From: a virus
Lineage: Duplodnaviria > Heunggongvirae > Uroviricota > Caudoviricetes
Reading direction: 5' to 3' (one strand)
DNA length: 64,000 bases
IMG/VR virus record: IMGVR_UViG_2872147552_000001
Shown here: positions 1 through 64,000 of the stretch, in pieces
Numbering within the stretch: the first letter of the stretch is position 1
How the letters are laid out: the number at the start of each line of letters is the position of its first letter
Made by a program: the position numbers and the translations under genes
Notes under the pieces: generated by a model
What the model was told of the DNA's origin: nothing
Seen by the model: the letters and a program-made list of their open reading frames with translations, nothing else
Database searches by the model: none

Positions 1-374
1 CAGCCGGGCTACGTCGCCGCTTTTTAACCCAGTATAAACGACATAATTGAACAAAATGACGTAACAGGATGGGCGGTCAGTGGCTAAGAATCCGGGAGTC
101 ATATGGAGTTGAAAATATACCAACCGCCCATTCTGTTACTTCATCGGAGGGAACATGAATGTTCCCTCCTGCGTTCTGCAATCACACTCGCTCAGTGTGT
201 CCCATTTCGGTAACGAGGCTGGAAACTGACCTCGCTGGTGTTTGGCTTATTAGGCTACTGCCAGATAGACTTCTTCGTTTGCACTTGTATTTAAGTTCAA
301 ACAGTCGCGTCTCAACGAAAACAAAGTCATCTTATACATAAAAGATAAGTAAGTAAATACTTATCACCATGTTT

Positions 375-665
375 TTATTCGGTTGTGACTTTTTTGATCA
401 AGGCCACTCTACGACTAGGTGTTCTTGTGATGGTGGCAGTGAATCGTTTCGCTTGGATAGTAATGGTTTCGTTCTCCTTAAGTTGCCCGTAGCGAGTTTC
501 CACCAGGGTGCCAAGACGCCACAGACCATCATCGATACGTTTATGACTAGCAAATTTAATCAGCAACAGTTTTACGACTAACTGACCTACGTAAAAGGCG
601 AATGCGACTCCGGCCGCTAAGAAATAGGTGGCCAACCACCATTCCCAAGAAGTTAAATTGCTCAT
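375..665 (-). CDS. hypothetical small membrane protein (N-terminal TM helix)
   Basis: ORF with AAGGTG RBS about 6 nt upstream of ATG; hydrophobic N-terminus WWLATYFLAAGVAFAFYV; last gene of the minus-strand replication operon. Confidence 0.45.
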   Translation of the reverse strand: MSNLTSWEWWLATYFLAAGVAFAFYVGQLVVKLLLIKFASHKRIDDGLWRLGTLVETRYGQLKENETITIQAKRFTATITRTPSRRVALIKKVTTE

Positions 666-810
666 TTTTTCACCTTTGTTTCATGAACTACCCGATACAC
701 ACGCTTTCCGATGCACAGTGTTTTGGTTTTAAGTTCCTGCTTAATTAAATCACGACAGATGCCGAAGCCGATAAGGAAGCCACCCATAAAAGCTAATGAG
801 ATGTATGGAA

Positions 811-1026
811 TCATTTTAACACTCCTGATTCTACTAATTGCTGTAGCAATACTTTCCCTTTATCAGTTAACTGGTAGTTGGCCGAGCACCACGTTTCAGA
901 AACGTTTGCAACCAACCCTAAACGCTCTAACTTAGCTCGCGTTTTAGGCTTCCAGTACTCAGGGAACTCCGGCCACTTACTGATTTCATGAAGCGTTTCT
1001 TTCTCCCTTTTACTTAATACGATCAT
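811..1026 (-). CDS. hypothetical small protein
   Basis: Start overlaps ligase stop (ATGA coupling); overlapping plus-strand ORF 711..935 judged less likely. Confidence 0.4.
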   Translation of the reverse strand: MIVLSKREKETLHEISKWPEFPEYWKPKTRAKLERLGLVANVSETWCSANYQLTDKGKVLLQQLVESGVLK

Positions 1027-2345
1027 TCTTTATCTCCGATTCGATCTTCTGTATCGCGTAAGCAACGCGGCCATTTCAGTCGTGGGTGGCGTAAGCTGCC
1101 GTCCGGTGTTTTCTCGTGACAATGAACCTCGACAATACGACCACGGTACTTCTCTTTGTTGTTCCAGATCTCGTCCAGATATTTATGCTTAATGCCGCTC
1201 GCACGAACGATGACGCCGTTTTCAAGACGAATAACAATTTTTCCAAGTGTGTTGGCAAAACCAGAGTCCGGGTCGCCCGGCTCAAAGTCGATAATTTCAC
1301 CATCTTCTGAATCTTCGTCTTTTAACTTCCACCAGCTGCGGGTACGTTTAAACTCGTAAACAGAGTTCGGATCTTTGCCCATCTCCCCTTCTTCGTTATC
1401 GTCCAGGCGTTTCATGAAGCGTTCGATGAAGTCTTCGTGGCTATGGATGATGTAGAACGGATGTAGGTGAATGTCTTGCGCGTAGTCTTCACTGCGATCG
1501 TTTTTGAACAACGCCACGAGAATAGCCAGGCGCTCTTTCAGCTTCATACCTGTCTTTGCATACTCTTTGGATTTAGCCTGTGCTCGCCATTCCGGTAGGA
1601 AGAAGTCGAAAACATGATAAATAGCGCCAATTGCCTGCACGTTCTTTTTGCGCAATGCAGATACGGACTGGTTAAATGAACCGGCTGTTCCTTCACCATC
1701 GAAGAAGATGTGTTTGTGGCCTGAAAGTTTGCCTAATTCGAGCATGGCTGGCTTTAGGTGATCGAGAGACGTGATTGGATTACCAGTACGAGAAAGGAAG
1801 TTCACCTCTTCCTCGTCAACAATAACCTCACAAATTACTCGCAAACCATCGAGCTTAAGACTGCCAATCATCGGCCATTTTGCTTTAGGATTTGGCTTGA
1901 AGGGGTATTTGTCGCCTTTTTCTTTATACGGTGACGCCAGCTGCACCTCGAATTTCGGAATGGGATTTTCAAAAACCTTGTTGCATAGGCTAATCCCAAC
2001 ACCTGCTTTCGGGTCTTTTAAGAGGAAACGACGGAACACGTCCTGCCCATCGGCGCACATTGACGCCACGATAGACTCAACAGCTTCTATTGCTGCGTTC
2101 CCCGTCAGCTCGCGAGAGGCCAGCTTATTCAGTACATCAATGGCTTTTTCGTCACTTGGGACGGACTCACTAAGCGGCTCTGCCACTTTGTATTTCTTTA
2201 CCCCAAAACGGATGAAAGGGTTGAGCATCAATGAAACCATGCTTTGCTCGAAGTCATCCATGTTGGCCAATGCCTCTTTTTTTGCATTGGTTCCCATAGC
2301 TTTCATTTCGTCCAGCTTATGCTTAAGTGCGATCAACTTTTTCAT
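1023..2345 (-). CDS. ATP-dependent DNA ligase (T7-type)
   Basis: Adenylation motif KLDGLR (K-x-D-G-x-R), FDGEG and WWKLK motifs; 440 aa; translationally coupled to neighbours. Confidence 0.85.
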   Translation of the reverse strand: MKKLIALKHKLDEMKAMGTNAKKEALANMDDFEQSMVSLMLNPFIRFGVKKYKVAEPLSESVPSDEKAIDVLNKLASRELTGNAAIEAVESIVASMCADGQDVFRRFLLKDPKAGVGISLCNKVFENPIPKFEVQLASPYKEKGDKYPFKPNPKAKWPMIGSLKLDGLRVICEVIVDEEEVNFLSRTGNPITSLDHLKPAMLELGKLSGHKHIFFDGEGTAGSFNQSVSALRKKNVQAIGAIYHVFDFFLPEWRAQAKSKEYAKTGMKLKERLAILVALFKNDRSEDYAQDIHLHPFYIIHSHEDFIERFMKRLDDNEEGEMGKDPNSVYEFKRTRSWWKLKDEDSEDGEIIDFEPGDPDSGFANTLGKIVIRLENGVIVRASGIKHKYLDEIWNNKEKYRGRIVEVHCHEKTPDGSLRHPRLKWPRCLRDTEDRIGDKE

Positions 2346-2824
2346 TGTTGTTTTGCCTCCATATGTTGATCGATTTGCTCATGTGTTTCTTTTGTTGTTT
2401 CTTCAAGCAACGCCGCATACACGTCAGTGATCGCTGTTTGTGATGTGGTGCTCTTCTTAACCATGCTATTAATCGTTACACTGTCACGTTTTCGTTTTAT
2501 AGTTCTGGCTTGTTTATTCCGTTCTTCAACCTCCTTAATGAGCGCGGTCATATCTTCGAAATACAGAGATTCTCCTTTACGAATCTCTTCAACCATCATT
2601 TTTAACGCCTTGCATTTGCCTGCTTTAATAGCGGTTGCGCACGACTGGAAAGAAGTTCGAGGAAGACGGTTTTCTTTGAAGGCAAGAATGGTGTGCTGGC
2701 AAACGGAATAGCTGCAATATGCCGACTCACCGTTTATCTTTACTTCCTCACAACGAAGTGAATAACCGTTATTTCCTGAAATAGAAGGGATTTTTGACAA
2801 ATCAGCTTTCACAACTACCGCCAT
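2342..2824 (-). CDS. hypothetical Cys-rich protein in replication module
   Basis: 160-aa ORF, ATGA overlap with ligase start; several Cys pairs (possible Zn binding). Confidence 0.5.
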   Translation of the reverse strand: MAVVVKADLSKIPSISGNNGYSLRCEEVKINGESAYCSYSVCQHTILAFKENRLPRTSFQSCATAIKAGKCKALKMMVEEIRKGESLYFEDMTALIKEVEERNKQARTIKRKRDSVTINSMVKKSTTSQTAITDVYAALLEETTKETHEQIDQHMEAKQQ

Positions 2825-2879
2825 AAATAATCTTGTACTTACCTATCGTTATTTGCGTAAAAAACGACGCGCGGAGAGA

Positions 2880-3656
2880 TTACCAACTTCCCCAGCTAAC
2901 CATCTTGCGCTGATTGCTTTCTAAGCGATAGGGGACAAGAAGCTCTGTGACATGATTGGTGGCGTATGATTTGGCCTCTTGCTCTATCATCGGTAATTCG
3001 TTAGCAATCCTGACCACCTTCCAAGCAAATTCCGCCATTACGCCATCACATGCCTTCCCAGCATCAATAACGATATGCACCAGATCCAACTGGCTTTTGC
3101 ACATGTCGCAAAGAGACGCATACTCACTCTCTCTGATTACATTTACGGCATCATTAGCCCCTTTATTAAGCAAGACTTCCAACAGATTTTTCGGGGTAAC
3201 GAAATCTGCTTTCAGAGATAATGTCTTTTCACCACTTATCGAACGCAAGTACTCTTCGTAGTTATTCTTCATCAAACCGCTGCTGCGCATTGCTAGAACT
3301 GCTTCTTGAATGGCCGCTTCAATAGTTTCGTCGTTTGAAAGACAAAAAACGGTATTTGTGTAGATCACTTTTCCATCCATCCATGCACCAACCTGCACTT
3401 TAAGACTGAGCGGGTTTTCTTTGCTAATAAAAACAACTAATGCAGAACGCCGTGAACAAGAAGGTTCACCCCATACGTGTAACTCAACTTTCAGATAAGG
3501 TAGCCCTGGTAGCGGGATCTCGACCAAACGAGTGGCGATATGATCCATTGCTGTTTTTACGGCTTTTTCAATGATGTCTAGCCGATTGCTCTCGCTGATT
3601 TCTAAACCAGTTTTATCAATGATGTCGCAGGCTAATTTCTGAATTTCGTCTTTCAT
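2880..3656 (-). CDS. hypothetical protein (replication module)
   Basis: 258-aa ORF with AGGAG RBS; TAAGTA..TACTTA operator about 40 nt upstream. Confidence 0.55.
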   Translation of the reverse strand: MKDEIQKLACDIIDKTGLEISESNRLDIIEKAVKTAMDHIATRLVEIPLPGLPYLKVELHVWGEPSCSRRSALVVFISKENPLSLKVQVGAWMDGKVIYTNTVFCLSNDETIEAAIQEAVLAMRSSGLMKNNYEEYLRSISGEKTLSLKADFVTPKNLLEVLLNKGANDAVNVIRESEYASLCDMCKSQLDLVHIVIDAGKACDGVMAEFAWKVVRIANELPMIEQEAKSYATNHVTELLVPYRLESNQRKMVSWGSW

Positions 3657-3734
3657 ACCAACTCCTAGCTAACAGATGAAAGTATTCTCACAGAAAGATA
3701 AGTAATCATCTACTTATTTTAAAGGTGATTGTTA

Positions 3735-4913
3735 TCATAGAGCCTTAATGCCCAAAACCTTGCTTTGTAACTCCAACTGCTTGGTATACGGTTTTGCCCG
3801 ATAATAGGCTTTGATGATTTGCTCTGGCGTTGCATCGCCCGGGTCGAGTCCTTCCTCGCCCAAACACGCCACTTTGACATTAAGACCAATACTGGTCAGT
3901 CGCCTGGCTGCGGCCATAGTGTTGCGTATAGCTTGCTTTTCACTATCCCACATCATGATCACATTACGTAATCCACGCGCCTTGAGCGTCAGGAACGCGC
4001 CCAACTGATCTTCTGCATCCTGAGTGGTGTTACCAGATAGATGCATCCCGAACGTTCCTATCGGTTCCACGTAATCACGTAATGTTTCTTCATCAAAAAT
4101 AGCTCGTTTAACTCCCATAACATCGAACGCCCCCTCACAGACAACTACAGTCTGTTTGCCGACCGCATTATGGCCGTTGTAGAGAAACTTACCTGAAGCT
4201 GGAAGCTGCATAGGAAAGAGGTAGCGGCGTTCTGCTGTACCGGTAATGTCTCGCCCCTGAAATGTCTTCATTACCCCATCCAGATCGTAAACCGGTATCA
4301 GTATTCGCATATCGAATATCTGTCCTTTAACCTGATCTGTATACGGATCTACATAAGCGTGCTTGCCTTCGACGCAGTATCGTAGGTCAAAATACTTTGC
4401 CATTTCAGGCGATATGTTTCGTTCAACCAGATAGTCTGGAAGACGGCCATCTATAGGAAGTTCGTAATGACGAGGGAGTGCAAGTGGTCCCTCTAACTCG
4501 ACTGTGCTTGCAAGCACTATCTCTTCTTTCTTTGGTGCCCACCCCTGGGAAAGAAGGGCGTTCTGCACATATTCCTCGAACTGTCGTCGTGATTTGCCGC
4601 TGTAGTGCTTGAGGAAGACCAGCTTATTGAACTGAATCTCTTCGGGATGATCACCAGCGAAGCATTTACCGACGCCACTGGTCAGATTGAAATATACCTT
4701 CCAGTTGGAGCTGCCACATACCGGACACTCCTTGATATTCACTTCACGACCGCGAGTACTCACGCCTCCACGTCGATAAACGATACCTTCAGTATCCAAC
4801 CATTGTTCAAAATCTAATTCGGTAATTAGCTCTTTCAGCTCGCTCACGATAATTCCACTTTTAACAGGCAATATTGTGACCAACCTAAATGTTGATATAA
4901 CATAAAGGCTCAT
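3735..4913 (-). CDS. DNA primase (Zn-ribbon + TOPRIM)
   Basis: CPVCGSS...GKCFAGDH zinc-binding motif and TOPRIM-like VVVCEGAFDVMG / LGEEGLDPGD; track ORF extends to 4985 but a hairpin lies at 4967-4988, so start placed at Met25 (4913); start uncertain. Confidence 0.7.
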   Translation of the reverse strand: MSLYVISTFRLVTILPVKSGIIVSELKELITELDFEQWLDTEGIVYRRGGVSTRGREVNIKECPVCGSSNWKVYFNLTSGVGKCFAGDHPEEIQFNKLVFLKHYSGKSRRQFEEYVQNALLSQGWAPKKEEIVLASTVELEGPLALPRHYELPIDGRLPDYLVERNISPEMAKYFDLRYCVEGKHAYVDPYTDQVKGQIFDMRILIPVYDLDGVMKTFQGRDITGTAERRYLFPMQLPASGKFLYNGHNAVGKQTVVVCEGAFDVMGVKRAIFDEETLRDYVEPIGTFGMHLSGNTTQDAEDQLGAFLTLKARGLRNVIMMWDSEKQAIRNTMAAARRLTSIGLNVKVACLGEEGLDPGDATPEQIIKAYYRAKPYTKQLELQSKVLGIKAL

Positions 4914-4994
4914 GTGTTTTTCTTTTGTGGTTTGGCAAAAGAAAAGTTGTTTCACCAATGAATCAAGCGTGGAGGTGTTCTCCACGCTTATTTT

Positions 4995-6335
4995 TTAGGT
5001 AACGTCTAAGATTCGCTCAATGAAGCGCATTTGTTCGAGGTTTTGTTTAACGCGAATGCTGATCCCTCCCTGCTGGTTACGTGAACCAGCAAAGTAGAGA
5101 CGAGCCTCTCCTTTCGCTTCTTCTTCTTCGGTTTTGTTGATCGTTATTACCAGGTCAGCAATACGTACTTTTTCGATGTTGTCGGCAGCGTGCATCATTG
5201 TGGCAACTTCTGACGCGCCACCTTCACGGTTTGTCTGCGATGCCGTGATACCAGCAACGTTGTGTTTGTCATAAAGAGCACGTAAGTCGGTATAGATACT
5301 ACGTATGTTGGCGCGATCATCACGAAGGTCATAACTGGCACGCATCAAATCTGCATAGTCGACAACAACCATGTCAGGCACCATGCCATTGGCTTTCATG
5401 CTGTTAAGCATACGATCCAGATCTGCCGGTGACATACTTCCTGACGGACGCTCAACAACCCACAAACTACCAATCCCCTTCGTGGCTCCCAACTCTGCCA
5501 ACTTACGATGAACCTCATCGCGCCGTTCCACCAGCTTGGACATTTCTGTCTCCGACAATCTTGCATCAAAACGGTCGGATAAAATGGTGGTGTGAACCTC
5601 CAGCGAGAGATACAGAACATTGTAGCCAGCAAGCGTTGCGTTTATGGAAAACTCACCCATTGCGGTCGATTTACCGGATTTAGCGAACCCCATGAAGAGC
5701 ACCATTTCACGCTTCGCCCAGCCTTTTTGGTACAGCAACCTATCGAGCAGAGGGAGTCCAGTTGTAATGCTGTTTGGCACATACTCCTCTGAAGCCTCAT
5801 ATTCACGCGCCTTCAATCGCTCACTTGCGGAGGTGTAGTAGTCATAGATTCCGGTCGCTTCGTTCGATCCAATCTGCTGAACCTTGGCCATGATTGCCAT
5901 CGCCCCCTGAAAGTCGCCTTTCTCTTTCAGTTCAGCAGCCTTAATCAGAGCATCATCAAACGCTACACTTTTTGCGAAGGTTGATACCTGGTCAACCATG
6001 TACGAGGTATCAGACAATTTTTCTGCAAGGATGCGCTTAAACGCAGCAACAACATCGGCGAATAGTTCCTCACGGATAGTCTTATCGCGTTTCGCACGCT
6101 TAAGCATATCCAGAATCGCAGATGAAGAGGGCGCGCTCTTGTACATACGGTAATAGCCCGAAACCATATTAACCAATATGGCATTGGCCGCATTGGCAAA
6201 TTGGCTAGGTACAACCAGATCTCCAGCACGAGTAAGAAACTCGTGATCACGACAAAAATAGGCCGTCAATCTGTTCTGAAAATCTTCATCAAACTCTTCG
6301 GACAGCCCGCGTCCTGTATGGCAAAGTTCGGTCAT
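4995..6335 (-). CDS. replicative DNA helicase (DnaB / T7 gp4-helicase family)
   Basis: Walker A GFAKSGKST, Walker B VVVDYADLM, RecA-like C-terminal domain; 446 aa. Confidence 0.85.
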   Translation of the reverse strand: MTELCHTGRGLSEEFDEDFQNRLTAYFCRDHEFLTRAGDLVVPSQFANAANAILVNMVSGYYRMYKSAPSSSAILDMLKRAKRDKTIREELFADVVAAFKRILAEKLSDTSYMVDQVSTFAKSVAFDDALIKAAELKEKGDFQGAMAIMAKVQQIGSNEATGIYDYYTSASERLKAREYEASEEYVPNSITTGLPLLDRLLYQKGWAKREMVLFMGFAKSGKSTAMGEFSINATLAGYNVLYLSLEVHTTILSDRFDARLSETEMSKLVERRDEVHRKLAELGATKGIGSLWVVERPSGSMSPADLDRMLNSMKANGMVPDMVVVDYADLMRASYDLRDDRANIRSIYTDLRALYDKHNVAGITASQTNREGGASEVATMMHAADNIEKVRIADLVITINKTEEEEAKGEARLYFAGSRNQQGGISIRVKQNLEQMRFIERILDVT

Positions 6336-6378
6336 GTGCTTTCCTTTGTTTTTTAAACAAATTGTTTTCTAGTATTAG

Positions 6379-7128
6379 TTAATTAGATAGGGGATCAATA
6401 AACCGCCGTGCTTCTTCCAGTTCTTCTGGAAAGTGGGCGGAAATAAGGCGCTCTGGAACGATTTCCATTAGCCAGATAGCGGAGAAAATTGCGCGTATGC
6501 GCTTGCTGCGGGGGATGGTGCGTAAACGCTCCAGAATCCACTCAAAATAGCTTTCCTGAATCGGGTTGAACTGCATGTCCCCCATATGCTTAAAGCTAAC
6601 CAGAGAGTCATCCAGACGGGTTGTTGCGCGTCTGGCTAATTTCTCTTCGAATATCTCAATCAGTTCTTGCTGCCATAAATGCTGTGGGCGCGGCAGCTTG
6701 TCCCACAGCCGTCGTGCAGCTGCGGAAAGAACGGTGGAGATAAAGTAGTCGTATGAGCAGCAATAGCGATCCGCAAACTGGCGCGCTTTCCATAGCGACG
6801 TTTTATTGGCAGTCGACAACTCCTGATAAGGCAGGCGTTTTAACCCGGTGGTGAACGGAGCTGTTTCAAAGTGTTCGCGACCGTGCGTCAGCATGATATT
6901 TGAGTACTGACGTTTGTATGCCTCCGTAAAAAGACAGGTGGCCATGAGAGGATGCATGTCGCGGTAATCAAACCACTTCGTCTCGAAGAGTTCAGCCTCG
7001 TCTTTACAGCGCGACAAACCAATGTTTTCAGCGACCCACTTGTCCATAACAGCGGTATTCCACTCTGTCATGAAGTCGTACTGGTCGTTGTCGATGGTAT
7101 CGAAAAAGATCTGGCTCATGTGGCTCAC
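6379..7128 (-). CDS. hypothetical protein, first gene of replication operon
   Basis: 249-aa ORF with AGGTGAG RBS; operator motif immediately upstream. Confidence 0.55.
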   Translation of the reverse strand: MSHMSQIFFDTIDNDQYDFMTEWNTAVMDKWVAENIGLSRCKDEAELFETKWFDYRDMHPLMATCLFTEAYKRQYSNIMLTHGREHFETAPFTTGLKRLPYQELSTANKTSLWKARQFADRYCCSYDYFISTVLSAAARRLWDKLPRPQHLWQQELIEIFEEKLARRATTRLDDSLVSFKHMGDMQFNPIQESYFEWILERLRTIPRSKRIRAIFSAIWLMEIVPERLISAHFPEELEEARRFIDPLSN

Positions 7129-7233
7129 CTGGTAGGTAGTTACTTACTTATCACGATGAGCGGATGATAGCGACTGGTGGCAGTTTTTGGAAGTGGAAAC
7201 GGAAGGGAGTTGTTCTGGTGGTGTCTTTTAAAA

Positions 7234-7291
7234 GACCTGCTTCCGTATATATATTTAATAAGTTACTTATTATTTATATACAGAAACAGGT
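7234..7291. repeat. 58-bp AT-rich imperfect palindrome, copy 1 (second copy at 40272-40329)
   Basis: gacctgcttccgtatatatatttaataagttacttattatttatatacagaaacaggtc; about 95% identical to copy 2. Confidence 0.7.
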
Positions 7292-7491
7292 CAAGAAACC
7301 AACCCAACCTAGTTTTTAGTCTCATGGTATGCAACCTTAAGATCTACTTTAAAACAGCTGCACGCCAGACGGTTGCAACATTGTTAAGTGTAACAAATTA
7401 TTGTAGATTACTCAGGCACAGAATAGCGTCTACAACTTAAGAAACGTCCAGAAATAAACAATGTTCCAATCACGTAGAAAGGGAATTAAGA

Positions 7492-8169
7492 ATGAAGGCG
7501 AATAAGTCAGCGGCACTTTTAGTTTTATTATTAGCCGGTTGCGCGCAACAAAGTAACCCACAACAAAATGCCACTGTAAAACCAATCCTAACCCAAGAAA
7601 TATTGCCTTCCTCTAACGTAGAGTCAAAGGCGAAAATGGGTGACCTTGTCGTTTATAACACGTTTGTGTCCACGTTAAAAACCGACATGGTCACTCTTGG
7701 TAACGCTTCTGGTTCGATGTCTGAGATTAAAGCGGGCAACTACTGCCACGTTGGTGGTGGGGTCTACCGGAACTTTGAAGACTCAAAAGCTGTGGGCCTG
7801 AAGGCCATTACAGGGCAGGTAGTGAGCCACACTGATAACGTCAAGTATGACAAGGTCAAAAACACTATATCTCCTCCAAACACCACGACGTTCGACGCCT
7901 CCGAAATATCCATAAAATTCGCACAAAATGTCCCCTGCCATGTAGAGAAAAAGATTGTTCAGTCTATTTCTTATAATGGTAAAAGCGGCGAAGAACTTAA
8001 ATTTATTTATTCCGAAAGCTACCCATATTTAGATGAAACTAAGACTGAGTTTTCAGTGCCTCTTTCCGATGCAAAAACCAAAGTCGAATATAAAAACCTG
8101 GCATTCAGGGTTATTGAAATGGAGGGTACTACAATCCGCTACTATGTATTACCATCTGGCAATAAATAA
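7492..8169 (+). CDS. lipoprotein (signal peptide + lipobox LAGC)
   Basis: N-terminus MKANKSAALLVLLLAGCAQQ; GGAA RBS; sits between replication and partition modules. Confidence 0.7.
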   Translation: MKANKSAALLVLLLAGCAQQSNPQQNATVKPILTQEILPSSNVESKAKMGDLVVYNTFVSTLKTDMVTLGNASGSMSEIKAGNYCHVGGGVYRNFEDSKAVGLKAITGQVVSHTDNVKYDKVKNTISPPNTTTFDASEISIKFAQNVPCHVEKKIVQSISYNGKSGEELKFIYSESYPYLDETKTEFSVPLSDAKTKVEYKNLAFRVIEMEGTTIRYYVLPSGNK

Positions 8170-8184
8170 ACTGCTTTAAAATAT

Positions 8185-8202
8185 AGGCGCCATCTGGCGC
8201 CT
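8185..8202. terminator. bidirectional hairpin terminator
   Basis: aggcgccatctggcgcct stem-loop between convergent lipoprotein and parG-like genes, T-rich flank. Confidence 0.6.
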
Positions 8203-8207
8203 TATTC

Positions 8208-8567
8208 TTAACTCTTCTTCATTAACTCGCGTTTAATTTCATCGGTACGCATCGTGACATCGGCAGCAGTGATCGCCTCGTTCAGCTTCACGATGTCCTC
8301 GATTTCCTGCGGTGTCTTCTCCGCAAGATGGAAAATAGCAGCACGAATCACATCAGAGCGGGTGAATTTCTCAAAGCGAGGGATGAACTTCATCATCTCC
8401 AGCAGTTCGAAGTATTCGTCTTCCAGTGACATTGTGCGGCTTTTAATTTTCTCTTTGCCACGAGTCGGGCGTCCCTGTGGTCTGACTGGTTGGCGCAAAG
8501 GAGTTGTGTTCTTAGCCGGTGCATCAGGCTCTTTGCGCTTTGCTAGGTCACCCATTTTCATGGACAT
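8208..8567 (-). CDS. small partition protein (ParG/RHH-like centromere-binding partner of ParA)
   Basis: 119-aa basic N-terminus, immediately downstream of and overlapping parA stop. Confidence 0.55.
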   Translation of the reverse strand: MSMKMGDLAKRKEPDAPAKNTTPLRQPVRPQGRPTRGKEKIKSRTMSLEDEYFELLEMMKFIPRFEKFTRSDVIRAAIFHLAEKTPQEIEDIVKLNEAITAADVTMRTDEIKRELMKKS

Positions 8568-9235
8568 TATTCTTTTTCCTCCAGACTCAACAGATAATCT
8601 ACAAATTCTTCAAACTCGGCTTCCGCCTTTTTGTCGCGCTCGCTACCGGTCATTTCAAAGATAGAACGACCAGACTCTTCCGCATCATCATAGACGTTGC
8701 GGTTATATAGATTGACTGGCGCAGACTCGATGCCAAACGTCTCAACAATCTCTTTAGCCGCCAGAATGCGAGACACTTGTGATGGCAAAGCCGGACACTG
8801 GTTCATGACCGCGCGGACCTTCACTTTATCGTTTACATTACGAACATTGTCGATAATAGGATCGATATCACGCAGAGATTTCAAATCACGACGCTTAGGA
8901 CGAAGCGGGATAATGATAACGTCGGCCATCAGCATCGCTTGTCGCTGAATTTCGGAGTCAAAGCCACCAGCATCTACCACGACAAACTCAGCTCTACCCT
9001 GAAGCGATTTTAGGTGCTTAATGATGTCATCCTGAACGTATGCAAAAGGAATCAGCTCAAGGTCTTCGTTCTGTCGACGGTCTTCACACCAGCTCGTTGT
9101 CGTGCGCTGAATATCTATATCGGTAATATAAACCTTCTTCTTCTTTTTGACTTTCAGGCAAACGGCAATTTGCTGGGCAACGGTGGATTTGCCAGGCCCG
9201 CCCTTTGTGCCGCCAACCACAAAGATCTTGGTCAT
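8567..9235 (-). CDS. parA: ParA-family partition ATPase (small type Ib)
   Basis: Deviant Walker A GGTKGGPGKST, Walker B VVVDAGG; 222 aa. Confidence 0.85.
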   Translation of the reverse strand: MTKIFVVGGTKGGPGKSTVAQQIAVCLKVKKKKKVYITDIDIQRTTTSWCEDRRQNEDLELIPFAYVQDDIIKHLKSLQGRAEFVVVDAGGFDSEIQRQAMLMADVIIIPLRPKRRDLKSLRDIDPIIDNVRNVNDKVKVRAVMNQCPALPSQVSRILAAKEIVETFGIESAPVNLYNRNVYDDAEESGRSIFEMTGSERDKKAEAEFEEFVDYLLSLEEKE

Positions 9236-9553
9236 TGGAGAGTTCCCTTTGCGTATATAATTATCGTCTGAAACAACTTGTTTTCTTATATGTGATATAG
9301 CCTAAATGCCTACGGCTGCGGTGTAAAGGTTAAATGGTAGGTTGTGATTAACAATTGGCAATCATAGCTTGTATTTGTCTGTTGAAAAAAGTAACAATGA
9401 CCTCTATATTACAAGTACGGTGTTATGCCGTACACAATTTGATAATGCACACGTAATGGGCTATAGCCTTTTAAAGTAATTTTTGAGTCGAAAACTCAGT
9501 TTGAACAGAGGAGATTGATGGCCTTCCTACATCACGGCCATCAGGAGGAATAC

Positions 9554-9823
9554 ATGTCAGCACTAAAAAAGCAGCGCATCGATTTGAGATTAACCGATGA
9601 CGATAAAAGCATCATCGAGGAAGCTGCCGCAATGTCTAACCAGAGCATTACTCAGTTTATGGTTAGCAGTGCATCTGAACGTGCCGTGAAAGTTATAGAG
9701 CAACACCGTAGACTAGTTCTAAGTGAAGAGTCCTGGAATCTGGTTATGGATGCTATAAGCAATCCTCCGGCACCGAACGACAAGCTGAAACGAGCTGCCA
9801 ATCGTCTGAAAAGCATGGAGTAG
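9554..9823 (+). CDS. antitoxin of GNAT toxin (DUF1778, AtaR/TacA-like)
   Basis: Start placed at MSALKKQRIDLRLTDDDK with AGGAGG RBS (track ORF starts at TTG 9515); 8 nt before toxin gene. Confidence 0.75.
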   Translation: MSALKKQRIDLRLTDDDKSIIEEAAAMSNQSITQFMVSSASERAVKVIEQHRRLVLSEESWNLVMDAISNPPAPNDKLKRAANRLKSME

Positions 9824-9830
9824 TTTACTC

Positions 9831-10352
9831 GTGAGCAATACGACGATCGAGATTTTCTCTGGAGAGAACGATTATGATCTAAACGGTTTTGATTGCGGCG
9901 AAGAGTCACTAAACGCATTTTTGACCAACCACTTAAAAAGACAGCATGAAGGAAAAATTCTTCGCGCTTATGTGCTTTGCACTAAAGAAGAAATACCAAA
10001 GGTATTAGGTTATTACACTTTGTCAGGCAGCTGCTTTGAGAAAGAAACCTTACCTTCAAAGAGTCAGCAAAAGAAAGTGCCTTATCGGAATGTCCCAAGT
10101 ATCACTTTAGGCAGACTGGCTTTGGACAAATCTCTTCAAGGTCAGGGGCTTGGCTCAATGCTTGTAACTCACGCAATGCGTGTTGTGTACAATGCATCTC
10201 TTGCGGTAGGCATTCATGGGCTTTTCGTTGAGGCGTTGAACGATAAAGCCAGGGCGTTTTATAAAAGTTTGGGCTTTATCCAGCTGGTTGGTAACAACGA
10301 TCGTTCTTTGTTCTATCCAACAAAATCTATCGAAAAATTGTTCGAAGAATAA
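9831..10352 (+). CDS. GNAT-family acetyltransferase toxin (AtaT/ItaT/TacT-like)
   Basis: YDLNGFDCGEESLNAFL..., GNAT motif A LQGQGLGSML and motif B AFYKSLGF; 173 aa. Confidence 0.85.
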   Translation: MSNTTIEIFSGENDYDLNGFDCGEESLNAFLTNHLKRQHEGKILRAYVLCTKEEIPKVLGYYTLSGSCFEKETLPSKSQQKKVPYRNVPSITLGRLALDKSLQGQGLGSMLVTHAMRVVYNASLAVGIHGLFVEALNDKARAFYKSLGFIQLVGNNDRSLFYPTKSIEKLFEE

Positions 10353-10384
10353 TGTGTCCCCCTCATTTGAGGGGAACTTCGACA

Positions 10385-10600
10385 TCACCAACCGCAAACT
10401 CTCTCTCCCATCGTATTGTGAAAAAGGATTTGGCGTTCGGTTTCTTCGGTCATTACATCGTCATTGCTGATATAAATAGGTTCAGCGCCATCGCAGAACA
10501 ACACGCTAGTGGTTTGTGGCTTAATGACGCATCCACTTATCATGCAGCTCACGATGAATGGCAGAAGCATCTTTCTGACGTATTTCACTGTTCGTCTCAT
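10385..10600 (-). CDS. o-spanin (Rz1-like lipoprotein) overlapping i-spanin
   Basis: Lipobox MLLPFIVSCMISGC; out-of-frame overlap with the Rz-like gene end. Confidence 0.55.
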   Translation of the reverse strand: MRRTVKYVRKMLLPFIVSCMISGCVIKPQTTSVLFCDGAEPIYISNDDVMTEETERQILFHNTMGERVCGW

Positions 10601-10772
10601 TCACCACTTTCACTGTGTTTTGAAGTCGTTTTCTGTCTTCCTGTTTTGCCTTCTCTTCCATTGCTCGTCGCGCCGCATTCCCGCCCATCGTGTAAGCGCC
10701 GACAAGAACGAAAAGAACGGCAGCCAGCGTAATCAAAGCAACTTTTAGCTTTGTCATCAGGCTGCCTAGCAT
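10521..10772 (-). CDS. i-spanin (Rz-like)
   Basis: N-terminal TM helix then charged coiled-coil region; follows endolysin. Confidence 0.6.
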   Translation of the reverse strand: MLGSLMTKLKVALITLAAVLFVLVGAYTMGGNAARRAMEEKAKQEDRKRLQNTVKVVNETNSEIRQKDASAIHRELHDKWMRH

Positions 10773-10773
10773 A

Positions 10774-11466
10774 TTAGACCATCCCTTTCTGGTGTTTTCT
10801 TACCTGCGACCAGGCAATGAATCCTGCCACAACAATAGTGGCAATACCGAAGATGATGCGTACTGTATCCCCGCTAGAGATATGACCTTGTGCTTTATCC
10901 ATAGCAGCGGAAACCTGCGGCATAACATCGGCCAGCTGCGCCAGACCAATACCTGCTGTAACAGTTGCGCCTGCGGTTTCTTTAGTTACAGGAACAGCCT
11001 TCACGGTTTTCACCGGCTTAACAACGCCAGCTCGACGCAGACCTTCCTCAATAACTTCTGCCGCATACCAGGTGTTCAGCGTTTTTAGCGGGCCTCGGCC
11101 ATTCTCGTGGCGAATGATTGCCTCAACCAAAGGTCGAAGGATGTCGTAATCATGCAGATCGATGATCATGTCTGCGGTTACACCAACGGCTTTAGACACT
11201 TCATTAATGTAGGCGTCAGTATTGTTTTCATTCGGCGGTGCCCAGCGTTCAATAACTTCACGAATGGTATCGATACTTGTGCCGTCTTTTGCGCGACGTT
11301 TATCGTGGTAGGTAATTAGAGTCACCGCCAGCGCACGAATCCCCCAAACAGGGTCTTTAAACGTGCAAAAGCGCGGTTCGGCAGGGTTGTCGATTAGCCC
11401 CTGCCACGGCGAACCTTTGTCGAGGTTGCCAGGGTTGTTATTACGAATGCCTCTCGGAGTTTTCAT
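10774..11466 (-). CDS. endolysin-like peptidoglycan hydrolase with C-terminal hydrophobic segment
   Basis: Lysis-cassette position; MKTPRGIRNNNPGNL N-terminus; AGGAGA RBS at internal Met (track ORF to 11493, GTG); C-terminal IIFGIATIVVAGFIAW. Confidence 0.55.
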   Translation of the reverse strand: MKTPRGIRNNNPGNLDKGSPWQGLIDNPAEPRFCTFKDPVWGIRALAVTLITYHDKRRAKDGTSIDTIREVIERWAPPNENNTDAYINEVSKAVGVTADMIIDLHDYDILRPLVEAIIRHENGRGPLKTLNTWYAAEVIEEGLRRAGVVKPVKTVKAVPVTKETAGATVTAGIGLAQLADVMPQVSAAMDKAQGHISSGDTVRIIFGIATIVVAGFIAWSQVRKHQKGMV

Positions 11467-11479
11467 CCTTGATCTCCTG

Positions 11480-11815
11480 TTATTGCAGTCCACTTTTTAC
11501 GCCATACGCGGCTAACCCCAAAAGCAGTGCGGTAATAATGAACGACGTTATTTTAGAAACAATGCCGCCAAAGAACCCACTTGAGATGGAATCTAACCGG
11601 TTAAGGAGTTTGTCCAGATTGGAGTGTTGAATACTATGTTGCGCCGGGGTCATATCACCAAAGTAGGTTTTCAGCTGATCATTGACCTCCTGGCCAATTT
11701 CTTCACGTAGCTCTTTACCTAATTTGCCAACAACCTCCCGAGCAACGATCGCGGCAATACGCTCAACTTGCTCTGTTGTAACGCCCGCCATCTCGTTCGA
11801 CATGTTTTCCTCCAT
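11480..11815 (-). CDS. holin-like small membrane protein
   Basis: 111 aa, C-terminal TM ITSFIITALLLGLAAYGV; immediately upstream of endolysin. Confidence 0.45.
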   Translation of the reverse strand: MEENMSNEMAGVTTEQVERIAAIVAREVVGKLGKELREEIGQEVNDQLKTYFGDMTPAQHSIQHSNLDKLLNRLDSISSGFFGGIVSKITSFIITALLLGLAAYGVKSGLQ

Positions 11816-11877
11816 GAAAAGTCAAATCGGGATGGCGGTTTTATATCATAAAACGCCCACACTTGGTAGGTAAGTAC

Positions 11878-12717
11878 TTACACATGAGCGCCGTAAATTG
11901 CTCCAACTTTAGTCCAAGTTGGAGCATTACCAGTAACAGCTTTACCAGCTGCTCCGCCGTTATATTCTGTACCGTTACCTTGAGTATTACATCTTCCTCC
12001 AGCAGCACCGACATTACCACCCGAACCGCCTGTATATGCACTAAGAGACCCCTCACCAACAGATCCCTTACCAGGAGTGGAAATAGTACCAGCAGTTGCA
12101 CCGGAACTCATATGAGAGGAAGACCCACCAGCACCGAATGGGCACCCACCGCCACCACCAAATACTAGTCGACCCCTGTTACCGCCGCCACCGCCGCCAC
12201 CACCTCCAGCGATTGCACCATTATTCGTAATACGCAAGCGTGTACCGATGCCATTATTAATTGCGTTACCACCAGCAGCACCGGCAGCGTTACTACCACC
12301 ATTGCCACCGCGTCCATAGACAGTCACACCTGCGTTGATTACAAGGCTGATATAAGAGTTGGTAAGTGAACTCGGGAAATCTAAACATGGCACGCCGCTA
12401 CTGGACGACACCAGATCCCCTGTAATGGTAACAACGACTGGCGTCGCCCCCTGGGATTTTAAATAGTTGATCAGTGTGTCTTTGTTGTAGTTATGATTCG
12501 CACCGATGCTGTACTGAACTTCTTTAGATCGCCCGGCCATTTGAGACATTGAACCAGCCGCTGGCAGTTGCACCGCCGTTCGAGCCGCACTCATCCATCT
12601 CTGGCCTGTCACACTGACAGCCGAAGACCCAATCCAACCGGGAACACCGACAATTGGCACATCTAATCTCCTTTTTGATGTGAATATCCTGAATTGGTGA
12701 GGGTGGCCCCTCACCAT
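11878..12717 (-). CDS. glycine-rich tail fibre-associated protein
   Basis: Poly-Gly tracts (GGGGGGGGGNRG); directly downstream of the long tail fibre gene. Confidence 0.5.
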   Translation of the reverse strand: MVRGHPHQFRIFTSKRRLDVPIVGVPGWIGSSAVSVTGQRWMSAARTAVQLPAAGSMSQMAGRSKEVQYSIGANHNYNKDTLINYLKSQGATPVVVTITGDLVSSSSGVPCLDFPSSLTNSYISLVINAGVTVYGRGGNGGSNAAGAAGGNAINNGIGTRLRITNNGAIAGGGGGGGGGNRGRLVFGGGGGCPFGAGGSSSHMSSGATAGTISTPGKGSVGEGSLSAYTGGSGGNVGAAGGRCNTQGNGTEYNGGAAGKAVTGNAPTWTKVGAIYGAHV

Positions 12718-12726
12718 TCACCTTGA

Positions 12727-15700
12727 TTACATTTTTGCCTTCAGTTCGCGCACTTCCTCGCGCAACTCTTTGACAGCCTCAACCAACATGCCGATAACGC
12801 CGTTGTAGTTAAGACGCAGACGAGGCTCTCCTGACTGATCGTTATGGTCGACCGTTACCAGTTCAGGTTGAACATTCTGGACATCCTGAGCGATGAGGCC
12901 ACCAGACTGCTCATAACGGCCACAGACCTGAATCTCGTAGAGAACACCTTCGATCTGCTCCAGCTTGTCGAGCGCCCGGTCAATCTTGCGAATATTGCGC
13001 TTACTACGGCGGTCAGAACGGATATAAACGTCATTAAAGCTGCCATTACCGCCGCAAACCCAAGTACCGTCATTCTGGAGGTATGCGTTCGCATCCGTGC
13101 CGTTCGCGGTTCGTGACTTGTTAATCATGTAGAACCCGAACTGAGAGTTGCCTAAACCACCAACAAAATAATGACGATCGGCGTGCTCCTGACGAATAAT
13201 GGCCGATGCAGAGGAAGTGGCAACCGCAGAACTGTTAGACAGAGCGGCATTGTTTCTCATGTCGATCCAAGATGTACTCGACGTCGGGATTCGGATATTT
13301 CCGCTCGTGACATTTAAGCCACCGGCAAGCGACAACCCGTTCCCCATCGTAACCGCGCCTGAAGCGTTGTTAATGTACATTGGACGCAAAGCATTCCAGC
13401 TTCCGAACTTGTCGCCAGAAGCAGTCAGCATGAAGTAAGTTGTTCCGCCATCATTGCGAATAAAGAAGCCGTAATTCCCGTAAGCCACTCTAAGGCCATT
13501 CGCGCTAAGGGAAGTGATTTCACCTCTTGCTCGAACACCATAGCCAGTACTGATAGACAGTTCTTCTTGCGCATCTGTATTGCCGGTTGCCCAACGAAGG
13601 AGGCCGCCCTGAACCGTCTCATGCCAGATGGTGTCTGTGTTGCCGCCGCGGAATTTTCGAAGGTACGATTTACCACCAACTGTGCCGGCGTTAAGAGCAA
13701 CTTGATGGTAAGTACCCTGTGGAACTGAACTTTGATCTAATGAAGCGACAAGACCTAAGTTCCCATTGTTTGCGAACGTGAACTGCTTGCCCTTCGCATT
13801 AATACGCACATTACCATCAGCAGCCAACTCGATTCCGTTGGAACCGGTATAGTTCCAGAGCATCGCACTGTCTGATCCGTTGTTCGCCTTACCCACATAC
13901 CATGATGTAGCGCCGTCAGTCCTGTACCCCATAATGTACTGTCTGGTGTCAGAGCCTTGTCCCCGCAATTGAATATTTGGCGCGGTCATCGAGACGGCAA
14001 GAGAACCAGAAAGTGTTCCACCACCGCTCGGCAACGCACCGACATCAGCCGCAGTGGGTTTATGAGCAGTTGTGTAGATCTGCGCCCAGCCAGACCAGTT
14101 CGCTGTCGAAGTATCACGGCGTGAACGAACATAAACCGGTGCATGAGCACCATCCGTTCCGCTCCAGCCAATAAGCAACTCGCCCTCACCAGCAGCACTC
14201 GCACCTTTCATGTGCAATACGTTGCCATACGTGGTCGGGTAGCTATTGTTGTACGCCTCATACATTTGAATGCCAGCAGTGCCTTGAGTAGAGCCGCTTA
14301 ACGCCGTAACTCGGCCACGAGATACCAATGTATTAATATTGATATCGCCTGAACCATCAAACTTAACACCATTGATGTTTCTCGCTGTTTGCAACTTCGT
14401 AGCTGTTGAAGCATTACCGTTCAAACTACCATTGATGCCGCCAGTAACATTGAGTCCATTACCGATCGTAACAGCACCATTGGCATTGTTAATGATAAGC
14501 GGCCTTAAACTATTATAGGTTCCCAGGCTGTTACCCGAATCGGTCAACATGAAGTATGTGCTTGAACCATCGTTTCGGATAAAGAATCCGTAGTTTCCGT
14601 AGGCAATGCGCAGACCATTCGCCGATTTTGAAATAATCTCGCCAGCAGCAGTTAATCCGCCAGTTAACGCTCCTCCAGAAAGCGATAATGCTCCTACATC
14701 AGAAGCTGTTGGTTTGTTTCTAGTATTATAAGAACGACGCCAGCCTGGCGAGTAATCACTGCCATTGTACACATAAATAAATTCCGCATTATTAACGCCA
14801 CCATGACCCGATGTTGTTGTCGTTGTAACACGAATAGTGTAATTGCTTGTTGTCTTATTACTAAACACCTCAATCACGGAACCAGATAGATCGATCCTAC
14901 CGCAACCAGTGTCGTCTATATAATTATTGTTGGCGTAATACCATGAGCACCGTGCAATCCAATATTTGTTTGAAAATGCACCCTGATTATTTAGCCACGT
15001 TATAAACTGAGCAGTCGTAAATGCTGTTCCGTTACCACTATTTAACCATCCGTCGGCAGCGGTTGGTGCGTTTATATCAGCCGGCTGAGGTCTAAATCCA
15101 GTCGTGTAAACCTGCTCCCAACCACTTTCAAAACCATAGCCATCGCGAGATGAACGATAAAACAACCCGCCATTTTTATAGTGAGCCTTAATTTGAAGCG
15201 TACGGCAACTACCTACACCAGTATAAAAGTTGGCAAGAATATAACTGTCGCCCGTTCTAGTTACATTATAAGCACCAGATTCAGCATTCCACGGCACGCC
15301 GCCATCAGCATCAGCATATGACCCTGTTGCTCTTCTTGCGAAAGCGGCAACATGCGCGGCGGTTAAAGTGATATCAGTAGAGCCATCAAATGGAACACCG
15401 GATATTTTTCTTGCAGTCTGAAGTTTCGTAGCTGTATCAGAGTTCCCCTTAACCCCTTTTGGAGAATTAAGTGGTGTATTGATCGTCACTTCACCTGTTG
15501 CGTTATTTACTGCAAATGGTCGAAGACCGTTCCAGCCACCGTACTGGTCGCCTTTATCAGTCATGAGCAAGTAAGTATTTGCTCCATCATTTCGCCATAT
15601 GACACCGTAATCGCCAGCAATCATCCTTAACGCATTCTGACTACGGACAATAACTTCATCATTAGCGTAAACCTTATTACCACTAATATCCGCATTTGTG

Positions 15701-17784
15701 AGGAGTGCGTGCGAACTATAGAATCCTCTACCGTTGGAGAAATCAAGTATAGTATCAGCGTCCACGCATTCTGTTCTAGGGTCTGTAGCGCCCCATTTGT
15801 AAGTTGATTGCCCGATAACATAATCGGCAGATGGTACAACAACAGATAAGCCTTCTTCTACATATACAGCAATAGGAAACGCTTCACCTTCAACATAGAA
15901 CACAGAACACAGATCATCCGCTTTTCTACCCATCATGATAGAATGAATAGCACGCTCATTTGCGTGATAGATATGAAACATTCCATAAGCATAATGTCCC
16001 CTGTCAGTCCAACCGCCAGGCATGACAAAACCATTGAACTCACAGTTGTTCATCCTATCATTGGCAGTCTTTGAACTTGTACTTATCGTCACCCTGGATG
16101 CTAATTCACTGCTGAATCCAGAAGAACGACGAATAACCACAGGGTAAAACTTACCAGCTTCAACTCCTGCGGGCGCATTCACTGTTGAATACTTCATTCC
16201 TCGTTTAGCGGCCATATCAGTCTTGCTGGCAGCATTAATGTTGCTCAGGAAGCGGGCCTTGTCTGGTATATCCGCACCGTTCTGGTTCTTCGCCAATCGG
16301 CTATTCGCATTGTCATTGGCTGCTTTAACTGCTTTTGGCGTTGCGGCCAGCGTTTCAGATGTGCTGTTGGTTGCACTACTGAGCTGGACTATCCCCTTTT
16401 TCGTCGTGCTCGCATCCTCAAGCGCCACGGCGGATGCAATATCCTCTGCCCGTTTTGCCGCTGTCTCAGCGCGCGTTGCTGCGGATTCTGCCGTACTTTT
16501 GCTCTGTGCTGCCGCCGTCGCACTGCCAGCAGCCTCTGTTGCCTTCGTGGATGCCGTCGTGGCGCTGCCCTTCGCTGCTGACGCCTGTCTGGTCGCCTCA
16601 TCTTTTGAAGCAGACGCAGATGATGCCGATGACGCCGCCGAACTGGCGGACGATGCGGCAGCCGTTTTTGAGGATTCTGCGCTGGTTTCCGACGCTTTCG
16701 CGTTCGTTTCGGATGTCTTCGCTGCGGAAGCAGACCTCGCTGCTGCGCTGGCCTGTTCAGTGGCTTCGCCAGCCTTCGTTGTGGCTGTTGAAGCAGACGA
16801 TGCGGCACTTTCTGCCGATTTTCCGGCGGCGGTGGCACTGGCTGAGGCCTGCCCGGCACTTGTTGACGCGGCACTGGCAGACGACGCAGCCGCTGTTTTT
16901 GAGCCTGCCGCAGCTGAGGCGCTCTGTCCCGCTGCCGTCTCAGAAGACTTAGCGTTCGTCTCGGACGTTTTTGCCGCCTTCGCGGAATTTGCTGCCGCCG
17001 TTGCCGAGGAAGCTGCGCTACTGGCGCTCAAGGATGCGTTCGTTTCTGATGATTTCGCTGCCTCTTTTGAGGCCGCCGCATCCCGGGCTGAGGTGGCAGC
17101 TTCTGACGCTTTCGTGGTCGCGGTGGATGCAGAAGTGGCTGCTGATTGTTGTGACGCTGCGGCATTCGTTTCAGATTTTTTCGCAGCAGTTGCACTCGCA
17201 CTTGCGGCACTTTGTGAGGATGCCGCAGCGGATGCACTTTGAGACGCTTGAGAGGCTTTTTCTCCAGCGGTATTGGCGCTTTCTGCTGCTGCGGCAGCAC
17301 TGGCCGCCGCCTCACGAGCTTTGTCGCCAGCAGCATCAATCGCGTCAGTGTTATTTTTATACCACTCAACGTTTTCGTTGTGCTCGTTGACGATCTGCAT
17401 TAGCGGCTTAACGGTCACTTCTGTACCGTCTTCACGCTCGATTGTCACCTCATCCAGCGCAGTCAACCAACTGCGCATGGACTTGGAATCAGCCGACATA
17501 CGCGACATTAGCGCAGTAAAGCGCGCGCTAAACTGTGTTAAGTCGCCTTCATAGGTCGTAATGATTCGGCACGGAACTTCAGACTGAGTTTCGCCGGTAT
17601 AAGGTTCTGAGAGAACAATATTCGTATCGCTTATTACGCGCTTGATCTCATACAGCTTATTGTCGGGGCCAATGACGATCATCCCCGGCAACACACCATT
17701 AGCTGTTACGTTCCAGGCTGTCCCTGCCCCAACCAGAGTATTGCTACCCTGTGTAAATGTGATAGTACCTTCCCTGTACCACAT
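12727..17784 (-). CDS. side/L-shaped tail fibre with C-terminal intramolecular chaperone domain
   Basis: 1685 aa; Ala/Ser-rich low-complexity region; conserved fibre motif GIVQLSSATNSTSETLAATPKAVK; three tandem ~110-aa repeats; C-terminal S74-type motif SDRRSKRNI...GGLIAQDVQ. Confidence 0.85.
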   Translation of the reverse strand: MWYREGTITFTQGSNTLVGAGTAWNVTANGVLPGMIVIGPDNKLYEIKRVISDTNIVLSEPYTGETQSEVPCRIITTYEGDLTQFSARFTALMSRMSADSKSMRSWLTALDEVTIEREDGTEVTVKPLMQIVNEHNENVEWYKNNTDAIDAAGDKAREAAASAAAAAESANTAGEKASQASQSASAAASSQSAASASATAAKKSETNAAASQQSAATSASTATTKASEAATSARDAAASKEAAKSSETNASLSASSAASSATAAANSAKAAKTSETNAKSSETAAGQSASAAAGSKTAAASSASAASTSAGQASASATAAGKSAESAASSASTATTKAGEATEQASAAARSASAAKTSETNAKASETSAESSKTAAASSASSAASSASSASASKDEATRQASAAKGSATTASTKATEAAGSATAAAQSKSTAESAATRAETAAKRAEDIASAVALEDASTTKKGIVQLSSATNSTSETLAATPKAVKAANDNANSRLAKNQNGADIPDKARFLSNINAASKTDMAAKRGMKYSTVNAPAGVEAGKFYPVVIRRSSGFSSELASRVTISTSSKTANDRMNNCEFNGFVMPGGWTDRGHYAYGMFHIYHANERAIHSIMMGRKADDLCSVFYVEGEAFPIAVYVEEGLSVVVPSADYVIGQSTYKWGATDPRTECVDADTILDFSNGRGFYSSHALLTNADISGNKVYANDEVIVRSQNALRMIAGDYGVIWRNDGANTYLLMTDKGDQYGGWNGLRPFAVNNATGEVTINTPLNSPKGVKGNSDTATKLQTARKISGVPFDGSTDITLTAAHVAAFARRATGSYADADGGVPWNAESGAYNVTRTGDSYILANFYTGVGSCRTLQIKAHYKNGGLFYRSSRDGYGFESGWEQVYTTGFRPQPADINAPTAADGWLNSGNGTAFTTAQFITWLNNQGAFSNKYWIARCSWYYANNNYIDDTGCGRIDLSGSVIEVFSNKTTSNYTIRVTTTTTSGHGGVNNAEFIYVYNGSDYSPGWRRSYNTRNKPTASDVGALSLSGGALTGGLTAAGEIISKSANGLRIAYGNYGFFIRNDGSSTYFMLTDSGNSLGTYNSLRPLIINNANGAVTIGNGLNVTGGINGSLNGNASTATKLQTARNINGVKFDGSGDININTLVSRGRVTALSGSTQGTAGIQMYEAYNNSYPTTYGNVLHMKGASAAGEGELLIGWSGTDGAHAPVYVRSRRDTSTANWSGWAQIYTTAHKPTAADVGALPSGGGTLSGSLAVSMTAPNIQLRGQGSDTRQYIMGYRTDGATSWYVGKANNGSDSAMLWNYTGSNGIELAADGNVRINAKGKQFTFANNGNLGLVASLDQSSVPQGTYHQVALNAGTVGGKSYLRKFRGGNTDTIWHETVQGGLLRWATGNTDAQEELSISTGYGVRARGEITSLSANGLRVAYGNYGFFIRNDGGTTYFMLTASGDKFGSWNALRPMYINNASGAVTMGNGLSLAGGLNVTSGNIRIPTSSTSWIDMRNNAALSNSSAVATSSASAIIRQEHADRHYFVGGLGNSQFGFYMINKSRTANGTDANAYLQNDGTWVCGGNGSFNDVYIRSDRRSKRNIRKIDRALDKLEQIEGVLYEIQVCGRYEQSGGLIAQDVQNVQPELVTVDHNDQSGEPRLRLNYNGVIGMLVEAVKELREEVRELKAKM

Positions 17785-17877
17785 GTTGAATATGCTCCTT
17801 GATTTGGCGGGTTATCCTTGCCCGCCATTAAGTAAATACTTACCTATTTTTACCGATATAAAAATTTTTTTCCACCA

Positions 17878-20800
17878 TCACAGACGGCCAATTCTTACTC
17901 GTAGGACGTTGTTATCGTCATAAACGTCAATCCGCTGACCATTTATAACCAATCGCCCATTGCCGCCGCTATTACCGTTGATCTCAAGCGTTCCATTTTT
18001 GCCGAACCGCCATCCAGATCTACCGCTAACAAAATTGGTAGATTGCAGATCGCCTACTTTTGCATTGGTGATTGTGCCATCCTTGATATACGCTCCATTC
18101 ATATAGGCGATACTGTTTTCGATAACAAATGGCGTTGTGATCTTCCCGTTAACAGAGTTGACCAAACCAAACCTGTCCGCCTGAACCAAAAACTGAGATA
18201 GCCCAGTGGTGTCAATACCAAGCGCAATACCGGCAACATACTTCTGCCCTCCGCTCGTTGAAGTCTCCATTTTCAACGTCCACGCGGTTGATACTTTTTT
18301 GTTGGTATCAGCAATAGCTGTTGCCTGCTGTTGAATTGTCGCGGTATTTCCATCCACCTCTGCTTTCAGAGTATCGATTCGCCCACTCAGAGCATTATCT
18401 GCCTGCGTTCTCGCTGTCGTTTCAGTTGTTACCGCCGCGGAAATGTTGGCTGCCGTTTGAGACTCTAAGTTTGTGATTTGAGTCGCCAATGCAGCATCTT
18501 GCTCTGTACGCGTTTTCGTTTCGGTTGCTACAGCCGCTTTAATATCCTCTTTGTATTGAGAGGTCAGCTTGGTGATCTGAGACGACAACGCCGAGTCAGC
18601 ATCAGTTCGAGCCTGCGTTTCAACTGCAACGGCCGCACTAATATCTTTCGCTGTCTGTGCTTTTAAATTTGAAACCTCTTTTGTTAAAGCGGTATCACCA
18701 TCTGCACGAGCCGTTGTTTCTCTGGCAAGAGACGCCTCGAGATCATTAGCTTTTGCTGTAAGAGACGTAATCTGGGTAGACAATGCACTATCGGCATCAG
18801 TCCTTGCTTTTGTCTCTACAGCAACCGCTGCGGCAATATCAGTTCCGGTTTGTGCTCGCAGGCTGTTAATTTCTCGTGAGAGCGCCTGGTCAGCACTTGC
18901 TCTGGCCTCCTGCTCCTGAGTGATGGCAGCGGATATATCACCGTCAACCTTTGACTGAAGCTGGTTTATTTGTTTGGCTAACGCAGAGTCCCCGCTTGCT
19001 CGGGCCTCCTGCTCACTACGTATTGCAGCAGAAATATCATCATCAACCTTTGCCTGAAGTTGGGTGATCTGGCTTGCCAGAGCCGAATCTTCCGTTGCTC
19101 GGGCTTCTTGCTCTTCCTTAATAGCTGCGACGATATCGTTGCTTACTTTCGACTCAAGCTGAGTGATCTGTGTCGTCAGAGCTTCATCGGCAGATGTACG
19201 AGCCTCCTGCTCTGTACTAATCGCCGCGCTGATATCTCCTTCAAACTTAGATTGCAGCTGAGTGACACGCTTTGCTAACGCTTCATCGCCATCTGCACGC
19301 GCGGTGGACTCTTCCAGAATACTGGCCTTAATGTCTTCGCCAATTTCTACGCGAATTTCTTCAACCTTCGTAGCCATTGCAGACATATCATCAGCAAAGG
19401 TTTTCTGTGTTGTTGCGATCTTCGCGTTATTGACCATCTGCTTGTGCTGGTCTTCATCTTGACGAAGAGCCAGGTCAATATTTGTTTTGGCTAACGCCTC
19501 AATGTTCGTAGTCAGTTCTGCACTGGCACGATCGACCTCTGCAACCGTCTTTTTCATTTCTTCAACGGCAGCGGAGCTTTCCTCTACCGTTGACTGCAAC
19601 ACTTCCAGTTGTTTAGCGTTTGCAGCATCGCCTTCAACACGAGCCTCGCTTTCCTTAGCAATAAGAGCCGCCGCTTCATCTCTTGCAGCCTTTATTGCCT
19701 CGACTGTATTAGCGAGAGCTTTATCGTGTTCAGATACGGTGTTTTCGATTTCAACAATTGCAGCATCAGTAGCATCAATTTTTTCAAACGCTTCATTGAC
19801 CTTGTCGATCGTTGCCGAAACCTCACCTTTAAGCTCGGTTTGTGCGTTCTCCAAAGCATCGCTACGCTCGTTGAATTTTATTTCAAAATCCGCGAGGTTA
19901 TCGCTGAACTGCTTATCTAATTCAGCTATATCTTCCTTAACGTCGTTTACCGCCCCCTCCAAAGATTCGACGCTCTGGTTGATATGCTCATTTAACTCGT
20001 CAACTGCTTCTTGAGAGGCTTTGCTGTTGATGTCCTCAAGCAGAGCCTGACCAAGCTCGGAAGATGTAATTTTGCCAGTCAGGAACGACAGTACATCGCG
20101 AGTTGTCGCCTCTGTACCCAAGTTTGAGTTCGGAGGACTTAACATACCTCGCTTGTTCGATGCTCGAACCCAGTAATACCACGTTTCGCTATCCCCAAGA
20201 CCAGCATGTGTAAAGGTGGTGCTTGCAGACTCTGCGATCAGTTTCGCCGTATCCAGATTGTTGGTCTGGGATGCGTAAACATTAATGTGATCAAGGTCTA
20301 CCGAATCTGGATTAACCCAATTCAGTATCACATTACGATAGTCTCCAACGGCCGTTAATGACGTTGGTGCATCCGGCGGTGTCATTGTGCCCAGCACCTG
20401 ATAAACGGTACTGATAATTTCTGTTTTTTTACCGTTGAATGAAACCGCATACAGTTGGAAGTCGTAGCGTCCATTCTCCGCGACATTAACGATTTCGTAT
20501 TGCTCTTCGGTTACACGCGCCGATTGCCAGTTCGATACATTGTTTTCATCAGAACGTCGCCAACTGATCCAATACTCTGGAGATTTCCCTTCCCATGTTG
20601 CAGTCAGTTTTACTGACAGGTTGCCCGGGCTTGAGAGGTAAGTTCCTTCAGTGATTTGCAAATTAGACGGCTTGGAGTAAGTCGGGTCCAATACCGTCGT
20701 ATTCTGCGGAATCAGCGTTGCACCATTGTCGATTGCCTCATATTTAGACGGATTGTTCTCAACAGCGGTGATGTCAAAGCTACCCGGCGTTTCCCCCTGC

Positions 20801-22611
20801 GCGATGTTAACGATGCGAACGCGCATAGGTTCGAGGTCTGGTTCTGTAATAGTCCAGACGCCGTTCAAAACAGGCGTTTCAGCCGAAGACAGGGCTTTTG
20901 AAAACGTAACTTTTGTTATATTTTCGCCAGTTTCAAGAACATCGCGTTCAACGATTTTGCCTTCCTGATTCAGTATTCGAATAAAGCAGCCGCCTTTGGC
21001 TAACGACACAGGCGCATCGAGTGTGACGCTGTTTTTGGTAAACGCCACAATTCGACCTGAGTTACGTTTGCCTGCGCGATATTTGTTCTGAATCAGAACG
21101 GTTTCACCAGGCATCAGAAATGACGCGTCTAAGCCGGCAGTAAATGTAATTACATCCGACTCCATTCTGGCGGTATATAAAAGCCACAAACCAACTCGGT
21201 GAGCCTGCCCTCGGCTTGTACAGCCAAATGCTACGACTTCTGTTTTACGCTCACCATAACGGCGCATTGCGTCCTGATCTTCGACGTACTCGATGTTTTG
21301 CTTATAACCGTCCTCCTTGTTGTTATAGGTTACGAGCGCAACGGATGGGCGATCTTTACGCGCAGAACCTTTATAGGTAAACAATCCATCTTTGACGTTA
21401 GAGTTGGTAAACATCATTACCGGATCTGATGGGCTATCCTGCATGATGTTAACCATCCCACCAGCCCAAAACACCATGCCGCGGAATGCACCGGCAATAT
21501 CCTGAATTAGTCGGTATGCGTCCTGTCGACTGGTGATCTGCGTATTGATTGCAAAGCGTTTCTCTTTGCCACCAAAGCCATCATCGACTTCTTCGTCACA
21601 ATATCGACCAATCTGGTACAACTGGCCAAGGTCAATCATAGATTCCGACACATACTGACCAAGGCCATATCGAGCATTGGTAAGCAAATCAAAGAGAATC
21701 CACGCGGGGTTTGAAGAAGACAACAGCTTAAAAGTGCCATCCCATACACCATCATAAGTGTTGCTGGCCTCGTTGTAGTTTGACGGCACGCGAATTTTTA
21801 ATCCACGTACCAAATACGAACGAGATGGCATGGTGCTACCAAACTGCTCAGAATTAACCTTCAGACCCACCAGCACAGAGTTTGGGTAGTTCATCGGTGT
21901 ATCTACAATCTCACCTATTGAGTCCACCCATGTATCGTTATAGAGATACTGGCTGCTGTTATCATCGGTAATACGGACTACACGAACCTTGTACGCGCGT
22001 CCAGGCTTAGGCAGCTTCAGCTCATAGCTACGGTAATAAACACCTGTCTTCTTTGCTGTTAGCTTAATGCCAACGCTTTTTTCACCTTCTGCGACCACAT
22101 CTACAAATGTTGAGTCGCCATTTGCTATCTGGAACTTGTACTCAACGGTTGTACCGTTCGTGTCACCAGTTTTTTTATCTATGCTTCGCAAAGAAGGAAA
22201 CTTCATGATGACACGAACCCGATCAGCTTCATCGTTATCGATTGAAACCGTTACATAATGTGTTTTTTTTAACTGGATATTGACGGATTTAGGCGTTTCA
22301 ACGAAATCAAAGCCAGACATTGGAGTCTGGTCTTGCGAACCGTCGCGAAAATCCCATGTGATTCCGCTGAAGTTGGAGGAACCGTCTTCATTTACAATCG
22401 GCAGATCGTCGACAAAAATAGATCTTGCGCCATTTACCAAGCCGCCAATTACACCTTCCCCAAGAAGATCGAGGATAGCGGCCATTGCACGAGAATTTAC
22501 GGTATCGTCGGCTTCAACCGGTGTACGGCTAGAGCTTTTGCTGCTTTTTTTACCACCCGCACCTGCAATAAACAGCGGTAACTTTTTCTTCTTGAACTGT
22601 TCCATGTTCAA
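17878..22611 (-). CDS. tail tip / host specificity protein (lambda J-like) with C-terminal tandem coiled-coil repeats
   Basis: 1577 aa; lambda-J-like N-terminus; about 12 tandem ~25-aa repeats (DISAAI..EQEAR..DSALA.QI.QLQ.KV). Confidence 0.8.
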   Translation of the reverse strand: MNMEQFKKKKLPLFIAGAGGKKSSKSSSRTPVEADDTVNSRAMAAILDLLGEGVIGGLVNGARSIFVDDLPIVNEDGSSNFSGITWDFRDGSQDQTPMSGFDFVETPKSVNIQLKKTHYVTVSIDNDEADRVRVIMKFPSLRSIDKKTGDTNGTTVEYKFQIANGDSTFVDVVAEGEKSVGIKLTAKKTGVYYRSYELKLPKPGRAYKVRVVRITDDNSSQYLYNDTWVDSIGEIVDTPMNYPNSVLVGLKVNSEQFGSTMPSRSYLVRGLKIRVPSNYNEASNTYDGVWDGTFKLLSSSNPAWILFDLLTNARYGLGQYVSESMIDLGQLYQIGRYCDEEVDDGFGGKEKRFAINTQITSRQDAYRLIQDIAGAFRGMVFWAGGMVNIMQDSPSDPVMMFTNSNVKDGLFTYKGSARKDRPSVALVTYNNKEDGYKQNIEYVEDQDAMRRYGERKTEVVAFGCTSRGQAHRVGLWLLYTARMESDVITFTAGLDASFLMPGETVLIQNKYRAGKRNSGRIVAFTKNSVTLDAPVSLAKGGCFIRILNQEGKIVERDVLETGENITKVTFSKALSSAETPVLNGVWTITEPDLEPMRVRIVNIAQGETPGSFDITAVENNPSKYEAIDNGATLIPQNTTVLDPTYSKPSNLQITEGTYLSSPGNLSVKLTATWEGKSPEYWISWRRSDENNVSNWQSARVTEEQYEIVNVAENGRYDFQLYAVSFNGKKTEIISTVYQVLGTMTPPDAPTSLTAVGDYRNVILNWVNPDSVDLDHINVYASQTNNLDTAKLIAESASTTFTHAGLGDSETWYYWVRASNKRGMLSPPNSNLGTEATTRDVLSFLTGKITSSELGQALLEDINSKASQEAVDELNEHINQSVESLEGAVNDVKEDIAELDKQFSDNLADFEIKFNERSDALENAQTELKGEVSATIDKVNEAFEKIDATDAAIVEIENTVSEHDKALANTVEAIKAARDEAAALIAKESEARVEGDAANAKQLEVLQSTVEESSAAVEEMKKTVAEVDRASAELTTNIEALAKTNIDLALRQDEDQHKQMVNNAKIATTQKTFADDMSAMATKVEEIRVEIGEDIKASILEESTARADGDEALAKRVTQLQSKFEGDISAAISTEQEARTSADEALTTQITQLESKVSNDIVAAIKEEQEARATEDSALASQITQLQAKVDDDISAAIRSEQEARASGDSALAKQINQLQSKVDGDISAAITQEQEARASADQALSREINSLRAQTGTDIAAAVAVETKARTDADSALSTQITSLTAKANDLEASLARETTARADGDTALTKEVSNLKAQTAKDISAAVAVETQARTDADSALSSQITKLTSQYKEDIKAAVATETKTRTEQDAALATQITNLESQTAANISAAVTTETTARTQADNALSGRIDTLKAEVDGNTATIQQQATAIADTNKKVSTAWTLKMETSTSGGQKYVAGIALGIDTTGLSQFLVQADRFGLVNSVNGKITTPFVIENSIAYMNGAYIKDGTITNAKVGDLQSTNFVSGRSGWRFGKNGTLEINGNSGGNGRLVINGQRIDVYDDNNVLRVRIGRL

Positions 22612-22623
22612 AAAAATCCTTGT

Positions 22624-23217
22624 TTACATTAGCTGGTCAATCGTGATTGAAGAACTCACAACCTGTGAGCCAACCAGAATTTCCTCGCCATAGATAAGTT
22701 GTACTGGGTTGCCCTGGTTTTCTGTATTTTGAGGGCCGTCGAAATAATAAGAGTTCGAGTTATCTGCCTGTCTCACACTTTCGTTAGTGGCTTGCGGCGA
22801 TATGATTTGTGATATGCCGCCCATCATCAGTGACAAACCGAGAGGTGCTAAAGCAGGCATCACTACCGCCGATACAACCAACAAAGCGGCCCCTACTACC
22901 GTCTGAAACCACCCAAAAGCAGATCCACCGCTTCCTCGCGGAACAGGTGTAATGCGGATTTTGGCAATGTTGTCAGACTGCCCCATCATCTGATATTCAC
23001 TTTCGTCAACAGACCACTTGTGGCCCTGTTTATTGGTGATCTGGATGTGGTAACGGTCATAGGTTTTGATATTGCGCTTCATCCATGCTTTAAACCCAGG
23101 CTTGTTGGCCTCAATTAAATCCAGAGCCTGTTTTGTATTGCGCACCTTTAGATGCCAGTGGCGGCCAAAATGTTTGGCCATAGGGCCGCCAAGCTGCACA
23201 TGAACTAACTCAGACAC
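22624..23217 (-). CDS. tail assembly protein (lambda I-like)
   Basis: Position between K-like and J-like genes; 197 aa with C-terminal hydrophobic region. Confidence 0.65.
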   Translation of the reverse strand: MSELVHVQLGGPMAKHFGRHWHLKVRNTKQALDLIEANKPGFKAWMKRNIKTYDRYHIQITNKQGHKWSVDESEYQMMGQSDNIAKIRITPVPRGSGGSAFGWFQTVVGAALLVVSAVVMPALAPLGLSLMMGGISQIISPQATNESVRQADNSNSYYFDGPQNTENQGNPVQLIYGEEILVGSQVVSSSITIDQLM

Positions 23218-24029
23218 GTCTCATCTCCCTTGAGCAAGTCTCTGTGACGCAAGTGATGCGTCGTATGTTTCTGATACATTCCGCCGTAATAAGCACGACA
23301 ACTAAGACGGTCGATCTGGTGATGAAGAATCATTCCATCGCCGATATAAACCGCGCAGTGATCTGGCATTTTCCCGTATTGAATAAAGAAGACGTCCCCA
23401 CGTTGAGGCTCTGTTCCAGGCGCAAGCCGTACCAATCCCTCGTTTCGGTAGTTCTGGTCGAGAATGTCGTTATCGCCGGTGTACCACGATGGAATATGCA
23501 GGTGTGCGTTCGGGTTTAGTTCGACGTTAAACTCACGCTTCAAATAGTCCCGACACAACATCCAGCAATCGAATACGCCAAATACATACGGTCTGCCCAG
23601 GTATGGCATTTCGAAACCATCAGGTGTGATCACATTCATCTCGCTAAAATGGAAAGGGGCATCTCCCTCAACATTCTTGCGAATAGCCAGAATCATCCAC
23701 GGAACTTCCGTCGCTTCGCAGCCTGCACGATCGGCATCAGATGCTTCTGCTGATTCATCGGTATGTGAATGCCAGATTGCGATAACATCACCCGCATCCT
23801 CTGCCGCCATAATGTCGTCAACGTGCATTACAAAAGTGTTCTGCGGGTTCTCCGAAACATTCCGCGCTTCCATAAAGCGATATTTGTCGCCATTAGTTCT
23901 AACCAGAAAGCCACACGCTTCATTAGGGTAGCGATTTATGGCGCAGAGATAGATTTGCTGCATAACGTCAGAGCCAAGCTCAGGGATTGCTTTATTACCC
24001 ATACCGCGTAGCTCCAATAAATCCGCCAA
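23205..24029 (-). CDS. tail assembly protein (lambda K-like; JAB/MPN + NlpC/P60)
   Basis: HSHTDESAEASDADR metalloprotease-like motif; Cys-containing C-terminal domain; synteny. Confidence 0.7.
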   Translation of the reverse strand: MADLLELRGMGNKAIPELGSDVMQQIYLCAINRYPNEACGFLVRTNGDKYRFMEARNVSENPQNTFVMHVDDIMAAEDAGDVIAIWHSHTDESAEASDADRAGCEATEVPWMILAIRKNVEGDAPFHFSEMNVITPDGFEMPYLGRPYVFGVFDCWMLCRDYLKREFNVELNPNAHLHIPSWYTGDNDILDQNYRNEGLVRLAPGTEPQRGDVFFIQYGKMPDHCAVYIGDGMILHHQIDRLSCRAYYGGMYQKHTTHHLRHRDLLKGDETCLS

Positions 24030-24726
24030 AATGGATCACACCGTCGGCAAAATAATTCCGACGCGCATTACAGGCGTCATAACGTTTTGTGCAGTAATCC
24101 GCACCAGACATAGACGTCTGCTGGTTATTTTTGTCGAAATATGGACCGGTATAGCCGCATTCTGGCCCTCGGTATTTCCACGGGCAGGTGTTTTTAATGA
24201 TCTGACGATACGGCAGTTGCACCCCCATCAAATCGAACACACTGGACAATTCAAACTCGACAACCTGATGAGTTTCGAGAGTTTTCTGTTCGATAAACCA
24301 CATTTCATCCGGGAAATGTTGGTTTGGATCTGCTGTTGGGTTGCCGTCTTTAAAATTAACGGCATCGAGGAAGCGAGCCAGCGTCATCTTGCGAATAATG
24401 CGGCAGCCAACAAGATCGTCGTTTGCCTGAACTTCCGCAGAGACAGTTCCGGCAAAGTTCGATACCTGAATTTTTGGACGTGGCAACGTTCCCTGGCCAG
24501 TTTTGTCAAAGCCTGATGCTTTGATTGGCCACGGCTCGTATGTCACTCCTTGCCAGACGACCGGTTGCATCAGTTCGTTTGTTCCGGCGTGGAAGAATAA
24601 CTTCCCCCCTGAAGTTGTGTTCGACATATCCAGTACGAACAACTCAATGAGTGCAGAGGGAGATAAGCTCTGAATATCAGCTTTAATTCCCATTGTTTCA
24701 TCCTTGAAATAAGTAGGCGCTAACAT
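23995..24726 (-). CDS. minor tail protein (lambda L-like)
   Basis: C-terminal Cys cluster CTKRYDACNARRNYFADG typical of L-family Fe-S motif; synteny. Confidence 0.7.
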   Translation of the reverse strand: MLAPTYFKDETMGIKADIQSLSPSALIELFVLDMSNTTSGGKLFFHAGTNELMQPVVWQGVTYEPWPIKASGFDKTGQGTLPRPKIQVSNFAGTVSAEVQANDDLVGCRIIRKMTLARFLDAVNFKDGNPTADPNQHFPDEMWFIEQKTLETHQVVEFELSSVFDLMGVQLPYRQIIKNTCPWKYRGPECGYTGPYFDKNNQQTSMSGADYCTKRYDACNARRNYFADGVIHFGGFIGATRYG

Positions 24727-24775
24727 CCTGTCAGCGCCACAATGATAGTAAATTAGTACTTACTTATCCAGATAC

Positions 24776-25111
24776 TTAAGCCTCAAATACTTGTCTGAAT
24801 GTAGCAGTTAAGACACAGTACCCCTGATATCGCTTGACCGTATGACTGTCACATACAACTACAATCCGTTTTCCTCTTGGATTAACCCAATAGAACGACT
24901 CAACGCCTGCTCGCTCAGTCAGGAAGTCATCGATTGCATTAATTTCGTTGTATGATCTGGTAAAGGTTAACGACCATTCTTCTTTAATACGATTAAGACC
25001 TTGAGCCTGTCGCTGCTCGTAGTCATCACCAAAATTAAGTACCGTTACATTCGGTTTTACGCTCTTTTCAGATTCGTAATCTGGATACCAATTAAACGTT
25101 TGTCTTTCCAT
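24776..25111 (-). CDS. minor tail protein (lambda M-like)
   Basis: 111 aa; position between tape measure and L-like gene. Confidence 0.65.
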   Translation of the reverse strand: MERQTFNWYPDYESEKSVKPNVTVLNFGDDYEQRQAQGLNRIKEEWSLTFTRSYNEINAIDDFLTERAGVESFYWVNPRGKRIVVVCDSHTVKRYQGYCVLTATFRQVFEA

Positions 25112-25153
25112 CTCACATCCTTGTGAGACTGCCCCGGTCGGGGCAGTCGATAG

Positions 25154-28100
25154 TTAGTTACGTTGAGTGTTTGGGTTGAGTGATCCGCCAGGGCGTTTCT
25201 CTTGAGCGATAGTCTCAAGCGCGATTGCTTTCATCCGTTGAGCGGCATTGTTCCATATGCTTTCTGTATCGCCGGATTCAGTTGTGCTACCGTCACTATG
25301 GACGTTGATCTCAATTGATACCGGAGAAAGAACATTTCCTCCTCCACTCATACCATCGGTACTGAGCGTTACAGGGATTGTTCGACCATCAGGCAATGGA
25401 ACATACGCCTCATTCATATCGCCCTCCCCAAACAACGCCAATTGAGGTGAGTTGGCGATACCGCCTTTCTGGTATGCCCGGAGCGGGATCACGCCGTCTT
25501 TTCCGAATATGCCACCATTTGCAAACTTCGGAATTGCAGGAATACCATTCGTGCCATCGGCAGCAGAACTGGTCAGATTGTTGAACCCGGAAGTTGAGCC
25601 AGAAGAACCGGACATCAATCCATCGAATCCACCACCAGCCCATACTGAAACCAAACCAGATGCAACTGTCGCGCCGAAATTCAACCACTTATTACCAGAG
25701 CCGGAAGCATTAGCTCCAAGCATTGCAAACGCGGCAGACAGAGCGCCGGTAACAGAGCTGAGGTTCTGCATCGAGAAGATGGAGTCCTTCACTGCTTTTG
25801 TCTCAGCATCTTTGGCTTCGGTGCTATTAAATAGCCCTGATACCCAGCTACCAATCGCATTTGTTGCTGTGCCAATTGCGCTGGTGGTCTGCTGTGTCGT
25901 TTGCCCCAATCCAGTTACCGAACTGGACGTCTCCTTCGTGGCTTCTCCTACCGACTTGTCGCCATTAACAGTGTTGCTTATGCGCACACCTTGATTGGCA
26001 ACTGCGGAAGCAACCCCGGTGAGCAAATTACCACTCTGTGAACTACCAGCTGCGGTGGTTCCCATCCCCAACATGTTCATTAGAGGCAGCGTGATCTGCG
26101 ACTTCACGACCATATTGGTGATATCTTTCAAAATGGACTGAGATAGGCTGGAGAAGCTCATCTTCCCGTTAATAACGAAATCAGTCAGGACATCAGTTAA
26201 GCCACTAAACAAATCAGTCCAGGTGCTTTCGATCTGCTCTGCCAGATTTTCGTATTCCAGTGCCAACTTCTGCGTCGCAGTCCCCGTCTCTTTAATAAGC
26301 GCGGTATTGCCAGCAGCAATCAGTTGATTGATTTTCTTTGTATAAAGCGCCACAACTTTAGGATCAGACGCCTTATCACGAAGTTCTATCAACGCTTTGA
26401 GATTGCGGTTGTAGGTGTCTTCGAAATCAGCAACTTTCTCTTCGCGAGACGGCGTATAGCCAGCACTAATAATGGAATCCGCCTCCGGTGCCCAAGTGGA
26501 GATCATCTGCTCAACATTGCGGCGATTAAACATCTCGCGATATTCAGGTGTCGCATTTTTGAGGTCTTCAAGACGTTTTTTCGCCTTGTCGATCATCTCT
26601 TGAGTGATGAACTCGTTAGGAACCGCATTAGCCAAATCTGTCAGCGATTTCGTTGTATCGCGAAGAGACTGATCAAACGATACCGTAGCCTTAGAGCTTT
26701 CACCCATTTGCCCCATAAGCTGATCGGCTTTGTCCAGAGCCTTCTGGTATCCGGCTGCCAGTTTCTGTTGCGCTGCCTGTTCCTTCTTGGCCGCACGCTG
26801 CGAGGCGTTAGCTGATCGTTGGGCTGCTTTCTCGGCAGCTGCTGCATCCTGTTCACGAGCTTTAGTAAGTGCGGCAATGGCTGCGGCACGCTCTTCATCG
26901 CTCATTTTCTCCAGAGAGCTGGCGCTGGATGCTTTCTGCAAATTAAGCTGCGTCTTGAGTTGTTTAGGCCCAATAATCGGCTTACCTTCGAAGTCCATCA
27001 TCGGAGTGCCGTCAGGCAAAGTACGCTGATAAGTCGCAGAATCCATCTGGTTTCGCATATATTGCGCCAACGCCTTCTGAGCAGCTTTATCAGTTGTACC
27101 TAACCCAAGAACAGTCCCCTGGTTTGACATTACGCCCTTACCAGTTTTGGCCGCGTTATCTCTCTCGAACTCTGCCTGAGTCAGCTCCTGAGCAACGGCT
27201 TCCAAATGCTCCTGATAACCACGAATACTGCCTTGCAGTTTCTGGATCTGCTCGGTATTTCCATCCTTTTTGGCTTTTTCAAGCTGATCATTAAGAGTCG
27301 CAATTTGCTTCTCGGTCGCATTCTTACGAGAAGAAAGTGAATCAACCAGTTTTTGCGCAGGCTCCAGATAGCTTTTGTTTACCGTTTCACGTAACGGTGC
27401 CAATAGCTTGTTCTTTTCGTCATCTGAAAGTGAACCGTCATCATTGATTTTCTGGATCTTATCCAGAGCCTCTTGCCGGGCTTTCACGAATGTTGCCGCG
27501 AAAATCTGGTTTTCCGCTCGAATTTTCTCAATCTGAGATTCGGCAGCCTCTTTAGCCAAACGCTTTGCTACAGCGCCGTCACCAAGAGCTATCGTGCCGG
27601 TTATCTTTTGATACTCTTCCTGATTTTTTTTCAGGCGTGCTTCGATGTCAGCCTTCGACTCTTTGTGAGTAATAACACCGGCAGAGTTAGATACGTAATT
27701 AACACCCTCACCAGTTTTTAATGCTCGTTGATCAGCAAGAATCTGCTTTTCGAGCTTTTCTGCGCGGTCGGCCATTTGTGCACGTTTGGCCGCCGTCATC
27801 GCCTCTGGTATTTTCCTAATCTCGTCAACGACCTTTGAAGTTTCGCTGCGGAGCATGGTCATGTACGTGATTAGGCCAGCAACAGCTACAGTGGCAACTG
27901 TAAATGCTGCCCCTATAGGGTTTGCTGCAATGAACGCCGTTAATCCAGCAAAAGCGCCTTTAAGCCCCGTAATCGCCCCACGGATGGCGAAAATAAGAGA
28001 GGGGATCGGAGCCAGCCCCATACGTGCCGCACGATTGAATCGGGTTACTGCTGTAGCGCCGAGGTTAAATGGAGTCTGTATGGCGGTCGCCATCGTGGCA

Positions 28101-29746
28101 AAGGTGCTAACCATCTGGCTGCCTGCGCCAACTACCCCCATGATCCCTGCTCGCATCAGTTTGAACGCAACCATCGCGGCCACGACCTTACCGAGATTAA
28201 TTACCAGCTCTTGGTTCTTTGCTAACCATTGAGCAAGCTGACGCAACCCATCGATTGCCGTCGTTAACCCCGAGCCTAAAGAATTGGCAAACGAAATCCC
28301 TTCGGCGCTATTCATGATTGAAGCCAGTTCTTTCATCCCCTTCGATAGAGAATCCAGATATCCGGCCTGACCAACCCGATCAGCAAATAACGTGAATGAC
28401 GTCTGAAGTTGCGCCAGCGCACCTGTGTAGGTTTGCATCATGTCTTTCGCTGCGTTCTCATTCTCCGCACGCAGACCAACAAACATCAGAGACAACGCCT
28501 GTTTTGCCTCAACCGTACCGCTGGCAACGGCTTTAGTCAGTTCCCCCATAGTGATGCCTGCGGCGTCTGCCATTGCCTGCATCGCGTTAGGAACGGCTTC
28601 ACCTAATTGCTGACGTAGCTCTTCCATTGACACAACGCCCTTACCGGACATCTGCTGAACGGCCACAGCCGCACGTTTCAACAGCTCACTATCACCACCA
28701 AAACGAGCAACGGAGTCCACCAGCGCCTTCAGAGAACCATCGGTTGGATCTAAGCCAGCAGAACGAAACTTCACGAAGGAATCTGTTAACGCCTGCATCG
28801 CGAACGGCGCATTTTGCGCCATGTCTACGATGTACTTCATATCATCAGCGGCAGCCTGGCCCGGGTTGGACTTCTCCTTATTCAACCCTCGAAGCATCAC
28901 CCGCATACGTTCCATTTCGGCCGCAGCTTCAACAATAGGCTTCTGCCACCCAAACATGATGTCAGTAACCGTTCTGGCTGCATCTCCGATCTCGCCAAGC
29001 AGGAAAATGTTGCCACGAAGGCCAGAGAACATACCTCCTTCGTTACTTTTACCGCTATGGCCAGAAGCGCCGCTACGCCGCCCGCTACCACCATCGCCAC
29101 TTCCAGATGTACGAACGCGTACCGGCTTGCTAATCAGTTGCTGACGTCCGATAACTTCGTCCATCTGCTCACGAACCTTTTTCAGTCCCTCGGCAGCCTG
29201 ACTCGTTGTGACACCCCAATTACTGAGTCGCTTCGTCGTGGTATTAAGGCGCGTATTCATGCCACTCACGGACGCAGAGGCTTCTTTGACCTCCGTACCA
29301 AAGCGGCTTGCGCTTTTGCTTGCATAGGTCGCCCAATCAGAGAAATCATTTAGCTCTGATTGCACTTTACGTAATGACGCGGTGAGTTTATCTACTGAAG
29401 AAGTTGTCGTATCGACGCGCTCAATCAGGGCTTTAAGACCAGAATTGAGGCTGGTGATGTTGCCACGCATTTTACGCGTAGCATCTGAAGCAAGCTCAAA
29501 ACCGGCAGCTACATCCTGTAGTTTATCTGCCGTAGAATCGAGCTTGCTTTCCAGAACGCCAATGATACGGGCGACCGAACCCAAAGAGCGTTCAAAGGTT
29601 TGGATTTTTTGAGCAGGCTTTGTTACCTGCTCACCAAATCGAGTAAGCAGTTTCCCCGCACGATCGATTGACGCTGTAAACTGTTTGTCTTCCAGCGACA
29701 GGATAAACTCTACGTTTTGTGACATTCCCTTGTCATCCTCTGCCAA
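25154..29746 (-). CDS. tail tape measure protein
   Basis: 1530 aa, helical/coiled-coil rich with Gly-rich hydrophobic stretches; lambda H position. Confidence 0.85.
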   Translation of the reverse strand: MAEDDKGMSQNVEFILSLEDKQFTASIDRAGKLLTRFGEQVTKPAQKIQTFERSLGSVARIIGVLESKLDSTADKLQDVAAGFELASDATRKMRGNITSLNSGLKALIERVDTTTSSVDKLTASLRKVQSELNDFSDWATYASKSASRFGTEVKEASASVSGMNTRLNTTTKRLSNWGVTTSQAAEGLKKVREQMDEVIGRQQLISKPVRVRTSGSGDGGSGRRSGASGHSGKSNEGGMFSGLRGNIFLLGEIGDAARTVTDIMFGWQKPIVEAAAEMERMRVMLRGLNKEKSNPGQAAADDMKYIVDMAQNAPFAMQALTDSFVKFRSAGLDPTDGSLKALVDSVARFGGDSELLKRAAVAVQQMSGKGVVSMEELRQQLGEAVPNAMQAMADAAGITMGELTKAVASGTVEAKQALSLMFVGLRAENENAAKDMMQTYTGALAQLQTSFTLFADRVGQAGYLDSLSKGMKELASIMNSAEGISFANSLGSGLTTAIDGLRQLAQWLAKNQELVINLGKVVAAMVAFKLMRAGIMGVVGAGSQMVSTFATMATAIQTPFNLGATAVTRFNRAARMGLAPIPSLIFAIRGAITGLKGAFAGLTAFIAANPIGAAFTVATVAVAGLITYMTMLRSETSKVVDEIRKIPEAMTAAKRAQMADRAEKLEKQILADQRALKTGEGVNYVSNSAGVITHKESKADIEARLKKNQEEYQKITGTIALGDGAVAKRLAKEAAESQIEKIRAENQIFAATFVKARQEALDKIQKINDDGSLSDDEKNKLLAPLRETVNKSYLEPAQKLVDSLSSRKNATEKQIATLNDQLEKAKKDGNTEQIQKLQGSIRGYQEHLEAVAQELTQAEFERDNAAKTGKGVMSNQGTVLGLGTTDKAAQKALAQYMRNQMDSATYQRTLPDGTPMMDFEGKPIIGPKQLKTQLNLQKASSASSLEKMSDEERAAAIAALTKAREQDAAAAEKAAQRSANASQRAAKKEQAAQQKLAAGYQKALDKADQLMGQMGESSKATVSFDQSLRDTTKSLTDLANAVPNEFITQEMIDKAKKRLEDLKNATPEYREMFNRRNVEQMISTWAPEADSIISAGYTPSREEKVADFEDTYNRNLKALIELRDKASDPKVVALYTKKINQLIAAGNTALIKETGTATQKLALEYENLAEQIESTWTDLFSGLTDVLTDFVINGKMSFSSLSQSILKDITNMVVKSQITLPLMNMLGMGTTAAGSSQSGNLLTGVASAVANQGVRISNTVNGDKSVGEATKETSSSVTGLGQTTQQTTSAIGTATNAIGSWVSGLFNSTEAKDAETKAVKDSIFSMQNLSSVTGALSAAFAMLGANASGSGNKWLNFGATVASGLVSVWAGGGFDGLMSGSSGSTSGFNNLTSSAADGTNGIPAIPKFANGGIFGKDGVIPLRAYQKGGIANSPQLALFGEGDMNEAYVPLPDGRTIPVTLSTDGMSGGGNVLSPVSIEINVHSDGSTTESGDTESIWNNAAQRMKAIALETIAQEKRPGGSLNPNTQRN

Positions 29747-30002
29747 ATATTTGCATCAGTTGCTCTTTGGCGTCAGGGTCTGCCTTATCCTGGCTTGGAT
29801 CGTAGACTTTATCTGTTACGACTGGTCTTCCAATCCTGAGTTGCAAACCCTCCATGAACGCCTTCACAGCCTCGCCATCCGCCTGGGACGCACGAGCGAC
29901 TTGTAAGTTGCGGACATCCTCTTCCGCACGCAGACGGTCTATATTGCGACTGAGCATCCAGAACATCGTGAGAGGAACGTTCAGTAGCTCTAATGGCGAC
30001 AC
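29733..30002 (-). CDS. T-like extension of tail assembly chaperone (putative -1 frameshift product segment)
   Basis: -1 frame relative to G-like gene; that frame stays open across the G stop (30083) up to at least 30120. Confidence 0.4.
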   Translation of the reverse strand: MSPLELLNVPLTMFWMLSRNIDRLRAEEDVRNLQVARASQADGEAVKAFMEGLQLRIGRPVVTDKVYDPSQDKADPDAKEQLMQIFGRG

Positions 30003-30082
30003 GGCGTAGTGAGCAACTACACGACTGAAATAGAATCCGAGATCTATTGAGACGGTCCTTGTCCCGGATTCATCGCGGGAAA

Positions 30083-30400
30083 TTACTTTGCCCCTTCGCC
30101 AGCCGCTTTTTCGTTTTCTTCATCAATCACTTCCATAGCGAAGGTGAAGATCTGCTGGAGTTGCGGAACAGTCAGTTTTTCAAGAACTTCGTCAGGTACT
30201 GAAGGGATAACCTTACGAACCAGATCTGCATAAGCTGTCACTTGCTCAACAGGAGACATGTTCATGAGATCTTTGCCTTCCATCTGCTTGATGGAAACGA
30301 ACAGACCTACCGTCATTTCAACGATGGGATATTCCTGACCGCCAAATTTGATGCTTTTCTTCGGAGGCAGAATGGAATCGAGATCGAGTAATTTGGTCAT
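30083..30400 (-). CDS. tail assembly chaperone (lambda G-like)
   Basis: 105-aa acidic protein between major tail protein and tape measure. Confidence 0.65.
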   Translation of the reverse strand: MTKLLDLDSILPPKKSIKFGGQEYPIVEMTVGLFVSIKQMEGKDLMNMSPVEQVTAYADLVRKVIPSVPDEVLEKLTVPQLQQIFTFAMEVIDEENEKAAGEGAK

Positions 30401-30455
30401 TGGTTAAAATCCTTTTAAAAGAGAGGCCCATCCTGAGCCTCTGCTTAATTACTGA

Positions 30456-31202
30456 TTAATCTGCGGGGTTAATCGTTACTGACTTAGTTGCCTTCTTACC
30501 ACCGCTATTGCTGGTGAAGGAGATATTTGTAGAACCCTGCGCCACACCACGTACCAGACCCGTTTGATCTACCGTGGCCTTTTCCTGGTCTTCGGATTCC
30601 CAAACACCGGTTTTGTCTGCGGCATCAGCTGGAGTGATTTCGGCTGTCAGTTGCACAGTTTCTCCAGCTTTTACGGTTGGAGATTCCGGTGAGATCGACA
30701 CAGTTTTTACCGGTTTAGGACCGCTCATTTTGCCCAGAACGCCTTCATCATCCGGGTATGCGCTGAACTGAACAGAGAACACACGAACATCATCAGACTG
30801 GTAAGTCATGGTGAAGTTGCCCGCGGTTGCCGCTTTCGGGATGGTCAACACATAGTCGGTGGTGTCCTGCGGAGTCAGAACCAGCTCCTTCGCCACATCA
30901 ATCAGGTTAACGCCCTGTGCAGATGTGATCGTGACAGAGCTGTCATCTTCGCTCAGAGTAGAACCAGGCATCAGGTCAACCATGTTTTGGAGTACAGACT
31001 CAGCCAGAGGCGCGGTGATGGTAATGTTGCGCCCCTGAACTAATTCGGAAATTACGGTCTGCCCCAACTGATCGACGGTGACTTTCAGCGTTTCAGTGGC
31101 TACTTCAACCTGAACACCACCTTTGGTGTAACCCAAATCCACACCACCAAACGACACCTTACAGGCACCAAGTTTGATGTTTTTTACATGGGTATTAGAC
31201 AT
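30456..31202 (-). CDS. major tail protein with C-terminal Ig-like (BIG2-type) domain
   Basis: AAAGGAG RBS before MSNTHVKNIKLG (track ORF to 31238); C-terminal Ig-like repeat (TVQLTAEITPADAADKTGVWESEDQEKATVD...). Confidence 0.75.
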   Translation of the reverse strand: MSNTHVKNIKLGACKVSFGGVDLGYTKGGVQVEVATETLKVTVDQLGQTVISELVQGRNITITAPLAESVLQNMVDLMPGSTLSEDDSSVTITSAQGVNLIDVAKELVLTPQDTTDYVLTIPKAATAGNFTMTYQSDDVRVFSVQFSAYPDDEGVLGKMSGPKPVKTVSISPESPTVKAGETVQLTAEITPADAADKTGVWESEDQEKATVDQTGLVRGVAQGSTNISFTSNSGGKKATKSVTINPAD

Positions 31203-31276
31203 TGATGGAAAACTCCTTTTTCCGTTAATTCTACGCATTCATTGCGCTAATAGTAAGTATATACTTACCAATTGAG

Positions 31277-31633
31277 TTAATTCAATAAATAGCCAGCAAA
31301 TTCAACAGGAATGCCTGCTTCTATTAATGCCCCATCATTTTTGGGATAAATGATTGGCATCGCCATCGGTCGTACAAGTCGAAAATAAACACCACCAGAT
31401 TCCGTTTCCTCTACTGGAAACATCTCAATGATTTTATTGGCTTTCTCAACCGTCGTAGTAATTGACGAACCACGCACAATGATTGTGAATGATTCGTGAT
31501 AAAAGCCCTGTAGCTCATGATCGATGCTGATACCGGTATTTGGGTTAATAAGCAGGACGCCAGATTTCACATTGGCAGGCAAGTAGTGACAGAAAATGTC
31601 AGTCCCGACCGTGCCAATCTTTGCCTTCTGCAT
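31277..31633 (-). CDS. tail terminator / tail completion protein (U-like position)
   Basis: Track ORF 31277..31783 overlaps upstream gene; start placed at internal Met51; function from synteny only. Confidence 0.45.
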   Translation of the reverse strand: MQKAKIGTVGTDIFCHYLPANVKSGVLLINPNTGISIDHELQGFYHESFTIIVRGSSITTTVEKANKIIEMFPVEETESGGVYFRLVRPMAMPIIYPKNDGALIEAGIPVEFAGYLLN

Positions 31634-31661
31634 CAAACTTGCAAACGCTTCGATAAACACA

Positions 31662-32135
31662 TTAACCTCTCGTAAAACCGGCTTTTCTTGCAGCCTCAAG
31701 AATCGCTTCTGAGAACTGCTTCTCGCTAATTTCCACCGCTCTTTCCAGAAAGTGTGGCCCAACACGAGGTTTAACACCGGCAATTGGTGGGTTTGTCACG
31801 TTCTTCATTCGAGAAAGATAACCGAGTCGGTATTTACCCAGCTCCATGTACTTAGCATAGTCACCGACTTCTACGCCCGGATGCCCCTGACGTGGTTTTG
31901 CTCCAGACACAGAAAGCTCAATACGCAGCCCTGAATAACCTTCTTTAATCACCCTGGCAAAGATGGCTGTCTCCAGAGATCCGGTTTCCAGCGGGGCCAT
32001 TGCACGGCTGAGACGCTCAACCAAACGCGCCAGCTTTTCCATGTCCCGAATAAGATATCGCTTAAATGCTTTCTGGCTGTTATTGAGTCTATTCCCCGCA
32101 CGTTTGAACTGATGCGCATCGTATTTCAGACCCAT
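31662..32135 (-). CDS. head-tail connector / neck protein
   Basis: 157-aa ORF in head-tail joining block; translationally coupled. Confidence 0.5.
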   Translation of the reverse strand: MGLKYDAHQFKRAGNRLNNSQKAFKRYLIRDMEKLARLVERLSRAMAPLETGSLETAIFARVIKEGYSGLRIELSVSGAKPRQGHPGVEVGDYAKYMELGKYRLGYLSRMKNVTNPPIAGVKPRVGPHFLERAVEISEKQFSEAILEAARKAGFTRG

Positions 32136-32566
32136 ATATTCGCCCCCACTTCAAGATGCCCAGGTCTTCCTCGTAGCCCCCAGCGGCGATGAACACTGGA
32201 CACCTTTAATTTTTGACCTTCAAGGATCAGCACATCATCAAGTTGTACAGCCGCTTCTAAAGGGACAACTAACACAGCATCAAACAGCTCCAGACTCGCC
32301 TTACCACGACTACCAGAGCTATCAGCACGAACTGACGATTTCTCATTACTCTGTTCGAACTTAACCACGCCGACATTCGTCTTCCTGACGAATTGTAATT
32401 GCGCCTCACCGTAAACGTTCTTTGCGCCAAAGCGGTAGATCGCAATTTCTGTTTGCCATGAAATATTCATGCTCTCTCCCTGTTGTTGTCGGTCGCTCTC
32501 ATTACTGGCCAAAAAACCTTTCGACCAAAAGTAAATAATGCGACTGGCGTTACGCACGGCGAACAA
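32126..32566 (-). CDS. head-tail connector / neck protein
   Basis: 146-aa ORF overlapping neighbours in operon. Confidence 0.5.
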   Translation of the reverse strand: MFAVRNASRIIYFWSKGFLASNESDRQQQGESMNISWQTEIAIYRFGAKNVYGEAQLQFVRKTNVGVVKFEQSNEKSSVRADSSGSRGKASLELFDAVLVVPLEAAVQLDDVLILEGQKLKVSSVHRRWGLRGRPGHLEVGANIWV

Positions 32567-33383
32567 TCATACGGTTGTTGATGTAACTGACCAGCAAGCG
32601 CCAGGTACTACGAGCCACATGCACGTTTGCAGCTTTACCGGTACGGTACATGTTGGTTGTTTCACCGATGGACTCTGACAAAATGCCATCCTCTCGTGCT
32701 GCGGCTACATCATTGCCATTTGCGATCTCACACGCTTCGTTGACAACGGCAAGCATCAACGCTTCTTTGAAGTAGTCAGGGAACTCTTCAAACTTCTCCT
32801 GCGTCATCTTTTCCCAATCGACTAAATCATGCCGGTACGCTCCATCTGCTCCCCACGGAATGTCATACACATTCAGCATATTTTGAGGGCGATCGTATCG
32901 GTCAAAGTCGATACGTAGAATTTTGCGGATTGAGAACGGTAAAGTTTTAATTCGTCTGGTAGCCTCAATGAGACGCTTGCGCATTAAGCCTTCACCATCC
33001 GACAGCAAAGTGTCCCCATTCAGCATATCGATCGCCTGCATTTGAGCATCAGCGACAGTTGCAAACGACTGTTCTGGTATCGACAGTTCAAAACTATTCA
33101 GCAGAACATACATTTGCCGCTCTTCATGCGTCAGACCCGATGCAACAGCCTTCACAATGACGTACCGCAGATCGCGTTCTTTCTCAGAGAGCTGGTTATA
33201 TTCAGCCGACACGACAACCGGAATCGACATTTGACCGCTGGTAATTTCTAGCGGCTCGCCATCAACGAGAATAGCCCCGGTGCTGTCCTTTACTGTGTAG
33301 GTAGCAGATTCGATATCCAGCACGTTGAAGGCAAATGAAAGGGAAACAGCTTCACCGCTACGATACGAGTCGATCTGCGCCAT
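32550..33383 (-). CDS. head-tail adaptor / head completion protein
   Basis: 277-aa ORF; synteny downstream of capsid genes. Confidence 0.5.
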   Translation of the reverse strand: MAQIDSYRSGEAVSLSFAFNVLDIESATYTVKDSTGAILVDGEPLEITSGQMSIPVVVSAEYNQLSEKERDLRYVIVKAVASGLTHEERQMYVLLNSFELSIPEQSFATVADAQMQAIDMLNGDTLLSDGEGLMRKRLIEATRRIKTLPFSIRKILRIDFDRYDRPQNMLNVYDIPWGADGAYRHDLVDWEKMTQEKFEEFPDYFKEALMLAVVNEACEIANGNDVAAAREDGILSESIGETTNMYRTGKAANVHVARSTWRLLVSYINNRMIVRRA

Positions 33384-33817
33384 TACTCACCGCCTTGTGC
33401 TTTCAGGATGCCTTCAATCATCTCGACAATTCCTTTCGCTTTGACACCAACCTGATTACCAATCACACGTAGACCGGCAATGCCTTCATTGTCTGCAATT
33501 GACTCCAACTCTTCTCGTGTGAAAGTCTGGATCTGTTTGGCCGGTTCATCTGGTGTCCCACGTTTCATTGGCACAATGTCAGGTGCTGCTGGCTCGGTAA
33601 TCAGGTCTGCGGTCAACTCGCCACGATCACTGTATGCGGCAGACGGAGAAACATTTTTGCCCTCGACTGTTGATGCTCGCATTGAGGCACAAATCCTTTG
33701 CTGATCGATAAAAGGCAACTCCGCTACGGACACCCCGTTCTCGAACTGAACGCCGCACAACATTCCCGAATAACCGGAAAATTGCGGTTCTAATAAAACA
33801 ATTTTTGCTGGTTTCAT
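33383..33817 (-). CDS. hypothetical virion protein
   Basis: 144-aa ORF coupled to downstream gene. Confidence 0.45.
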   Translation of the reverse strand: MKPAKIVLLEPQFSGYSGMLCGVQFENGVSVAELPFIDQQRICASMRASTVEGKNVSPSAAYSDRGELTADLITEPAAPDIVPMKRGTPDEPAKQIQTFTREELESIADNEGIAGLRVIGNQVGVKAKGIVEMIEGILKAQGGE

Positions 33818-33861
33818 AACGCATTCTCTCTACATGGGCGGCTTTCGCCGCCCAATATTGA

Positions 33862-34782
33862 TTATTCCTGTGCAGCAGTGACTTCTACGGTCGCTGTCGC
33901 TTTGTGGCTACCATCTTGGGTAGTAACCTCGATTGTGGCAGTACCAGCCGCAACGCCAGTTACAACACCGGTTTCGCTATCCACCGTTGCAAATTCGGTA
34001 TTTTTGGATTCCCAAGTAACGGTTTTATTTGTTGCTCCTGCCGGCTCGACATTTGCGGTCAGCTGAACAGTTTTGTTTGCCTCAACGTTTGTGCTATTTG
34101 GGTCGATTTCGACGCCGGTAACAGCCACAACAGGCGCAGTTACTTCCACCGTTGCAGTTCCCTTTTTGCTGCCATCTTGGGAAACGATCTCAATCGTCGC
34201 AGTGCCAACTTCTACACCAGTAACGTTCCCGCTCTGGTCTACCGTTGCCTTATCTTCATTTTTGGAAGACCAGGTAACAGCCTTATTCGTCGCATTTGAC
34301 GGCTGAACATTCGCTTTCAGACTGACTGATTTCCCTTTCTCAACAGACGTTGATTCTGGCGTTACCGTTACGGATTGAACGGCTACCGGATTTACGGTGA
34401 CTTCCACTGAAGCGGAAAGCTGGGTTTCCTGATCAGTTGCAGTAATTTTTACTTTGCCTGGTGCTACGCCAGTTACTAATCCAGTGCCGTTAACGGTTGC
34501 AATTTGGTCATTGGCTGACTTCCAGGTGAATGAACTGGCACTCTTACCCATAGTAATACCTGCACTAAGTTGAACAGTTTTCCCAACCAAAACTGACGGT
34601 GAAGCCGGGGTTATGTTTACGGATTGGGAGAAGGGAACCGCCTGCAAACAAGCAGATAGCTGACTTTGTTGTCGCTCGGTTAAAGGTTCATCGGAGATAG
34701 AATTGGTAAATCCGGCACGGCACATATGCCCCGTAAAATCCGAAAATGTCTCTTCCGTAATCTTCATCTTTTGTTCTGGCAT
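33862..34782 (-). CDS. Ig-like (BIG2) repeat protein, probable capsid decoration / head fibre
   Basis: Three tandem Ig-like repeats (TVQLSAGIT.., SVSLKANVQPSNATNKAVTWSS.., TVQLTANVEPAGATNKTVTWES..); follows major capsid gene. Confidence 0.7.
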   Translation of the reverse strand: MPEQKMKITEETFSDFTGHMCRAGFTNSISDEPLTERQQSQLSACLQAVPFSQSVNITPASPSVLVGKTVQLSAGITMGKSASSFTWKSANDQIATVNGTGLVTGVAPGKVKITATDQETQLSASVEVTVNPVAVQSVTVTPESTSVEKGKSVSLKANVQPSNATNKAVTWSSKNEDKATVDQSGNVTGVEVGTATIEIVSQDGSKKGTATVEVTAPVVAVTGVEIDPNSTNVEANKTVQLTANVEPAGATNKTVTWESKNTEFATVDSETGVVTGVAAGTATIEVTTQDGSHKATATVEVTAAQE

Positions 34783-34855
34783 TTCTCGCTCCTACAAAAA
34801 GGGTGGGCGTATAGCCCACCCTTTAACATAGATAATTACTTATCTACTTCACTGA

Positions 34856-35731
34856 TTAAATTTTTACATTGGTCAGTGCAGCGATAGCCTTATCGTGCTT
34901 ATTCGCCAGAGAGCAGTACCACTTCACACGGGTACGTACTGCGTCTTTGTTCTGTACAGTACCAATGTTTTCAACAACGATACCTGCGTTGTCGCCGCCA
35001 TACAGACCAGTAACGCCGTTCTCTTCTGACAGATGCAGGCAGTAGATGCTTGCTTTGCCAGAATCGGTCGGGATGAAGTCGTTGATGATGAACGGAACGC
35101 CGTTATGACACAGCATCGGACGACCGAAGTTCTCCATCATGATTTCAGACGGACCTACGTTTACTGTACGCAGCAGCGCACGGTAAGCACGCAGGTGCTC
35201 TGAACGCATCATGATGCAGTCAGCACCAAGATCTTTCACCGCATCGACCAGTTCGTCGAACATAGAGAAAGTCATAGATGCACCGGCGATATCGATCTTC
35301 TGATCTGCGTGCATCAGGCGTGGAATGCCGTCAAACGCCTTGTTGTTGGAGCTGGAGTCACCCAAAATCAGGTTGCGACGGAACGCACGAGCCAGACCTT
35401 TAACTTTCTGACGAACCTGAATAGCCAACTGGTTGTTGGTGTCGGCCATAGTGGTCGCCAGGAATTTATCAACGTCTACGTCACCAGCCAGAATACGCAG
35501 TTTCGCAACGCATTCTTCGAAGGTTGCTGCACCTTCAGGGATGGTGTCGTTAACGTCGATGAAGGTAGCTTCACTCAGCGTTTTTTCACGGTTGTACAGA
35601 TATGCCTTTGAATTAATTTTCATAAAAGGCAGGATGGCAAACAGGTCATCGCGATCGATGATAGTTTCGATCACACCCTGTTCAAGTTCGTTGTTAGACA
35701 GCTTTTCAGCTTCTTCACGCAGTAATGGCAT
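34856..35731 (-). CDS. major capsid protein
   Basis: 291 aa; follows scaffold and portal in T7-like order. Confidence 0.75.
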   Translation of the reverse strand: MPLLREEAEKLSNNELEQGVIETIIDRDDLFAILPFMKINSKAYLYNREKTLSEATFIDVNDTIPEGAATFEECVAKLRILAGDVDVDKFLATTMADTNNQLAIQVRQKVKGLARAFRRNLILGDSSSNNKAFDGIPRLMHADQKIDIAGASMTFSMFDELVDAVKDLGADCIMMRSEHLRAYRALLRTVNVGPSEIMMENFGRPMLCHNGVPFIINDFIPTDSGKASIYCLHLSEENGVTGLYGGDNAGIVVENIGTVQNKDAVRTRVKWYCSLANKHDKAIAALTNVKI

Positions 35732-35756
35732 CTATCAATTCCCTTTGATTTAGATG

Positions 35757-36644
35757 TTACTTAAGTCCAATTTTCCCCAGACCGGAGGCCAACTTATCCA
35801 TAGTCGACTTGTTCTTCGGTTGGGATATTGTGTAGGTCGATTTGGAATGTGAGCCTACACCCTGCTTGGCTTCGCTACGCATCAATGCGTCAGCTTCCGG
35901 ATCTGCCCGCACAATGCGTTCAATCGCGGATTCAAACGGCAACGGCTTACCTTCACCGTCAACCAGAACAGCTCGTTCTTTGTGACCTGCCGGTTTGTCA
36001 TAACCCACTACGCTACCGTCTTCACCAACTTCAAAATGAGAACCGTAGATCACGCGGGCTTTTGCCGGGGTCATCAGAACTTTGTCACGTAGGAAGAGAG
36101 AGTTACTGAAGGAAGCGCCCACGGTCATCTCGACTAATTGAGATTTCAGTGATGCGTTTTCACTTTCCAGTGCTGCATAACGTTCGTCACGCTGTGCCAG
36201 CTCTGCCTGGTGTGCTTCGATCATCTGTTTTTTAACAGCATCGAACTCACCACGACGCTCCAGTTCAGCTTGCTCCGCCTCACGACGTGCGTTTTCTGCG
36301 GCCTGTTCAGCTTCTAAAAGCTGGCGAGCACGAGCCGGATCGATATCACCGTACTGAGCAAGCTGATCGGCCAATGTGCGCTCTTTCTCTTTGCGCTTCA
36401 TGTTCTCCTTCAGCAGTTCAGCACCAGCTTTCTTGGTTTTACGAAGTTCGGCCAGTAACTCTTCCTGAGTCATGCCAGCGTATTCGTCATCGCCCTTCGG
36501 CTGCTCTTTTTGTTCACCCTGTTTGTCAGGATCTTGTGTACTCTGCTCATTATCAGCAGCTACACCGCCAGCGCCTCCACGCTCATGCGCTTCAGCGACA
36601 TCCATCAGACCACGACGGGCCAAAAGCATTTGCCACAGATTCAT
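35757..36644 (-). CDS. capsid scaffolding protein
   Basis: Acidic coiled-coil-rich 295 aa between portal and capsid. Confidence 0.65.
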   Translation of the reverse strand: MNLWQMLLARRGLMDVAEAHERGGAGGVAADNEQSTQDPDKQGEQKEQPKGDDEYAGMTQEELLAELRKTKKAGAELLKENMKRKEKERTLADQLAQYGDIDPARARQLLEAEQAAENARREAEQAELERRGEFDAVKKQMIEAHQAELAQRDERYAALESENASLKSQLVEMTVGASFSNSLFLRDKVLMTPAKARVIYGSHFEVGEDGSVVGYDKPAGHKERAVLVDGEGKPLPFESAIERIVRADPEADALMRSEAKQGVGSHSKSTYTISQPKNKSTMDKLASGLGKIGLK

Positions 36645-36665
36645 AAAAATTCCTTTTGTTACTTA

Positions 36666-38240
36666 TCACTCGTTCTCTTGAGTAGATGAGTCCCCATTCC
36701 CTCGGGGTTGATCTTGCCCGCTTTCTTGGGCTGCACCACGATCATAAGTAAGTACTGACTTATTTTCAAGGGTATTTAGATCATTTTTTGGAGGAAAATT
36801 CAAGAGATCTTTATCAAATTCCTTTTTCATCGCCTCAGTAATGTTCGGGAAAATCTTCTCAATAAGCATTTCCATCTGGTGACGACGTACAGAGTCCGGT
36901 GCCTGAAGTAATGACAGTTTCTCGGCAACAGAAAATTCATCAGTAAGGCCACGAATATCGAAACTTTCTGGATACGCAATTAAAGAGTGGTCTTCGTCCA
37001 GATCTACCCCCATCCATTTCGCAACCAGTAGCATGATTTGGCGTTCAGCCCTTTCCAGACGCTCTGCTTTTGTGACAAGCAAGCTATTTACACGCTGGAA
37101 GTCATACATTTTTGCGGCACCAGATGAATTATCGATTCCCTGTGCGTTGTCCTGCTTCGTTCGCTCACCAGCTACACCAACTGAATGGTAGATTTCGTTA
37201 ATCACCGTCTTAATCGTAGTGATGATCATCTGAGCTTGTTTCGGGTCTGGTGACAGATAAAACGGCTGGTTTCCACCTTCAGAATCGTAGGTGAAGACTC
37301 GCTTTGTGCCCATTTCAAGCACTTTAGTGTGGTTTTCATCACCAGGTAAAAGCGACTGTACCGGTATAGCCAACTGGCTAAATGTCTGATCCTGAATAAT
37401 GGCATCAAGGTTTGACAGATAGTTTGCAACCGCACGATCAAGATAAGCGATATCATCGATCAACGATGGGCTGAAATACGGTGATTCACTTTCTCCAATA
37501 CAATCAACAGGAAACACAGGAACTACGCCGAGATTATGCTCACCGCTATCCTCTAAAATAACTTTTGCCTGACGGCGACCTGCTCCACCAGCGCCCTTCT
37601 TCACTTCCTCACGGAACAGATACCACTCGTTTTGTGTCCACAGACGATAACGTTGGTATTCCTGACCTGTAGAAGTAAAAGGATCTGCGTCATCACGAGC
37701 GACTTCCACAATTAACGCCCACAACATATTCCCGTCGTCGTCCCATGCCACATCCAGCATTTGCTGAGGTGAAATCCAGTAGGCGTAGGCGCGAGCATCT
37801 TTCTTTTTCTCGTCAGCTACTGACTCAACATCACCACTCATCGTGCTATCGACAACAACCCATATGCGACCGTAAATAGACGACTGCAAATCAATAGCGG
37901 CCATAAATGAGTCAATAGAGGCATTCTGGCGAGTCGCACGTTTCCAGAAATTGCGGATCTGCTCTGGTGCCTCTTCGATATTTCTATGAATGTCTTCTTT
38001 AAAGAGATATTTGTTGATGAGGTTTACCACCTCACGAGTGTGGTTGAAGCGATAAGCACGTTCAACTCGCTCCTTAAACTCCTGATCTCCCTCTTTAAAG
38101 TAACGAAAGATATTGTCTGTAAACCAACCACGCCCGCCAGCGTAAGTGCTGGCGAGGAAGTCCCAATGTTCTTTTTTCTTTTCGTATTCCGGGTGGCGTC
38201 GCGCCACCAGATCCTTAATTTGTTTGTCGTTCAATTCCAT
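36666..38240 (-). CDS. portal protein
   Basis: 524 aa immediately downstream of terminase large subunit. Confidence 0.75.
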   Translation of the reverse strand: MELNDKQIKDLVARRHPEYEKKKEHWDFLASTYAGGRGWFTDNIFRYFKEGDQEFKERVERAYRFNHTREVVNLINKYLFKEDIHRNIEEAPEQIRNFWKRATRQNASIDSFMAAIDLQSSIYGRIWVVVDSTMSGDVESVADEKKKDARAYAYWISPQQMLDVAWDDDGNMLWALIVEVARDDADPFTSTGQEYQRYRLWTQNEWYLFREEVKKGAGGAGRRQAKVILEDSGEHNLGVVPVFPVDCIGESESPYFSPSLIDDIAYLDRAVANYLSNLDAIIQDQTFSQLAIPVQSLLPGDENHTKVLEMGTKRVFTYDSEGGNQPFYLSPDPKQAQMIITTIKTVINEIYHSVGVAGERTKQDNAQGIDNSSGAAKMYDFQRVNSLLVTKAERLERAERQIMLLVAKWMGVDLDEDHSLIAYPESFDIRGLTDEFSVAEKLSLLQAPDSVRRHQMEMLIEKIFPNITEAMKKEFDKDLLNFPPKNDLNTLENKSVLTYDRGAAQESGQDQPRGNGDSSTQENE

Positions 38241-38266
38241 TTGAATAACCTTAGATAATTACTTAC

Positions 38267-39523
38267 CTATCGAGAACCACCAAGAATAACACGGTTTTTG
38301 ACTGGATACCTACGATGTACTGGATAGCCCAATGCGTCTGCACTATGCTCAATGCCACCTGTCTTATCCATATCTCGTGTTCCAGGCTTGTAGATGACTT
38401 TTTCCAGTGAATCAATCAAATGCTTGCACTTCGGATCGATATACAGCCGGATATCTCCAGATGCGGTCATCAGCATTCGGTTAACAGCATTAACACGATC
38501 CGCAATTGGCGGGTGCTTTTTCGAATAATCGACACGTAAGAATCCCTTCTCTTTGAATATGTCGACGTCAGACTCCCCGCGAGCATGTTGGCGATAAGCA
38601 CCTGCCGGATCTGGAAATACCGTTATCTGTGATTTCCAGCGCCAGAAGCGTCTCTCAAGCTCATCACAAACCTCTGCCGTGTTAGAGGAAAAGAGCACCA
38701 ATTCATCAATTGCCCATAGCTCACCATTTGGCTGAGGTTGCAAAATTACTGAAGACATCGGGTCAATGTTGAAGTCCTGCCCTACCCATATAGGCAACCG
38801 AGGGTTGAACTGAAGCGGTTTTACATGCACGTTACGATCGAACGGGTAGTAAACGCGCCCGGACATGTTCTCAAAGCTCGCCAGGTACTCCTGAGCGAAC
38901 GATTTCGGGTCCATATCGTTCTTAGCAGCTTCAATTTCCGCCGTAGGTACAAACGGAGAATCGGCAGTTACAAACTGCCAGCTCTTCCACTGTCCCTTTC
39001 TTTGCAGCTCTACGTTCTGGCCTATAGTCCACAGTTTGTGAAATTCCGAGAAGCCTTTTGGCGTACCAATGATCAGTGCACCGCCGCGTGTCGATGAAAG
39101 AGTAGGTCGTAACACCTTGTACCAGGTGTCAGCCTTCATATCCTGAAATTCATCAAGCACTACAAAATGCAACGCTACGCCGCGCAGAGTGTCAGGCTTA
39201 TCAGCACCTTTGAGGGCGATCTCCGAACCGTTCTTCAACACGATTGTCATCGTGGTGTCGTTCTTTTTCCTAACCCACTTACGAGGCAGAACTTCCTGTA
39301 GATCGTCCCACAAAATCTGGCGAGCCATCTGGTAAGTAGGAGCGACATACCAGACCCTTTGCTTTTTTTCCTTTGCCGCCGCACGAATAATAGTGGAGAT
39401 CGACAACCGGGATTTTCCCCAGCGTCGACCAGCACAAACAACTTTAAATCGATGCGGAGACTGGAAGACTTTCATCTGTCCAGAATGCAGTTGCACAAGA
39501 CTGAGCGAGGACGGGATTGCCAT
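38267..39523 (-). CDS. terminase large subunit
   Basis: Walker A CAGRRWGKS, Walker B VVLDEF, C-terminal nuclease-like domain; overlaps TerS stop. Confidence 0.9.
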   Translation of the reverse strand: MAIPSSLSLVQLHSGQMKVFQSPHRFKVVCAGRRWGKSRLSISTIIRAAAKEKKQRVWYVAPTYQMARQILWDDLQEVLPRKWVRKKNDTTMTIVLKNGSEIALKGADKPDTLRGVALHFVVLDEFQDMKADTWYKVLRPTLSSTRGGALIIGTPKGFSEFHKLWTIGQNVELQRKGQWKSWQFVTADSPFVPTAEIEAAKNDMDPKSFAQEYLASFENMSGRVYYPFDRNVHVKPLQFNPRLPIWVGQDFNIDPMSSVILQPQPNGELWAIDELVLFSSNTAEVCDELERRFWRWKSQITVFPDPAGAYRQHARGESDVDIFKEKGFLRVDYSKKHPPIADRVNAVNRMLMTASGDIRLYIDPKCKHLIDSLEKVIYKPGTRDMDKTGGIEHSADALGYPVHRRYPVKNRVILGGSR

Positions 39524-40155
39524 TATTCGTCCTCCCCTTTACTTCCATCATCTGTCGCATCAAATTCGCTTAGAGCTTCTTCTTCTAACGTCTCAAGCAA
39601 TTCGTCATCGATGATTTCAGGCTCGTCGTCTTCCTGACGTAATTTCGCCACCTGGGAAGGCGTAAGCTCACCAAATACCAGGTTCGGAATTTCTTCCTCG
39701 TCATTTTCCGCATGATCCATGCCCAATGCTTTGGACGAAACTTCAAAGCATTTTGCAAGGGTATTACTGGCTCTCTGTAAGCTCTTGAGAGAATCCTCAA
39801 TCGCCCCTAAAGGCTTACCCTCACGTTTGGCCGTAGTGACTTCGACCATCACCATCTGCCCCAACGCATACGCCCAGCCGTCATAACGTGTACGACGTTC
39901 TTCTATCTTTTCCGCACGGGCTTTAGCGCGAAGCTCTGCGTCAGATTTAAGAGACTCACGAACCATCTTCCCAACAGAGTCCGCGCCTTTCTCTAATCCT
40001 CGCTTTTTGAAATGTCTGGAGAGTGTTTCACGACGAATGCCGTACTCTTCCTCCAGCTTTGAGAGTGTATATTCGCCTGACGTCCATTTGGCTTCAGCTT
40101 CGGCCCACTCCGCTGGTGTCAGGCGAGTTTTTACCTCGTCTTTTTCGACCGTCAT
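39523..40155 (-). CDS. terminase small subunit
   Basis: 210 aa, N-terminal HTH-like region, acidic C-terminus; directly upstream of TerL. Confidence 0.7.
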   Translation of the reverse strand: MTVEKDEVKTRLTPAEWAEAEAKWTSGEYTLSKLEEEYGIRRETLSRHFKKRGLEKGADSVGKMVRESLKSDAELRAKARAEKIEERRTRYDGWAYALGQMVMVEVTTAKREGKPLGAIEDSLKSLQRASNTLAKCFEVSSKALGMDHAENDEEEIPNLVFGELTPSQVAKLRQEDDEPEIIDDELLETLEEEALSEFDATDDGSKGEDE

Positions 40156-40271
40156 AGATCCCTCTAAAACACACAGAGCGCGTCCATGCGCTCTAAAACA
40201 ACTTGTTTACTGAATCTGCTAACCAACTTGTTTTCTGGGGTGTTTAATTAGGTCTGGGCATGTCTTATTAA

Positions 40272-40329
40272 GCCTGCTTCCGTATATATTTAATAAGTTA
40301 CTTATTATTTATATATACAGAAGCAGGTC
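40272..40329. repeat. 58-bp AT-rich imperfect palindrome, copy 2, flanked by GGTCTGGG / CCCAGACC inverted repeat
   Basis: gcctgcttccgtatatatttaataagttacttattatttatatatacagaagcaggtc; upstream of terminase operon; two GAAAACAA.TTGTTTTC-type sites lie at about 40190-40240. Confidence 0.7.
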
Positions 40330-40351
40330 TTTAAATAAGCTCCCAGACCGG

Positions 40352-40618
40352 TTACATCACCAGTAACTTCGCTTTGGCTCGACCTAAAGTGGTTAACCCA
40401 AGAGTTCGGCGGTGATAGCGATTGTCACTGCGTTGGCGCGTATGCCCTTTCTCCACCAGCCCCTTTTTTATCAGAGCGCGAATTGAGAACTGGATACTTT
40501 GCTTGGTTGTCTTGTACGGCAAAACTTCAAGCAATTCGTCCAGATCAAGTAAATGACCTCGCTCATAACCGAGGTTGAGCGTTTTGATGATGTCCTTTTG
40601 TTTATCGGTTAACGTCAT
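40352..40618 (-). CDS. small winged-helix DNA-binding protein (putative regulator)
   Basis: 88 aa with LEVLPYKTTKQSIQFSIRALIKKGLVEK helix-turn-helix-like segment. Confidence 0.45.
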   Translation of the reverse strand: MTLTDKQKDIIKTLNLGYERGHLLDLDELLEVLPYKTTKQSIQFSIRALIKKGLVEKGHTRQRSDNRYHRRTLGLTTLGRAKAKLLVM

Positions 40619-40627
40619 GGCAAATCC

Positions 40628-41527
40628 TTATGCCGGTAAAGCAATTTCTAACGGTTTATCCAAAGGTTGTTTGTCGAATGCCAGCAGTGGCAGCGTGTCA
40701 GGCAGCCGACGACCAAAGTCAGGGTTTCGGTACACACCATACAACGGAGACGTAAAGCTCAGGTTGTGAATGTCCTTGAGCAGCTTCACAATGCTGGCCT
40801 CGTCCACCAGACTGTCGGCAATGTCCTGAATCGTCGTGCCACGATTCCGCCCAGCTTTTGCCAGGGAACTGTTCTTGTGGTAGTCCGCTACCAGATCACG
40901 CAGTGCACGGCGACGACGAGACTCGCTCATTGCGAACAACTCTTTGACGATCGCCTCGTTATCACCCGGGTCGGAACGGAAATGGCGCTGGAATACACGC
41001 AGTGCACTTTCATAGCTCTTCGGTCGCTCAGGGCGGATGAACTTAAACCCTGCTTTCATGGCGAAGGGATTGTATTTGCTCATCGAGGACTGGATCTCAA
41101 TGATTGGCCGGTCGTGCATCCTGCTAACCAGGTTAATCATTCGATAGGAGACGCCGACACCGCGGTACTGAGTGTCCACAACGGAACGGCTGATCACCGC
41201 AAAGTTGTTGTTCACGTACCGCCCCCAATACTGGTTGGCCACGGTGGTATTGGTGGTTGGCTTCAGCTTAGGAAACATGCGATGGCGAGGCGCCAGCAGC
41301 AGTTTCGGGTAAGCCATAACCACGACGCCCACCAGCCGGTCGTCCAGTTCGCAGCGATAATACGTTGGCGCAAACGGCTTACCATCCGTCTTGTAGTGCA
41401 GCGACTTCAGCGCGTGCCAGTCTTCAACCGTGCCTTTGGTAACGGTCATACGCTCCAGAAAGTCCAGATGACGCGGGAACTCTTCCGGGCGGTAGCGTTT
41501 GATGATGATGCCTGTCATGTCGATCAC
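40628..41527 (-). CDS. GNAT-fold acetyltransferase domain fused to helical C-terminal domain
   Basis: GNAT motif A QYRGVGVSYRMI and motif B NPFAMKAGFKFI in N-terminal ~170 aa; 299 aa. Confidence 0.5.
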   Translation of the reverse strand: MIDMTGIIIKRYRPEEFPRHLDFLERMTVTKGTVEDWHALKSLHYKTDGKPFAPTYYRCELDDRLVGVVVMAYPKLLLAPRHRMFPKLKPTTNTTVANQYWGRYVNNNFAVISRSVVDTQYRGVGVSYRMINLVSRMHDRPIIEIQSSMSKYNPFAMKAGFKFIRPERPKSYESALRVFQRHFRSDPGDNEAIVKELFAMSESRRRRALRDLVADYHKNSSLAKAGRNRGTTIQDIADSLVDEASIVKLLKDIHNLSFTSPLYGVYRNPDFGRRLPDTLPLLAFDKQPLDKPLEIALPA

Positions 41528-41778
41528 CTACGCTCGATATTGGCATTGATGAAGTCCAGGCGAAGCGATTCCATCGCCCCAACCATGACGTATGGACGCC
41601 CACCGTTATGCCAGCAATCCAGCACACTGCCGTCGTTGTTGATCATCAGCAGTGCCAGGCTCTGGCTTTTGCCTTCTCTGGCGTACTGGAGTGCTTCTTC
41701 CAGCAGGCGGATGACTTCAACGTTGTTGTTGTCAGCCTCTTTCGATGGCTTCAGCTCTACGATCTTCAAATCAGGCAT
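41524..41778 (-). CDS. hypothetical small protein
   Basis: 84-aa ORF translationally coupled between ABC ATPase and GNAT genes. Confidence 0.45.
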   Translation of the reverse strand: MPDLKIVELKPSKEADNNNVEVIRLLEEALQYAREGKSQSLALLMINNDGSVLDCWHNGGRPYVMVGAMESLRLDFINANIERR

Positions 41779-42409
41779 ATTCCACCTTCACGCGTTCTTT
41801 GTAGTGCTTGGTGATCTGCATATCCGGGCGCAGCGCGTTCTTCAGGTCTTCGTGAGTCGTCGCCACCATTACCGTCGCACCAACCTTTCGAGCGGCACGC
41901 TGGAGGTTAGATGCCACAACCTGAGCGGTTACACGGTCTAGAACAGCCCCGAACTCGTCAGCAGCCCACACTTTAGCGCCTGACTCAATCAGTTTGGCAA
42001 TCTTGAGACGATATTTCTGGCCGTCTGACATTTCAGAAGGCTTGCGAACAAACAGATATGCATCGTTCAGACCAGCCATAGATAACAACCCAAGCGCATC
42101 ACTGGTCGTTTTGCCCAACTGATCGATGACGTTAACCTCATTATCGAAGGTAAAATCATCGATGGAGGCTACAGACAGCCCTTCATCCTTCATCTGTCGT
42201 TGCAACTCGCGCAGCACAACGGATTTGCCGGATCCGGATTGGCCGGTGATGTACACCACATCGCCCTGCTTCACTTCCAGCTCCAGATTGTCGTAAAGCG
42301 TCCACTCTTTTTCGTCCAGACCAAGCCCGAACGACTCAGCGATTTCCAACGTGCGCGTGGTTTTATTTACGCGTGTCTGAAACGATACGTTGATGATGTA
42401 TTTGCTCAT
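41771..42409 (-). CDS. compact ABC-type ATPase (nucleotide-binding domain only)
   Basis: Walker A GQSGSGKS, ABC signature SDGQKYRL, Walker B VWAADEF, H-loop TTHE; 212 aa, no membrane domain. Confidence 0.75.
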   Translation of the reverse strand: MSKYIINVSFQTRVNKTTRTLEIAESFGLGLDEKEWTLYDNLELEVKQGDVVYITGQSGSGKSVVLRELQRQMKDEGLSVASIDDFTFDNEVNVIDQLGKTTSDALGLLSMAGLNDAYLFVRKPSEMSDGQKYRLKIAKLIESGAKVWAADEFGAVLDRVTAQVVASNLQRAARKVGATVMVATTHEDLKNALRPDMQITKHYKERVKVEYA

Positions 42410-43074
42410 GCAGCCATCTCCCCGGAAGAGATCTTCTCCGCATATGCCACAAATGCGTCTACCCCGCTTTCTCCTGTCATTTCTTCCATGTGGGCAAGCA
42501 AATCACCAACAACAATGGCAGAGCCAGCAGGGAGCGTTTTAAAGCCCAATACGTCGACAACACGTACTTCTTCCGCTGCAACTTCACGACTGATCTCGGT
42601 GTGTTCATCCTTCTGTCGTTTAGTTTCTTCGCCAAGATCGATAACTAGCGAGTCGGTGTCCATTTCTTCTGTCATACTGCCAACGAGAACATTCAACTCA
42701 CGCTCTTCAAAGCCGAAAACCTCGATATCGTCCAGAACAAGCGACTCAAGCTCTTTCTGTAGCTTAATTGCATCGTAATCAATGCTGGCTAGTCGGTTAT
42801 CTTCAAGGCGCTTCGCACGAACCTCGTCATCACTCAGATCATCGCGAACAATAACCGGCACGCGCTCAAGTCCAGCAAAAATTGCAGCCTCACGGCGGCC
42901 GTGGCCAGTAATAATTACGTCGTTCTTATCGACCGTAATTGGCTGGTCAAATCCTCGCTTTTTAATGGCTGCGGCCAGATCTCGGATCTGCTGTTCATCA
43001 TGCTTTTTGGCATTCATCTCATAGGGAATAAGATCTGCCGGGTCGCGATATACGATTTCAAACTTTTTGGTCAT
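42406..43074 (-). CDS. ParB/Srx-like nuclease-domain protein 2
   Basis: LIPYEMNAKKH...ITVDKNDVIITGHGRREAAIFAGLERVPVIV ParB N-domain signature; start placed at Met12 overlapping upstream stop (track to 43107). Confidence 0.65.
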   Translation of the reverse strand: MTKKFEIVYRDPADLIPYEMNAKKHDEQQIRDLAAAIKKRGFDQPITVDKNDVIITGHGRREAAIFAGLERVPVIVRDDLSDDEVRAKRLEDNRLASIDYDAIKLQKELESLVLDDIEVFGFEERELNVLVGSMTEEMDTDSLVIDLGEETKRQKDEHTEISREVAAEEVRVVDVLGFKTLPAGSAIVVGDLLAHMEEMTGESGVDAFVAYAEKISSGEMAA

Positions 43075-43772
43075 TACATACGCTCCTTGTAGTAGTCGAC
43101 CAGCCACACCAGAGCCTCACCAGCGTTCTCCATTTCATTACCGGTGTTAATAGCCTGCTCTTTGATGATGTTTTTTATGGTTTCTGCAACACGATCTGAC
43201 GCATCGAAAGTTACTTTGAAGCGCATGGTCTGATGTTCCGCCCCCACACGTTCGGTTTTCTCTCGTTTGTCGGTATCGACAGGCTCATCACTACCACGAG
43301 ACAACGCCTCCAGTGCTTCAAGGTCGATTGCCGCCTCTTTTGCTAAAACCATCGAGATTTCGTCGTCATACGGGGCGATTTCAGACAGTTGATAGTCAAG
43401 TTCTGACTGAATTTCTTCAATGAAGCGTTGCAATGCGATTTGGTCGTCTTCACCGTATCGCTCGTTGTCCACCAGTGACATCTGTTTAGCTACGACATCG
43501 CTAATTTTGCCCACAGAAAGCACCGGAACCGTTGAAATTCCTTGCTCAATAGCAGCACGCCAGCGATGTTCGCCGCCGAGGATTTCAAAAAATCCATCTT
43601 CAAGTTCACGAGCCAAAATTGGCTTAAAAAAGCCCAATTTTTCGATAGAACCTTTCAGTTTTTCAAAATTCTGCGCACCAACCGAATTGGTGTTCCAGGT
43701 ATTCGGGCGAAGGTTGGCAACATCAACCTGCAAAATCGTGATTTTTACATCCATTTTATTGCTACAATCCAC
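43074..43772 (-). CDS. ParB/Srx-like nuclease-domain protein 1
   Basis: LRPNTWNTN...ILGGEHRWRAAIEQGISTVPVLSV ParB N-domain signature; 232 aa; first gene after the divergent promoter. Confidence 0.65.
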   Translation of the reverse strand: MDCSNKMDVKITILQVDVANLRPNTWNTNSVGAQNFEKLKGSIEKLGFFKPILARELEDGFFEILGGEHRWRAAIEQGISTVPVLSVGKISDVVAKQMSLVDNERYGEDDQIALQRFIEEIQSELDYQLSEIAPYDDEISMVLAKEAAIDLEALEALSRGSDEPVDTDKREKTERVGAEHQTMRFKVTFDASDRVAETIKNIIKEQAINTGNEMENAGEALVWLVDYYKERM

Positions 43773-43797
43773 TAAGTAATCACTTACTTATTATAAT
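43773..43797 (+). promoter_or_regulatory. divergent promoter/operator region (TAAGTA-NN-CACTTA operator overlapping TATAAT -10)
   Basis: taagtaatcacttacttattataat between divergently transcribed ParB-like and helicase genes. Confidence 0.5.
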
Positions 43798-43836
43798 AGC
43801 CAAATAACATACAAAAGGCACTAAGGAAAGAGGTTT

Positions 43837-45396
43837 ATGACTGTTCGGATTGTATCTAACGCAGTAAATGCGCTTATTTCTGGCGCAGATGACAAGGTAA
43901 AGCAACTGGTGCAGCAAATGTTGAGCTACGAAGTCGAGACTGGCGACTGGAAGGGCACAAGCACGATGTTCAACTGGAGTAAAAACTCGTTCCCTGCTGG
44001 CTTTGCCAAGCCTGTAGCGGCGAACTTGAACAAGGCGGGCATCAAATGTGTTCATATCCGCAAAGACAAAGCCCCGGCGCTTGGTAAACCAAATCCTGCG
44101 GTTAACCCATTCCCATACAATCCTGATTATGCGTATCAGGATCAGACTGTGGAAACACTGGTTCGAGAGGGAATGATGATTGCGCAGATCGCTACTGGTG
44201 GCGGGAAATCTAACGTTGCCTGCAAAGCAGCTGCACGTATCGGTCGAATGACATTATTTTTAACAACCCGCTCTGTTCTGATGTTTCAAATGGCCGAAAA
44301 CTTCCAGAGATCCATCGACTACCGCGCCGAAAATGGTGAACCGTGGTTAAAAGACCAAAAGGTTGGAGTCATTGGCTCGGGTGAGTTCCAGGTATCACGA
44401 CATATCAACGTCGCTACAGTTCAAACTCTTGCAAGTTTCCTCGAAGAACCACCACGCGATGCAACACCAGATAAGAAAAGCTACCACCTCAAACGTCGGG
44501 AGTTGGTGAAACGCTTCCTTTCAAGTGTCTCTCTTCTTATTCTGGAAGAGGCGCATGAGTCTTCAGGCTCAAATTTCTATGACATCGCCAGATTATGTGT
44601 GAACGCAGACTATCGTCTGGCGCTTACAGCCACGCCGTTCATGAAGGATTCGACGGAAGCCAACATGCGCCTGATGGCGGTGGCCGGGCGAATTGAAATT
44701 AAAGTCACAGAAAAGTACCTGATTGATCGAGGCATTCTGGCAAAGCCGTACTTCCTTTATCATAAAGTTGCCTACAAGCCAGACGAGGCCAGAATCAAGG
44801 CCGAACTTGCCAACAAACACCTCAATTTTAGAGTTGGTATGAGCACCGCCTACCAAAAGGCTTATCAGTTGGGGATCGTGTATAATTTGGGACGTAACGA
44901 GGCCATAGTGCGCGAGGCATTGCTTTATAAGCAACATTCACTCAACTGCATGACTCTGGTTCGTCTTAAACGCCACGGGCAAATCCTGATGGAGATGATG
45001 AAGGAGTCAGGTCTTAAAGTTGATTTCATCTATGGGGAATCTAACCAGACGACAAGGCAAGCAAAGCTGAATAGTTTAGCGTCTGGTGAAATAGATGTTT
45101 TAATAGGCTCGACTATTCTGGATGTTGGTGTTGATGTGCCAAGCGTTGGTGCGGTCATTCTTGCTGGTGGTGGGAAAGCAGAAGTTGAAATGAGACAGCG
45201 TGTCGGTCGTGGCTTACGAGCCAAAAAAAATCAGGCAAACGTGTGTTTTATCACTGATTTCATTGACATTAGCAACAAATACCTGTTGTCTCACTCTTAT
45301 GAGCGAAAACACATCATCGACACCACACCTGGCTTTGCAGAAGGTGTATTGCCTATTGATGGAGCATTCGATTTTGGAGTTCTGAAACGAGATTAG
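43837..45396 (+). CDS. SF2 helicase (DEAD/DEAH-box, ResIII-like)
   Basis: Motif I ATGGGKS, motif II LEEAHE, motif III TATP, motif VI QRVGRGLR; 519 aa. Confidence 0.8.
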   Translation: MTVRIVSNAVNALISGADDKVKQLVQQMLSYEVETGDWKGTSTMFNWSKNSFPAGFAKPVAANLNKAGIKCVHIRKDKAPALGKPNPAVNPFPYNPDYAYQDQTVETLVREGMMIAQIATGGGKSNVACKAAARIGRMTLFLTTRSVLMFQMAENFQRSIDYRAENGEPWLKDQKVGVIGSGEFQVSRHINVATVQTLASFLEEPPRDATPDKKSYHLKRRELVKRFLSSVSLLILEEAHESSGSNFYDIARLCVNADYRLALTATPFMKDSTEANMRLMAVAGRIEIKVTEKYLIDRGILAKPYFLYHKVAYKPDEARIKAELANKHLNFRVGMSTAYQKAYQLGIVYNLGRNEAIVREALLYKQHSLNCMTLVRLKRHGQILMEMMKESGLKVDFIYGESNQTTRQAKLNSLASGEIDVLIGSTILDVGVDVPSVGAVILAGGGKAEVEMRQRVGRGLRAKKNQANVCFITDFIDISNKYLLSHSYERKHIIDTTPGFAEGVLPIDGAFDFGVLKRD

Positions 45397-45398
45397 TT

Positions 45399-45677
45399 AT
45401 GAGTGAAAAGAAAACAACTTACTGTCAGGTAGCATTGTCTGATAAGGCCAATGACAAACTTGGAAAGTTTCAAGTGAAACTAAAAGAAAAAAATATCAAA
45501 ATGTCTAAGGCTGAAGTCATAAATACCATTCTGGAACAATTGACAATGGCCGACTTTGACAAGGTTATATCTTCTGTCGGGGCTTCCGCTAAGACTCGTG
45601 AGAAAATCATGCGTATCTATGAGAACTCTAATATGACAAAGGAAGATCTCGAAACGCTATTAAGCAGATTAAAATAA
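45399..45677 (+). CDS. small putative RHH-type DNA-binding protein
   Basis: 92 aa, coupled to helicase stop; KFQVKLKEKNIKMSKAEVINTILEQ resembles ribbon-helix-helix. Confidence 0.45.
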   Translation: MSEKKTTYCQVALSDKANDKLGKFQVKLKEKNIKMSKAEVINTILEQLTMADFDKVISSVGASAKTREKIMRIYENSNMTKEDLETLLSRLK

Positions 45678-45745
45678 TCACGCTATCAATTAGGGAGACA
45701 AAGATGAAGTCTCCCATACTGTTCACTTTCTGTTCTAAAACTATC

Positions 45746-46168
45746 ATGAAATACTCGCTTCTCCCTCTACTAACGTTACCAGTGTTGATGCTTACCGCGT
45801 GCCAATCACGCCCAATATCAATCCATGACGCCAAACCAGCACCGCAGGCCAAAGTGTTCAAGTATCAAAGCGCAGCGCCAGCTACGTTGGTGGTAATGAG
45901 AGACACAGGTTTTGTAGGAGCTGGATGTGATGCTTCCATTTTCATCAACGGCGAAACTGTCGCAAAACTGGCTACAGGCGAAAAAGCGACTTTCCATTTA
46001 AATGCCGGAGAATTAATTGTGGGTGCATCTCTTGAAGGTGCAGGTTTATGTGCTCTAAACCCCGCTCGTCAAGAGCGAGAAACGACTCTGAAGAATGGAG
46101 ACACAAAAGCATTCAGGGTGTTCACCAGCAATTCTGGTGACATCGACATTCTGCCAACAACTCTGTGA
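45746..46168 (+). CDS. lipoprotein
   Basis: Start placed at MKYSLLPLLTLPVLMLTACQS (lipobox LTAC); track ORF from 45704. Confidence 0.6.
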   Translation: MKYSLLPLLTLPVLMLTACQSRPISIHDAKPAPQAKVFKYQSAAPATLVVMRDTGFVGAGCDASIFINGETVAKLATGEKATFHLNAGELIVGASLEGAGLCALNPARQERETTLKNGDTKAFRVFTSNSGDIDILPTTL

Positions 46169-46172
46169 TGAC

Positions 46173-46697
46173 ATGACAACCAAAGATATTACCTACGGTA
46201 TCCAAGCTGAACTCTGGCCGCGAGATTACACTAACGTTGAAAAACTACTGATGTTCTGGCGCAGAGAACAAATTCCTGTAAGGGTCACTCTCGAAGATGG
46301 CCAGGCGTTTTGCATGTACGTTTATGGCCTCATGCCATCTCGTAACAAAGTTGACCTTTGCCCAGCCCCTTTTGACAAAGAAAATCGTATAAGGCTCCCA
46401 CTTGAACGCATTAGTACAATTGAATCAGGTGTGGTTGACAGTATCGCTCACGATTTCAAAGGTCGACTAACAGTTCACCCTGATTATGTCGATAATCGGC
46501 CATCACGCCGCGATTTTTTTGCAATTTGCAACCAAGCCTACAAAGCAAACAAATCTATAAGGGTGTACATGGCGGATGGCCGTGAAATTGAGGGGGTGTC
46601 AGCAGGCGCAGATGCTTGTCAGGTTACACTACGTGTCGAGAACGGTAGAAAAATAGTTGTTTTGTTCGATTGGGTTGAACGAATTTTGCCTTTTTGA
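46173..46697 (+). CDS. hypothetical protein with internal duplicated beta-rich motif
   Basis: Start placed at first Met after upstream stop (track from 46095); repeated IPVRVTLEDG / IRVYMADG segments. Confidence 0.5.
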   Translation: MTTKDITYGIQAELWPRDYTNVEKLLMFWRREQIPVRVTLEDGQAFCMYVYGLMPSRNKVDLCPAPFDKENRIRLPLERISTIESGVVDSIAHDFKGRLTVHPDYVDNRPSRRDFFAICNQAYKANKSIRVYMADGREIEGVSAGADACQVTLRVENGRKIVVLFDWVERILPF

Positions 46698-46700
46698 GTT

Positions 46701-47009
46701 ATGAAATCGATATTGTTACCACCATTATTTTTACTTTGCTCAGTTGCGGCAAATGCAATGGACTATAAGCCTGTCATTCAATCGCTGATGAATGATGTGT
46801 GCTCAACGTCTCAGAATGTATCAGTTTGCATGTATCAATTTTCGGCAGCCGTAAAAGCAGGAAAAGCGATAGGTGAGAATGTGGAACTGTGTAAGAAAGT
46901 GGCAAATGAAGAACGGGCAATGTTGGATTGCGAATCTAGCGAGTCATCGGCACAGTTCGTTGATGCGCTATTTGACACCAATCGTAAGGCTGTAGAGTCT
47001 GTTCAATAA
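46701..47009 (+). CDS. secreted Cys-containing small protein
   Basis: Signal peptide MKSILLPPLFLLCSVAANA; 102 aa. Confidence 0.6.
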   Translation: MKSILLPPLFLLCSVAANAMDYKPVIQSLMNDVCSTSQNVSVCMYQFSAAVKAGKAIGENVELCKKVANEERAMLDCESSESSAQFVDALFDTNRKAVESVQ

Positions 47010-47021
47010 ATCTATAAGGTT

Positions 47022-47052
47022 AATAACCGGCTAAGTCCGGTTATTATTTTTC
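47022..47052 (+). terminator. rho-independent terminator
   Basis: aataaccggctaagtccggttatt hairpin followed by T-run. Confidence 0.65.
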
Positions 47053-47199
47053 ACATCACTTCTTTATATCTATAAATCAAATAACCTAAATATATATAAG
47101 GTCTAAAGCCGGAATCGATTATTTATTTAGGGAACACCTTCGACGATCTCGCTTTTATTTCTAGGACTTTCATCCCTGCAAAAAAATTTAAAAAAACAC

Positions 47200-47228
47200 T
47201 TGCAATCTTTTTTCGCATATCGATAATT
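47200..47228 (+). promoter_or_regulatory. sigma70-like promoter of AT-rich moron cassette
   Basis: TTGCAA, 16-17 bp spacer, GATAAT; about 60 nt upstream of 47293 start. Confidence 0.5.
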
Positions 47229-47292
47229 GAACTCGTCGAAAGCGAAGACGCTAACGACAATAAATTTTAAATTTACATAAGGAAAAATTATC

Positions 47293-47943
47293 ATGGCTAA
47301 CATTATCATTTCTAAAAAATCCATCATTGAAGCTGCTTCCATTGTATCCGATGAACTGCGCGAAAAAGCAGATCTGGCAACTCAAACATATAACGAACAT
47401 TATAAAAATGGTACGCACACTAAAGCAGACAAAGCAAATATGCAAGCTGCGACCACTAAACTTGCTTACTTCATCAACAACGTTGTAAACGCTGTAGAAG
47501 ACGAAAAATTATGCTCTGTTTTCTACTATGCGATCAAAGCAAGCAAACAAGCGCCAGAAGTTTTTTTCCGTGATGCAATGACTAACAGTTATTCTCTGGA
47601 AAAACTGGTTTATCTGGTCAAATCAATTAAATCTGGTAAATGCGTTTATTCCGTCGCTGATATGTCAGGATCTCGTGTATTTGCTTTAATCGATATGATT
47701 AACGACGAGATCGACACGTTCACCAATGGCGCTGTTTTCGATTTAATGAATGAAGCTAAAAAAGCGTGCGAAATTAAATTGGACGCTGGCTATACTCAAG
47801 CCAACCAGTTGATCAATCTTTGCGAACGTCTCGGACTTGTTGAAAAAGTCAAAGGAGCTGGGAGCGCGAAAGCTGGTACTCAGCAATATCGCTTCGTTAA
47901 AAATGATTTTTATAACTATCTGGCTGATGCTTTTAAAGCGTAA
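47293..47943 (+). CDS. hypothetical protein (AT-rich moron gene 1)
   Basis: 216-aa ORF with AAGGAAAAA RBS; AT-rich composition distinct from flanking phage genes. Confidence 0.6.
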   Translation: MANIIISKKSIIEAASIVSDELREKADLATQTYNEHYKNGTHTKADKANMQAATTKLAYFINNVVNAVEDEKLCSVFYYAIKASKQAPEVFFRDAMTNSYSLEKLVYLVKSIKSGKCVYSVADMSGSRVFALIDMINDEIDTFTNGAVFDLMNEAKKACEIKLDAGYTQANQLINLCERLGLVEKVKGAGSAKAGTQQYRFVKNDFYNYLADAFKA

Positions 47944-47991
47944 TTAATGGAATCAAGCGCCCACTATGGGCGCTTTAAAGGAGCTTTAAAA

Positions 47992-48195
47992 ATGGTCAGC
48001 TATGACAAGATCCGCGCGGAATATCGCGCAAAGTATCGCGCTTATAAACTGGAATTAATCGATGATTTGATCGCGCAACGCGACCAATTAAATTTTACGT
48101 TTTCTGATTTGCTCAACAGCAAGCGAGATTGCAAGCGCAAACGTGAATACTTACGTTTAAGCGCATTAATCGGAAAACTTCAAAATTCTATTTAA
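47992..48195 (+). CDS. hypothetical small basic protein (moron gene 2)
   Basis: Start at MVSYDKIRAEY with AAAGGAG RBS; track ORF from 47947 would include hairpin gcgcccactatgggcgc (47957-47973). Confidence 0.5.
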   Translation: MVSYDKIRAEYRAKYRAYKLELIDDLIAQRDQLNFTFSDLLNSKRDCKRKREYLRLSALIGKLQNSI

Positions 48196-48216
48196 TTTTT
48201 TTTAAGGAGCTTTATC

Positions 48217-48447
48217 ATGTTTGTTCTTATCGCTGGCGTTAACGTGCGCAATGAATATTTTGTTAATCGCATCGCTGGGATCGCTGGTTACGCTGGGCGC
48301 TCAGTCGAGTTTATCGATGAAACAACGCGTAAAATTGATTTATTGAGCGACCAGGAGCGAAAAAAAGCAGACGTGAACGACGCTGATATATTTTTAATGT
48401 TAAAAGCGTTTGTAGAAATGGGATTTAAAATCAGTTTACACAAATAA
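48217..48447 (+). CDS. hypothetical small protein (moron gene 3)
   Basis: 76 aa with TAAGGAG RBS (same RBS context as gene 2). Confidence 0.55.
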   Translation: MFVLIAGVNVRNEYFVNRIAGIAGYAGRSVEFIDETTRKIDLLSDQERKKADVNDADIFLMLKAFVEMGFKISLHK

Positions 48448-48453
48448 AATCGA

Positions 48454-48477
48454 GCGCCCATAGTGGGCGCTTTTTTC
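48454..48477 (+). terminator. rho-independent terminator
   Basis: gcgcccatagtgggcgc hairpin + TTTTTT. Confidence 0.7.
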
Positions 48478-48498
48478 GTTTCCAATACTCCCACCATA

Positions 48499-48524
48499 GC
48501 GCGCCATCATTGGCGCGTTTTTTA
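48499..48524 (+). terminator. second tandem rho-independent terminator
   Basis: gcgcgccatcattggcgcg hairpin + TTTTTT. Confidence 0.65.
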
Positions 48525-48935
48525 TTGTCTTTAACTCACTCCAACAACATAAAAATAAGCGCCAAAATAACGCCATAGACGCGCTTTTATATCCTTACCA
48601 GTACATACCCATTACTTAGCACATTAACGCGCTTAAAATGCGTTATATTGCGCTATAACGTATGGCTAATCATTGGCTTTTATTCTTGCTATGTGATCCG
48701 CGTTTATTTGTCGGCGCGGATCGGCATTTTGTGTTGTTCTGTATCCGCTCGCGTATTATGTGCGCGTGATTTTTCACATAATCACACCACTTAATCACGT
48801 ATGTGATTACGCTACGAAAGAAATCTGGATGTCTCAGGCGACGAAAGTCATCATAATTTTCCCCGCTCGCCTGTCCGACAACCGCTGGTTGGATTCCACC
48901 AGCTTCCCGATGTTTTTTTCTACATAAAGGCGAAT

Positions 48936-49055
48936 GCAGCCGTTTCCCGAAAAAATCCTGGCCGTTTCCCGTCGGCTCATGAATACGTTCCTCGCCGTTT
49001 CTGAAAATTTCCCTGCGGCAGCTGGTGGCTATAGAGAAAGGGCCGTTTCTGGCCC
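48936..49055. repeat. iteron-like direct repeats (GCCGTTTCCCGAAAA family), cluster A
   Basis: Four copies of gccgtttc(c)c(g/t)gaaaa-like units at about 48938, 48961, 48994, 49042. Confidence 0.55.
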
Positions 49056-49064
49056 TCTTCTCAG

Positions 49065-49547
49065 TTACACGCCATCAAGGATGTGGATGCGGTTGCTTGC
49101 GTATACATTCAGCATAAAGTTAGCGCAAAACAGTTTCCATGTATCAACGCCAGCGGTATACGTAATGTTTTTGCATTTAATCGCATTGTTGGCGATCCGC
49201 ATCCCCTGCGATACTGCTTCATCGTCGGAAAATTTGAACGACGATTGAGTTTTAATCCAGACAGAAATCTGCGTAGCGAACTCAATCAGCTTGGACTGGC
49301 AGAATCGCCCGGAGCGCACCGGAAAGACGAACGTTCCGAATCCAGAATTTACCACATACGCTTTCTCAAATACCCGCGAGTAACGACGATTGCCAATGAT
49401 GTCGCGTGCAATAATGCATTTTTCTTGTGCTGACAGTTCTACCGTCTCATTGTCGCGCCATGCACCAAGTACTCGTTTTTCAATGTCAGAGAACGTTACA
49501 GCGATATTGCCATGTGCGGGTGCGTTTACAGTAGCGATAAAATTCAT
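49065..49547 (-). CDS. hypothetical protein
   Basis: 160-aa ORF with AAGGA RBS; GAAAACAA.TTGTTTTC-type operator upstream. Confidence 0.55.
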   Translation of the reverse strand: MNFIATVNAPAHGNIAVTFSDIEKRVLGAWRDNETVELSAQEKCIIARDIIGNRRYSRVFEKAYVVNSGFGTFVFPVRSGRFCQSKLIEFATQISVWIKTQSSFKFSDDEAVSQGMRIANNAIKCKNITYTAGVDTWKLFCANFMLNVYASNRIHILDGV

Positions 49548-49724
49548 GATTAATTCCTTATCGTAAATAACAAATTGTTTTCTTGTTGGTGTTAATTATC
49601 GTTGTACGAATAAGGCGTCAAAGTGGAAAGTTGCGGTAGCCGGACGGGAACAGGTGGGTTTGTCGGTTGCCTGGAGGTAAGAGGTTGGTGTTTTTAGCCT
49701 GCGGGAAACAGGATGGTCATTTAA

Positions 49725-49744
49725 GGCCACCAGCATTGGTGGCC
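49725..49744. terminator. hairpin terminator (ggccaccagcattggtggcc)
   Basis: Perfect 8-bp stem immediately downstream of the 49752 gene stop; related hairpins at about 50196-50216, 51821-51839, 58827-58847, 63100-63120. Confidence 0.55.
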
Positions 49745-49751
49745 TTAATCT

Positions 49752-50039
49752 TTAGTGGAGCAGACCGATGTCGATGGTATCCCCTGAATCATCCACACGG
49801 ATCATCAGCATGGCGAAGGCGTTTAGTGGATAACTGGCGTGCCATTCAGGGAAGCGGTCATCTCGCATGAAGTCGGCAATGTCGTAAACGCATCCCTCAA
49901 AGTGGAAGAATCGCGTGCTTACCTGCTCGTCATATTCCACATGATCCATTTCTTGCTGTTCTGTTTCCGGCAAGTCCAGCCATGATTCAAGGAATACATT
50001 TTGTGCTTTAGGGGTAATGGTGAAATCAGTCATGAGCAT
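49752..50039 (-). CDS. small acidic protein
   Basis: Start at MLMTDFTITPK with GAGGA RBS (track ORF to 50165 would cover the upstream operator); strongly acidic. Confidence 0.55.
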   Translation of the reverse strand: MLMTDFTITPKAQNVFLESWLDLPETEQQEMDHVEYDEQVSTRFFHFEGCVYDIADFMRDDRFPEWHASYPLNAFAMLMIRVDDSGDTIDIGLLH

Positions 50040-50368
50040 ATCCTCACTGCGTAAACATGTTGTTTTCTTGTTGGTGTAATTATCGCAGTGTAGATAAGGC
50101 ATAAAAGAAGTTAATACAGGCTGAATACACAAGAAAGGTTCTGGAAGTTGATAGCCAGGTTTCAAACTAACCTTCGGTTATTAAAAGTCATTTAAGACCA
50201 CCAATGCTGGTGGCCTTAATAATTATCGACCGATTACGCTAAGGATCTTTTCCTCAACTGATTTGTTGTTGCGACTAAACTGCCTTGCGTATCTGATGAC
50301 AGAAGAGGCGTTTTGCTTTCTGACCATCTCGGCTCTTTCCTTCAGGCGTTTCTTGAAATCGCCCATAT

Positions 50369-50743
50369 TTACCACCAGGCGCAGAAGGTCAGTCTGTTAT
50401 TGTGAAAGTCGTGGTTCTTAATCAGATCTTCCACAATCTCTTTCAACTCCCCCACATCATGCCAGTAACCTTCATCGTACTCCTGACTGCCGAAGAAAAA
50501 ACCTTCCCGGGTAGGCAAGTACTCTTCGCAATTACTTTCGTTTATGTGCATCAAATGAGCCTTCAGAAAACAAATGTCATTCATCGTTAATTCTAAAAGC
50601 TCACAATTTTCGACTTCACCTACGTTGCGCTCCATCCACCCAACGAGCGCATTGAACTTACGGAAGTAAGCAACCTGCTTTCTGGATGCCTCGTTATTCA
50701 GATCGTTTTTAGGCTGTGTCTCGATATAGATATCAAGTCCCAT
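50369..50743 (-). CDS. small acidic protein
   Basis: Start at MGLDIYIETQ with AAGGAAA RBS (track to 50785). Confidence 0.55.
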   Translation of the reverse strand: MGLDIYIETQPKNDLNNEASRKQVAYFRKFNALVGWMERNVGEVENCELLELTMNDICFLKAHLMHINESNCEEYLPTREGFFFGSQEYDEGYWHDVGELKEIVEDLIKNHDFHNNRLTFCAWW

Positions 50744-50860
50744 GATGGTTTCCTTATTAAGTTGCTTCAGTGAAATCATTTTCACAAATCAGATAAGGCA
50801 GAAAACAAATTGTTATCGGGCATAAGAAAATGGCGCGGTTTACGCGCCATTTAAAGAGGA

Positions 50861-51256
50861 TTAAGCGAATACGCTTTCAGGGATTAAGGTGTCGGCAGGA
50901 ATGCCAGAGGTAATGCGCAGGCCGTACTGACCAATCCAGGCAGTGTTGGTATTCAGGTTGGAGGCGAATACGGTGTCAACCATATTCATCATTGGTTCAA
51001 ACACCTCTTCATCAACCTGGCGGAAGTAGTTCTCGATTTTCAGCAGCAGCGGGTCAGTTGCATCGAAAATAGACTGGTATTGAATCGCGTACTCGCCGCC
51101 GGAGGCATCACCTTTACGCACGATCGTACTGGCCTGGACTTCGGCACCAGTTTCGGTGTTGTACGTAACAACGGTGATTTTTGCCACATTCTTACCTTCG
51201 GCGGTTTCAGAGGCATAGTAAACATCAACTGTCAGTTTTTCGCGTTTAACGGTCAT
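50861..51256 (-). CDS. hypothetical protein
   Basis: Start at MTVKREKLTVDVYY with GGAGAG RBS (track to 51322); TAAGTA-TG-TACTTA operator at about 51301-51316. Confidence 0.55.
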   Translation of the reverse strand: MTVKREKLTVDVYYASETAEGKNVAKITVVTYNTETGAEVQASTIVRKGDASGGEYAIQYQSIFDATDPLLLKIENYFRQVDEEVFEPMMNMVDTVFASNLNTNTAWIGQYGLRITSGIPADTLIPESVFA

Positions 51257-51326
51257 TTCACTCTCCGTAGTGTATTGGTTATTTTTATATTCTATGATCG
51301 TAAGTATGTACTTACAATACAAAAAA

Positions 51327-51347
51327 GCCCCGTAAGGATGGCGGGGC
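51327..51347 (-). terminator. rho-independent terminator
   Basis: gccccgtaaggatggcggggc hairpin followed on minus strand by TTTTTTG. Confidence 0.7.
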
Positions 51348-51382
51348 TGTCGTACTGTCGACTAATTACCACTTGCACATTA

Positions 51383-51694
51383 TCAGGCTATTGCCATCAC
51401 TGATGCTCTCTGAATTTCTTGCTGGGCCACGCGGTTAACTTCCATCAAAGCCAGTTCGAGCTGATGTTCCGGCCACATTCTTTGAAATGCCATCCAGCCT
51501 TTTCCACGCTGGCGACGAACATTCATTACATAACGAGTAAAGGTGTTTTTATCGAAAGACACCGCTGTTTCACGGAACAGACGAATAGAGGTTCCATTGG
51601 CAACGATGTCCAGCAAAGTTAATTGAGCAACCAGCGCAGGCTTCTCTTTTCTCTTCTGGTCTTTGTCCAGACCAAGAACCAATGATTTTTTCAT
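51383..51694 (-). CDS. hypothetical small basic protein
   Basis: Start at MKKSLVLGLDK with ACGGAG RBS (track to 51724). Confidence 0.5.
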   Translation of the reverse strand: MKKSLVLGLDKDQKRKEKPALVAQLTLLDIVANGTSIRLFRETAVSFDKNTFTRYVMNVRRQRGKGWMAFQRMWPEHQLELALMEVNRVAQQEIQRASVMAIA

Positions 51695-51848
51695 CACAAC
51701 TCCGTAAACAACTTGTTTTCTCAATGGCGTAAATAATACCAGTAAGAAAACGGCTACAAAGCATAATGATCAGGTGCATGATCGATATGCAGGTTCTTCC
51801 CTGCGGCTACATATTAAGTTAAGCCAGCAATGCTGGCTTTGGTTGGGG

Positions 51849-52178
51849 TTACTCGAATACTTCAAGAAACTCCTGAACGTCCCAATGCTGGACGAGGTGA
51901 AGATAGACCTTAGAAATCACGTCATTTTCGCTATCGCATGTGAAGTAGTACTTCTGGCTGCGGTTGTATGTGTCCACACAAAATTCGCTCATATCCATAA
52001 AGTCAGCATCTTCACCCATGTCGCAAATCATCAAAGCAGGTGCGTCATCACGAGTCATCAGCTCAAGCACCCACCGCGAATTGATCAGAGTGGAAGACCA
52101 ACCTTCTAACTCATAAAACTGATCAAACTCTTTTTGAGTTAATTTCTTGATTTGGTTGATGTCGATATTTGCAAACAT
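51849..52178 (-). CDS. small acidic protein
   Basis: Start at MFANIDINQIKKL with AAGGA RBS (track to 52196); net charge about -17. Confidence 0.55.
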   Translation of the reverse strand: MFANIDINQIKKLTQKEFDQFYELEGWSSTLINSRWVLELMTRDDAPALMICDMGEDADFMDMSEFCVDTYNRSQKYYFTCDSENDVISKVYLHLVQHWDVQEFLEVFE

Positions 52179-52537
52179 AAAGCAATCCTTAAACAACTTG
52201 TTTTCTTGATGGTGTTATTATCGCAATAACGCACAGGCGAAAAAGGATTTTATTCCGGTGAATGTGGTTTTGGCAGTGAGTTTTCAGGTTCAGTACCGAG
52301 TACACTTTTTACATTATTCTGATTTAGTGGCCGAAGGTGGCTGGTGGGCAGAATAATCATCTCCCCGAAAACCTACTGAAATCGATTGTGACCCGTTGGC
52401 TGTCTGGCACAATTACGCTGTAGCTGGGCATTCAGAGGGAGTCCAACGGTAAGTTAGTCCGCCTGCACGTGAGCGCCTCTCTTCTTCCCGCACATTACAG
52501 GTGGGTAGCCGCAACTCTCCCTCACGCTATACCGGTA

Positions 52538-52680
52538 CGCCGCCGTTCCTGAACCGGCATCGAGCCTTTTCCCGAAATCCACACAGGCAACTCGACCGTT
52601 TCCCTGAAAACCTCCAGCCGTTCCCCGAAGGCAACCCAGCCGTTTCTGTAGCGGGATGCAGCTTTTTCCCTGTATGGACC
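52538..52680. repeat. iteron-like direct repeats (GCCGTTTCCCGAAAA family), cluster B
   Basis: About six units spaced 22-31 bp (gccgttcctgaa, gccttttcccgaaa, accgtttccctgaaaa, gccgttccccgaagg, gccgtttctgtag, gctttttccctgta). Confidence 0.55.
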
Positions 52681-53731
52681 GAAGGCTGACCGTAGGGGTG
52701 TTACGGGGGATAAAATCAGGAGTTGAATAAATACGAAAAAGGAGGCGACACCCCTCCTTCCCTCCCCACTTATACATACCTGGCTTCTTCGCTATACATG
52801 TTGTGTTTTATTCGTGTTTTATCTGTCTCAACCTCTCTATGGACGTTAACACTCACTCCTTCCAGAACGTTCTATACGGCGACTAATTCTGTTGGTGAAT
52901 TGGGTGTGTTGTTCTCTCTGTCGGTGTATGTGGTTTCGTTCGTTTTGCGGTGGTTCTTCTATGGGGTGTTCTCGTCGTTTTGGTGATTGTTCTTCTCCGT
53001 GTATGGAGTAATGGCAGGTGGGCGATTCCTTTCGTTGTTGTGTTTGAGTTGTTTGTCTGGAGTGTGAAAGGCTTTTGTAGTTATTCGTGTATTGGGTAAT
53101 GGCGTTTCCCGTGATTGTTCTGTTTCGTGTCTTTTGGGATTGAGAGAAGCCTTGCGGTTACAGGCTTCGTTGGGGGTTCAGTGATTCTGGTGTTTCTTCG
53201 CTGTTTGGGTAATGGCGTGTCGTGGGTATCGCGCGTATGAATGTTTTCGGATTGCCTGTGAAAGTTAGGTTGGTTGTCCGGTAGCCTGGGGAGAAGAGGT
53301 GGGTCTTTTCGGTAGCCTGCCATAAAGAGGTTGGTTGTTTTTGGAAATGGCATATGTGTTATTTAGTTGTTTTGTTATGCCTGAAAATAAGTTGTTTATA
53401 TGGTTATGTAACGCAACGGGAACGATTTTGAGCGTGTGTTTTTGTTGGTAGTGTGTTGGGTCGTCTGTGGTGAAAATTGGACGCTGTGGCGCTGTCTGCT
53501 GCGTAGAATTACGGGTATAAGCAGTGATGTGTGAAAACGTCAATTTTTTAGACCAAATAGGGTGAAAGCGTTGATGTTTCGTTGATCTGTTATTTAGTTG
53601 TTTTCTTGTTTGTATAAACAACTATAACCTATTGATATTTAAGGATGTGATTGCGGGTATGGAAGGGGAGTAGTGGCGATCAACGGATTCTTATAGAAAA
53701 GAATCAAATTGTGACCGCCATTATCAATGTT

Positions 53732-54466
53732 TTACTTAGTTTTGTTTAGCAGAGAGAGAATTTCATCACTAATTTCACTCGCCTGTTTGATAGCCAATGC
53801 AGTTACCTCTTCTATGGTTGGTGACTGTTGATGCTCATGTTTGGTTTCAGTTATGACAATGTGTTCTTCACCTGAATTTGCGCATAGTGCCGCATTGACT
53901 ATAAGGTTTGAGTAAGAATTTAGCAGAGCACTGTTGATAAACGCTTTCACGGTATTACTGTCTGCACCAAATACATCTTTTCTGACCGCTTCAGCCTCAC
54001 AGCGAACCCCTGCAGCAACATCGTGAAGAACATGTATGGCCTTGGAGCTTGTTTGTTCACAGTACTCAATCATTATTGTCGAATTGTTCTGTTCAACAAA
54101 TGATCTGATGCCTGACGATTCACCCATAGCATCGAAGGCAGCGTGACCCGCACTAGTAGAGATATCTTCGTAGAGTTCTTCATCGCTATCTTTTTCTTCA
54201 GGTGTCGAGGTGTCTTCATCGTCGTAATAGATATTGCCTTTAATCAGTGTTTTGGATACTTGATATAAACAATAAGAGACGAGATTTAAGCATTGGATTT
54301 TAGCTGTATTGTCCTTTGTCGCCTCGCTCTTCAGTTCTTTCGCTTCTTCAGTAAGGCTGTTGATAAGACTTTGTATTTTTTCCAACGCGTTAGGTGCACA
54401 CTCCGCGTTGTCCATAAAGAATTTATAACCAGTTCCAGGGATTTCTAAACTTTTCAACTTTTTCAT
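53732..54466 (-). CDS. hypothetical acidic protein
   Basis: 244-aa ORF, first gene left of the metG-proximal operator pair. Confidence 0.55.
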   Translation of the reverse strand: MKKLKSLEIPGTGYKFFMDNAECAPNALEKIQSLINSLTEEAKELKSEATKDNTAKIQCLNLVSYCLYQVSKTLIKGNIYYDDEDTSTPEEKDSDEELYEDISTSAGHAAFDAMGESSGIRSFVEQNNSTIMIEYCEQTSSKAIHVLHDVAAGVRCEAEAVRKDVFGADSNTVKAFINSALLNSYSNLIVNAALCANSGEEHIVITETKHEHQQSPTIEEVTALAIKQASEISDEILSLLNKTK

Positions 54467-54511
54467 TTCTTTGATAATCCTAAAAACAAACTACCAATGC
54501 TTTAATATCTG

Positions 54512-54811
54512 TTACCAGTTCCAGCACTCAAGCCCTTCAACGACCGGTGCACCACAATCAAAATGTACAGAGTCAAAGCCTACATCAAGTACTTTCTGAA
54601 TGTTAGCAATCGCGCCTTCGGATATACCATATCGACGCAAGTCCTCTTTCCAGACATCATCCTGTAACCCGGCGTGGACAATACAACCGCCGTCAATTTG
54701 CGAAACCCAATCCAGCTCATTGCTTGCGATCATGAATCGGCGAGCATCTTCCTCTGATGTATGAGATGAACTGATCAATGCCACCTGGTAGGCTTGGGTA
54801 ATGTTCAACAT
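54512..54811 (-). CDS. small acidic protein
   Basis: About 99 aa; two GAAAACAA.TTGTTTTC-type operators at 54823-54885 immediately upstream. Confidence 0.5.
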   Translation of the reverse strand: MLNITQAYQVALISSSHTSEEDARRFMIASNELDWVSQIDGGCIVHAGLQDDVWKEDLRRYGISEGAIANIQKVLDVGFDSVHFDCGAPVVEGLECWNW

Positions 54812-54931
54812 TTCAACCACTCCGAAACAATTTGTTTTCTTATGTGGTTTATTATCTCCATCAACAAAAGGCAGAAAACAAATTGTTTTAGGTACTGTGT
54901 AAATCAGAAGGGATTGTGTCTATATGAAAAT

Positions 54932-54950
54932 GCCCGGCGTGTTGCCGGGC
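54932..54950 (-). terminator. metG rho-independent terminator
   Basis: gcccggcgtgttgccgggc hairpin followed on minus strand by ATTTTCAT, 20 nt after metG stop. Confidence 0.75.
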
Positions 54951-54972
54951 ATTGCGAAGAGAGGTTGTTTAA

Positions 54973-57006
54973 TTACTTAACCTGGTGGCCAGGTTTAGCA
55001 CCAGCATCCGGGCTTAACAGGAAGATATCTTTCCCGCCGGGGCCAGCAGCCATCACCATGCCTTCAGAGATACCGAAGCGCATTTTACGTGGTGCCAGGT
55101 TAGCCACCATAATGGTGTGACGACCAATCAGTGCCTGTGGATCTGGATAAGCGGAACGGATGCCTGAGAAGACATTACGCTTTTCACCACCGAGATCCAG
55201 CGTCAGGCGAAGCAGTTTGTCAGAACCTTCTACAAACTCTGCGTTTTCAATCAGCGCCACGCGCAGGTCAACTTTGGCGAAGTCGTCAAAGGTGATAGTT
55301 TCCTGAATCGGGTCGTCAGCCAGTGGGCCAGTTACCGGTGCGGCTGTGGCTTTCACTTCTTCTTTGGATGCTTCCACCAGTGCTTCAACCTGCTTCATAT
55401 CGATGCGGTTATACAGTGCCTTGAACGGATTTACTTTATGGCCCAGCAGCGGTTGCTGGATACCATCCCAGGTCAGTTCTGTATTCAGGAATGCTTCTGC
55501 ACGTTCAGTCAGTTTCGGCAGTACCGGCTTCAGGTACGTCATCAGCACGCGGAACAGGTTAATGCCCATAGAGCAAATCGCCTGCAGATCGGCATCGCGA
55601 CCTTCCTGCTTCGCCACCACCCACGGAGCCTGTTCATCGACATAGCGGTTAGCCAGGTCAGCCAATGCCATGATTTCACGGATAGCTTTACCAAATTCGC
55701 GGCTTTCCCATGCTTCGCCAATCACTTCAGCGGCATCAGTAAAGGTTTTGTACAGTTGCGGGTCAGCCAGTTCGCTTGCCAGCACGCCGTCAAAACGCTT
55801 GTTTATAAAGCCTGCATTACGGGAGGCCAGGTTAACCACTTTGTTCACGATATCGGCATTCACGCGCTGAACGAAATCCTCCAGGTTGAGATCGATATCA
55901 TCAATGCGCGAAGAGAGTTTCGCAGTGTAGTAGTAACGCAGGCTGTCGGCGTCAAAATGATTCAGCCAGGTGCTGGCTTTAATAAAGGTGCCGCGAGACT
56001 TGGACATCTTCGCGCCGTTCACCGTCACATAGCCGTGAACAAACAGGTTGGTCGGCTTGCGGAAGTTGCTGCCTTCCAGCATGGCAGGCCAGAACAGGCT
56101 GTGGAAGTAAACAATATCTTTACCGATGAAGTGGTACAGCTCGGCGGTGGAGTCTTTCTTCCAGTATTCATCGAAGCTGGTGGTATCGCCGCGCTTGTCG
56201 CACAGATTCTTGAAGGAACCCATGTAGCCAATCGGCGCGTCCAGCCAGACGTAGAAATATTTGCCCGGCGCGTCCGGAATTTCAAAACCGAAGTAAGGCG
56301 CATCGCGGGAGATATCCCACTGTTGCAGGCCGGATTCAAACCATTCCTGCATTTTGTTCGCCACCTGCTCCTGCAACGCGCCGCTGCGGGTCCATGCCTG
56401 CAACATTTCGCTGAAAGAAGGCAGATCAAAGAAGAAGTGTTCGGAATCACGCATTACCGGGGTAGCGCCAGAAACCACCGATTTCGGCTCGATCAATTCA
56501 GTCGGGCTATATGTTGCGCCGCAGACTTCACAGTTATCGCCGTATTGATCTGGCGCTTTACATTTCGGGCAGGTGCCTTTTACAAAACGATCCGGCAGGA
56601 ACATGCCTTTTTCCGGGTCGTACAACTGAGAGATAGTGCGGTTTTTAATAAAACCGTTCTCTTTCAGGCGAGTATAGATAAGCTCAGACAACTGACGGTT
56701 CTCTTCGCTGTGCGTCGAGTGATAGTTGTCATAGCTGATGTTAAAGCCTGCGAAATCAGTCTGGTGTTCCTGACTCATTTCGCCAATCATCTGCTCCGGT
56801 GTGATACCAAGCTGCTGCGCTTTCAGCATGATCGGCGTACCGTGGGCATCGTCGGCACAGATGAAATTAACCTCGTGGCCGCGCATTCGCTGGTAACGAA
56901 CCCAGACATCAGCCTGGATGTGCTCCAGCATATGGCCGAGGTGGATTGAGCCGTTAGCGTACGGCAGCGCGCACGTCACCAGAATTTTCTTCGCGACTTG
57001 GGTCAT
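54973..57006 (-). CDS. metG: methionine--tRNA ligase
   Basis: 677-aa product starting [37 protein letters not shown] and KMSKS motifs, Zn knuckle CPKC...CEVC; recalled from memory as near-identical to E. coli MetG; track ORF has a 43-codon spurious N-terminal extension. Confidence 0.97.
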
Positions 57007-57163
57007 AGTAGGCATTACTTCTTTGTAGTGAAAAGGGGCTTGATAGTAACAAAATGGCCTTATGTCTGCCATGTGATAACAGCATTTCTCATAAATGATT
57101 AAATGTCGTAGCTGGAGTACACTACAAGGCGACAATTGCGCAAATTAAAATAAAGGAGACGGG

Positions 57164-58264
57164 ATGAGCGAGTCCAAATCGCCGGATGCCCTGAGAGCAA
57201 TGGTAGCCGGTACGCTGGCTAATTTTCAGCACCCAACCCTGAAACACAACCTGACTACGCTTAAAGCGTTACACCATGTTGCGTTGATGGATGACACACT
57301 GCATGTCGAACTAATCATGCCTTTCGTGTGGAATAAGCCTTTTGAAGACCTGAAAGAGCAATGTAGTGGTGATCTGCTCCGTATCACTGGCGCAAAGGCT
57401 ATTGACTGGAAGCTGTCGTACAACATTGCCACGCTTAAGCGCGTCAAAAACCAACCAGGCATTAATGGCGTTAAGAACATTATCGCCGTCAGCTCAGGCA
57501 AGGGCGGCGTGGGTAAATCCTCCACGGCGGTAAACCTGGCACTGGCGTTGGCTGCTGAAGGTGCGAAAGTTGGTATTTTGGATGCCGATATCTATGGTCC
57601 ATCAATTCCAACCATGCTGGGTGCGGAAAACCAACGTCCAACCTCACCTGACGGTACTCACATGGCACCTATCATGTCTCATGGCCTGGCAACCAACTCT
57701 ATTGGTTATCTGGTCACCGACGACAATGCAATGGTGTGGCGTGGACCGATGGCCAGCAAGGCGCTGATGCAGATGTTGCAGGAAACTCTATGGCCTGATC
57801 TGGACTATCTCGTTCTCGATATGCCGCCGGGCACTGGTGATATTCAGTTGACGCTGGCGCAGAACATTCCTGTAACTGGTGCGGTTGTGGTAACTACGCC
57901 GCAAGACATCGCGCTGATCGATGCGAAGAAAGGCATTGTGATGTTCGAAAAAGTCGAAGTGCCGGTACTGGGTATCGTCGAAAACATGAGTGTGCATATT
58001 TGCAGTAACTGCGGTCATCACGAGCCAATTTTTGGCACCGGTGGCGCACAGAAACTGGCCGAGAAATACAACACGCAGTTGTTAGGCCAAATGCCACTTC
58101 ATATCTCTCTTCGTGAAGATCTGGATAACGGAACACCAACCGTTATTAGTCGTCCAGATAGCGAATTTACGGCTATTTATCGTGACCTCGCAGATCGCGT
58201 TGCCGCCCAAATGTATTGGCAAGGTGAAGTAATACCTGGCGAAATCGCATTCCGCGCAGTGTGA
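57164..58264 (+). CDS. apbC: Fe-S cluster carrier ATPase Mrp/ApbC
   Basis: P-loop SGKGGVGKSST, CxxC motif ICSNCGHH; 366 aa; divergent from metG as in the E. coli chromosome. Confidence 0.95.
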   Translation: MSESKSPDALRAMVAGTLANFQHPTLKHNLTTLKALHHVALMDDTLHVELIMPFVWNKPFEDLKEQCSGDLLRITGAKAIDWKLSYNIATLKRVKNQPGINGVKNIIAVSSGKGGVGKSSTAVNLALALAAEGAKVGILDADIYGPSIPTMLGAENQRPTSPDGTHMAPIMSHGLATNSIGYLVTDDNAMVWRGPMASKALMQMLQETLWPDLDYLVLDMPPGTGDIQLTLAQNIPVTGAVVVTTPQDIALIDAKKGIVMFEKVEVPVLGIVENMSVHICSNCGHHEPIFGTGGAQKLAEKYNTQLLGQMPLHISLREDLDNGTPTVISRPDSEFTAIYRDLADRVAAQMYWQGEVIPGEIAFRAV

Positions 58265-58270
58265 TAAAAA

Positions 58271-58289
58271 GGCGGTGCATTGCACCGCC
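58271..58289. terminator. bidirectional terminator between apbC and UmuD'-like gene
   Basis: ggcggtgcattgcaccgcc hairpin flanked by A-run / T-run. Confidence 0.65.
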
Positions 58290-58301
58290 TAATCAGTTCT
58301 C

Positions 58302-58691
58302 CTACATCACGGGACAATCATCAAACTCGCCACTTCTTGCGTCGTTGATAATGTGAGTGATCACACCAAACACGGCATTGCTGCCCGTGCATCCATCGTC
58401 ATCCTTTGGCAATGCTTCCTTCTTACCGGTTCTTAAATCCTCCAGATGCTGACGTGGGTACTTCCGGTATCTTTTTACGCGATATTCCCCATCCAGAGCG
58501 CATACAAGCAGAGAACCATCAACCGGGGTAAGCGAGGAATCGACCACCAGCAATGCACCCTGTAATATTCCCTCACGATGATGACTATCAGCTGCCCTCA
58601 TGAAGTAGGTCGCTGAAGGATGTCTAATTATCTGCTGATCAAGAGAAATACGGCTCTCAGCATAATCCGCCGCAGGAGAAGGGAAGCCCAT
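58302..58691 (-). CDS. UmuD'-like S24 peptidase (lacks N-terminal arm)
   Basis: Begins MGFPSPAADYAE (equivalent to the UmuD cleavage-site region), retains Ser (DSH) and Lys (RVKRYRK) of the catalytic dyad; 129 aa. Confidence 0.75.
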   Translation of the reverse strand: MGFPSPAADYAESRISLDQQIIRHPSATYFMRAADSHHREGILQGALLVVDSSLTPVDGSLLVCALDGEYRVKRYRKYPRQHLEDLRTGKKEALPKDDDGCTGSNAVFGVITHIINDARSGEFDDCPVM

Positions 58692-58863
58692 AGCGTTTTG
58701 CCCTCAATACTGTTCATTTATACAGTATACATGAAAGAAGCTCACTCAGTGCAACTGATCGGTACATAGCACCAGACAAAGGAACGTTATTTTCTCGAAC
58801 AAGAAAAGGTAGAAAACAAATTGTTTAAGGCCACAACTAGTGGCCTTAATGGAGAAGGGATGC

Positions 58864-59388
58864 TTATTGGCTATGGCTAAAAATCAAATGAGACACTTCA
58901 TTTGGTTGTAGCTCGTCAAGATCCGGGGCCACAAAACCTTTTCCAAAAGACTTCACAAGTGATTCACCAGCCGCATCATTGTCACCTATTACGCGAAAGT
59001 CATACGGCAGCATTGCCAGTTGACGACGTAATCCTGCTGAGAAAGTCGAACCTAACAGCGCCCACGAATTTCCGCCCGCGTTGTGCACTGCTGCACTTTT
59101 AAAAATCGACTCAGTTATCCATATCGGTCCATCTTTTAAAGGAAGATAGGTTCCCCATAGTAGCTGTCTGCCGTTCGCTCGTGTGAAATACCGGGCCATC
59201 TTCGGATTGCTATGCTGCTTAGGAGCGCCTGGTCTGTATGTCTGATACCCGGCCAACATCCCATCAAACCTGTATAGAGGGAACGTAACAACTCCTTCGC
59301 TTTCATCGATCCACTGTCTATATGGATGCACATCATGGCGGTAGTTACGAGTTAGCAAATGAGCTTCCAGCTTTCCATATTTGGTCAT
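58864..59388 (-). CDS. small TOPRIM-like domain protein
   Basis: DFRVIGDNDAAGE (DxD-type TOPRIM motif); start at internal Met after upstream stop (track to 59427). Confidence 0.45.
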   Translation of the reverse strand: MTKYGKLEAHLLTRNYRHDVHPYRQWIDESEGVVTFPLYRFDGMLAGYQTYRPGAPKQHSNPKMARYFTRANGRQLLWGTYLPLKDGPIWITESIFKSAAVHNAGGNSWALLGSTFSAGLRRQLAMLPYDFRVIGDNDAAGESLVKSFGKGFVAPDLDELQPNEVSHLIFSHSQ

Positions 59389-59401
59389 AACTTCGCATCC
59401 C

Positions 59402-60217
59402 TCATAACACTTCCCATTTATCACCATATTTCTCCATAGCTCTTAGCCAGTAAACATGGCCACTAGGCATAGTGATGTGAGGCTCGCCAAACTCTTCTCC
59501 ATGCACATCAAAGATGTCCCCAACAGAGAATTGGGGGATTTCTACGCCGTTTTCACCTATATGCGTAATTCGTATACGTTTCGGTTGAGATTCTCCCCCT
59601 TTGAGCGAGTTGTTCACTGCTCTGGCAATCTTCTCCCGCAATTGCTGCGTTCCGTGGTACTGAACCGCAATATCCCTCAACTCATTCACCAGTTCTCGAA
59701 TCTGGTGATCTTTAAGCTCATTATTTGAGTGATGGGTAACAACTCTGGTTAATTCACCCTTGTCTTTTGCTCTTACGTATGCAGCTCTTGTGCATTCGAC
59801 CCATGTATTACCGCCTACATTAACTTCGTAGATTAGGCTGGACTTATCTGTCAATTCGGAACAAATACGGGCCGTGGTCTGGCAACTAGAGCATTCGCAG
59901 TTATCGCGGAAACCGTGATCTACCGGTCGAGAAAGAGGTTTAACTTTTTCATCCAACTTCATCACAGCATCGTGATAAGCGTTCCAGCCGTCATCTTTAC
60001 CAAGTTGATAAATCTCTGAAGGCTCCATGTAGTCTATATCGCAACCTTCTTCATCCGATCTATCTGGTCGCTTCCCTGGTAATCGCTCATAAAAACGATT
60101 TCTGTCTCGACGTTCGGCTCTCAGTGCTAACGCAAGAAGTTGCTCAAGCGAGGTATTTGCACCAGCAATAATTTCATTGAGAATATCTTCTGTGAGATCT
60201 TTCGCTACCGTGCTCAT
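59402..60217 (-). CDS. hypothetical protein
   Basis: 271-aa ORF in coupled minus-strand operon; Cys cluster CECSSC. Confidence 0.5.
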   Translation of the reverse strand: MSTVAKDLTEDILNEIIAGANTSLEQLLALALRAERRDRNRFYERLPGKRPDRSDEEGCDIDYMEPSEIYQLGKDDGWNAYHDAVMKLDEKVKPLSRPVDHGFRDNCECSSCQTTARICSELTDKSSLIYEVNVGGNTWVECTRAAYVRAKDKGELTRVVTHHSNNELKDHQIRELVNELRDIAVQYHGTQQLREKIARAVNNSLKGGESQPKRIRITHIGENGVEIPQFSVGDIFDVHGEEFGEPHITMPSGHVYWLRAMEKYGDKWEVL

Positions 60218-60597
60218 TTATCTCTCTCAGTATGTTGCGATGGCGTAAATTTGACGACATCAAATATTTTGGATGGCATCAACTTTATCCGCGAGCTTAG
60301 TTCGGCTCTTCTCTGTAATGCGGTTAATAATGTTTTCGTTCTGACGCCTTCGTGTATCCTCATCCCTGGCACAAGAACTACATCGCAGGGGAGATGCTCA
60401 GGTGACAAATCATTTTGGGCATCGCTAATCAGTCGTGTAATCTCTCTTTCAAGCCGACCGCCTAGCTCTGTTTTAGTGCAATGTTCTGACCAATCACCAG
60501 CCTCAAGCAGCGCGAGAATGCTTAAAATATCGTCCAATAGATCAGTGGTATTATCGACTTCCTTCTGAAGCTCACCGGCTACTGATTTATGCATCAT
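60214..60597 (-). CDS. hypothetical protein
   Basis: 127-aa ORF, ATGA-type overlap with neighbours. Confidence 0.45.
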   Translation of the reverse strand: MMHKSVAGELQKEVDNTTDLLDDILSILALLEAGDWSEHCTKTELGGRLEREITRLISDAQNDLSPEHLPCDVVLVPGMRIHEGVRTKTLLTALQRRAELSSRIKLMPSKIFDVVKFTPSQHTERDK

Positions 60598-61247
60598 TCG
60601 TCATCCTCATCCGAGTCATCCTCATCACAGGATGAGAGTAGTGGGTTAGTCATTCGCCCTACTTGAGTGGCGTAGCCACGCCGACAGAGATTGCGCAGCA
60701 CACTGTATATTTCGAACATCTCGGTTCGTTCATCGCCAACATCAAGCTCAGATGCTATAGCGTGGCATTCAGTCGCGAGAGCCGATATTTTCTGAAATAA
60801 CTCTGCATTATTCACTGTTCGACTCCTGCGGCGTTCTGGTAGTGACATCCAGTGTGTGACATTGCTAATCAGACCATATTCATTAGTTTGAGGATGGTTG
60901 CCGTTAGCGTCTCCGTATTTAAGACTCTCCATAAAGCCATAATGCCTATCACCATTAACGCTCACAAAGCCGTAATAAGCAGGTATAACGCCGATCTCAC
61001 ACGTAACCAGTAAAGGAAAACTAGTTCTCCAATTTAGCTCGCCAATTACAGGCATTCGCTCACTACAGCTTATCCAACCATCCTTAGATGCGGCTGTATT
61101 GGCATAGGCCTTACGGTGCTTCTGTAACTCTGCTGCAATCGCTCTCACGACTTCAACTGGTGCCCTTGCAGCAAACTCAATGTTGGTGATCAGCTCATTA
61201 AGATATTTCTCGCTTGGGTAGCATTTCTTATTGTTAACGGTGGTCAT
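60594..61247 (-). CDS. hypothetical protein with poly-acidic C-terminus
   Basis: 217 aa ending SSCDEDDSDEDDE. Confidence 0.5.
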   Translation of the reverse strand: MTTVNNKKCYPSEKYLNELITNIEFAARAPVEVVRAIAAELQKHRKAYANTAASKDGWISCSERMPVIGELNWRTSFPLLVTCEIGVIPAYYGFVSVNGDRHYGFMESLKYGDANGNHPQTNEYGLISNVTHWMSLPERRRSRTVNNAELFQKISALATECHAIASELDVGDERTEMFEIYSVLRNLCRRGYATQVGRMTNPLLSSCDEDDSDEDDE

Positions 61248-61432
61248 TAGGCAGCTCTCTCAACAACAAGCAATTCGTCGTAGTCATAATCAGTTTCGGA
61301 ACCATCCGTACCGAACAGAGTCACTTTGTCATTTTCCATCCAAAAAGATTTAACCGCACATTGTTGACCTTTAGATGTTATGAGCACATCACCAGGGATT
61401 ACGTCTTCAGCGCGAACCTCTAGTGTTCTCAT
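61247..61432 (-). CDS. hypothetical small protein
   Basis: 61-aa ORF coupled in operon. Confidence 0.35.
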   Translation of the reverse strand: MRTLEVRAEDVIPGDVLITSKGQQCAVKSFWMENDKVTLFGTDGSETDYDYDELLVVERAA

Positions 61433-61851
61433 CGTGCTGCCCCCTCTTTGGTGAAAATGCCTGCTGCAATGCTGTTTATGATGCTGTCAGTGCATGGAGT
61501 AGAAAGCTGGGCATCTCCAGCAATTTTCATGACCTCAACATCCGCATATCGAATACCGAGGTGTATCAGACCGGCTATACCTGACTTAAGTCGAACATTT
61601 TCCATAAACAGATCCTTTTCCCGCTGTTTAACGGTCTCCAGCTCAACACGCAACTTCTCAATTTCGGCAGCCATGTAGTAACCAACCATAGCGAAAGTGG
61701 CGAAAGGGTAGTCCGAATCATCAGGAGATACGGAGGCCATTAGCAGACCATCGTGCATGTTCTGGCTTCCATCAGTGATAGATACCGCATAAGAATCGCT
61801 GGTTTCCCGCTTATACAATACGACGACCGGGTTCTTGATTTTCTCTCTCAT
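61429..61851 (-). CDS. hypothetical protein
   Basis: 140-aa ORF coupled in operon. Confidence 0.45.
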   Translation of the reverse strand: MREKIKNPVVVLYKRETSDSYAVSITDGSQNMHDGLLMASVSPDDSDYPFATFAMVGYYMAAEIEKLRVELETVKQREKDLFMENVRLKSGIAGLIHLGIRYADVEVMKIAGDAQLSTPCTDSIINSIAAGIFTKEGAAR

Positions 61852-62405
61852 TACGATGCCTCTAACTTGTCTAACTCTTTCAGCCCTTCACGTACCGCGT
61901 TCACAATGCGTTCCAGATACTGGTATTTCGGGTTTGGTACCGTTGGCCAGTCGGCATACCACGGATCATCACCAAAGAGATTCAGTAGTTTGTTACCGAC
62001 GCCGAAACAGCAGCAGCTTTCTTTTACGTCATCGGCGTTTTCCGCCTCGTCCCACATTTCGCGAGCCAGTACGGCGTCTATTTCTCTCTCTCTTCGTAAC
62101 TTTATGATTTCTGACTTCACGAAAAGCAGATTTGCATCGTTGTCATCGTCGACCGTGCTTCGCAGTTGAGGGTCGAAATAGCCGATTAGATACTCGTTGC
62201 TGACCCGCTTAATGAACGTCTGCACATCATCACCGCCCATAGCAAACCAAGCCGCAGTCCACGCTTTTCCGTAGCAGGTGATGGTGATTCTTCCCTTACC
62301 AGGTTCGTAGTTTTCAATCATCACTCGAACCGGATCGAGGCGTTCCAGATCCGTCAGCACAAAGGAAAGAACATCTATTTTTTCGATCTTCATGCAGCCT
62401 CCCAC
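61851..62405 (-). CDS. hypothetical protein
   Basis: 184-aa ORF coupled in operon. Confidence 0.45.
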   Translation of the reverse strand: MGGCMKIEKIDVLSFVLTDLERLDPVRVMIENYEPGKGRITITCYGKAWTAAWFAMGGDDVQTFIKRVSNEYLIGYFDPQLRSTVDDDNDANLLFVKSEIIKLRREREIDAVLAREMWDEAENADDVKESCCCFGVGNKLLNLFGDDPWYADWPTVPNPKYQYLERIVNAVREGLKELDKLEAS

Positions 62406-63031
62406 GCGCTCCAGATCAGCGATTTGTGTTTTTCATAACGTTTGATGTGTACCGGTTTCAGAAGCGCAATACCTTCAGTGACTTTCGCCATTGCGCTTAA
62501 TAACAACGGGTGTTCTATACCTATCCTCTCCATGTACTCGACAACATCAGCGTTGGCACCAATCTCCTTCCCGTTAAAAAGTACGTCCAGCATCAGCTCT
62601 TTCTCTGCAAGGTAGATAGCTGAAAACTCAGGATCGCGACTCACGATAGAAGAGGTATTGTCGAGCAGGTCAGCCAGCTTGATCATGCGCGTCTGCATGT
62701 CGAGATTTTGCTCCAGCTCCCGGACATTGATGATGAAACGCTGTATTCGATTGCCGTCTTCTGGCCTTGCAATGTTGGTCAGAGCCTGAACCATTTCAGC
62801 TACGCGCTCACCGAAGTGATCACGAACCATCTCTATGGTTACATGGGTGTCTTCGACCACATCATGCAGAAGCGCCGCGATTTGCATCTCCACGGTTCCG
62901 TCATGCAATGCAACAATCTCTCGGACAGCAACCGGGTGGTTGATGTAGTCTTCGCCGGTATATTTTCTTTTCTGACCAACGCCACCATGAGCGCCAGCGG
63001 CGAACATATGAGCTTCGGAAATACTAGACAT
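62390..63031 (-). CDS. HD-domain phosphohydrolase
   Basis: H...HD signature (IAALLHDVVEDT) and downstream His/Asp; 213 aa. Confidence 0.65.
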   Translation of the reverse strand: MSSISEAHMFAAGAHGGVGQKRKYTGEDYINHPVAVREIVALHDGTVEMQIAALLHDVVEDTHVTIEMVRDHFGERVAEMVQALTNIARPEDGNRIQRFIINVRELEQNLDMQTRMIKLADLLDNTSSIVSRDPEFSAIYLAEKELMLDVLFNGKEIGANADVVEYMERIGIEHPLLLSAMAKVTEGIALLKPVHIKRYEKHKSLIWSAWEAA

Positions 63032-63150
63032 TCTTAACTCCGTTGTTTTCTAGTTGTGGTTATTTTCACAAATAAGAAAAGGTAGAAAACAATTTATTTA
63101 AGGCCACAACTTATGGCCTTTATTTATTCATGCCGAAGGATTTGTAGCGT

Positions 63151-63531
63151 CTAATTGCCGGATAAAATGGGGTGAGGTGCTTGCCAGTAGGCTCCACCGG
63201 TCCATGTGAACCCCATGCGAATAAGAGTGTTTATTGCGGCTTTGGTAGACTCCGATTCGACACTGGCTTTTCGAAACTCTTGAACCTCTTTCGCCAACTT
63301 GTATGTAATTGTGCAGGGGACGATTGCAGCCCAGCCTTTCTCATGACTGTTAATGACCATCTGGATGTGACCATCCAGAATAGGTTGATTAGGCATGTTA
63401 TTGAAAATGTCTGCCTGTTTTTGAATGTGAAGAAAAAGCCTTGCCAGCTCCATTTGCTCACTACGAGACAAGGGATTATCAAGAGGGCTTTTTGCAAAAG
63501 CGGCTATACGCTGTGCGTCAATGCCAAACAT
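63151..63531 (-). CDS. hypothetical protein
   Basis: 126-aa ORF; operator + hairpin at 63060-63120 downstream. Confidence 0.45.
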   Translation of the reverse strand: MFGIDAQRIAAFAKSPLDNPLSRSEQMELARLFLHIQKQADIFNNMPNQPILDGHIQMVINSHEKGWAAIVPCTITYKLAKEVQEFRKASVESESTKAAINTLIRMGFTWTGGAYWQAPHPILSGN

Positions 63532-63998
63532 CAGCGCACCTCACCATCTTTATGGCTGGAGTTAACTTCCGCCATTAAATGTCTGACGTAATCGACAAGA
63601 GAGCCGCCTGGTGGAATCTGGCATTCCTCAACTAACTGGAAGTAGATATCCGCTGCATTACGTGTATTGCTACCCGCGCATATTCTTTCTTCCCGAAGTG
63701 CATGAAGCTCGTTGATCAAACGGTCACACTCTCCGTTACGCTGATCCACAACGGCCTCAAGCTCTGCGACGCGTTCACCTGGCGTCTTACCTTCTTTGCG
63801 TTGGATGGTAACGACGAAATCGCCAATTGCAGGGACGTTGTAATCCAGCTCAAGGTAGTTTTTGGCACCGCTGCGGACGAACTCACCCGCGAACATGGTG
63901 GCGAACATCGCAGAGGCCACTTCGCCGTTGAAAAGTGACTCCAGATCTAACGGAGTCCCGGCATCAAGAGCCTCTTTTGCTGTATCCATTGCATCCAT
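63531..63998 (-). CDS. hypothetical protein (start close to window edge)
   Basis: 155-aa ORF, ATGA-type overlap with downstream gene. Confidence 0.45.
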   Translation of the reverse strand: MDAMDTAKEALDAGTPLDLESLFNGEVASAMFATMFAGEFVRSGAKNYLELDYNVPAIGDFVVTIQRKEGKTPGERVAELEAVVDQRNGECDRLINELHALREERICAGSNTRNAADIYFQLVEECQIPPGGSLVDYVRHLMAEVNSSHKDGEVR

Positions 63999-64000
63999 GA

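What the first reader, a model, noticed from the sequence alone, without database searches (positions are those of the whole stretch)
49561..49600. Second palindromic operator family GAAAACAA(A/C)TTGTTTTC, often fused to a conserved promoter-like block or a hairpin terminator
A 17-bp 8-1-8 palindrome recurs at about 6349, 9271, 40195, 40231, 49565, 50045, 50805, 51705, 52185, 54825, 54866, 58812 and 63072. It lies upstream of parA, the helicase operon, the terminase operon and nearly every small accessory gene. Several copies are followed by a conserved TTG(T/A)TGGTGTTAATTATCG block, and two abut the ggccaca..tggcc hairpin. This looks like a single-repressor regulon (compare P1 C1 operators) keeping accessory, partition and early genes silent. 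It also occurs on both sides of metG/apbC.
Basis: seen in the sequence. Interest (0 to 1): 0.6.

Follow-up and report, generated by a model that had tools for sequence, protein, structure and literature searches.

The report
Shared operator on SSU5-type phage-plasmid promoters
A 17-base near-palindrome sits at a fixed distance from the −10 box of about twenty promoters in a widespread family of phage-plasmids (SSU5, pHCM2, pMT1), so it is almost certainly the binding site of one still unidentified repressor that switches those promoters off together.

Summary
The exact palindrome never occurs. A degenerate form, GAAAACAANTTGTTTAA, occurs 13-14 times in the window and about 19 times in the whole 108-kb element, always between genes.

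The window is an E. coli SSU5-like phage-plasmid, close to phage Cyrano. Every site serves a gene on the lytic (−) strand. The sites sit in two fixed registers relative to a sigma-70 −10 hexamer. Either the hexamer ends 11-12 nt upstream of the site (about +6 to +22), or the site ends exactly 17 nt upstream of the hexamer (about −47 to −31). Some promoters carry both, 51 bp apart. The distance to the start codon varies, the RNA hairpin is weak, and the better half-site always faces the −10. I therefore read it as a DNA operator acting on transcription initiation.

The motif is unchanged in SSU5, in Y. pestis pMT1 and in a Klebsiella relative whose candidate regulator proteins are only 33-78% identical. 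It is absent from a Moellerella relative.

The binder is unresolved. My best guess, at about one in three, is the ParG-like partner of ParA (8208-8567). A host factor is not excluded.

It is a new member of a known kind, comparable to P1 C1 operators or the RK2 kor regulon.

The parts
49566..49582 (-). Operator of the finding. On the − strand it reads GAAAACAATTTGTTATT. Class I (downstream of the −10), 18 nt before the ATG of the 160-aa gene 49065-49547.
49595..49600 (-). −10 hexamer GATAAT of that promoter, 12 nt upstream of the operator. A TTGACG −35-like hexamer lies 15 nt (TTTGAC 16 nt) further upstream.
6353..6369 (-). Class I operator GAAAACAATTTGTTTAA, 17 nt before the ATG of the DnaB-like helicase gene (4995-6335).
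9269..9285 (-). Operator GAAAACAAGTTGTTTCA, 33 nt before the ATG of parA (8567-9235).
40194..40235 (-). Two operators 25 bp apart (40194-40210 and 40219-40235), upstream of the small-terminase-like gene 39523-40155.
50051..50067 (-). Class I operator. The −10 TGcGATAAT lies at 50079-50084, 11 nt upstream. Gene 49752-50033.
50801..50817 (-). Class II operator GATAACAATTTGTTTTC. The extended −10 TGtGAAAAT (50778-50783) lies exactly 17 nt downstream. Gene 50369-50743.
51704..51720 (-). Class I operator. The −10 TATTAT lies at 51733-51738. Gene 51383-51694.
52189..52205 (-). Class I operator. The −10 TGcGATAAT lies at 52217-52222. Gene 51849-52178.
53383..53399 (-). Weak copy ATAAACAACTTATTTTC (score 18), upstream of gene 53081-53353. 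No clear −10 in register.
54823..54890 (-). Composite promoter: class II operator 54874-54890, 17 nt, −10 GATAAT 54851-54856, 11 nt, class I operator 54823-54839. The operator centres are 51 bp apart. Gene starts at about 54811.
58812..58828 (-). Class II operator directly after the hairpin GGCCACTAGTTGTGGCC (58829-58845). The −10 GAAAAT lies at 58789-58794. The next gene is the S24 peptidase (HumD-like) 58302-58691.
63043..63101 (-). Class II operator 63085-63101 after a hairpin, then the extended −10 TGtGAAAAT at 63062-63067, then a half-operator GAAAACAA at 63043-63050 in the class I register. Gene 62390-63031.
8208..8567 (-). 119-aa partner of ParA. It is the best, but unproven, candidate for the protein that binds the operators. 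It has a disordered basic N-terminal tail, an invariant IKSRTMS strand and an invariant FTRSDVIRAAI helix start.
8567..9235 (-). Short (222 aa) ParA/MinD-type ATPase, the first gene of the operator-headed partition operon.

Best explanation
The motif is a double-stranded DNA operator, with consensus GAAAACAANTTGTTTAA and dyad symmetry over the central 13 bp. An oligomeric, probably dimeric, sequence-specific protein binds it and represses about 20 independent sigma-70 promoters of an SSU5-type phage-plasmid.

The promoters are of two kinds. Some are extended −10 promoters (TGnGATAAT). Others have a TTGGAC −35 borrowed from the preceding terminator hairpin. The operator is placed either over the −35 position (about −47 to −31) or over the start of the transcript (about +6 to +22). 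Some promoters carry both, 51 bp apart and so on about the same face of the helix. Bound protein would therefore keep RNA polymerase from binding or from leaving the promoter.

Shown here: the sites exist, their position is locked to the −10, they have polarity, they are conserved across relatives, and their genes are silent in a lysogen. Inferred: that a protein binds them, that the effect is repression, and which protein it is.

My first choice for the binder, at about 35%, is the 119-aa ParG-like (probably ribbon-helix-helix) partner of the short ParA encoded at 8208-8567. If that is right, it would act like omega of pSM19035 or KorB of RK2. It would autoregulate the partition operon and co-repress replication, packaging and accessory promoters, and the scattered sites might also serve as centromeres.
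For: - Enrichment: 11 matches against 0.06 expected. All 14 window sites are intergenic, with chance about 3e-13.
- Fixed geometry, measured on 59 sites in three genomes. In 19 sites a −10-like hexamer ends 11-12 nt upstream. In 13 sites a −10-like hexamer starts exactly 17 nt downstream. The spacing to the ATG varies from 9 to more than 33 nt.
- Polarity: the half-site facing the −10 is GAAAACAA in 19/19 class I sites and in 11-13 of 13 class II sites, position by position. The far half is TTGTTT(A>T)(A>C). The arrangement is mirrored about the −10, which makes sense only for duplex DNA.
- Deviations from the consensus are one-sided and never compensatory. The RNA hairpin is worth only −0.7 kcal/mol for typical sites. 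Rfam has no match in the window.
- Conservation: the same motif and architecture occur in SSU5 (about 21 sites), in Klebsiella plasmid CP027615.1 with candidate proteins 33-78% identical (about 21 sites) and in pMT1 (7 sites).
- Lysogen RNA-seq of the near-identical phage Cyrano (PMC9928086, Table S1): 13 of 16 operator-headed genes are at background, 5-14 against a median of 9.8.
- For the ParG-like candidate: it follows a 222-aa ParA/MinD ATPase, and the family-2 site is the only palindrome in register with the parA promoter (a second palindrome, 9345-9364, lies about 85 bp further upstream).
- It is expressed in the lysogen at 89 against a background of 9.8.
- Its predicted DNA-reading segments IKSRTMS and FTRSDVIRAAI are invariant across lineages down to 48% identity.
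- It has a weak match to the RHH regulator family aCcr1 (E 2e-4, below cut-off), and the AlphaFold2 model has helices at 48-61 and 70-82 in the RHH register.
- The Moellerella relative lacks the regulon but keeps a GAAAACAA half-site at the same place in its parA promoter.
Against: - No binding or transcription-start data exist. The −10, −35 and +1 assignments are sequence inferences, and the strict consensus promoter scan did not call these promoters.
- The lysogen silence is not specific, because almost all lytic-strand genes are at background.
- parA (50), the helicase gene (21) and CYRAN_111 (25) are above background despite their operators.
- Against the ParG-like candidate: pMT1 keeps 7 intact sites without ParA or the ParG-like protein. 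It is a recent, degenerate derivative, so this is weak evidence.
- The Moellerella protein has a nearly identical reading strand (KSRTVSM), yet that element has no regulon.
- The RHH fold is not established. There is no Pfam hit and no Foldseek hit, and the model's mean pLDDT is 65.
- The complete invariance of the motif across elements with such divergent proteins would also fit a conserved host protein.
Confidence: 0.72

Rival explanations
1. The sites are DNA operators, but they are bound by a conserved host protein of Enterobacteriaceae and Yersiniaceae rather than by a phage-plasmid protein. The element would have recruited a host regulator to gate its promoters.
For: - The motif is identical in elements from E. 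coli, Salmonella, Klebsiella and Yersinia, even where the candidate regulator proteins are only 33-78% identical.
- It is absent from the relative that lives in Moellerella, a member of the Morganellaceae.
- No phage-encoded candidate passes every test.
Against: - No enterobacterial regulator known to me has this site. NadR, TyrR, KdgR, CusR and PurR boxes share words with it but differ in spacing or orientation. This rests on my own knowledge, not on a test.
- No open-access paper contains any of the four 13-mers or the consensus.
- About 20 sites in 108 kb is typical of element-encoded global regulators.
- Host chromosomes could not be scanned with these tools.
Confidence: 0.15
2. The motif works at the RNA level. 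It would be a 5'-UTR hairpin or sequence next to the ribosome-binding site, bound by a translational repressor. One such repressor could be the FljA homologue encoded at 46173-46697, by analogy with FljA acting on the fliC leader or RegA of T4.
For: - Class I sites lie in the predicted 5' UTR, 9-33 nt before the start codon.
- The window encodes a full-length FljA-family protein (PF03614, E 2.5e-84, with a weak Hfq-like match).
- That gene is present in every motif-bearing genome examined and absent from the motif-less Moellerella element.
Against: - The spacing is fixed to the −10, not to the Shine-Dalgarno sequence or the AUG.
- Class II sites lie upstream of the −10, directly after terminator hairpins. 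They carry the opposite orientation, so they would give a different RNA.
- The hairpin is worth only −0.7 kcal/mol. Stem mismatches are common and there is no compensatory change.
- The FljA homologue varies from 65% to 100% identity among closely related elements that share the invariant motif.
- The E. coli fliC leader has no similar sequence.
Confidence: 0.06
3. The sites are scattered centromeres or recombination and shuffling signals with no role in transcription. They would resemble the dispersed SopB sites of N15 or the promoter/stem-loop cassettes of T4-type phages.
For: - One copy sits at the parA promoter.
- Homology breakpoints between the window and Cyrano, SSU5 or pMT1 fall within about 20-90 bp of six cassettes.
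- The cassettes of terminator, operator and promoter are clearly paralogous.
Against: A purely structural or recombination role does not explain the exact 11-12 nt and 17 nt registers to the −10, or the mirrored polarity. These roles could well coexist with repression rather than replace it.
Confidence: 0.07

Closest known systems
Phage-plasmid P1 C1 repressor with its many dispersed 17-bp operators
   Same: A plasmid prophage in which many separate promoters across the genome each carry a copy of one 17-bp operator, so that one protein controls them together.
   Different: The P1 operator is asymmetric (ATTGCTCTAATAAATTT, from my own knowledge) and has no match in the window with up to 3 mismatches. 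Here the core is dyad-symmetric. The CI-like repressor of this family (CYRAN_45 type, outside the window) appears to use a different motif and is missing from SSU5, which still has the sites.
Global regulons of plasmid partition proteins: KorB/KorA of RK2 and omega of pSM19035
   Same: A short palindromic or repeated site is scattered over many promoters of a plasmid and is bound by the centromere-binding protein, which also autoregulates the partition operon. Here a short ParA and a small partner protein sit behind one of the sites.
   Different: Binding by the partner protein is not shown. The ParB-domain proteins of this element are silent in the lysogen and are conserved in a relative that lacks the motif. 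The site sequence and spacing differ from OB (TTTAGCSGCTAAA) and from omega heptads (own knowledge).
Stoperators of cluster A mycobacteriophages (L5 gp71)
   Same: Twenty to thirty repressor sites lie in short intergenic gaps across a phage genome. Many are downstream of promoters, where bound repressor blocks transcription (PMC9283540, seen).
   Different: Stoperators are asymmetric, are bound by a monomer and are oriented with respect to transcription. Here the sites are near-palindromic and locked to the −10 in two mirrored registers.
Promoter-early/stem-loop (PeSL) cassettes of T4-type phages
   Same: Repeated units of a terminator hairpin plus an early promoter flank small accessory genes and coincide with mosaic junctions. 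This element also carries T4-like replication and recombination genes.
   Different: PeSL cassettes are not described as carrying an operator (own knowledge). Here a conserved operator is part of the cassette.

Membership tests
Multi-operator repressor regulon of a temperate phage or plasmid (functional class) | Many copies of one short motif, far above chance and confined to promoter regions | tested here: met
   11 matches against 0.06 expected. 14 of 14 are intergenic. About 19-21 per element in three genomes.
Multi-operator repressor regulon of a temperate phage or plasmid (functional class) | Fixed position relative to the core promoter elements | tested here: met
   11-12 nt downstream of the −10, or exactly 17 nt upstream of it. 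The promoters themselves are inferred from sequence.
Multi-operator repressor regulon of a temperate phage or plasmid (functional class) | An identified cognate DNA-binding protein | tested here: inconclusive
   Seven candidates were compared across five genomes and none passes all tests.
Multi-operator repressor regulon of a temperate phage or plasmid (functional class) | Target genes are repressed when the regulator is present | tested here: inconclusive
   In the Cyrano lysogen 13 of 16 operator-headed genes are at background, but so are most lytic genes.
P1 C1 operator family | Asymmetric 17-bp operator ATTGCTCTAATAAATTT | tested here: not met
   0 matches with up to 3 mismatches.
Type Ib partition locus with a ribbon-helix-helix centromere-binding autoregulator (ParF/ParG, delta/omega) | Short Walker-type ParA without an N-terminal DNA-binding domain | tested here: met
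   222 aa, with MipZ, AAA_31, CbiA and ParA Pfam matches.
Type Ib partition locus with a ribbon-helix-helix centromere-binding autoregulator (ParF/ParG, delta/omega) | A small downstream protein with a flexible N-terminal tail and an RHH fold | tested here: inconclusive
   119 aa. Residues 1-47 are disordered or unstructured and helices lie at 48-61 and 70-82. There is a weak aCcr1 (RHH) match, E 2e-4, below the cut-off. There is no Pfam, PDB-sequence or Foldseek match.
Type Ib partition locus with a ribbon-helix-helix centromere-binding autoregulator (ParF/ParG, delta/omega) | Binding sites of that protein upstream of parA | not testable with these tools
   One family-2 site lies at the parA promoter in E. 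coli, Salmonella and Klebsiella elements, and a half-site in Moellerella. Binding itself needs an experiment.
KorB/ParB-type global regulon | A ParB-family protein with a sequence-specific domain, present whenever the sites are present and expressed in the carrier state | tested here: not met
   Two ParB_N proteins exist. They are at or below background in the lysogen and are 44-68% conserved in the Moellerella element that lacks the motif.
FljA-type translational operator | Site in the mRNA leader, positioned with respect to the ribosome-binding site | tested here: not met
   The distance to the ATG varies from 9 to more than 33 nt. Class II sites lie upstream of the −10 in the opposite orientation.
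Known RNA families (Rfam 15) | A match at the family's gathering score | tested here: not met
   0 matches in the whole window.

The most novel reading that the evidence does not exclude
The small partner of ParA (8208-8567) is both the centromere-binding protein and the global repressor of the lytic, replication and accessory promoters of SSU5-type phage-plasmids. The roughly 20 scattered operators would then double as a distributed centromere. Partition status and copy number would feed directly into the decision to keep phage genes silent. The operator-promoter-terminator cassettes would let newly acquired accessory genes plug into that control.
Probability: 0.3. Interest if true: 0.7.

Novelty: new member of a known kind. 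Interest (0 to 1): 0.5.

Why it matters
SSU5-type phage-plasmids are common in clinical Enterobacteriaceae. About 800 PLSDB plasmids carry the genes examined here, among them Y. pestis pMT1; the S. Typhi plasmid pHCM2 is, from my own knowledge, a close relative. They also carry resistance and accessory genes. How they keep about 100 kb of phage genes quiet is essentially unstudied, and I found no open-access paper that mentions this motif.

A defined operator with a precise promoter geometry gives a direct handle on the problem. A 17-bp bait can be used to fish out the regulator. A set of about 20 promoters can be followed on induction. The element's transcription units can also be annotated more reliably.

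The concept itself, one repressor with many dispersed operators, is classical.

Tried and rejected
- Exact-pattern scan of IMG/VR for the motif. It gave no information on distribution, so I ran no further search on the same question.
- The search for related loci and the search for homologous proteins with the ParG-like protein. The family is confined to SSU5-like elements. No independent, non-phage context was available to tie the site to the partition module.
- A truncated copy in Klebsiella plasmid NZ_CP102988 lies next to an IS5 element and has no parA.
- Structure route. The AlphaFold2 model of the ParG-like protein has mean pLDDT 65 and no Foldseek or PDB-sequence match. The single-sequence model of the FljA homologue has pLDDT 36 and is unusable.
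- Pfam, PHROGs and NCBIfam searches on the candidate regulators and on the small genes behind the operators gave almost nothing.
- CI-like repressor CYRAN_45: rejected. It is absent from SSU5, and its own intergenic region lacks the motif and carries a different word family.
- HicB-like HTH protein: rejected. It is absent from the Klebsiella relative that has the motif.
- 71-aa winged-helix protein at 811-1026: rejected. It is absent from phage PhiR41_1 and from pMT1.
- Winged-helix protein at 40352-40618: rejected. Its recognition helix is unchanged in the motif-less Moellerella element, and it is silent in the lysogen.
- RHH-like protein at 45399-45677: rejected. Its predicted strand reads TYCQVAL, IHCQVQL or VSCHLKL in elements that share the same motif.
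- FljA homologue: rejected. It is hypervariable.
- Sigma-28 promoter idea for the CGATAA block: rejected, because no −35 lies in register (by reading).
- Literature searches for the motif or for SSU5 regulation found nothing relevant.

Full report
**What the window is.** The window is 98% identical to E. coli plasmid NZ_CP061531.1 (108,197 bp) and to phage Cyrano, also known as pLF82. These are members of the SSU5 / pHCM2 / pMT1 family of phage-plasmids. Window positions 1-64000 correspond to plasmid positions of about 22,753-84,968. Nearly all phage genes lie on the window's − strand. The + strand carries the genes that are expressed in the plasmid state: toxin-antitoxin pairs, apbC, and a UvsW-like helicase operon.

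**Checking the observation.**
- The perfect palindrome GAAAACAA(A/C)TTGTTTTC never occurs.
- Allowing two mismatches gives 11 matches against 0.06 expected. The 11-bp core gives 15 against 4.0 expected.
- A symmetrised weight matrix finds 13 strong sites and one weaker site in the window, and about 19-20 in the whole plasmid.
- All 14 window sites are intergenic in a stretch that is only 12.8% non-coding. The chance of this is about 3e-13.
The statements about parA, the DnaB-like helicase, the terminase operon, the small accessory genes and the two hairpin-abutting copies all hold.

**Anatomy.** I read the sites on the coding (−) strand, which gives two classes.
- Class I: a −10-like hexamer (GATAAT, TATTAT, CATAAT or TAAAAT, often preceded by TGn) ends 11-12 nt upstream of the site. 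The gene starts 9-33 nt after the site.
- Class II: the site directly follows the terminator hairpin of the preceding gene, and a −10 hexamer (GATAAT or GAAAAT, usually with TGn) starts exactly 17 nt after the site. The site therefore occupies the −35 position.
- Across three genomes, 19 sites meet the strict class I register and 13 meet the class II register. Many of the other 27 look like class I with a less clear −10.
- Where a −35 exists it is often TTGGAC, supplied by the descending arm of the upstream terminator hairpin.
- Several promoters carry both classes, with centres 51 bp apart. Examples are window 54874/54823 and SSU5 88317/88368 and 93660/93711. The terminase promoter has two sites 25 bp apart.
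- The motif has polarity. The half that faces the −10 is GAAAACAA in 19/19 class I sites and in 11-13 of 13 class II sites, position by position. The far half is TTGTTT followed by A more often than T, then A more often than C.
- The working consensus is therefore GAAAACAANTTGTTTAA, symmetric only over the central 13 bp and mirrored about the −10.

**DNA or RNA?** Five points favour duplex DNA and transcription initiation.
- The register is fixed to the −10, while the distance to the start codon floats.
- Class II sites lie upstream of the −10 in the opposite orientation, so they would give a different RNA.
- Deviations from the consensus are one-sided, with no compensatory pair anywhere.
- The best RNA hairpin is worth −0.7 kcal/mol for typical sites and is often not in the predicted fold of the leader.
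- Rfam finds nothing in the window.

A position of +6 to +22 is compatible with repression, not activation. The −47 to −31 position on promoters that rely on an extended −10 could in principle go either way. One protein acting at both places is most simply a repressor.

**Comparative evidence.**
- SSU5 (Salmonella) has about 21 sites with the same consensus and architecture.
- Klebsiella plasmid CP027615.1 is a distant member whose candidate regulator proteins are 33-78% identical to those of the window. It also has about 21 sites, again in both classes and with clear TGnGATAAT promoters.
- Y. pestis pMT1 is a degenerate derivative. It keeps 7 sites, most of them identical to the SSU5 copies at the matching promoters.
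- The SSU5-like plasmid of Moellerella (Morganellaceae) has no such regulon. Its only intergenic match is a half-site, GAAAACAATATATTTTT, at the equivalent place in its parA promoter.

**Expression.** Table S1 of PMC9928086 gives RNA-seq values for a Cyrano lysogen in LB, with a background median of 9.8.
- Of the 16 genes headed by the 18 Cyrano sites, 13 are at 5-14.
- parA is at 50, the helicase gene at 21 and CYRAN_111 at 25.
- This fits repression in the lysogen. Taken alone it is weak evidence, because almost every lytic-strand gene is at background.
- The argument gains force from the promoters themselves. They look like self-sufficient sigma-70 promoters, each with its own terminator. 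If so, their silence needs something that acts at each of them.

**Who binds?** I compared candidates on five criteria:
- presence in all motif-bearing genomes;
- conservation of the likely DNA-reading segment between the window and the distant Klebsiella element;
- absence or change in Moellerella;
- a plausible DNA-binding fold;
- expression in the lysogen.

The results for each candidate:
- CI-like repressor (CYRAN_45, outside the window). It is absent from SSU5. Its own control region lacks the motif and is rich in ACTTAC/GTAAGT words. It probably uses the other palindrome family.
- HicB-like HTH protein. It is absent from the Klebsiella relative.
- Winged-helix protein 40352-40618. It is 78% and 61% conserved, with an unchanged recognition helix even in Moellerella. 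It is silent in the lysogen at 7.8.
- Winged-helix protein 811-1026. It is absent from the phage PhiR41_1 and from pMT1, and it is silent in the lysogen.
- RHH-like protein 45399-45677. It is well expressed (114), but its predicted beta-strand differs in each lineage.
- ParB-domain proteins. They are silent (5-9.5) and are conserved in Moellerella.
- FljA homologue (PF03614, E 2.5e-84). Its phyletic pattern is perfect. However, its family acts on mRNA (own knowledge), it varies from 65% to 100% identity among otherwise near-identical elements, and it is barely expressed in LB (18).
- ParG-like partner of ParA (8208-8567). It is expressed at 89 and sits behind an operator-bearing promoter. IKSRTMS and FTRSDVIRAAI are invariant across lineages down to 48% identity. 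It has a weak match to an RHH family and a helix pattern that fits RHH. Against it, pMT1 keeps sites without it, and Moellerella has it with a near-identical strand but only a half-site.

I rank the ParG-like protein first at about 35%. Some other element-encoded protein, for example the P1 Cra-like 70-aa protein that shares the phyletic pattern, comes next. A conserved host factor follows at about 15%.

**Comparison with known systems.**
- The logic matches P1 C1 and its dispersed operators. The sequence and symmetry differ, and the P1 operator has no match in the window.
- It also matches the kor regulon of RK2 and omega of pSM19035 if the partition partner is the binder.
- It resembles mycobacteriophage stoperators in the number of sites and their intergenic placement, but not in symmetry.
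- The terminator-operator-promoter units flanking small genes, with homology breakpoints close to them, recall the PeSL cassettes of T4-type phages.
- I found no open-access paper describing this motif or the regulation of SSU5-type elements.

**Verdict.** The motif is a real, strongly non-random and conserved operator family. It has a precise dual promoter geometry in a clinically common phage-plasmid family. The mechanism, repression of transcription initiation, is well supported by anatomy. The regulator is not identified. It is a new member of a known kind, of moderate interest. The interest would rise if the partition protein proves to be the global repressor.

Noticed in passing
window 7256-7272, 40291-40307, 43777-43793: A second palindrome family, TAATAAGTTACTTATTA, has 3 copies against 0.16 expected. 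The 40291 copy is the centre of a near-perfect palindrome of about 55 bp (40268-40330) upstream of the terminase promoter. The 43777 copy lies in the 65-bp divergent ParB/helicase promoter region. Related ACTTAC/GTAAGT words crowd the control region of the CI-like repressor outside the window, so these are likely that repressor's operators.
   Followed up: partly
window 46173-46697 (+): A full-length homologue of FljA, the Salmonella repressor of phase-1 flagellin (PF03614, E 2.5e-84), sits in the + strand operon behind a UvsW-like helicase. It is present in 834 PLSDB plasmids, including Y. pestis pMT1. It is unusually variable (65-100% identity) among otherwise near-identical elements. It may target host flagellin mRNA.
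   Followed up: partly
window 49721-49748, 50192-50219, 58825-58849, 63100-63120: A family of terminator hairpins, TTAAGGCCAC..GTGGCCTTAA, closes the small accessory genes. Two of them are fused to class II operators.
   Followed up: partly
window 50106, 50792, 51765, 58729, 63057, 63130: Breakpoints of homology with Cyrano, SSU5 and pMT1 fall within about 20-90 bp of operator/promoter cassettes. This suggests that accessory genes are exchanged by recombination between cassettes.
   Followed up: partly
window 9345-9364: A separate palindrome, TGATTAACAATTGGCAATCA, lies between parA and the divergent kacA/kacT (TacA-like antitoxin and GNAT toxin) genes at 9515-10352. It is possibly the antitoxin's operator.
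   Followed up: no
window 54973-57135 and 57164-58264: Full-length metG (methionyl-tRNA synthetase) and apbC genes are embedded among the accessory genes. In the Cyrano lysogen apbC is expressed about 9-fold above background and metG is not.
   Followed up: no
whole element (e.g. before window genes at 6335 and 9235; plasmid NZ_CP061531.1 and CP027615.1): The start region AAGGAAAACACATG is strongly over-represented, with 9-13 copies of AAAACACATG per element. Many genes share a stereotyped translation-initiation region.
   Followed up: no
L213-L215 (Moellerella plasmid NZ_CP093251.1): This SSU5-like relative lacks the operator family. It has its own repeated hairpin word, GCCTAGCTCCCATA (8 copies), and two direct repeats, ATAACAAGGC, just before parA.
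   Followed up: no
L218-L219 (Y. pestis pMT1, NC_003134.1): pMT1 keeps the structural genes, both ParB-like genes, the FljA homologue, the CI-like repressor and 7 intact operators of the SSU5 type. It has lost the ParA/ParG-like, helicase-primase and nrd regions and uses a P1-type ParAB instead.
   Followed up: partly

Follow-up and report, generated by a model that had tools for sequence, protein, structure and literature searches.

A conserved, strand-biased G+T-rich non-coding tract beside an iteron array in SSU5/pHCM2-like phage-plasmids

The control region and its relatives

The window, that is, the whole stretch of 64,000 nucleotides which was analyzed, belongs to an SSU5/pHCM2-like phage-plasmid and displays 97% identity to phage Cyrano of E. 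coli LF82. Phage-plasmids of the SSU5/pHCM2 type are common in clinical and animal Enterobacteriaceae. Based upon the list of open reading frames and the annotation of near-identical records, a gene-free control region extends from 52179 to 53731, between the minus-strand genes 51849–52178 and 53732–54466. PGAP places no feature there in the RefSeq records, nor is the region mentioned in the phage-plasmid papers found in a literature search. The original prediction had described a non-coding tract of about 1 kb at this locus; non-coding it is, but the gene-free region is larger than that. Its neighbors are small genes of unknown function, a MetRS gene and one for a ParA/Mrp-like ATPase.

The G+T-rich tract is present with the same architecture in 838 enterobacterial plasmids (PLSDB) from at least six genera, and 243 of 5,426 complete E. 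coli genomes (4.5%) carry it, in every case on a plasmid. Homology among relatives ends on the right at about 53735, and a variable accessory region, the cargo of which includes resistance, toxin and defence genes, starts exactly at the right edge of the tract. Among 33 distinct right-flank contexts there are 27 in which the nearest long ORF is oriented into the tract, and many of the stop codons lie a few tens of nucleotides from a conserved hairpin described below. In Klebsiella relatives the neighboring gene (DUF262, plus strand) is directed away from the tract; it has its own upstream region with a -10-like TAAAAT some 30 nt before the start, and it has carried the right part of the tract along into other plasmids. 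Some lineages other than that of the window have a small plus-strand gene reading toward the tract.

Composition and repeats

Between 52780 and 53700 the plus strand consists of A.178, C.136, G.296 and T.390, which confirms the predicted G+T-rich, strand-biased kilobase. The G+T content of.686 compares with a window mean of.500 (sd.042, 300-nt windows) and peaks at.767 within the tract, and 53001–54000 is the only kilobase of the window with a GC skew of +0.33 and an AT skew of -0.27. The bias was thus correctly noted but its limits were not, strong bias setting in at about 52880 and having faded by about 53620. The biased core (52880–53500, no strand assigned) has 69–81% G+T in its plus strand per 100 nt. 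In the window the end nearest the iterons is the most strongly biased, a gradient which is weak in relatives, and other non-coding parts of the gene-free region are without it. Read from the minus strand, the core would give an RNA of A.40, C.33, G.13 and U.14, C/A-rich and G-poor as had been claimed. Its likeness in composition to Rho-utilization (rut) sites also holds up: the 64 kb as a whole have 20 minus-strand 78-nt windows with C/G ≥ 3, of which the tract contains 14 and the related repeat units near 49.7 kb another three. Variants of Chi occur in the tract at the frequency which composition predicts, with no Chi-like array; no 10–11-bp AA/TT periodicity (DNA curvature) was found in it, and Tandem Repeats Finder reported no true tandem array within it.

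Two kinds of repeat had been named in this tract, and both are real. The first, TGGGTAATGGCG, is found at 53093–53104 and 53206–53217, with a third GTAATGGC at 53008. The plus strand of 52987–53221 here holds three units of about 30 nt, GTTCT(TCT)CCGYRTATKGRGTAATGGC, with GTAATGGC at 53008, 53096 and 53209; eight copies of GTAATGGC occur in the window against 1.6 expected. Most relatives have five of these units at conserved spacings of 52, 41, 135 and 142 nt, and the block 52980–53020 is 89–93% identical across lineages. The second, GGTAGCCTG-N6-AGAGGTnGGT, lies at 53276–53305 and 53307–53336 and defines two tandem 31-nt units on the plus strand (53276–53341), (T/C)CGGTAGCCTG-N6-AAGAGGT(G/T)GGT. 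These are 89–93% identical across lineages, with a spacer fixed in length and variable in sequence, and number one to three in relatives. The related unit suspected near 49640–49700 turned out to be three tandem plus-strand copies of GGTAGCCKG-N6-AMAGGTKGGT (49631–49723), with a terminator hairpin (49721–49748) on one side and, on the other, the promoter of the gene that starts at 49547. This cluster, the minus strand of which is C-rich and G-poor, is conserved in relatives including SSU5 and Kluyvera.

Directly to the left of the tract are six phased iterons, CC(G/T)TTYCCY, on the plus strand (52543–52670; spacings 22, 31, 22, 22 and 22 nt). Their spacing is identical in E. coli, Citrobacter, Salmonella pHCM2 and phage SSU5, and they are distinct from the RepA iterons of the plasmid origin (oriR). 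A second cluster of four plus-strand iterons, CCGTTTC(CC/TG), is located 3.6 kb to the left (48940–49051). A contig scan for phased iterons returned almost entirely chance matches, plus one Kluyvera phage-plasmid.

Promoter-like sites, operators and edges

A promoter-like site on the minus strand (53514–53543), directed into the core, consists of TTGACG (53543–53538), an 18-nt spacer and TATACC (53519–53514). In 23 of 25 lineages it occupies identical alignment columns, its spacer being fixed in length and varied in sequence. Because the last position of the second hexamer varies (C, T or G; TATACT in lineage L003), any sigma-70 promoter here would be weak at best. Back to back with it a plus-strand site (53571–53598) points to the right: TTGAC(T/A/G), a 16-nt spacer and TTTATT, present in 21 of 25 lineages with a poor second hexamer and represented in the window by TTGATG and TTTAGT. 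Both -35-like hexamers are held in the arms of an inverted repeat at 53533–53580, to which no strand is assigned (GAAAACGTCAA(C/T) ... GTTGA(C/T)nTTTC); its consensus fold has z = -3.8 on the minus strand, and one arm carries a compensatory change in L003.

An operator-like pair without assigned strand (53366–53397) comprises the palindrome AAATAAGTTGTTT (53385–53397) and an inverted half-site, TTGTTTT. The same palindrome is found at promoters and leaders of the neighboring small genes, and the window has 14 copies of AAACAAnTTGTTT, where 0.43 would be expected. A terminator-like hairpin on the minus strand (52736–52762; consensus fold z = -2.8 on that strand) bounds the tract on the left; it has a canonical U-run in the E. 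coli lineage and is kept elsewhere with a different sequence and a weaker U-run. A promoter-like site on the plus strand (52686–52716; CTGACC, 19-nt spacer, TAAAAT) points into the tract with a score in the top 0.1% of the window, though only the lineage of the window and a Klebsiella lineage have it.

The right edge is marked by a conserved 9-bp hairpin on the minus strand (53674–53720). Its consensus fold is stronger on the minus strand (z = -7.0) than on the plus strand (z = -3.0), one pair being G.U on the former and A.C on the latter; the block is 84–93% conserved, and it stands a few tens of nucleotides downstream of the stop codon of the bordering accessory gene, whichever gene that is. 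Directly after the hairpin, in the minus-strand sense, comes in every lineage a C/U-rich, nearly G-free stretch (53622–53673), a putative rut-like entry. Its first 30 nt or so are G-free, and over 25 lineages it averages C.37 and G.13. Here composition is kept and sequence is not, column identity being 0.50–0.60. No canonical intrinsic terminator was found between the stop codon and 53621.

Coding potential, RNA structure and conservation

The ORFs of the tract, 87 aa on the plus and 90 and 118 aa on the minus strand, had been dismissed as implausible, and they are indeed artefacts of composition, none of them conserved. Stop codons are rare in all minus-strand frames because this strand is poor in T and G. 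We found no codon periodicity in the tract, mismatches being spread evenly over the three phases (p = 0.46–0.99); each pair compared differs by 7–15 indels, most of them not multiples of three, and no ORF or small ORF is conserved among relatives, in which ORF boundaries differ. CYRAN_103 and CYRAN_104 (OV696614) were considered as protein genes and rejected: the frame is unconserved, there is no codon-position pattern of substitution, and PGAP is silent.

An Rfam scan of 48–56 kb gave no match in the tract (E ≤ 1). The minus-sense core has a minimum free energy of -79 kcal/mol over 621 nt, the minus-strand consensus folding energy is about zero for 52860–53345 (17 lineages), and plus-strand RNA folds no better than shuffled sequence (z = -0.2). 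Neither strand of the core shows a consensus structure; only short hairpins and palindromes occur, at the edges. The tract is neither a gene nor a structured RNA.

Conservation across related elements bore out the bias, which is kept in every relative down to 59–69% identity. G+T amounts to 69% at variable and 74% at invariant alignment columns, and polymorphic columns are G/T in 41 cases versus A/C in five. Against SSU5 the tract is 0.75 identical, composition-matched shuffles reaching 0.55, and the third codon positions of neighboring genes are only 0.36–0.45 identical; their synonymous sites are near saturation. The tract is thus more strongly conserved than neutral sites, and it holds blocks of 89–93% identity together with the phased motif arrays. 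Some 1.5 kb of strongly conserved DNA is at present either unannotated or mis-annotated as two hypothetical proteins.

Transcription across the right edge

Strand-specific RNA-seq has been published for LF82 carrying Cyrano; within the tract the table covers 53265–53621, minus sense only. The upstream gene CYRAN_102 has log2(FPKM+5) values of 6.0–9.2, and CYRAN_103 (equal to 53265–53621, minus) has 2.32, that is, zero, in LB and at most 4.27 in other conditions (PMC9928086, S1 Table). On the question whether transcripts end here, these data lend the prediction indirect support: the minus-sense signal falls from a maximum of about 590 to 0–14 FPKM across the right edge. RNA decay or the hairpin alone could also produce this drop. 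The value of 0 FPKM contradicts an abundant non-coding RNA in the lysogen. A CA-rich leader for translation is unlikely as well, there being no gene between the tract and the terminator-like hairpin.

A possible one-way barrier and its alternatives

Our leading reading, which we offer tentatively and hold to be possible rather than probable, is that the tract acts as a Rho-dependent barrier in one direction only and in this way protects the six-iteron array and the repressor-controlled early genes; we infer both Rho as the agent and insulation as the purpose. RNA polymerase would enter from the variable accessory genes on the right, or from the weak internal promoter-like site. Having passed the last stop codon and the conserved hairpin, it would produce an untranslated, G-poor, C-rich and almost structure-free RNA, on which Rho would load to release the polymerase, with the hairpin 52762–52736 as a possible backstop. 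Rightward transcription would yield a G/U-rich RNA which Rho cannot use, and only leftward transcription would be halted. Such a barrier may keep accessory genes expressed in the lysogen from intruding upon the iterons and the operator-controlled small early genes. The minus-sense RNA does show three traits of a Rho-dependent terminator: C exceeds G over a stretch of at least about 80 nt, there is little structure, and the RNA is untranslated behind a stop codon. If this reading is correct, newly acquired, constitutively expressed cargo could be tolerated directly upstream of repressed lytic genes without triggering them.

Several observations speak against a barrier. A rut site needs about 80 nt and the tract has 600–900; blocks of 89–93% identity and phased arrays are superfluous for an element that depends upon composition only; the tract is more conserved than neutral sites; and the Klebsiella neighbor gene is directed away from it. 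A barrier also leaves unaccounted for the two kinds of repeat unit, GTAATGGC and GGTAGCCTG, and the promoter-like sites that lie back to back, all of which are probably protein-binding DNA sites. As an interpretation the original prediction was right about the non-coding nature, the C/A-rich, G-poor transcript and the rut-like composition, but it missed most of the anatomy, namely the promoter-like pair, the operator palindromes, the two motif arrays and the adjacent six iterons.

The main rival, which we judge somewhat unlikely, makes the tract a cis-acting nucleoprotein region tied to the iterons, either a second (lytic) origin or a site for the control of replication or partition. The motif arrays would be binding sites for proteins, and the G+T excess would mark either a strand whose repeated displacement into single-stranded form drives C>T and A>G deamination, or a zone of strand-specific loading or priming. 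Consistent with this, the six iterons, phased at 22 bp, are some 200 bp away from the tract, are conserved as far as SSU5 and are unlike the RepA iterons, and there is the second cluster 3.6 kb away; fixed spacings with variable spacers are typical of sites at which protein meets DNA; and conservation above that of synonymous sites points the same way, as does the strength of the bias near the iterons in the window. The phage encodes RNase H and a UvsW-type helicase. The lytic replicon of P1 is repressor-controlled, and the operator-controlled promoter-like module inside the tract would be analogous. Phased direct repeats, the hallmark of an iteron origin, are thus present, but the array adjoins the tract rather than lying inside it. 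The tract, moreover, has no DnaA boxes and no AT-rich unwinding element, GATC is depleted in it and its G+C content is 42–47%; a search for origin marks gave one weak IHF match and no GATC cluster. No initiator gene is adjacent, the neighbors being small proteins in which no Pfam rep or DNA-binding domain was found; Chi polarity and GC skew switch near 42–45 kb, away from the tract; and the gradient of bias is weak in relatives. RNA:DNA hybrid energetics (R-loop) are average for either transcript, which is weak evidence.

In a wider version the tract, the six iterons and the distal clusters would together form an undescribed cis-acting machine, serving as a repressor-gated second origin or replication control, or else producing, in the lytic phase, an A/C-rich RNA free of structure as a decoy for Rho. 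We regard this, too, as rather doubtful, although its origin form, in which one strand is kept free of pairing for loading or displacement, would explain both the arrays and the keto skew. Should the region prove to be a second origin or control site, it would give access to the step at which plasmid replication gives way to phage replication, and could be targeted to cure bacteria of these elements.

Less probable again is a regulated long non-coding RNA of about 770 nt. It would extend from the promoter-like site 53543–53514 as far as the hairpin at 52736, and would be made in lytic growth but not in the lysogen. Its single-stranded, A/C-rich sequence would work in trans, for instance by serving Rho, or a different protein that binds single-stranded RNA, as a decoy. 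Of 25 lineages 23 retain the promoter-like site, which is consensus-like in L003 and, as in early genes, is followed by operator palindromes; the hairpin at the 3' end is conserved, there is no ORF, the composition is that of a pairing-free RNA, and the repeated conserved motifs could be protein-binding sites on RNA. Set against this, the minus-sense signal amounts to 0 FPKM in LB and to no more than 14 in macrophage samples, in which operator-controlled neighbors reach about 200; a varying last base in the -10-like hexamer is unfavorable for sigma-70; Hfq (A-R-N) motifs are not enriched and Rfam gave no match. Complementarity to leaders is at the level of composition only, a comparison which used plus-strand RNA and is thus indirect for the minus-sense RNA. 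A role as master antisense was rejected in that comparison, the plus-strand RNA pairing with early-gene leaders no better than shuffled controls (z -0.9 to +1.4).

That the tract is a relic, formed when duplicated promoter/leader modules of the small early genes, which are A/C-rich, decayed, with a mutational skew and with no present function as a unit, seems to us quite unlikely. Degenerate promoter and leader copies can be recognized at 53597–53620 and 53385–53397, the gene that starts at 49547 has a promoter similar to the segment on the left of the GGTAGCCTG units, and genuine early-gene leaders are themselves A/C-rich. A relic would scarcely be expected to keep one architecture in 838 plasmids of at least six genera, conserved motif spacings, and 89–93% blocks where synonymous sites are near-saturated, and the bias is absent from other non-coding parts of the region.

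Very unlikely, finally, is a functional G/U-rich transcript of the plus strand, a Rho-resistant leader or antisense RNA with CGGTAGCCTG units like the ops element of RfaH. The ops sequence is GGCGGTAGnnTG, which CGGTAGCCTG matches at eight of ten specified positions, twice (TCCGGTAGCCTG, TTCGGTAGCCTG) and with high conservation. This RNA would evade Rho; the strong promoter-like site 52686–52716 leads into the tract in the window and Klebsiella lineages, other lineages have the small plus-strand gene reading toward it, and in Klebsiella its right part moves with the plus-strand DUF262 gene. Nevertheless, ops-like matches (at most two mismatches) occur in the window at chance frequency (47 versus 38±7), and the units possess a second conserved half, AAGAGGTGGGT, which is absent from ops. 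In the window, as in 27 of 33 contexts, the genes to the right are encoded by the opposite strand, and DUF262 has its own upstream region; the left promoter-like site is unconserved, no conserved rightward promoter precedes the units, and the plus-strand RNA folds like shuffled sequence. A packaging site finds no support, and there is no terminase gene near the tract.

Comparison with known systems

With the ops/JUMPStart element of RfaH the tract has in common a core, CGGTAGnnTG, occurring twice on one strand of a long untranslated region in mobile DNA, and hosts which possess RfaH. The first two G of ops are missing here, there is an extra half-site and the similarity is at chance level; the orientation fits rightward transcription, for which most relatives offer neither a conserved promoter nor an operon further on. 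CrcZ and CrcY, the CA-rich sponge RNAs of Pseudomonas, are likewise A/C-rich and non-coding with repeated short motifs, but (A-R-N)n is not enriched here, the RNA is undetectable in the lysogen and the hosts are without Crc.

Iteron-bearing loci such as P1 oriR/incA, F, R6K and P4 ori plus crr resemble this one in their phased direct repeats, a distant second cluster, a gene-free region and several classes of repeat. Unlike them, it has no adjacent initiator gene, DnaA box or unwinding element, and the known RepA origin is elsewhere; nor is a long keto-rich strand a described feature of origins. The C1 operators of P1 are scattered over many early promoters and the lytic replicon, and the 13-bp palindrome is similarly dispersed here, occurring 14 times in the window; many promoters have it either at the -35 or early in the transcribed region, and one pair lies inside the tract. 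The P1 operators are asymmetric 17-mers of another sequence, and the parallel covers only 53366–53397.

The barrier which we tentatively favor has its counterparts in rut sites, those of lambda tR1 (rutA/rutB) for example, and in the silencing by Rho of transcription that runs out of horizontally acquired genes. In length the tract exceeds a rut site about tenfold, and it differs in its conserved blocks, motif arrays, operators and promoter-like sites. It shares with rut sites and Rho-dependent terminators an untranslated, C-rich, G-poor and unstructured RNA behind a stop codon, an entry segment which keeps its composition while its sequence drifts, and a transcript which is lost downstream.

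Relationship and composition of the 52179–53731 gap

The region 52200–53750 shares 96–98% identity with approximately 170 Escherichia coli and E. albertii plasmids of about 105–125 kb and 97.4% with pLF82 (= phage Cyrano, OV696614); Salmonella phage SSU5 matches it less closely. These matches identify the window as an SSU5/pHCM2-type phage-plasmid. The G+T-rich tract (52780–53700) sits inside a 1,552-bp gap (52179–53731) with a minus-strand gene on each side, in which RefSeq/PGAP annotates no feature. The Cyrano record carries two hypothetical minus-strand ORFs here, equivalent to 52373–52777 (CYRAN_104) and 53265–53621 (CYRAN_103). These are almost certainly not genes, the first overlapping an array of iterons and the second being a stop-poor frame in an A/C-rich strand.

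On the plus strand the tract comprises A.178, C.136, G.296 and T.390. The strand bias noticed in the original prediction is real, G+T being 69% (maximum 76.7%) against a mean of 50.0% (sd 4.2%, 300-nt windows) elsewhere, and the combination of GC skew (+0.33) with AT skew (−0.27) is unique to this one kilobase of the window. The extent first proposed, 52780–53700, was too generous: the strong bias runs from ~52880 to ~53500 (the core) and its tail fades by ~53620. The internal repeats were correctly recognized, TGGGTAATGGCG lying at 53093 and 53206 (+), with a third GTAATGGC copy at 53008 (+), and GGTAGCCTG-N6-AGAGGTnGGT occurring twice at 53276–53341 (+); the related unit suspected near 49640–49700 proved to be three tandem units at 49631–49723 (+). 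The minus-sense core RNA is C/A-rich and G-poor, as had been claimed (A.40, C.33, G.13, U.14).

Conservation

Conservation across related elements, proposed originally as a check, is extensive. Sensitive BLAST located the tract in 838 PLSDB plasmids, at identities from 98% down to ~67%, from Klebsiella, Escherichia, Enterobacter, Salmonella (including pHCM2), Citrobacter and Cronobacter. It is present in 243 of 5,426 complete E. coli genomes, always plasmid-borne and with no annotated feature beneath it. Sixty-two copies, taken from annotated plasmid stretches and an IMG/VR scan, were condensed to 25 lineages; the bias is found in all of them, G+T being 60–78% across 700–900 nt in every copy collected. 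Since the bias holds equally at variable alignment columns (G+T 69% vs 74% at invariant ones), and G/T-polymorphic columns outnumber A/C-polymorphic ones by 41 to 5, the composition itself is maintained.

The alignment is a mosaic in which blocks of 85–93% identity (52960–53020, 53280–53320, 53360–53440, 53540–53600 and 53680–53720) alternate with stretches of 59–65%. Identity of the core to SSU5 is 0.75, compared with 0.55 for composition-matched shuffles; the two neighbouring protein genes show 0.61–0.64, and their third codon positions 0.36–0.45. The excess over both shuffles and third positions points clearly to purifying selection on part of the sequence.

In Klebsiella plasmids H56–H60 (lineage L009) the right part of the tract has been transferred, along with a DUF262 gene, into large IncFIB/IncHI1B hybrid plasmids, which shows that the boundary region takes part in cargo exchange.

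Organization along the minus strand

Following the minus strand in its 5'–3' direction, one first meets, at the right edge, a stop codon belonging to a variable accessory gene. The right-hand context takes 33 distinct forms; in 27 of them the nearest long ORF runs into the tract, and many of the stops fall a few tens of nucleotides from a conserved 9-bp hairpin (53720–53674; minus-strand consensus fold z = −7), in which one pair is G.U on the minus and A.C on the plus strand. There follows a C/U-rich stretch whose first ~30 nt are G-free in every lineage while the sequence differs by lineage. An inverted repeat at 53533–53580, evident in the consensus fold, has as its arms the −35-like hexamers of a back-to-back promoter-like pair, one leftward (minus strand; TTGACG, 18 nt, TATACC; 23 of 25 lineages, TATACT in one) and one rightward (plus strand; TTGACn, 16 nt, TTTATT; 21 of 25). 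An operator-like pair with the palindrome AAACAAnTTGTTT (53366–53397) also stands out in the consensus fold. Two plus-strand 31-nt units, CGGTAGCCTG-N6-AAGAGGTGGGT, occupy 53276–53341; relatives carry one to three, with a spacer of variable sequence and fixed length. Units of ~30 nt ending in GTAATGGC, three in the window and five in most relatives, have conserved spacings. Between these and the left hairpin the A/C richness is at its most extreme, over ~100 nt. In the E. coli lineage the left, terminator-like hairpin (52762–52736, minus strand; consensus fold) carries a good U-run; other lineages keep a hairpin of different sequence.

Iterons, operator-like palindromes and other features

Just past this hairpin are six direct repeats, CC(G/T)TTYCCY (52543–52670), spaced 22, 31, 22, 22 and 22 nt identically in E. 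coli, Citrobacter, pHCM2 and SSU5; they do not resemble the RepA iterons at the plasmid origin. Together with a second cluster (48940–49051) they flank an array of small early genes. In Citrobacter, Salmonella and SSU5 relatives (lineages L005, L006, L010 and L079) a small acidic 80-aa gene on the plus strand (e.g. L005:779–1021) is oriented towards the iterons and tract; the window lineage is without it and has instead a strong promoter-like site at 52686–52716 (+).

Against an expectation of 0.43, the window contains 14 copies of the palindrome AAACAAnTTGTTT (6355, 9271, 40196, 40221, 49568, 50053, 50803, 51706, 52191, 53385, 54825, 54876, 58814 and 63087), placed at the −35 or in the early transcribed part of neighbouring small genes and many minus-strand promoters. 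Copies often directly follow a terminator hairpin. The set looks like the dispersed-operator regulon of a putative phage regulator, reminiscent of the scattered C1 operators of P1.

Chi (GCTGGTGG) has 21 copies, where 1.6 would be expected. Of the 14 copies below 42 kb, 13 lie on the minus strand; five plus-strand copies fall in the 45–57 kb interval, three of them (49021, 50206 and 52340) intergenic and opposing the local coding strand, the polarity switching near 42–45 kb. Two near-identical 28-nt terminator hairpins (TTAAGGCCACCAGCATTGGTGGCCTTAA; 49721–49748 and 50192–50219) each carry Chi in the stem.

The ORF at 46095–46697 (+) is FljA-like, with a match to Pfam PF03614 ("Repressor of phase-1 flagellin"; E = 2.5e-84), so the phage-plasmid may interfere with host flagellin expression. 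To the right of the tract are genes for methionyl-tRNA synthetase (54973–57135, −) and a ParA/Mrp (NUBPL-type) P-loop ATPase (57164–58264, +), the latter among the lysogen-expressed genes in published RNA-seq (PMC9928086).

Coding potential, RNA structure and expression

The tract is neither coding nor a known or structured RNA, and its ORFs are as implausible as was originally judged. Between the window and 16 relatives mismatches are spread evenly over the three codon phases (p = 0.46–0.99), and the 7–15 indels per pair are mostly not multiples of three. All three minus-strand frames contain long stop-free stretches because T and G are scarce there, with limits that vary between lineages. 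No small ORF is conserved across lineages on either strand; shared stop codons occur only within conserved non-coding motifs and the preceding peptides are unrelated. Rfam gave no match in the tract at E ≤ 1. The minus-sense core RNA folds at only −79 kcal/mol over 621 nt. The plus-sense RNA reaches −155 kcal/mol, a value that shuffled sequences equal (z = −0.2). Consensus folding of 17 lineages gives an energy of about zero for 52860–53345 (minus strand), the few elements that stand out all being at the edges.

Strand-specific LF82 RNA-seq (GSE154648) has been re-analysed on the Cyrano annotation (PMC9928086), with values as log2(FPKM+5), 2.32 being zero; within the tract the table covers the minus sense of 53265–53621 only. 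CYRAN_102, the gene ending at 53732, reaches 6.0–9.2, while CYRAN_103 gives 2.32 and 2.32 in LB and ≤4.27 elsewhere (PMC9928086). On these values leftward transcription is lost over the ~110 nt that follow the stop codon, and transcripts probably end at the tract, one of the outcomes the original prediction had envisaged. Those ~110 nt contain no canonical intrinsic terminator. Under the conditions sampled there is next to no activity from the internal leftward promoter-like site. To the left, the operator-controlled CYRAN_105 stands at 7.5–7.8 in macrophages (PMC9928086).

A putative one-way barrier to transcription

We tentatively propose that the tract is a Rho-dependent barrier to transcription in one direction, backed up by a hairpin, which would insulate the iterons and the early genes under repressor control from those accessory genes that the lysogen expresses; we infer both Rho as the agent and insulation as the purpose. 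The entry segment offers what Rho-dependent termination requires: it follows directly on a stop codon, is not translated, lacks G and is rich in C, and its composition is conserved as the sequence drifts. The remaining tract prolongs the same pairing-free, C-over-G composition for >600 nt; of the 20 windows with the highest C-over-G on the entire minus strand, 14 fall in it. Depletion of both G and U keeps the C-/A-rich RNA unpaired, which accounts for the two skews together. The opposite transcript, G/U-rich, would be a poor Rho substrate, so that the barrier would act in one direction only. The Rho-utilisation character suggested originally is borne out in composition and position, but it leaves unexplained why the tract is so long and why it contains highly conserved blocks and motif arrays.

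The tract might instead be an origin- or control-linked nucleoprotein region, rather unlikely in our estimation, with the motif arrays as putative protein sites and the keto-rich strand displaced or loaded. The adjoining phased iterons, their second cluster, the conservation of the tract, and the phage RNase H and UvsW-type helicase all favour this. However, there are no DnaA boxes, AT-rich element or neighbouring initiator gene, GATC is depleted, hybrid energetics are average, and the Chi/skew polarity switches at 42–45 kb rather than at the tract. Improbable is a lytic-phase A/C-rich lncRNA from the conserved promoter-like site, given the near-zero minus-sense signal and a poor −10-like hexamer; its Hfq-sponge version failed its test. 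That the tract is a decayed relic of promoter and leader modules is hard to credit when it is retained with conserved spacings. Least probable is a functional plus-strand RNA with units like the RfaH ops element: CGGTAGCCTG does resemble ops, but not above chance, the orientation is wrong for most relatives, and pairing with early-gene leaders failed its test.

Comparison with known systems

No description of this region was found in the literature searched. It is not a gene, belongs to no Rfam family, and lacks the marks tested of an oriC- or RepA-type origin. The motif arrays and iterons together could indicate something more unusual; among known kinds the closest is a Rho-dependent terminator or polarity site, whose compositional and positional features the tract shares.

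Follow-up and report, generated by a model that had tools for sequence, protein, structure and literature searches.

A chromosome-derived metG-apbC cassette carried by the Escherichia clade of SSU5-type phage-plasmids

Why should a tailed-phage genome carry metG and apbC, two housekeeping genes of its host? The question is raised by a 64,000-nt stretch of viral DNA (IMG/VR record IMGVR_UViG_2872147552_000001; hereafter, the window). An original prediction, made from the letters alone, placed this pair within a mobile element, between copies of the element's operator and hairpin motifs, a placement that was borne out (Table 1). It left two origins to choose from, the capture of a chromosomal segment or the insertion of two related elements on either side of the chromosomal locus, with an assembly chimera as a further concern. 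Both genes are annotated in public records; we found no discussion of the metG-apbC cassette in the searchable literature on SSU5-type phage-plasmids.

Table 1. Features of the metG-apbC locus in the window.
Feature	Coordinates	Strand	Evidence or remarks
Variable accessory region holding the metG-apbC cassette	53727..61869		Replaces SSU5 86832-90410 (collinear blastn, window vs SSU5)
DUF5983-family gene, first element gene downstream of the cassette	54512..54820	-	PF19419, E = 7.8e-11
Element operator/promoter module	54825..54888	-	Two inverted 16-nt operators (54825-54840, 54873-54888) around a promoter-like stretch
metG terminator hairpin	54932..54950	-	GCCCGGC-GTGTT-GCCGGGC, then ATTTTCAT on the minus strand
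metG, complete class I methionyl-tRNA synthetase, 677 aa, C-terminal tRNA-binding domain included	54973..57006	-	NF001100
Divergent metG/apbC control region, putatively captured along with the genes	57007..57163		Alignment
apbC (mrp), Fe-S cluster carrier P-loop NTPase, 366 aa, phage-plasmid-specific variant	57164..58264	+	NF008669
Hairpin terminator between apbC and humD	58270..58290	-	Terminator scan
humD (UmuD'-like SOS gene), right-hand cassette neighbour in this variant	58302..58691	-	NF051876, 220 bits
Second operator-module copy and hairpin ending the toprim operon	58786..58850	-	Operator 58811-58826, hairpin 58825-58849; inverted repeats, terminator scan

The window belongs to an SSU5-type phage-plasmid

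The window is 98.9-99% identical to complete circular plasmids and to the phage Cyrano (pLF82). Comparison by blastn outlined collinearity with SSU5 over the structural, replication and early regions, in blocks of 67-91% identity that include 20 kb at 80.7%, and this collinear homology encompasses the structural, replication and partition genes that define an SSU5-type element. The portal and terminase of the window match 757 plasmids, which make up a PLSDB supergroup. Cyrano has been described as inducible and virion-forming, with 5.5 copies per cell (PMC9928086). Judged by its sequence, the element is a circular SSU5-type phage-plasmid of about 108 kb, of the pLF82/Cyrano kind; the window itself covers 64 kb, and circularity, which the original prediction had singled out for checking, is read from the near-identical records, which are complete circular plasmids.

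The operator motif and layout are common to the window and the SSU5/pHCM2/pLF82 (Cyrano) family, whereas the metG-apbC cassette is missing from SSU5 itself and from about 570 of the 757 PLSDB plasmids of the supergroup. The genes around the cassette vary from plasmid to plasmid, and the cassette itself is constant.

Distribution of the cassette and its chromosomal counterpart

The cassette was detected on 188 PLSDB plasmids, against 185 with a clade-type portal and terminase within the supergroup of 757, and 216 plasmid copies at ≥95% identity were identified in 5426 complete E. coli genomes, about 4% of which contain SSU5-type phage-plasmids. Over 200 circular plasmids of 100-115 kb, sequenced independently in many laboratories, share this arrangement, as do the Sanger-finished pLF82 and four deposited phage genomes. 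No plasmid was found in which the two flanks are joined without the cassette. NZ_KP792123.1, which has seemingly lost all but 130 nt of it, counts against universal retention. Overall, nearly all members of the Escherichia clade of these phage-plasmids carry the cassette, which marks this clade and, in addition, a single Salmonella element.

A chromosomal match to the cassette is retained by every one of the 5426 complete E. coli genomes, at about 90% identity and over at least 80% of the cassette in 5423 of them, so that the plasmid metG is indeed a second copy. The element flank was observed on a chromosome in 0 of 252 places, and on none of the 5426 complete E. coli chromosomes. Given these circular plasmids and phage genomes, the intact chromosomal copies and the flank count, the cassette, 88% identical to the chromosomal locus, can be explained neither as an assembly chimera nor as a chromosomal locus flanked by two elements. 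The sole argument for these two ideas is an initial sense that a phage is no place for housekeeping genes, and their probability is negligible; capture of a chromosomal metG-apbC segment by the element is the alternative that stands. The expectation that a mobile second MetRS copy would be unusual is valid in general, but not within the Escherichia-clade phage-plasmids, where a second copy is the rule.

Boundaries of the cassette

Homology to E. coli K-12 is limited to positions 54972-58260, and metG-apbC is a 3.3-kb cassette derived from a host chromosome. In K-12 the pair lies beside yehE and yehF, and, as the original prediction had it, neither phage-like small acidic genes nor a umuD'-like gene adjoins it; the interval first delimited around the two genes (54821-58700) also contains humD. 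The left junction of the cassette is located directly to the right of the operator/promoter module, whose operator arms are 100% complementary. The same module occupies the equivalent spot in SSU5, where the site is empty, and in the Salmonella phage-plasmid. The gene transcribed from this module is the one downstream of the cassette, whose homologues are annotated as DUF5983 in RefSeq. Instances of the palindrome AAACAANTTGTTT were identified at 54825-54837, 54876-54888 and 58814-58826, and the window as a whole contains 19 matches with at most one mismatch, against 0.35 expected. An operator/promoter family of 65-76 nt has copies at 50775, 54848, 58786 and 63059, and a hairpin pair is found at 58827-58849 and 63098-63120.

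The metG terminator is common to the Escherichia-clade and Salmonella phage-plasmids, with compensatory stem changes between them, and no match to its hairpin was detected downstream of metG in 80 chromosomal loci; by this comparison, it is specific to phage-plasmids rather than chromosomal. No chromosomal counterpart was found for the hairpin at 58270-58290 either. Because its T-run lies on the minus strand, this hairpin is best read as the humD terminator, and at most as a bidirectional one also serving apbC, and it is predicted to insulate metG from transcription of upstream element genes. The proposal that both genes sit with their own terminators is correct for metG, with the qualification that its terminator is element-specific, and holds for apbC at most through this bidirectional reading. 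On the right, humD is 86-88% identical at the nucleotide level to the humD genes of P1 and P7, with a LexA box read from the sequence at 58708-58727. Other variants present der, or GNAT and deacetylase genes, at the humD position; der, a second essential translation gene, has been captured at this same spot in three relatives.

Proteins encoded by metG and apbC

The 677 residues of the element MetRS are counted from an ATG, the mechanical open reading frame reaching 57135 from a TTG. The protein scored 1020.9 bits against the NCBIfam MetRS equivalog NF001100 (cut-off 587) over residues 4-677, and 1279 bits against the E. coli MetRS structure 1F4L. It encompasses the tRNA-synt_1g (PF09334), Anticodon_3 (PF19303) and tRNA_bind (PF01588) domains, and its motifs are intact, with HLGH at 22, KMSKS at 333 and the zinc cysteines in CPKC at 146 and CEVC at 159. 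Identity to K-12 reaches 94.1% at the nucleotide and 98.7% at the amino acid level, from which we infer that the element MetRS would charge tRNA-Met. None of the residues fixed among the phage-plasmid copies was missing from the sampled chromosomal enzymes.

ApbC scored 759.3 bits against NF008669 (cut-off 348) and 785 bits against PDB 8ZKC. The NUBPL P-loop domain (PF10609) spans residues 103-346, with GKGGVGKS at 112 and CSNC at 280, and these motifs, together with the equivalog match, predict a role in Fe-S binding and transfer. Both genes encode complete and apparently active enzymes. The apbC gene presents 82.2% nucleotide identity to K-12 and is equally distant from every genus, the best sampled chromosome attaining at most 82.7%. 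It also has 11 fixed residues absent from every sampled chromosome, mostly within residues 1-70, that is, in the N-terminal extension and outside the NTPase domain. It is now a distinct, phage-plasmid-specific variant.

The control region between the two genes includes a -10-like hexamer, TACTAT, which is invariant and lies on the metG strand, as well as a ribosome-binding site for apbC. It is Escherichia-like (89-91%) only over the 47 nt adjoining metG; for the remainder, the sole alignments obtained were to Citrobacter and Salmonella types (75-78%).

Origin of the cassette and exchange with the chromosome

On the basis of these comparisons, the Escherichia-clade cassette is a chimera, with a metG that is 94% Escherichia-like and an apbC at about 82% to every sampled chromosome. 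The Salmonella phage-plasmid CP053410.1 has a backbone that matches the window at about 78% identity. Its cassette lies at the same junction and shares with that of the window the operator, the AAG TAA end of metG and, in homologous form, the terminator, but the cassette interior is 97% identical to a Salmonella chromosome. A shared junction and terminator combined with Salmonella alleles point to a single, old capture, after which host alleles took the place of the captured ones; the present host was not the source. The ancestral phage-plasmid would thus have captured the cassette once, directly beside the operator/promoter module in the variable early region, and the cassette would have kept its own divergent control region and acquired an element-specific terminator.

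Some metG alleles hold tracts that are 99-100% identical to K-12, the longest of 344 nt (P about 3e-6). The metG copy hence recombines repeatedly with chromosomal metG by gene conversion, and its sequence tracks the host genus. Such evident physical recombination might suggest that the cassette mainly provides chromosome homology, for integration at metG or for allele shuttling, with the proteins being irrelevant. The Salmonella alleles on the Salmonella element fit this idea, as do an Enterobacter chromosome carrying a cassette identical to that of K-12 and one IMG/VR scaffold in which a piece joins a chromosomal-type cassette to a phage-plasmid backbone. However, that scaffold is joined by single Ns and its chimeric piece may be a short-read artefact, the complete E. 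coli chromosomes are devoid of the element flank, and apbC is too diverged for ready recombination, yet strongly constrained at the protein level. We therefore regard a purely recombinational role as very improbable. It is also conceivable, albeit doubtful, that the phage-plasmid keeps metG in concerted evolution with the host genus as an adaptive, host-matched support module for translation and Fe-S delivery. If so, the cassette would also move core-gene alleles (metG, apbC and sometimes der) between strains and even genera, and the Enterobacter chromosome would represent one such transfer.

Selection and expression

Among the copies sampled from the roughly 200 plasmids, all were intact (31/31 for metG and 40/40 for apbC). 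Codons with only synonymous variation greatly outnumber those with amino acid changes, both in metG (280 vs 21) and in apbC (105 vs 10), with dN/dS of 0.014-0.015. Part of the low metG value could have come with imported chromosomal tracts that were already purified. Among private isolated mutations seen in no chromosome, nonsynonymous and synonymous changes numbered 5 and 20 in metG, where 19 nonsynonymous ones would be expected (P = 1.6e-9 against neutrality), and 6 and 11 in apbC (P = 3.6e-4). The substitution patterns indicate that purifying selection holds both genes in essentially every Escherichia-clade member.

The sole available transcriptome is that of LF82 (overnight LB, medium and macrophages), with values in fpkm+5, and it concerns the near-identical element Cyrano. 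In these published data Cyrano apbC stands at 92 against a prophage background of about 10, roughly 9 times background, and was listed among the Cyrano morons as a 'septum site-determining protein'. The metG gene is nearly silent, at 16 against about 10, and remained flat at 6 h in macrophages while a capsid gene rose about 25-fold. Taking 5-fold over background as the mark of a moron, apbC exceeds this value and metG falls below it. Prophage morons are lysogenic-conversion genes transcribed autonomously from the lytic programme. The cassette resembles them in that it lies within a phage genome with a control region and terminators of its own, and differs from them in that its cargo duplicates essential host genes instead of adding a new function.

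These data are compatible with apbC being a selected, lysogen-expressed moron and metG a passenger that shares its control region and is repaired by gene conversion. The contrast in expression, the 11 fixed phage-plasmid-unique residues of ApbC against none in MetRS and the chromosomal tracts that metG has clearly received all agree with this interpretation. A mere passenger is nevertheless hard to reconcile with the strong synonymous bias of the non-imported private metG mutations, with the lack of deletions and frameshifts in the 31 metG copies despite fluid flanks, or with the retention of a full-length metG by the Salmonella element as well, and we hold it to be unlikely.

Candidate roles and comparison with other systems

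Extra synthetase genes are known from several mobile contexts. Plasmid mupA/IleRS2 and metS2 of Streptococcus pneumoniae are second, mobile aminoacyl-tRNA synthetase genes that confer inhibitor resistance. Like them, the element metG adds to the housekeeping copy from a mobile element; they are strongly diverged, whereas no fixed residue distinguishes the element MetRS from the chromosomal MetRS of Escherichia, and only a dosage effect is hence conceivable for it. A drug-resistant MetRS variant was rejected on the same grounds (98.7% amino acid identity, no fixed phage-plasmid residue absent from chromosomal enzymes), and an essential-gene addiction device was rejected in view of the chromosomal match in every genome.

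A dosage effect could still operate if the extra metG were a backup or shield against an attack on Met-tRNA charging by a toxin, a defence system or a natural MetRS inhibitor, perhaps by the element's own AtaT/KacT-like toxin. The window encodes a GNAT toxin (9831-10352), adjoined by a TacA-type antitoxin, that matches KacT (5ZGN, 5XUN; E about 1e-75) and the N-acetyltransferase structures 6GTS and 6AJM (E about 1e-78), which the PDB names only acetyltransferases and which we take to be AtaT entries. AtaT acetylates Met-tRNAfMet, and second aminoacyl-tRNA synthetase genes are a known path to inhibitor resistance. However, the toxin pair is missing from both the cassette-bearing Salmonella phage-plasmid and SSU5, so toxin and cassette do not co-occur. 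Furthermore, the element MetRS lacks any fixed substitution that could confer insensitivity, metG expression is low in lysogens, and no natural toxin directed at MetRS is known to us from this habitat. A shielding function thus seems quite improbable.

Giant viruses and huge or jumbo phages also carry aminoacyl-tRNA synthetase genes, such as the Mimivirus MetRS, usually read as translation support during infection, and the element metG is likewise a virus-borne synthetase of cellular origin. The MetRS copies in phage records with metG (Microcystis phage MaAM05, Acinetobacter phage MD-2021a and Pseudomonas phage Y5) share no more than 24-66% identity with the query MetRS, and such viral enzymes are distant from those of their hosts, in contrast with the near-identity of the element protein to the host enzyme. 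Unlike these viral synthetase genes, the element metG resides on a temperate, plasmid-maintained element of 108 kb, is paired with apbC and exchanges with the host gene. A similar pattern is presented by cyanophage psbA and psbD, host-derived core genes with intragenic exchange with host copies, which are similarly fixed in the phage lineage, under purifying selection and mosaic for host tracts. They serve photosynthesis rather than translation and Fe-S delivery and are expressed during lytic infection, whereas the element metG is near-silent in the LF82 data.

We consider it likely that the locus is a captured and selected cassette on a pLF82/Cyrano-type phage-plasmid, with metG converted by the host copy and an auxiliary housekeeping role; the cassette as such is probably a selected auxiliary one. 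The specific benefit is proposed more tentatively, as possible but somewhat short of probable: auxiliary Met-tRNA charging and an Fe-S backup in the carrier cell. Extra ApbC would be given to this cell constitutively, and a weak host-type promoter would supply wild-type MetRS. The output of this promoter would rise with the number of element copies, which is about 5 per lysogenic cell and far larger once the element is induced. Both Met-tRNA charging and the delivery of Fe-S clusters would in this way have a backup during element replication and virion assembly. The near-silence of metG in the LF82 data counts against this benefit.

Implications

SSU5-type phage-plasmids are already monitored as carriers of resistance genes. 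At this locus, read mapping, allele typing and essentiality screens can all be misled by the additional metG, and the plasmid copy could blunt MetRS-targeting approaches. The mosaic metG alleles constitute a natural record of how a prophage carried on a plasmid has recombined with the chromosome. Throughout the Escherichia clade, an essential synthetase and an Fe-S carrier are duplicated in intact and selected form, which makes this clade a tractable experimental case of a temperate element investing in the housekeeping functions of its host.

Identity of the cassette-bearing element

The region matched complete circular plasmids of 100-115 kb at 98-99% identity, including pLF82 (strain LF82), p09EL50 (O104:H4 strain) and a 111,741-bp blaCTX-M-15-type plasmid of the pECOH89 kind, and four deposited phage genomes: Cyrano (another name for pLF82), PhiR41_1 and two CMS-2020a records. 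The structural, replication and early genes of the window are likewise collinear with those of Salmonella phage SSU5. Cyrano has been described (PMC9928086) as an SSU5-like siphovirus that produces virions, resides at ~5.5 plasmid copies per cell and shows 39-fold induction with ciprofloxacin.

The original prediction had proposed either that the element captured a chromosomal metG-apbC segment or that two related elements had inserted on both sides of the chromosomal locus, and had suggested checking whether the contig was circular or extrachromosomal; its near-identical relatives are complete circular plasmids. Among 5426 complete E. coli genomes, the element flank adjacent to the cassette was found at 252 plasmid places in 243 genomes and on no chromosome. 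Because this flank occurs on plasmids and never on the chromosome, the two-element arrangement is ruled out, and an assembly chimera, likewise at odds with the 98-99% identical circular plasmids, has a negligible probability. The capture reading is thus the one retained, with homology to the K-12 chromosome confined to the cassette.

Also encoded in the window are a GNAT toxin (9831-10352) and, at 9515-9823, a TacA-type antitoxin. The toxin matches the N-acetyltransferase structures 6GTS and 6AJM (E ~1e-78), which we take to be AtaT entries, and KacT (E ~1e-75). Neither SSU5 nor the Salmonella phage-plasmid described below has this toxin-antitoxin pair, which corresponds to the KacT-type pair listed among the Cyrano morons (PMC9928086).

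Gene content and flanking motifs

Curated models confirmed the predicted metG and apbC genes and identified the umuD'-like gene of the interval as humD. The divergent transcription of metG and apbC is the arrangement found in enterobacterial chromosomes, and in K-12 the neighbors of the pair are yehE and yehF, in agreement with the expectation that no phage genes adjoin it there.

Genes and putative regulatory sites of the cassette region (window coordinates)
Feature	Position	Strand	Remarks
metG	54973-57006	minus	677 aa; curated model, score far above cut-off
apbC/mrp	57164-58264	plus	366 aa; curated model, score far above cut-off
humD	58302-58691	minus	curated model, score far above cut-off
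LexA box of humD	58708-58727		
Putative operator palindrome, pair	54825-54888		
Putative operator palindrome, single copy	58811-58826		

The presence of element-specific operator and hairpin families on both sides of the pair was borne out by the analysis. The palindrome AAACAANTTGTTT has 19 matches with at most one mismatch in the window, against 0.35 expected by chance, and the 65-76-nt operator/promoter family and GGCC-rich hairpins recur at 54823-54885, 58812-58847 and 63072-63120. The palindrome is scattered across the whole element, with copies at window positions 6355, 9271, 40196, 49568, 50803, 51706, 52191, 54825, 54876, 58814 and 63087, mostly upstream of minus-strand gene blocks; SSU5 and the Salmonella relative both conserve the motif. 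The extremes of GC skew (+0.33) and AT skew (-0.27) in the window fall at 53001-54000, and dispersed direct repeats of 28-36 nt were observed at 49660-49723 and 52993-53341; a search for tandem repeats in 49000-54500 found none.

The claim that both cassette genes carry their own terminators held for metG, with a hairpin beyond its stop codon, and at most in part for apbC. The terminator scan placed the T-run of the hairpin at 58270-58290 on the minus strand; this hairpin is therefore a predicted humD terminator, at most bidirectional for apbC, and by ending humD transcription it would insulate metG from upstream element transcription. The slot of humD is occupied by another small gene both in SSU5 (SSU5_103, 37990-38310 of locus L085) and in the Salmonella element (13226-13530 of locus L086), in each case with a LexA-box-like CTGT-N8-ACAG sequence upstream, and an SOS-controlled gene in this slot seems to be a conserved feature.

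Extent and distribution of the cassette

Homology to the K-12 chromosome spans only 54972 to 58260 (88.4% identity), an interval bounded by the metG and apbC stop codons and including the divergent control region. Beyond both stop codons, the sequence, including both hairpin terminators, has no metG/apbC-adjacent counterpart in 80 enterobacterial chromosomes. The question of a second, chromosomal metG was settled by the complete E. coli genomes, all 5426 of which carry metG-apbC on the chromosome at ~90% identity to the window; an extra copy with at least 95% identity was detected in 216 records from the same genomes, nearly all of them plasmids.

In PLSDB, the cassette was present at 95% identity or higher on 188 plasmids, from E. 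coli, Shigella, E. albertii and E. marmotae, while homologous portal and terminase genes were encoded by 757 plasmids, with 185 at or above the same identity. The agreement between 188 cassette plasmids and 185 plasmids with clade-type portal and terminase indicates that the cassette is near-universal in the Escherichia clade of close relatives. Klebsiella, Enterobacter and Yersinia members lack it, as do most Salmonella members and SSU5 itself. In none of 726 matching PLSDB plasmids were the two flanks contiguous, as they would be at a locus lacking the cassette, and an unoccupied operator site was seen only in the distant SSU5. The sole candidate loss observed is the Escherichia-clade plasmid NZ_KP792123.1 (101,934 bp), in which the match is limited to the final 130 nt of metG, adjoining the left flank, and which appears to be a cassette deletion.

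The cassette is constant while its neighbors vary, with DUF5983 or DUF1380 on the left and humD, der, or a GNAT gene with a deacetylase on the right. A complete der (engA), encoding an essential ribosome-biogenesis GTPase, lies directly to the right of apbC in the E. marmotae plasmid CP072690.1 (6551-8023 of locus L088) and also in CP146383.1 and CP148383.1. It shares 91.5% identity with the E. coli chromosomal der and occupies the slot held by humD in the window; judged by homology, der is a second housekeeping translation gene taken up at the same hotspot.

Several records with atypical cassettes were also considered. The IMG/VR UViG 2671181056_000013 (loci L116 and L125; 2002-16135) resembles a tandem array of three cassettes, but the pieces that carry them are linked by single Ns, and it was set aside as a concatenated scaffold. 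Its third piece harbors a chromosomal-type cassette (96.7% to K-12) and 42 nt of mrp-downstream chromosomal flank, followed by phage-plasmid backbone, and is either genuine, as a recombinant or an integrant, or a short-read chimera. The 256-kb K. pneumoniae "plasmid" pKLP00155_4 has purely chromosomal neighbors and is probably a chromosome fragment. Other PLSDB records of 0.25-5 Mb with Klebsiella- or Salmonella-type cassettes (NZ_OP378650.1, CP125156.1, CP061244.1, NZ_CP134663.1 and others) likewise look, by size only, like chromosomes or fragments. The exception among such records is CP053410.1, a genuine phage-plasmid.

Origin of the cassette

CP053410.1, a 107.7-kb Salmonella enterica plasmid, is a deeply diverged relative, with a mean backbone identity to the window of 78% over 45 kb. 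Its metG-apbC pair occupies the same position, immediately next to the same operator module. The coding sequences match a Salmonella chromosome at 98.2% (metG) and 98.9% (apbC) identity, versus only 83% identity to the window. CP053410.1 and the Escherichia elements nevertheless share, with each other and with no chromosome, the junction sequence GGTACTGTGT(A/T)AAT and a homologous metG terminator with compensatory stem changes, and their metG genes end in (G/A)TT AAG TAA, against GTG AAA TAA in Salmonella and Escherichia chromosomes. In SSU5, the next phage gene directly follows the same operator module, which shows the unoccupied site. The simplest reading of these comparisons is one ancestral insertion, the interior of which would later have been replaced by host chromosomal sequence through homologous recombination, an argument that places much of its weight on a single Salmonella element. 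As to the donor, no chromosome exceeded 82.7% identity to the element apbC among the 80 enterobacterial chromosomes listed, which exclude E. albertii, E. fergusonii and E. marmotae.

Recombination with chromosomal alleles

The element metG shares 94.1% identity with K-12 metG (dS 0.29), approximately the distance between K-12 and another Escherichia species (94.3%). The element apbC is only 82.2% identical to K-12 and equally far from Salmonella and Citrobacter (80-83%); apbC genes from two Escherichia chromosomes share 90% identity. Within the control region, only the 47 nt beside metG are Escherichia-like, and the remainder aligns solely with the Citrobacter/Salmonella type. Some plasmid metG alleles contain tracts 99-100% identical to K-12 within an otherwise 91-95% identical gene, and the longest perfect K-12 run reaches 344 nt, versus ~94 nt expected (P ~3e-6). 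Mean dS among plasmids is 0.18 for metG versus 0.07 for apbC, making metG ~2.6 times more diverse, and both are far more diverse than portal and terminase, which are at least 99% identical in 161 of the 185 plasmids at or above 95%. On sequence grounds, the Escherichia cassette is hence a chimera that is still recombining, and these patterns demonstrate exchange between element and chromosomal metG.

A cassette providing homology to anchor integration or to shuttle alleles could be envisaged on this basis, but is very improbable: integration at metG would leave element flank on a chromosome, and no such integrated copy exists in the 5426 genomes. Separately, in CP170191.1, labelled as the Enterobacter hormaechei B56 chromosome, a 3281-nt apbC-metG segment (4755-8035 of locus L005) is 100% identical to E. 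coli K-12 between flanks that are both Enterobacter-like (75-80%), reflecting either cross-genus allelic replacement of exactly the cassette or a contamination or polishing artefact.

Integrity and selection

All 31 complete plasmid-type metG and all 40 apbC genes were full-length and gap-free in a subset of the plasmid copies comprising nine plasmid or phage records, the window and 35 IMG/VR loci. Synonymous changes outnumber amino-acid changes at variable codons (280 vs 21 in metG, 105 vs 10 in apbC), with a mean dN/dS of 0.014-0.015. Since imported chromosomal tracts could mimic low dN/dS, we counted only private variants, defined as isolated and absent from every sampled chromosome. These comprised 5 nonsynonymous and 20 synonymous variants in metG, where 19 nonsynonymous were expected (P = 1.6e-9), and 6 and 11, respectively, in apbC (P = 3.6e-4). 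The codon-level data thus show both genes to be intact and under purifying selection.

The catalytic and zinc motifs are all present in the element MetRS, and the sampled sequences show no residue fixed in plasmids yet foreign to chromosomal enzymes. A drug-resistant MetRS variant was consequently rejected, the enzyme being of wild type. ApbC keeps its P-loop and CxxC motifs; of its 11 fixed plasmid-only residues, which include W41L, most lie beyond the NTPase domain, in the N-terminal extension.

Aminoacyl-tRNA synthetase genes are carried by giant viruses and huge phages, and psbA is a core host gene fixed in cyanophages, where it forms mosaics with host alleles. These systems would be the closest analogues of the cassette; mobile resistance synthetase genes are a poorer match, because the diverged enzyme that defines them was looked for and not found here. 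Although metG and apbC of these elements are annotated in hundreds of public records, literature searches returned no paper combining SSU5 with metG, and phage-plasmid terms with methionyl-tRNA synthetase retrieved only an unrelated Streptococcus thermophilus study; the papers searched on pLF82, pECOH89, ETEC phage-like plasmids, phage-plasmid surveys and Cyrano do not discuss the cassette genes in their text.

Expression and possible role

In transcriptomes of a single strain, LF82, under conditions including overnight LB and macrophages (fpkm+5 units, prophage background ~10), Cyrano apbC is steady across conditions at 92, and was listed by the authors as a moron named "septum site-determining protein" (PMC9928086). 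humD stands at 148 and increases in macrophages, and element metG at 16 in overnight LB and ~8 elsewhere, with no rise after 6 h in macrophages, when the capsid gene is up ~25-fold (PMC9928086). All seven aligned control regions have an unchanged TACTAT hexamer on the metG strand, a putative -10 element of the metG promoter. It is conceivable, though rather doubtful, that selection acts on apbC and that metG is a passenger kept in repair by conversion.

An addiction device was rejected, since the chromosomal metG-apbC copies are never lost in the 5426 genomes. It is unlikely that the metG copy provides a dosage shield against attack on Met-tRNA charging; the version of this idea that invokes the AtaT/KacT-like toxin of the element fails a co-occurrence test, the toxin-antitoxin pair being missing in SSU5 and in the cassette-bearing Salmonella phage-plasmid.

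Taken together, the distribution data establish, at the level of sequence, a host-derived cassette fixed in one phage-plasmid clade. We tentatively propose, with more reservation than confidence, that it would provide a constitutive additional supply of ApbC, along with MetRS at a level that follows the copy number of the element. Low transcription of metG in LF82 counts against such a benefit, and the capture of der in three relatives fits weakly with a translation-support theme. Under this proposal, the additional MetRS and ApbC may support translation initiation and Fe-S delivery while the element replicates.

Follow-up and report, generated by a model that had tools for sequence, protein, structure and literature searches.

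Genes and features of the humD locus

Within the window, by which we mean the whole 64-kb stretch of DNA that was analysed, a gene for a stand-alone UmuD'-like protein lies between a convergent copy of apbC and an upstream gene for a Toprim protein (Table 1). The first-pass annotation had described a 129-aa product encoded convergently with apbC, and the open reading frame (ORF) listing agrees with this; the stop codons of the two genes are 37 nt apart. The gap between them holds a 9-bp GC-rich hairpin, called terminator-like by the scan, with a T-run on the minus strand and, on the plus strand, an A-run preceding the hairpin. From these sequence features, the hairpin probably terminates both convergent genes. 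Since another terminator-like hairpin follows the Toprim gene, humD is probably on its own transcript; the gene is thus flanked by such hairpins and does not form an operon with a umuC-type gene. Of a phage DNA-primase profile, the upstream Toprim protein matches the central part alone (positions 143-333 of 435), so the gene may be a fragment of a primase gene or may encode an independent protein consisting of Toprim only. A tRNA scan found no tRNA genes in the window.

Table 1. Coordinates of the genes and predicted signals around humD, given as positions in the window
Feature	Position	Strand	Remarks
metG, methionyl-tRNA synthetase	54973..57006	minus	677 aa; the 720-aa TTG start in the ORF list is too long
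apbC/mrp	57164..58264	plus	ORF listing
Terminator-like GC-rich hairpin AGGCGGTGCAaTGCACCGCCT	58270..58290	.	apbC/humD gap; hairpin scan
humD coding sequence	58302..58691	minus	129 aa, ATG start, stop codon included; ORF listing
Probable ribosome-binding site GAGGG	58701..58705	minus	9 nt before the humD ATG; inferred from the sequence
Predicted LexA (SOS) box TACTGTATAAATGAACAGTA	58708..58727	.	Gene-strand reading; starts 34 nt upstream of the humD ATG
Terminator-like hairpin 3' of the upstream Toprim gene	58825..58849	minus	Hairpin scan
Stand-alone Toprim protein	58864-59427	minus	~175-187 aa; just upstream of humD

The N-terminus of the product is MGFPSPAADYAESRISLDQ, opening with MGFPSPAADY (M-G-F-P-S-P). 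Cys24/Gly25 of E. coli UmuD is the site of RecA*-stimulated self-cleavage, and Gly25 is the first residue of UmuD'. When the product is aligned by MAFFT with full-length E. coli UmuD (from NC_000913.3), Met1 replaces Cys24 and Gly2 falls on Gly25; in HMMER alignments to the solved structures 1UMU, 1I4V and 8GMT, the first residue of UmuD' likewise corresponds to residue 2. A longer ORF with a miscalled start is ruled out, as the frame is closed by a stop five codons ahead of the ATG, and therefore no N-terminal arm is concealed by a wrong start. The earlier proposal that the product begins at the position of the UmuD self-cleavage site is thus borne out.

Identity of the protein as HumD

The NCBIfam model NF051876.1, "HumD family translesion DNA polymerase", which is an equivalog model with a curated cut-off of 120 bits, matches the product at 219.8 bits (E = 8e-66), with residues 1-129 aligned to positions 1-129 of 129. 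Further matches, likewise well outside what chance would give, are to PHROG 811 "UmuD-like protein" (E = 2.7e-54), UmuD' in the PDB (1UMU, E = 6.7e-23 over residues 2-118) and Pfam Peptidase_S24 (E = 1.6e-9). The protein is 100% identical to RefSeq WP_000506720.1, named "HumD family translesion DNA polymerase" by PGAP, and to CYRAN_98 of the phage-plasmid Cyrano/pLF82, in which the same metG-apbC-humD arrangement is found and from which there is no difference of substance. It shares 119 of 129 residues with HumD of P7 and 118 of 129 with that of P1, and is 91.5-93% identical to HumD of P1, P7, RCS47, SJ46 and D6.

The comparison with HumD of P1 and P7 (AAQ14181.1 and AAQ07575.1; NF051876) extends beyond overall identity (91.5-92%). 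The proteins have the same length of 129 aa, the same start at the UmuD' Gly and the same C-terminal tail, here NDARSGEFDDCPVM, which is specific to HumD; the genes share an identical 20-nt LexA box, stand without an adjacent umuC and are carried by temperate phage-plasmids of E. coli. The carriers differ, being a P1-type myovirus in the one case and an SSU5-type siphovirus phage-plasmid in the other. So do the neighbours, which are apbC downstream and the Toprim gene upstream here, and phd-doc downstream and lxr upstream in P1. The genes also show large synonymous divergence. Nucleotide divergence between this humD and that of P1 and P7 is 14%, with dS of about 0.77, dN of about 0.04 and hence dN/dS of about 0.05 (Nei-Gojobori); such a ratio at such a dS indicates strong purifying selection on humD.

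With E. coli UmuD and UmuD' (1UMU, 1I4V, 8GMT), the protein shares the S24 fold region at about 42% identity over UmuD residues 25-139, the UmuD' N-terminus FPSPAADY, a probably LexA-controlled promoter (LexA box) and the Ser/Lys dyad, the catalytic Ser60 and Lys97 of UmuD having intact counterparts in Ser36 and Lys73. Unlike UmuD, it lacks the 24-residue arm and the Cys-Gly cleavage site, is not part of a umuC operon, and has a 4-residue insertion and a C-terminal extension of about 10 residues. Its score with the NCBIfam UmuD subfamily model NF007621 is 87 bits, under the cut-off of 110, so that neither the score, the architecture nor the absence of a umuDC operon would place it among UmuD proteins. 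Where the first-pass annotation had suggested a stand-alone UmuD'-like protein resembling P1 HumD, the model score (219.8 bits against 120), the 92% identity and the shared LexA box and tail carry the assignment further: judged by its sequence, the gene is a HumD orthologue, beyond being merely HumD-like. It is predicted to work like processed UmuD', although the gene itself is not umuD.

A truncated, decaying and functionless remnant, whether of a full-length umuD or of a repressor of the LexA/CI type, might also be short and might also lack an N-terminal domain, and the product does give a weak match to the LexA model TIGR00498. The match reaches 27.2 bits, far under the cut-off of 110.95, and only peptidase-domain residues 4-78 align; a Pfam/NCBIfam profile search found no DNA-binding domain in the 129-aa product. 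A truncated LexA-type pseudogene with a broken dyad, the one case raised at the outset that would have overturned the assignment, is excluded by the intact dyad, the dN/dS of 0.05, the HumD model covered end to end over its 129 positions and this sub-cut-off LexA score. The same 128-131-aa architecture and start recur in P1, P7, N15, HK140 and an Aeromonas phage, and 770 of the 5426 complete E. coli genomes compared contain the gene. Decay is, on this evidence, so improbable that it can for practical purposes be set aside in favor of a functional HumD.

HumD-like proteins in other phages

Stand-alone proteins of this kind are encoded by N15 (gp26), phiKO2 (gp23), HK140 (gp28), HK639 and other lambdoid phages. 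They are 60-71% identical to the HumD described here in N15, phiKO2, HK140 and HK639, are 128-131 aa long, start with MGFP or MGMP, end in an SGEFDD-type tail and usually have an upstream LexA box. In the family alignment of P1, P7, N15, HK140 and an Aeromonas phage, all members are 128-131 aa long and start with M-G-(F/M)-P, and the tail IND.RSGEFDDCPV is common to the HumD-like phage proteins, whereas UmuD is without it. (In the stretches compared, the homologues occupy positions 2501-2887 for N15 gp26, 2501-2890 for HK140 gp28 and 2486-2881 for gp11 of the Aeromonas phage pAEv1818.) The SGEFDD-type tail can be regarded as the family signature, which is kept together with the cleavage-site Gly start while the dyad decays.

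Thr takes the place of the catalytic Ser in N15 gp26 and HK140 gp28, and pAEv1818 gp11 lacks both dyad residues, with Gln standing in for the Ser and Arg for the Lys. This distribution bears on the question of whether HumD could be an active S24 Ser-Lys peptidase acting in trans, for example on host UmuD or a LexA-like substrate, with faster host SOS mutagenesis or prophage induction as the outcome. UmuD cleavage can be intermolecular, and Ser36 and Lys73 are intact here and in HumD of P1 and P7 despite the loss of a cleavage site of their own. However, since the dyad varies from one family member to another, catalysis is not what the family is selected for, and we know of no peptidase substrate of HumD. 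Peptidase activity in trans is accordingly a highly improbable role. The pattern fits a UmuD'-like protein that has no further need for self-cleavage.

In HK140 (positions 1910-2890 of the compared stretch), the HumD-like gene follows a small ORF and lies beside a divergent homologue of dinI, which encodes a RecA-filament binder; a LexA-type box is found about 280 nt upstream of the HumD-like gene. The arrangement resembles a compact cluster of SOS-modulating genes located at the attachment end of the prophage.

An SSU5-like phage-plasmid as the carrier

The whole window is collinear, at 93-99% identity and with the exception of a divergent tail-fibre stretch, with the circular plasmid p2_20377 (109,075 bp), from position 68807 through the origin to 24011. 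The genes of that plasmid include those for head, tail, terminase, ParB, RepA, integrase, DnaE, RecA, SSB, primase, helicase, NrdAB and ThyA, as well as dfrA51. The 7-kb right end of the window was matched at a coverage of at least 80% in 35 E. coli genomes, in records of about 106-156 kb that are mostly named plasmids, and it also matches the phages PhiR41_1, CMS-2020a and Cyrano, and SSU5 in part. By these comparisons, the 64-kb window is an SSU5-like phage-plasmid of E. coli, of the Cyrano/pLF82 type. Cyrano (pLF82) forms virions, and its induction by ciprofloxacin is 39-fold (PMC9928086).

This identification changes the reading of the genes next to humD. A reading of apbC and metG as host chromosome beside a prophage does not hold: a prophage next to chromosomal apbC is excluded by the collinearity of all 64 kb with a circular 109-kb phage-plasmid and by an identity of only 88% between the metG-apbC DNA and K-12. 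The two genes (54973-58264) form a 3298-bp block with 88.4% DNA identity to the mrp-metG block of K-12, the divergent promoter region included, and alignment thus identifies them as one captured chromosomal block that is cargo of the element. At the protein level, identity to K-12 is 98.7% for MetG and 94% for ApbC; set against the lower DNA identity, these values indicate that both are under strong selection. SSU5 itself has no metG, apbC or humD according to the sequence comparison. The apbC copy of Cyrano is listed as a moron, with expression 9-fold above background in lysogens.

The region 59400-64000 is a mosaic of small early-type genes (ead/Ea22-like, Eaa-like, DUF551, the phiTE_072 family and an HD-domain phosphohydrolase), parts of which are at least 99% identical to Stx-converting and other lambdoid phages while other parts are 86-90% identical to P1 or SSU5; it looks like a recombination hot zone between the phage-plasmid and lambdoid gene pools. 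The stretches 7290-8204, 9342-10388, 11848-16300 and 49749-50187 have no match, or one of only 81%, to p2_20377, and the largest of them falls within the tail-fibre and Cor genes and so probably reflects a replacement that affects host range. Outside the part corresponding to the window, the relative plasmid NZ_JBYMFS010000003.1 (3489-4562 and 7539-11057 of the compared stretch) encodes its own RecA and pol III alpha subunit (DnaE), together with a gp32-type SSB, primase, DnaB-like helicase, ligase and NrdAB.

Probable SOS control of humD

The predicted LexA box upstream of humD matches the consensus TACTG(TA)5CAGTA at 17 of 20 positions and is base-for-base identical to the LexA sites annotated (as protein_bind) for humD of P1 and P7. 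Exactly one TACTGT-N8-ACAGTA site with at most one mismatch occurs in the 64-kb window, against 0.10 expected by chance, and comparable boxes are found upstream of N15 gp26, pAEv1818 gp11 and E. coli umuD. A consensus scan of 58200-58900 gave no qualifying sigma-70 promoter; the best candidate by eye, TTGCAC-19 nt-TATACT, overlaps the LexA box and is weak, with an over-long spacer. Together with the flanking hairpins, the box suggests that humD probably has its own LexA-controlled transcript. DNA homology to P7 starts about 60 nt upstream of the humD ATG and ends at the stop codon, and because it is confined in this way, it can be concluded that a compact LexA-box-plus-gene cassette has moved.

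Polymerase partner and proposed function

When E. coli UmuC was used as a tblastn query, neither the 64-kb window nor the complete 109-kb relative yielded a homologue (best E = 0.72), in line with the earlier statement that there is no umuC near the gene, and no Y-family polymerase is annotated on the complete relative plasmid. Extending the search for a partner to the rest of the element therefore gave no pol V, ImuB or DinB candidate, by UmuC tblastn or by the annotation of the relative, with ImuB and DinB covered by annotation only. On the host side, umuC was detected in 5423 of the 5426 complete E. coli genomes surveyed, which means that practically every host can provide a partner.

These observations lead us to propose that humD of the SSU5-like phage-plasmid very likely supplies an SOS-induced substitute for UmuD', one that would arm the UmuC of the host with no need of RecA-mediated cleavage. 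Host LexA would probably repress humD via the predicted SOS box over the promoter region; once DNA damage inactivates LexA, humD would be translated directly as UmuD', without the 24-residue N-terminal arm, and HumD would thus be made in the active form. HumD would then dimerise and bind host UmuC, giving a pol V-type translesion polymerase (HumD2-UmuC, followed by activation by RecA-ATP). As HumD would not depend on RecA*-mediated self-cleavage, it would bypass the slow post-translational checkpoint by which host pol V activity is held back. The likely benefit, which is speculative, would be lesion bypass on the DNA of both the element and the host under the SOS conditions that also induce the lytic cycle.

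Dimerisation, binding to UmuC and RecA filaments, and support of mutagenesis are inferred here from orthology to P1 HumD at 92% identity. Expression of P1 HumD under native signals is reportedly weak, good complementation being obtained only with a high-copy plasmid, and the protein's physiological contribution may be small or modest. The GenBank record of P1 states that HumD "functionally complements E. coli UmuD'", McLenigan et al. 1999 report it to be functionally homologous to UmuD' and to promote SOS mutagenesis, and it has been called an already activated, shorter UmuD (PMC7092418). In a CRISPRi screen, P1 humD was non-essential.

A different role is conceivable in which HumD acts mainly as a modulator and does not serve within a polymerase, binding RecA filaments, the beta clamp, or the pol III alpha subunit of the host or the element, and thereby slowing replication or inhibiting recombination, like the checkpoint of UmuD and UmuD'C, or tuning the element's replisome during SOS. 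UmuD gene products bind pol III subunits and RecA filaments. The gene content of relatives can be read in this sense, as the relative plasmid has its own RecA, DnaE, gp32-type SSB, primase and helicase and no Y-family polymerase, hot, which encodes a homologue of pol III theta, is found close to humD in P1, and the HK140 homologue lies near a dinI-like RecA-filament binder. But P1 HumD, 92% identical, is documented as acting in SOS mutagenesis in the manner of UmuD', and host UmuC is nearly always present. We therefore consider a mainly modulatory role unlikely and retain the proposal of a UmuD' surrogate for host UmuC.

With HumD and a phage-encoded RecA on one type of element, it may be asked which RecA would activate a HumD-UmuC complex. 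It is quite unlikely, in our estimate, that HumD works with the element's own RecA and replicase and not only with host UmuC, either in a damage-induced replisome switch or as a trans-acting Ser36/Lys73 peptidase; if true, the role of HumD on SSU5-type elements would exceed that of the UmuD' surrogate of P1.

Distribution and significance

When humD DNA with its upstream region was compared with 5426 complete E. coli genomes, 770 of them (~14%) gave a match; 698 of the matching places lie on plasmids and 113 on chromosomes. Among these E. coli matches, 75 records are at least 99% identical, and a large class at 80-90% corresponds to P1-type plasmids. Among PLSDB plasmids, 148 have a gene whose product is 99% or more identical, and in 460 the encoded protein is 90-95% identical. 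Chromosomal copies of this humD allele, at 94.6-99.5%, also occur (e.g., NZ_CM192149.1 and NZ_AP027512.1), with the upstream LexA-box region outside the match; chromosomal humD copies may be integrated relatives or lambdoid prophages with the same cassette.

It is important to note that humD as found here is already known: the exact protein is named HumD in RefSeq, a curated NCBIfam model exists, and the family was characterised in 1999. A literature search (humD with SSU5 or phage-plasmid) returned no paper that discusses the gene on SSU5-like elements. Labels differ between records, the Cyrano gene being called "LexA-like peptidase S24" and many RefSeq entries "S24 family peptidase", while newer ones are named HumD. 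The finding is thus correct but ordinary, and its value lies mainly in correct annotation. At the level of the family, the LexA-box-plus-humD cassette has spread between unrelated lineages, namely P1-type, N15-type and SSU5-type elements and lambdoid prophages. Through HumD, such mobile elements could begin error-prone synthesis at an earlier point of the SOS response, a possibility of relevance to stress-induced mutagenesis during exposure to quinolones.
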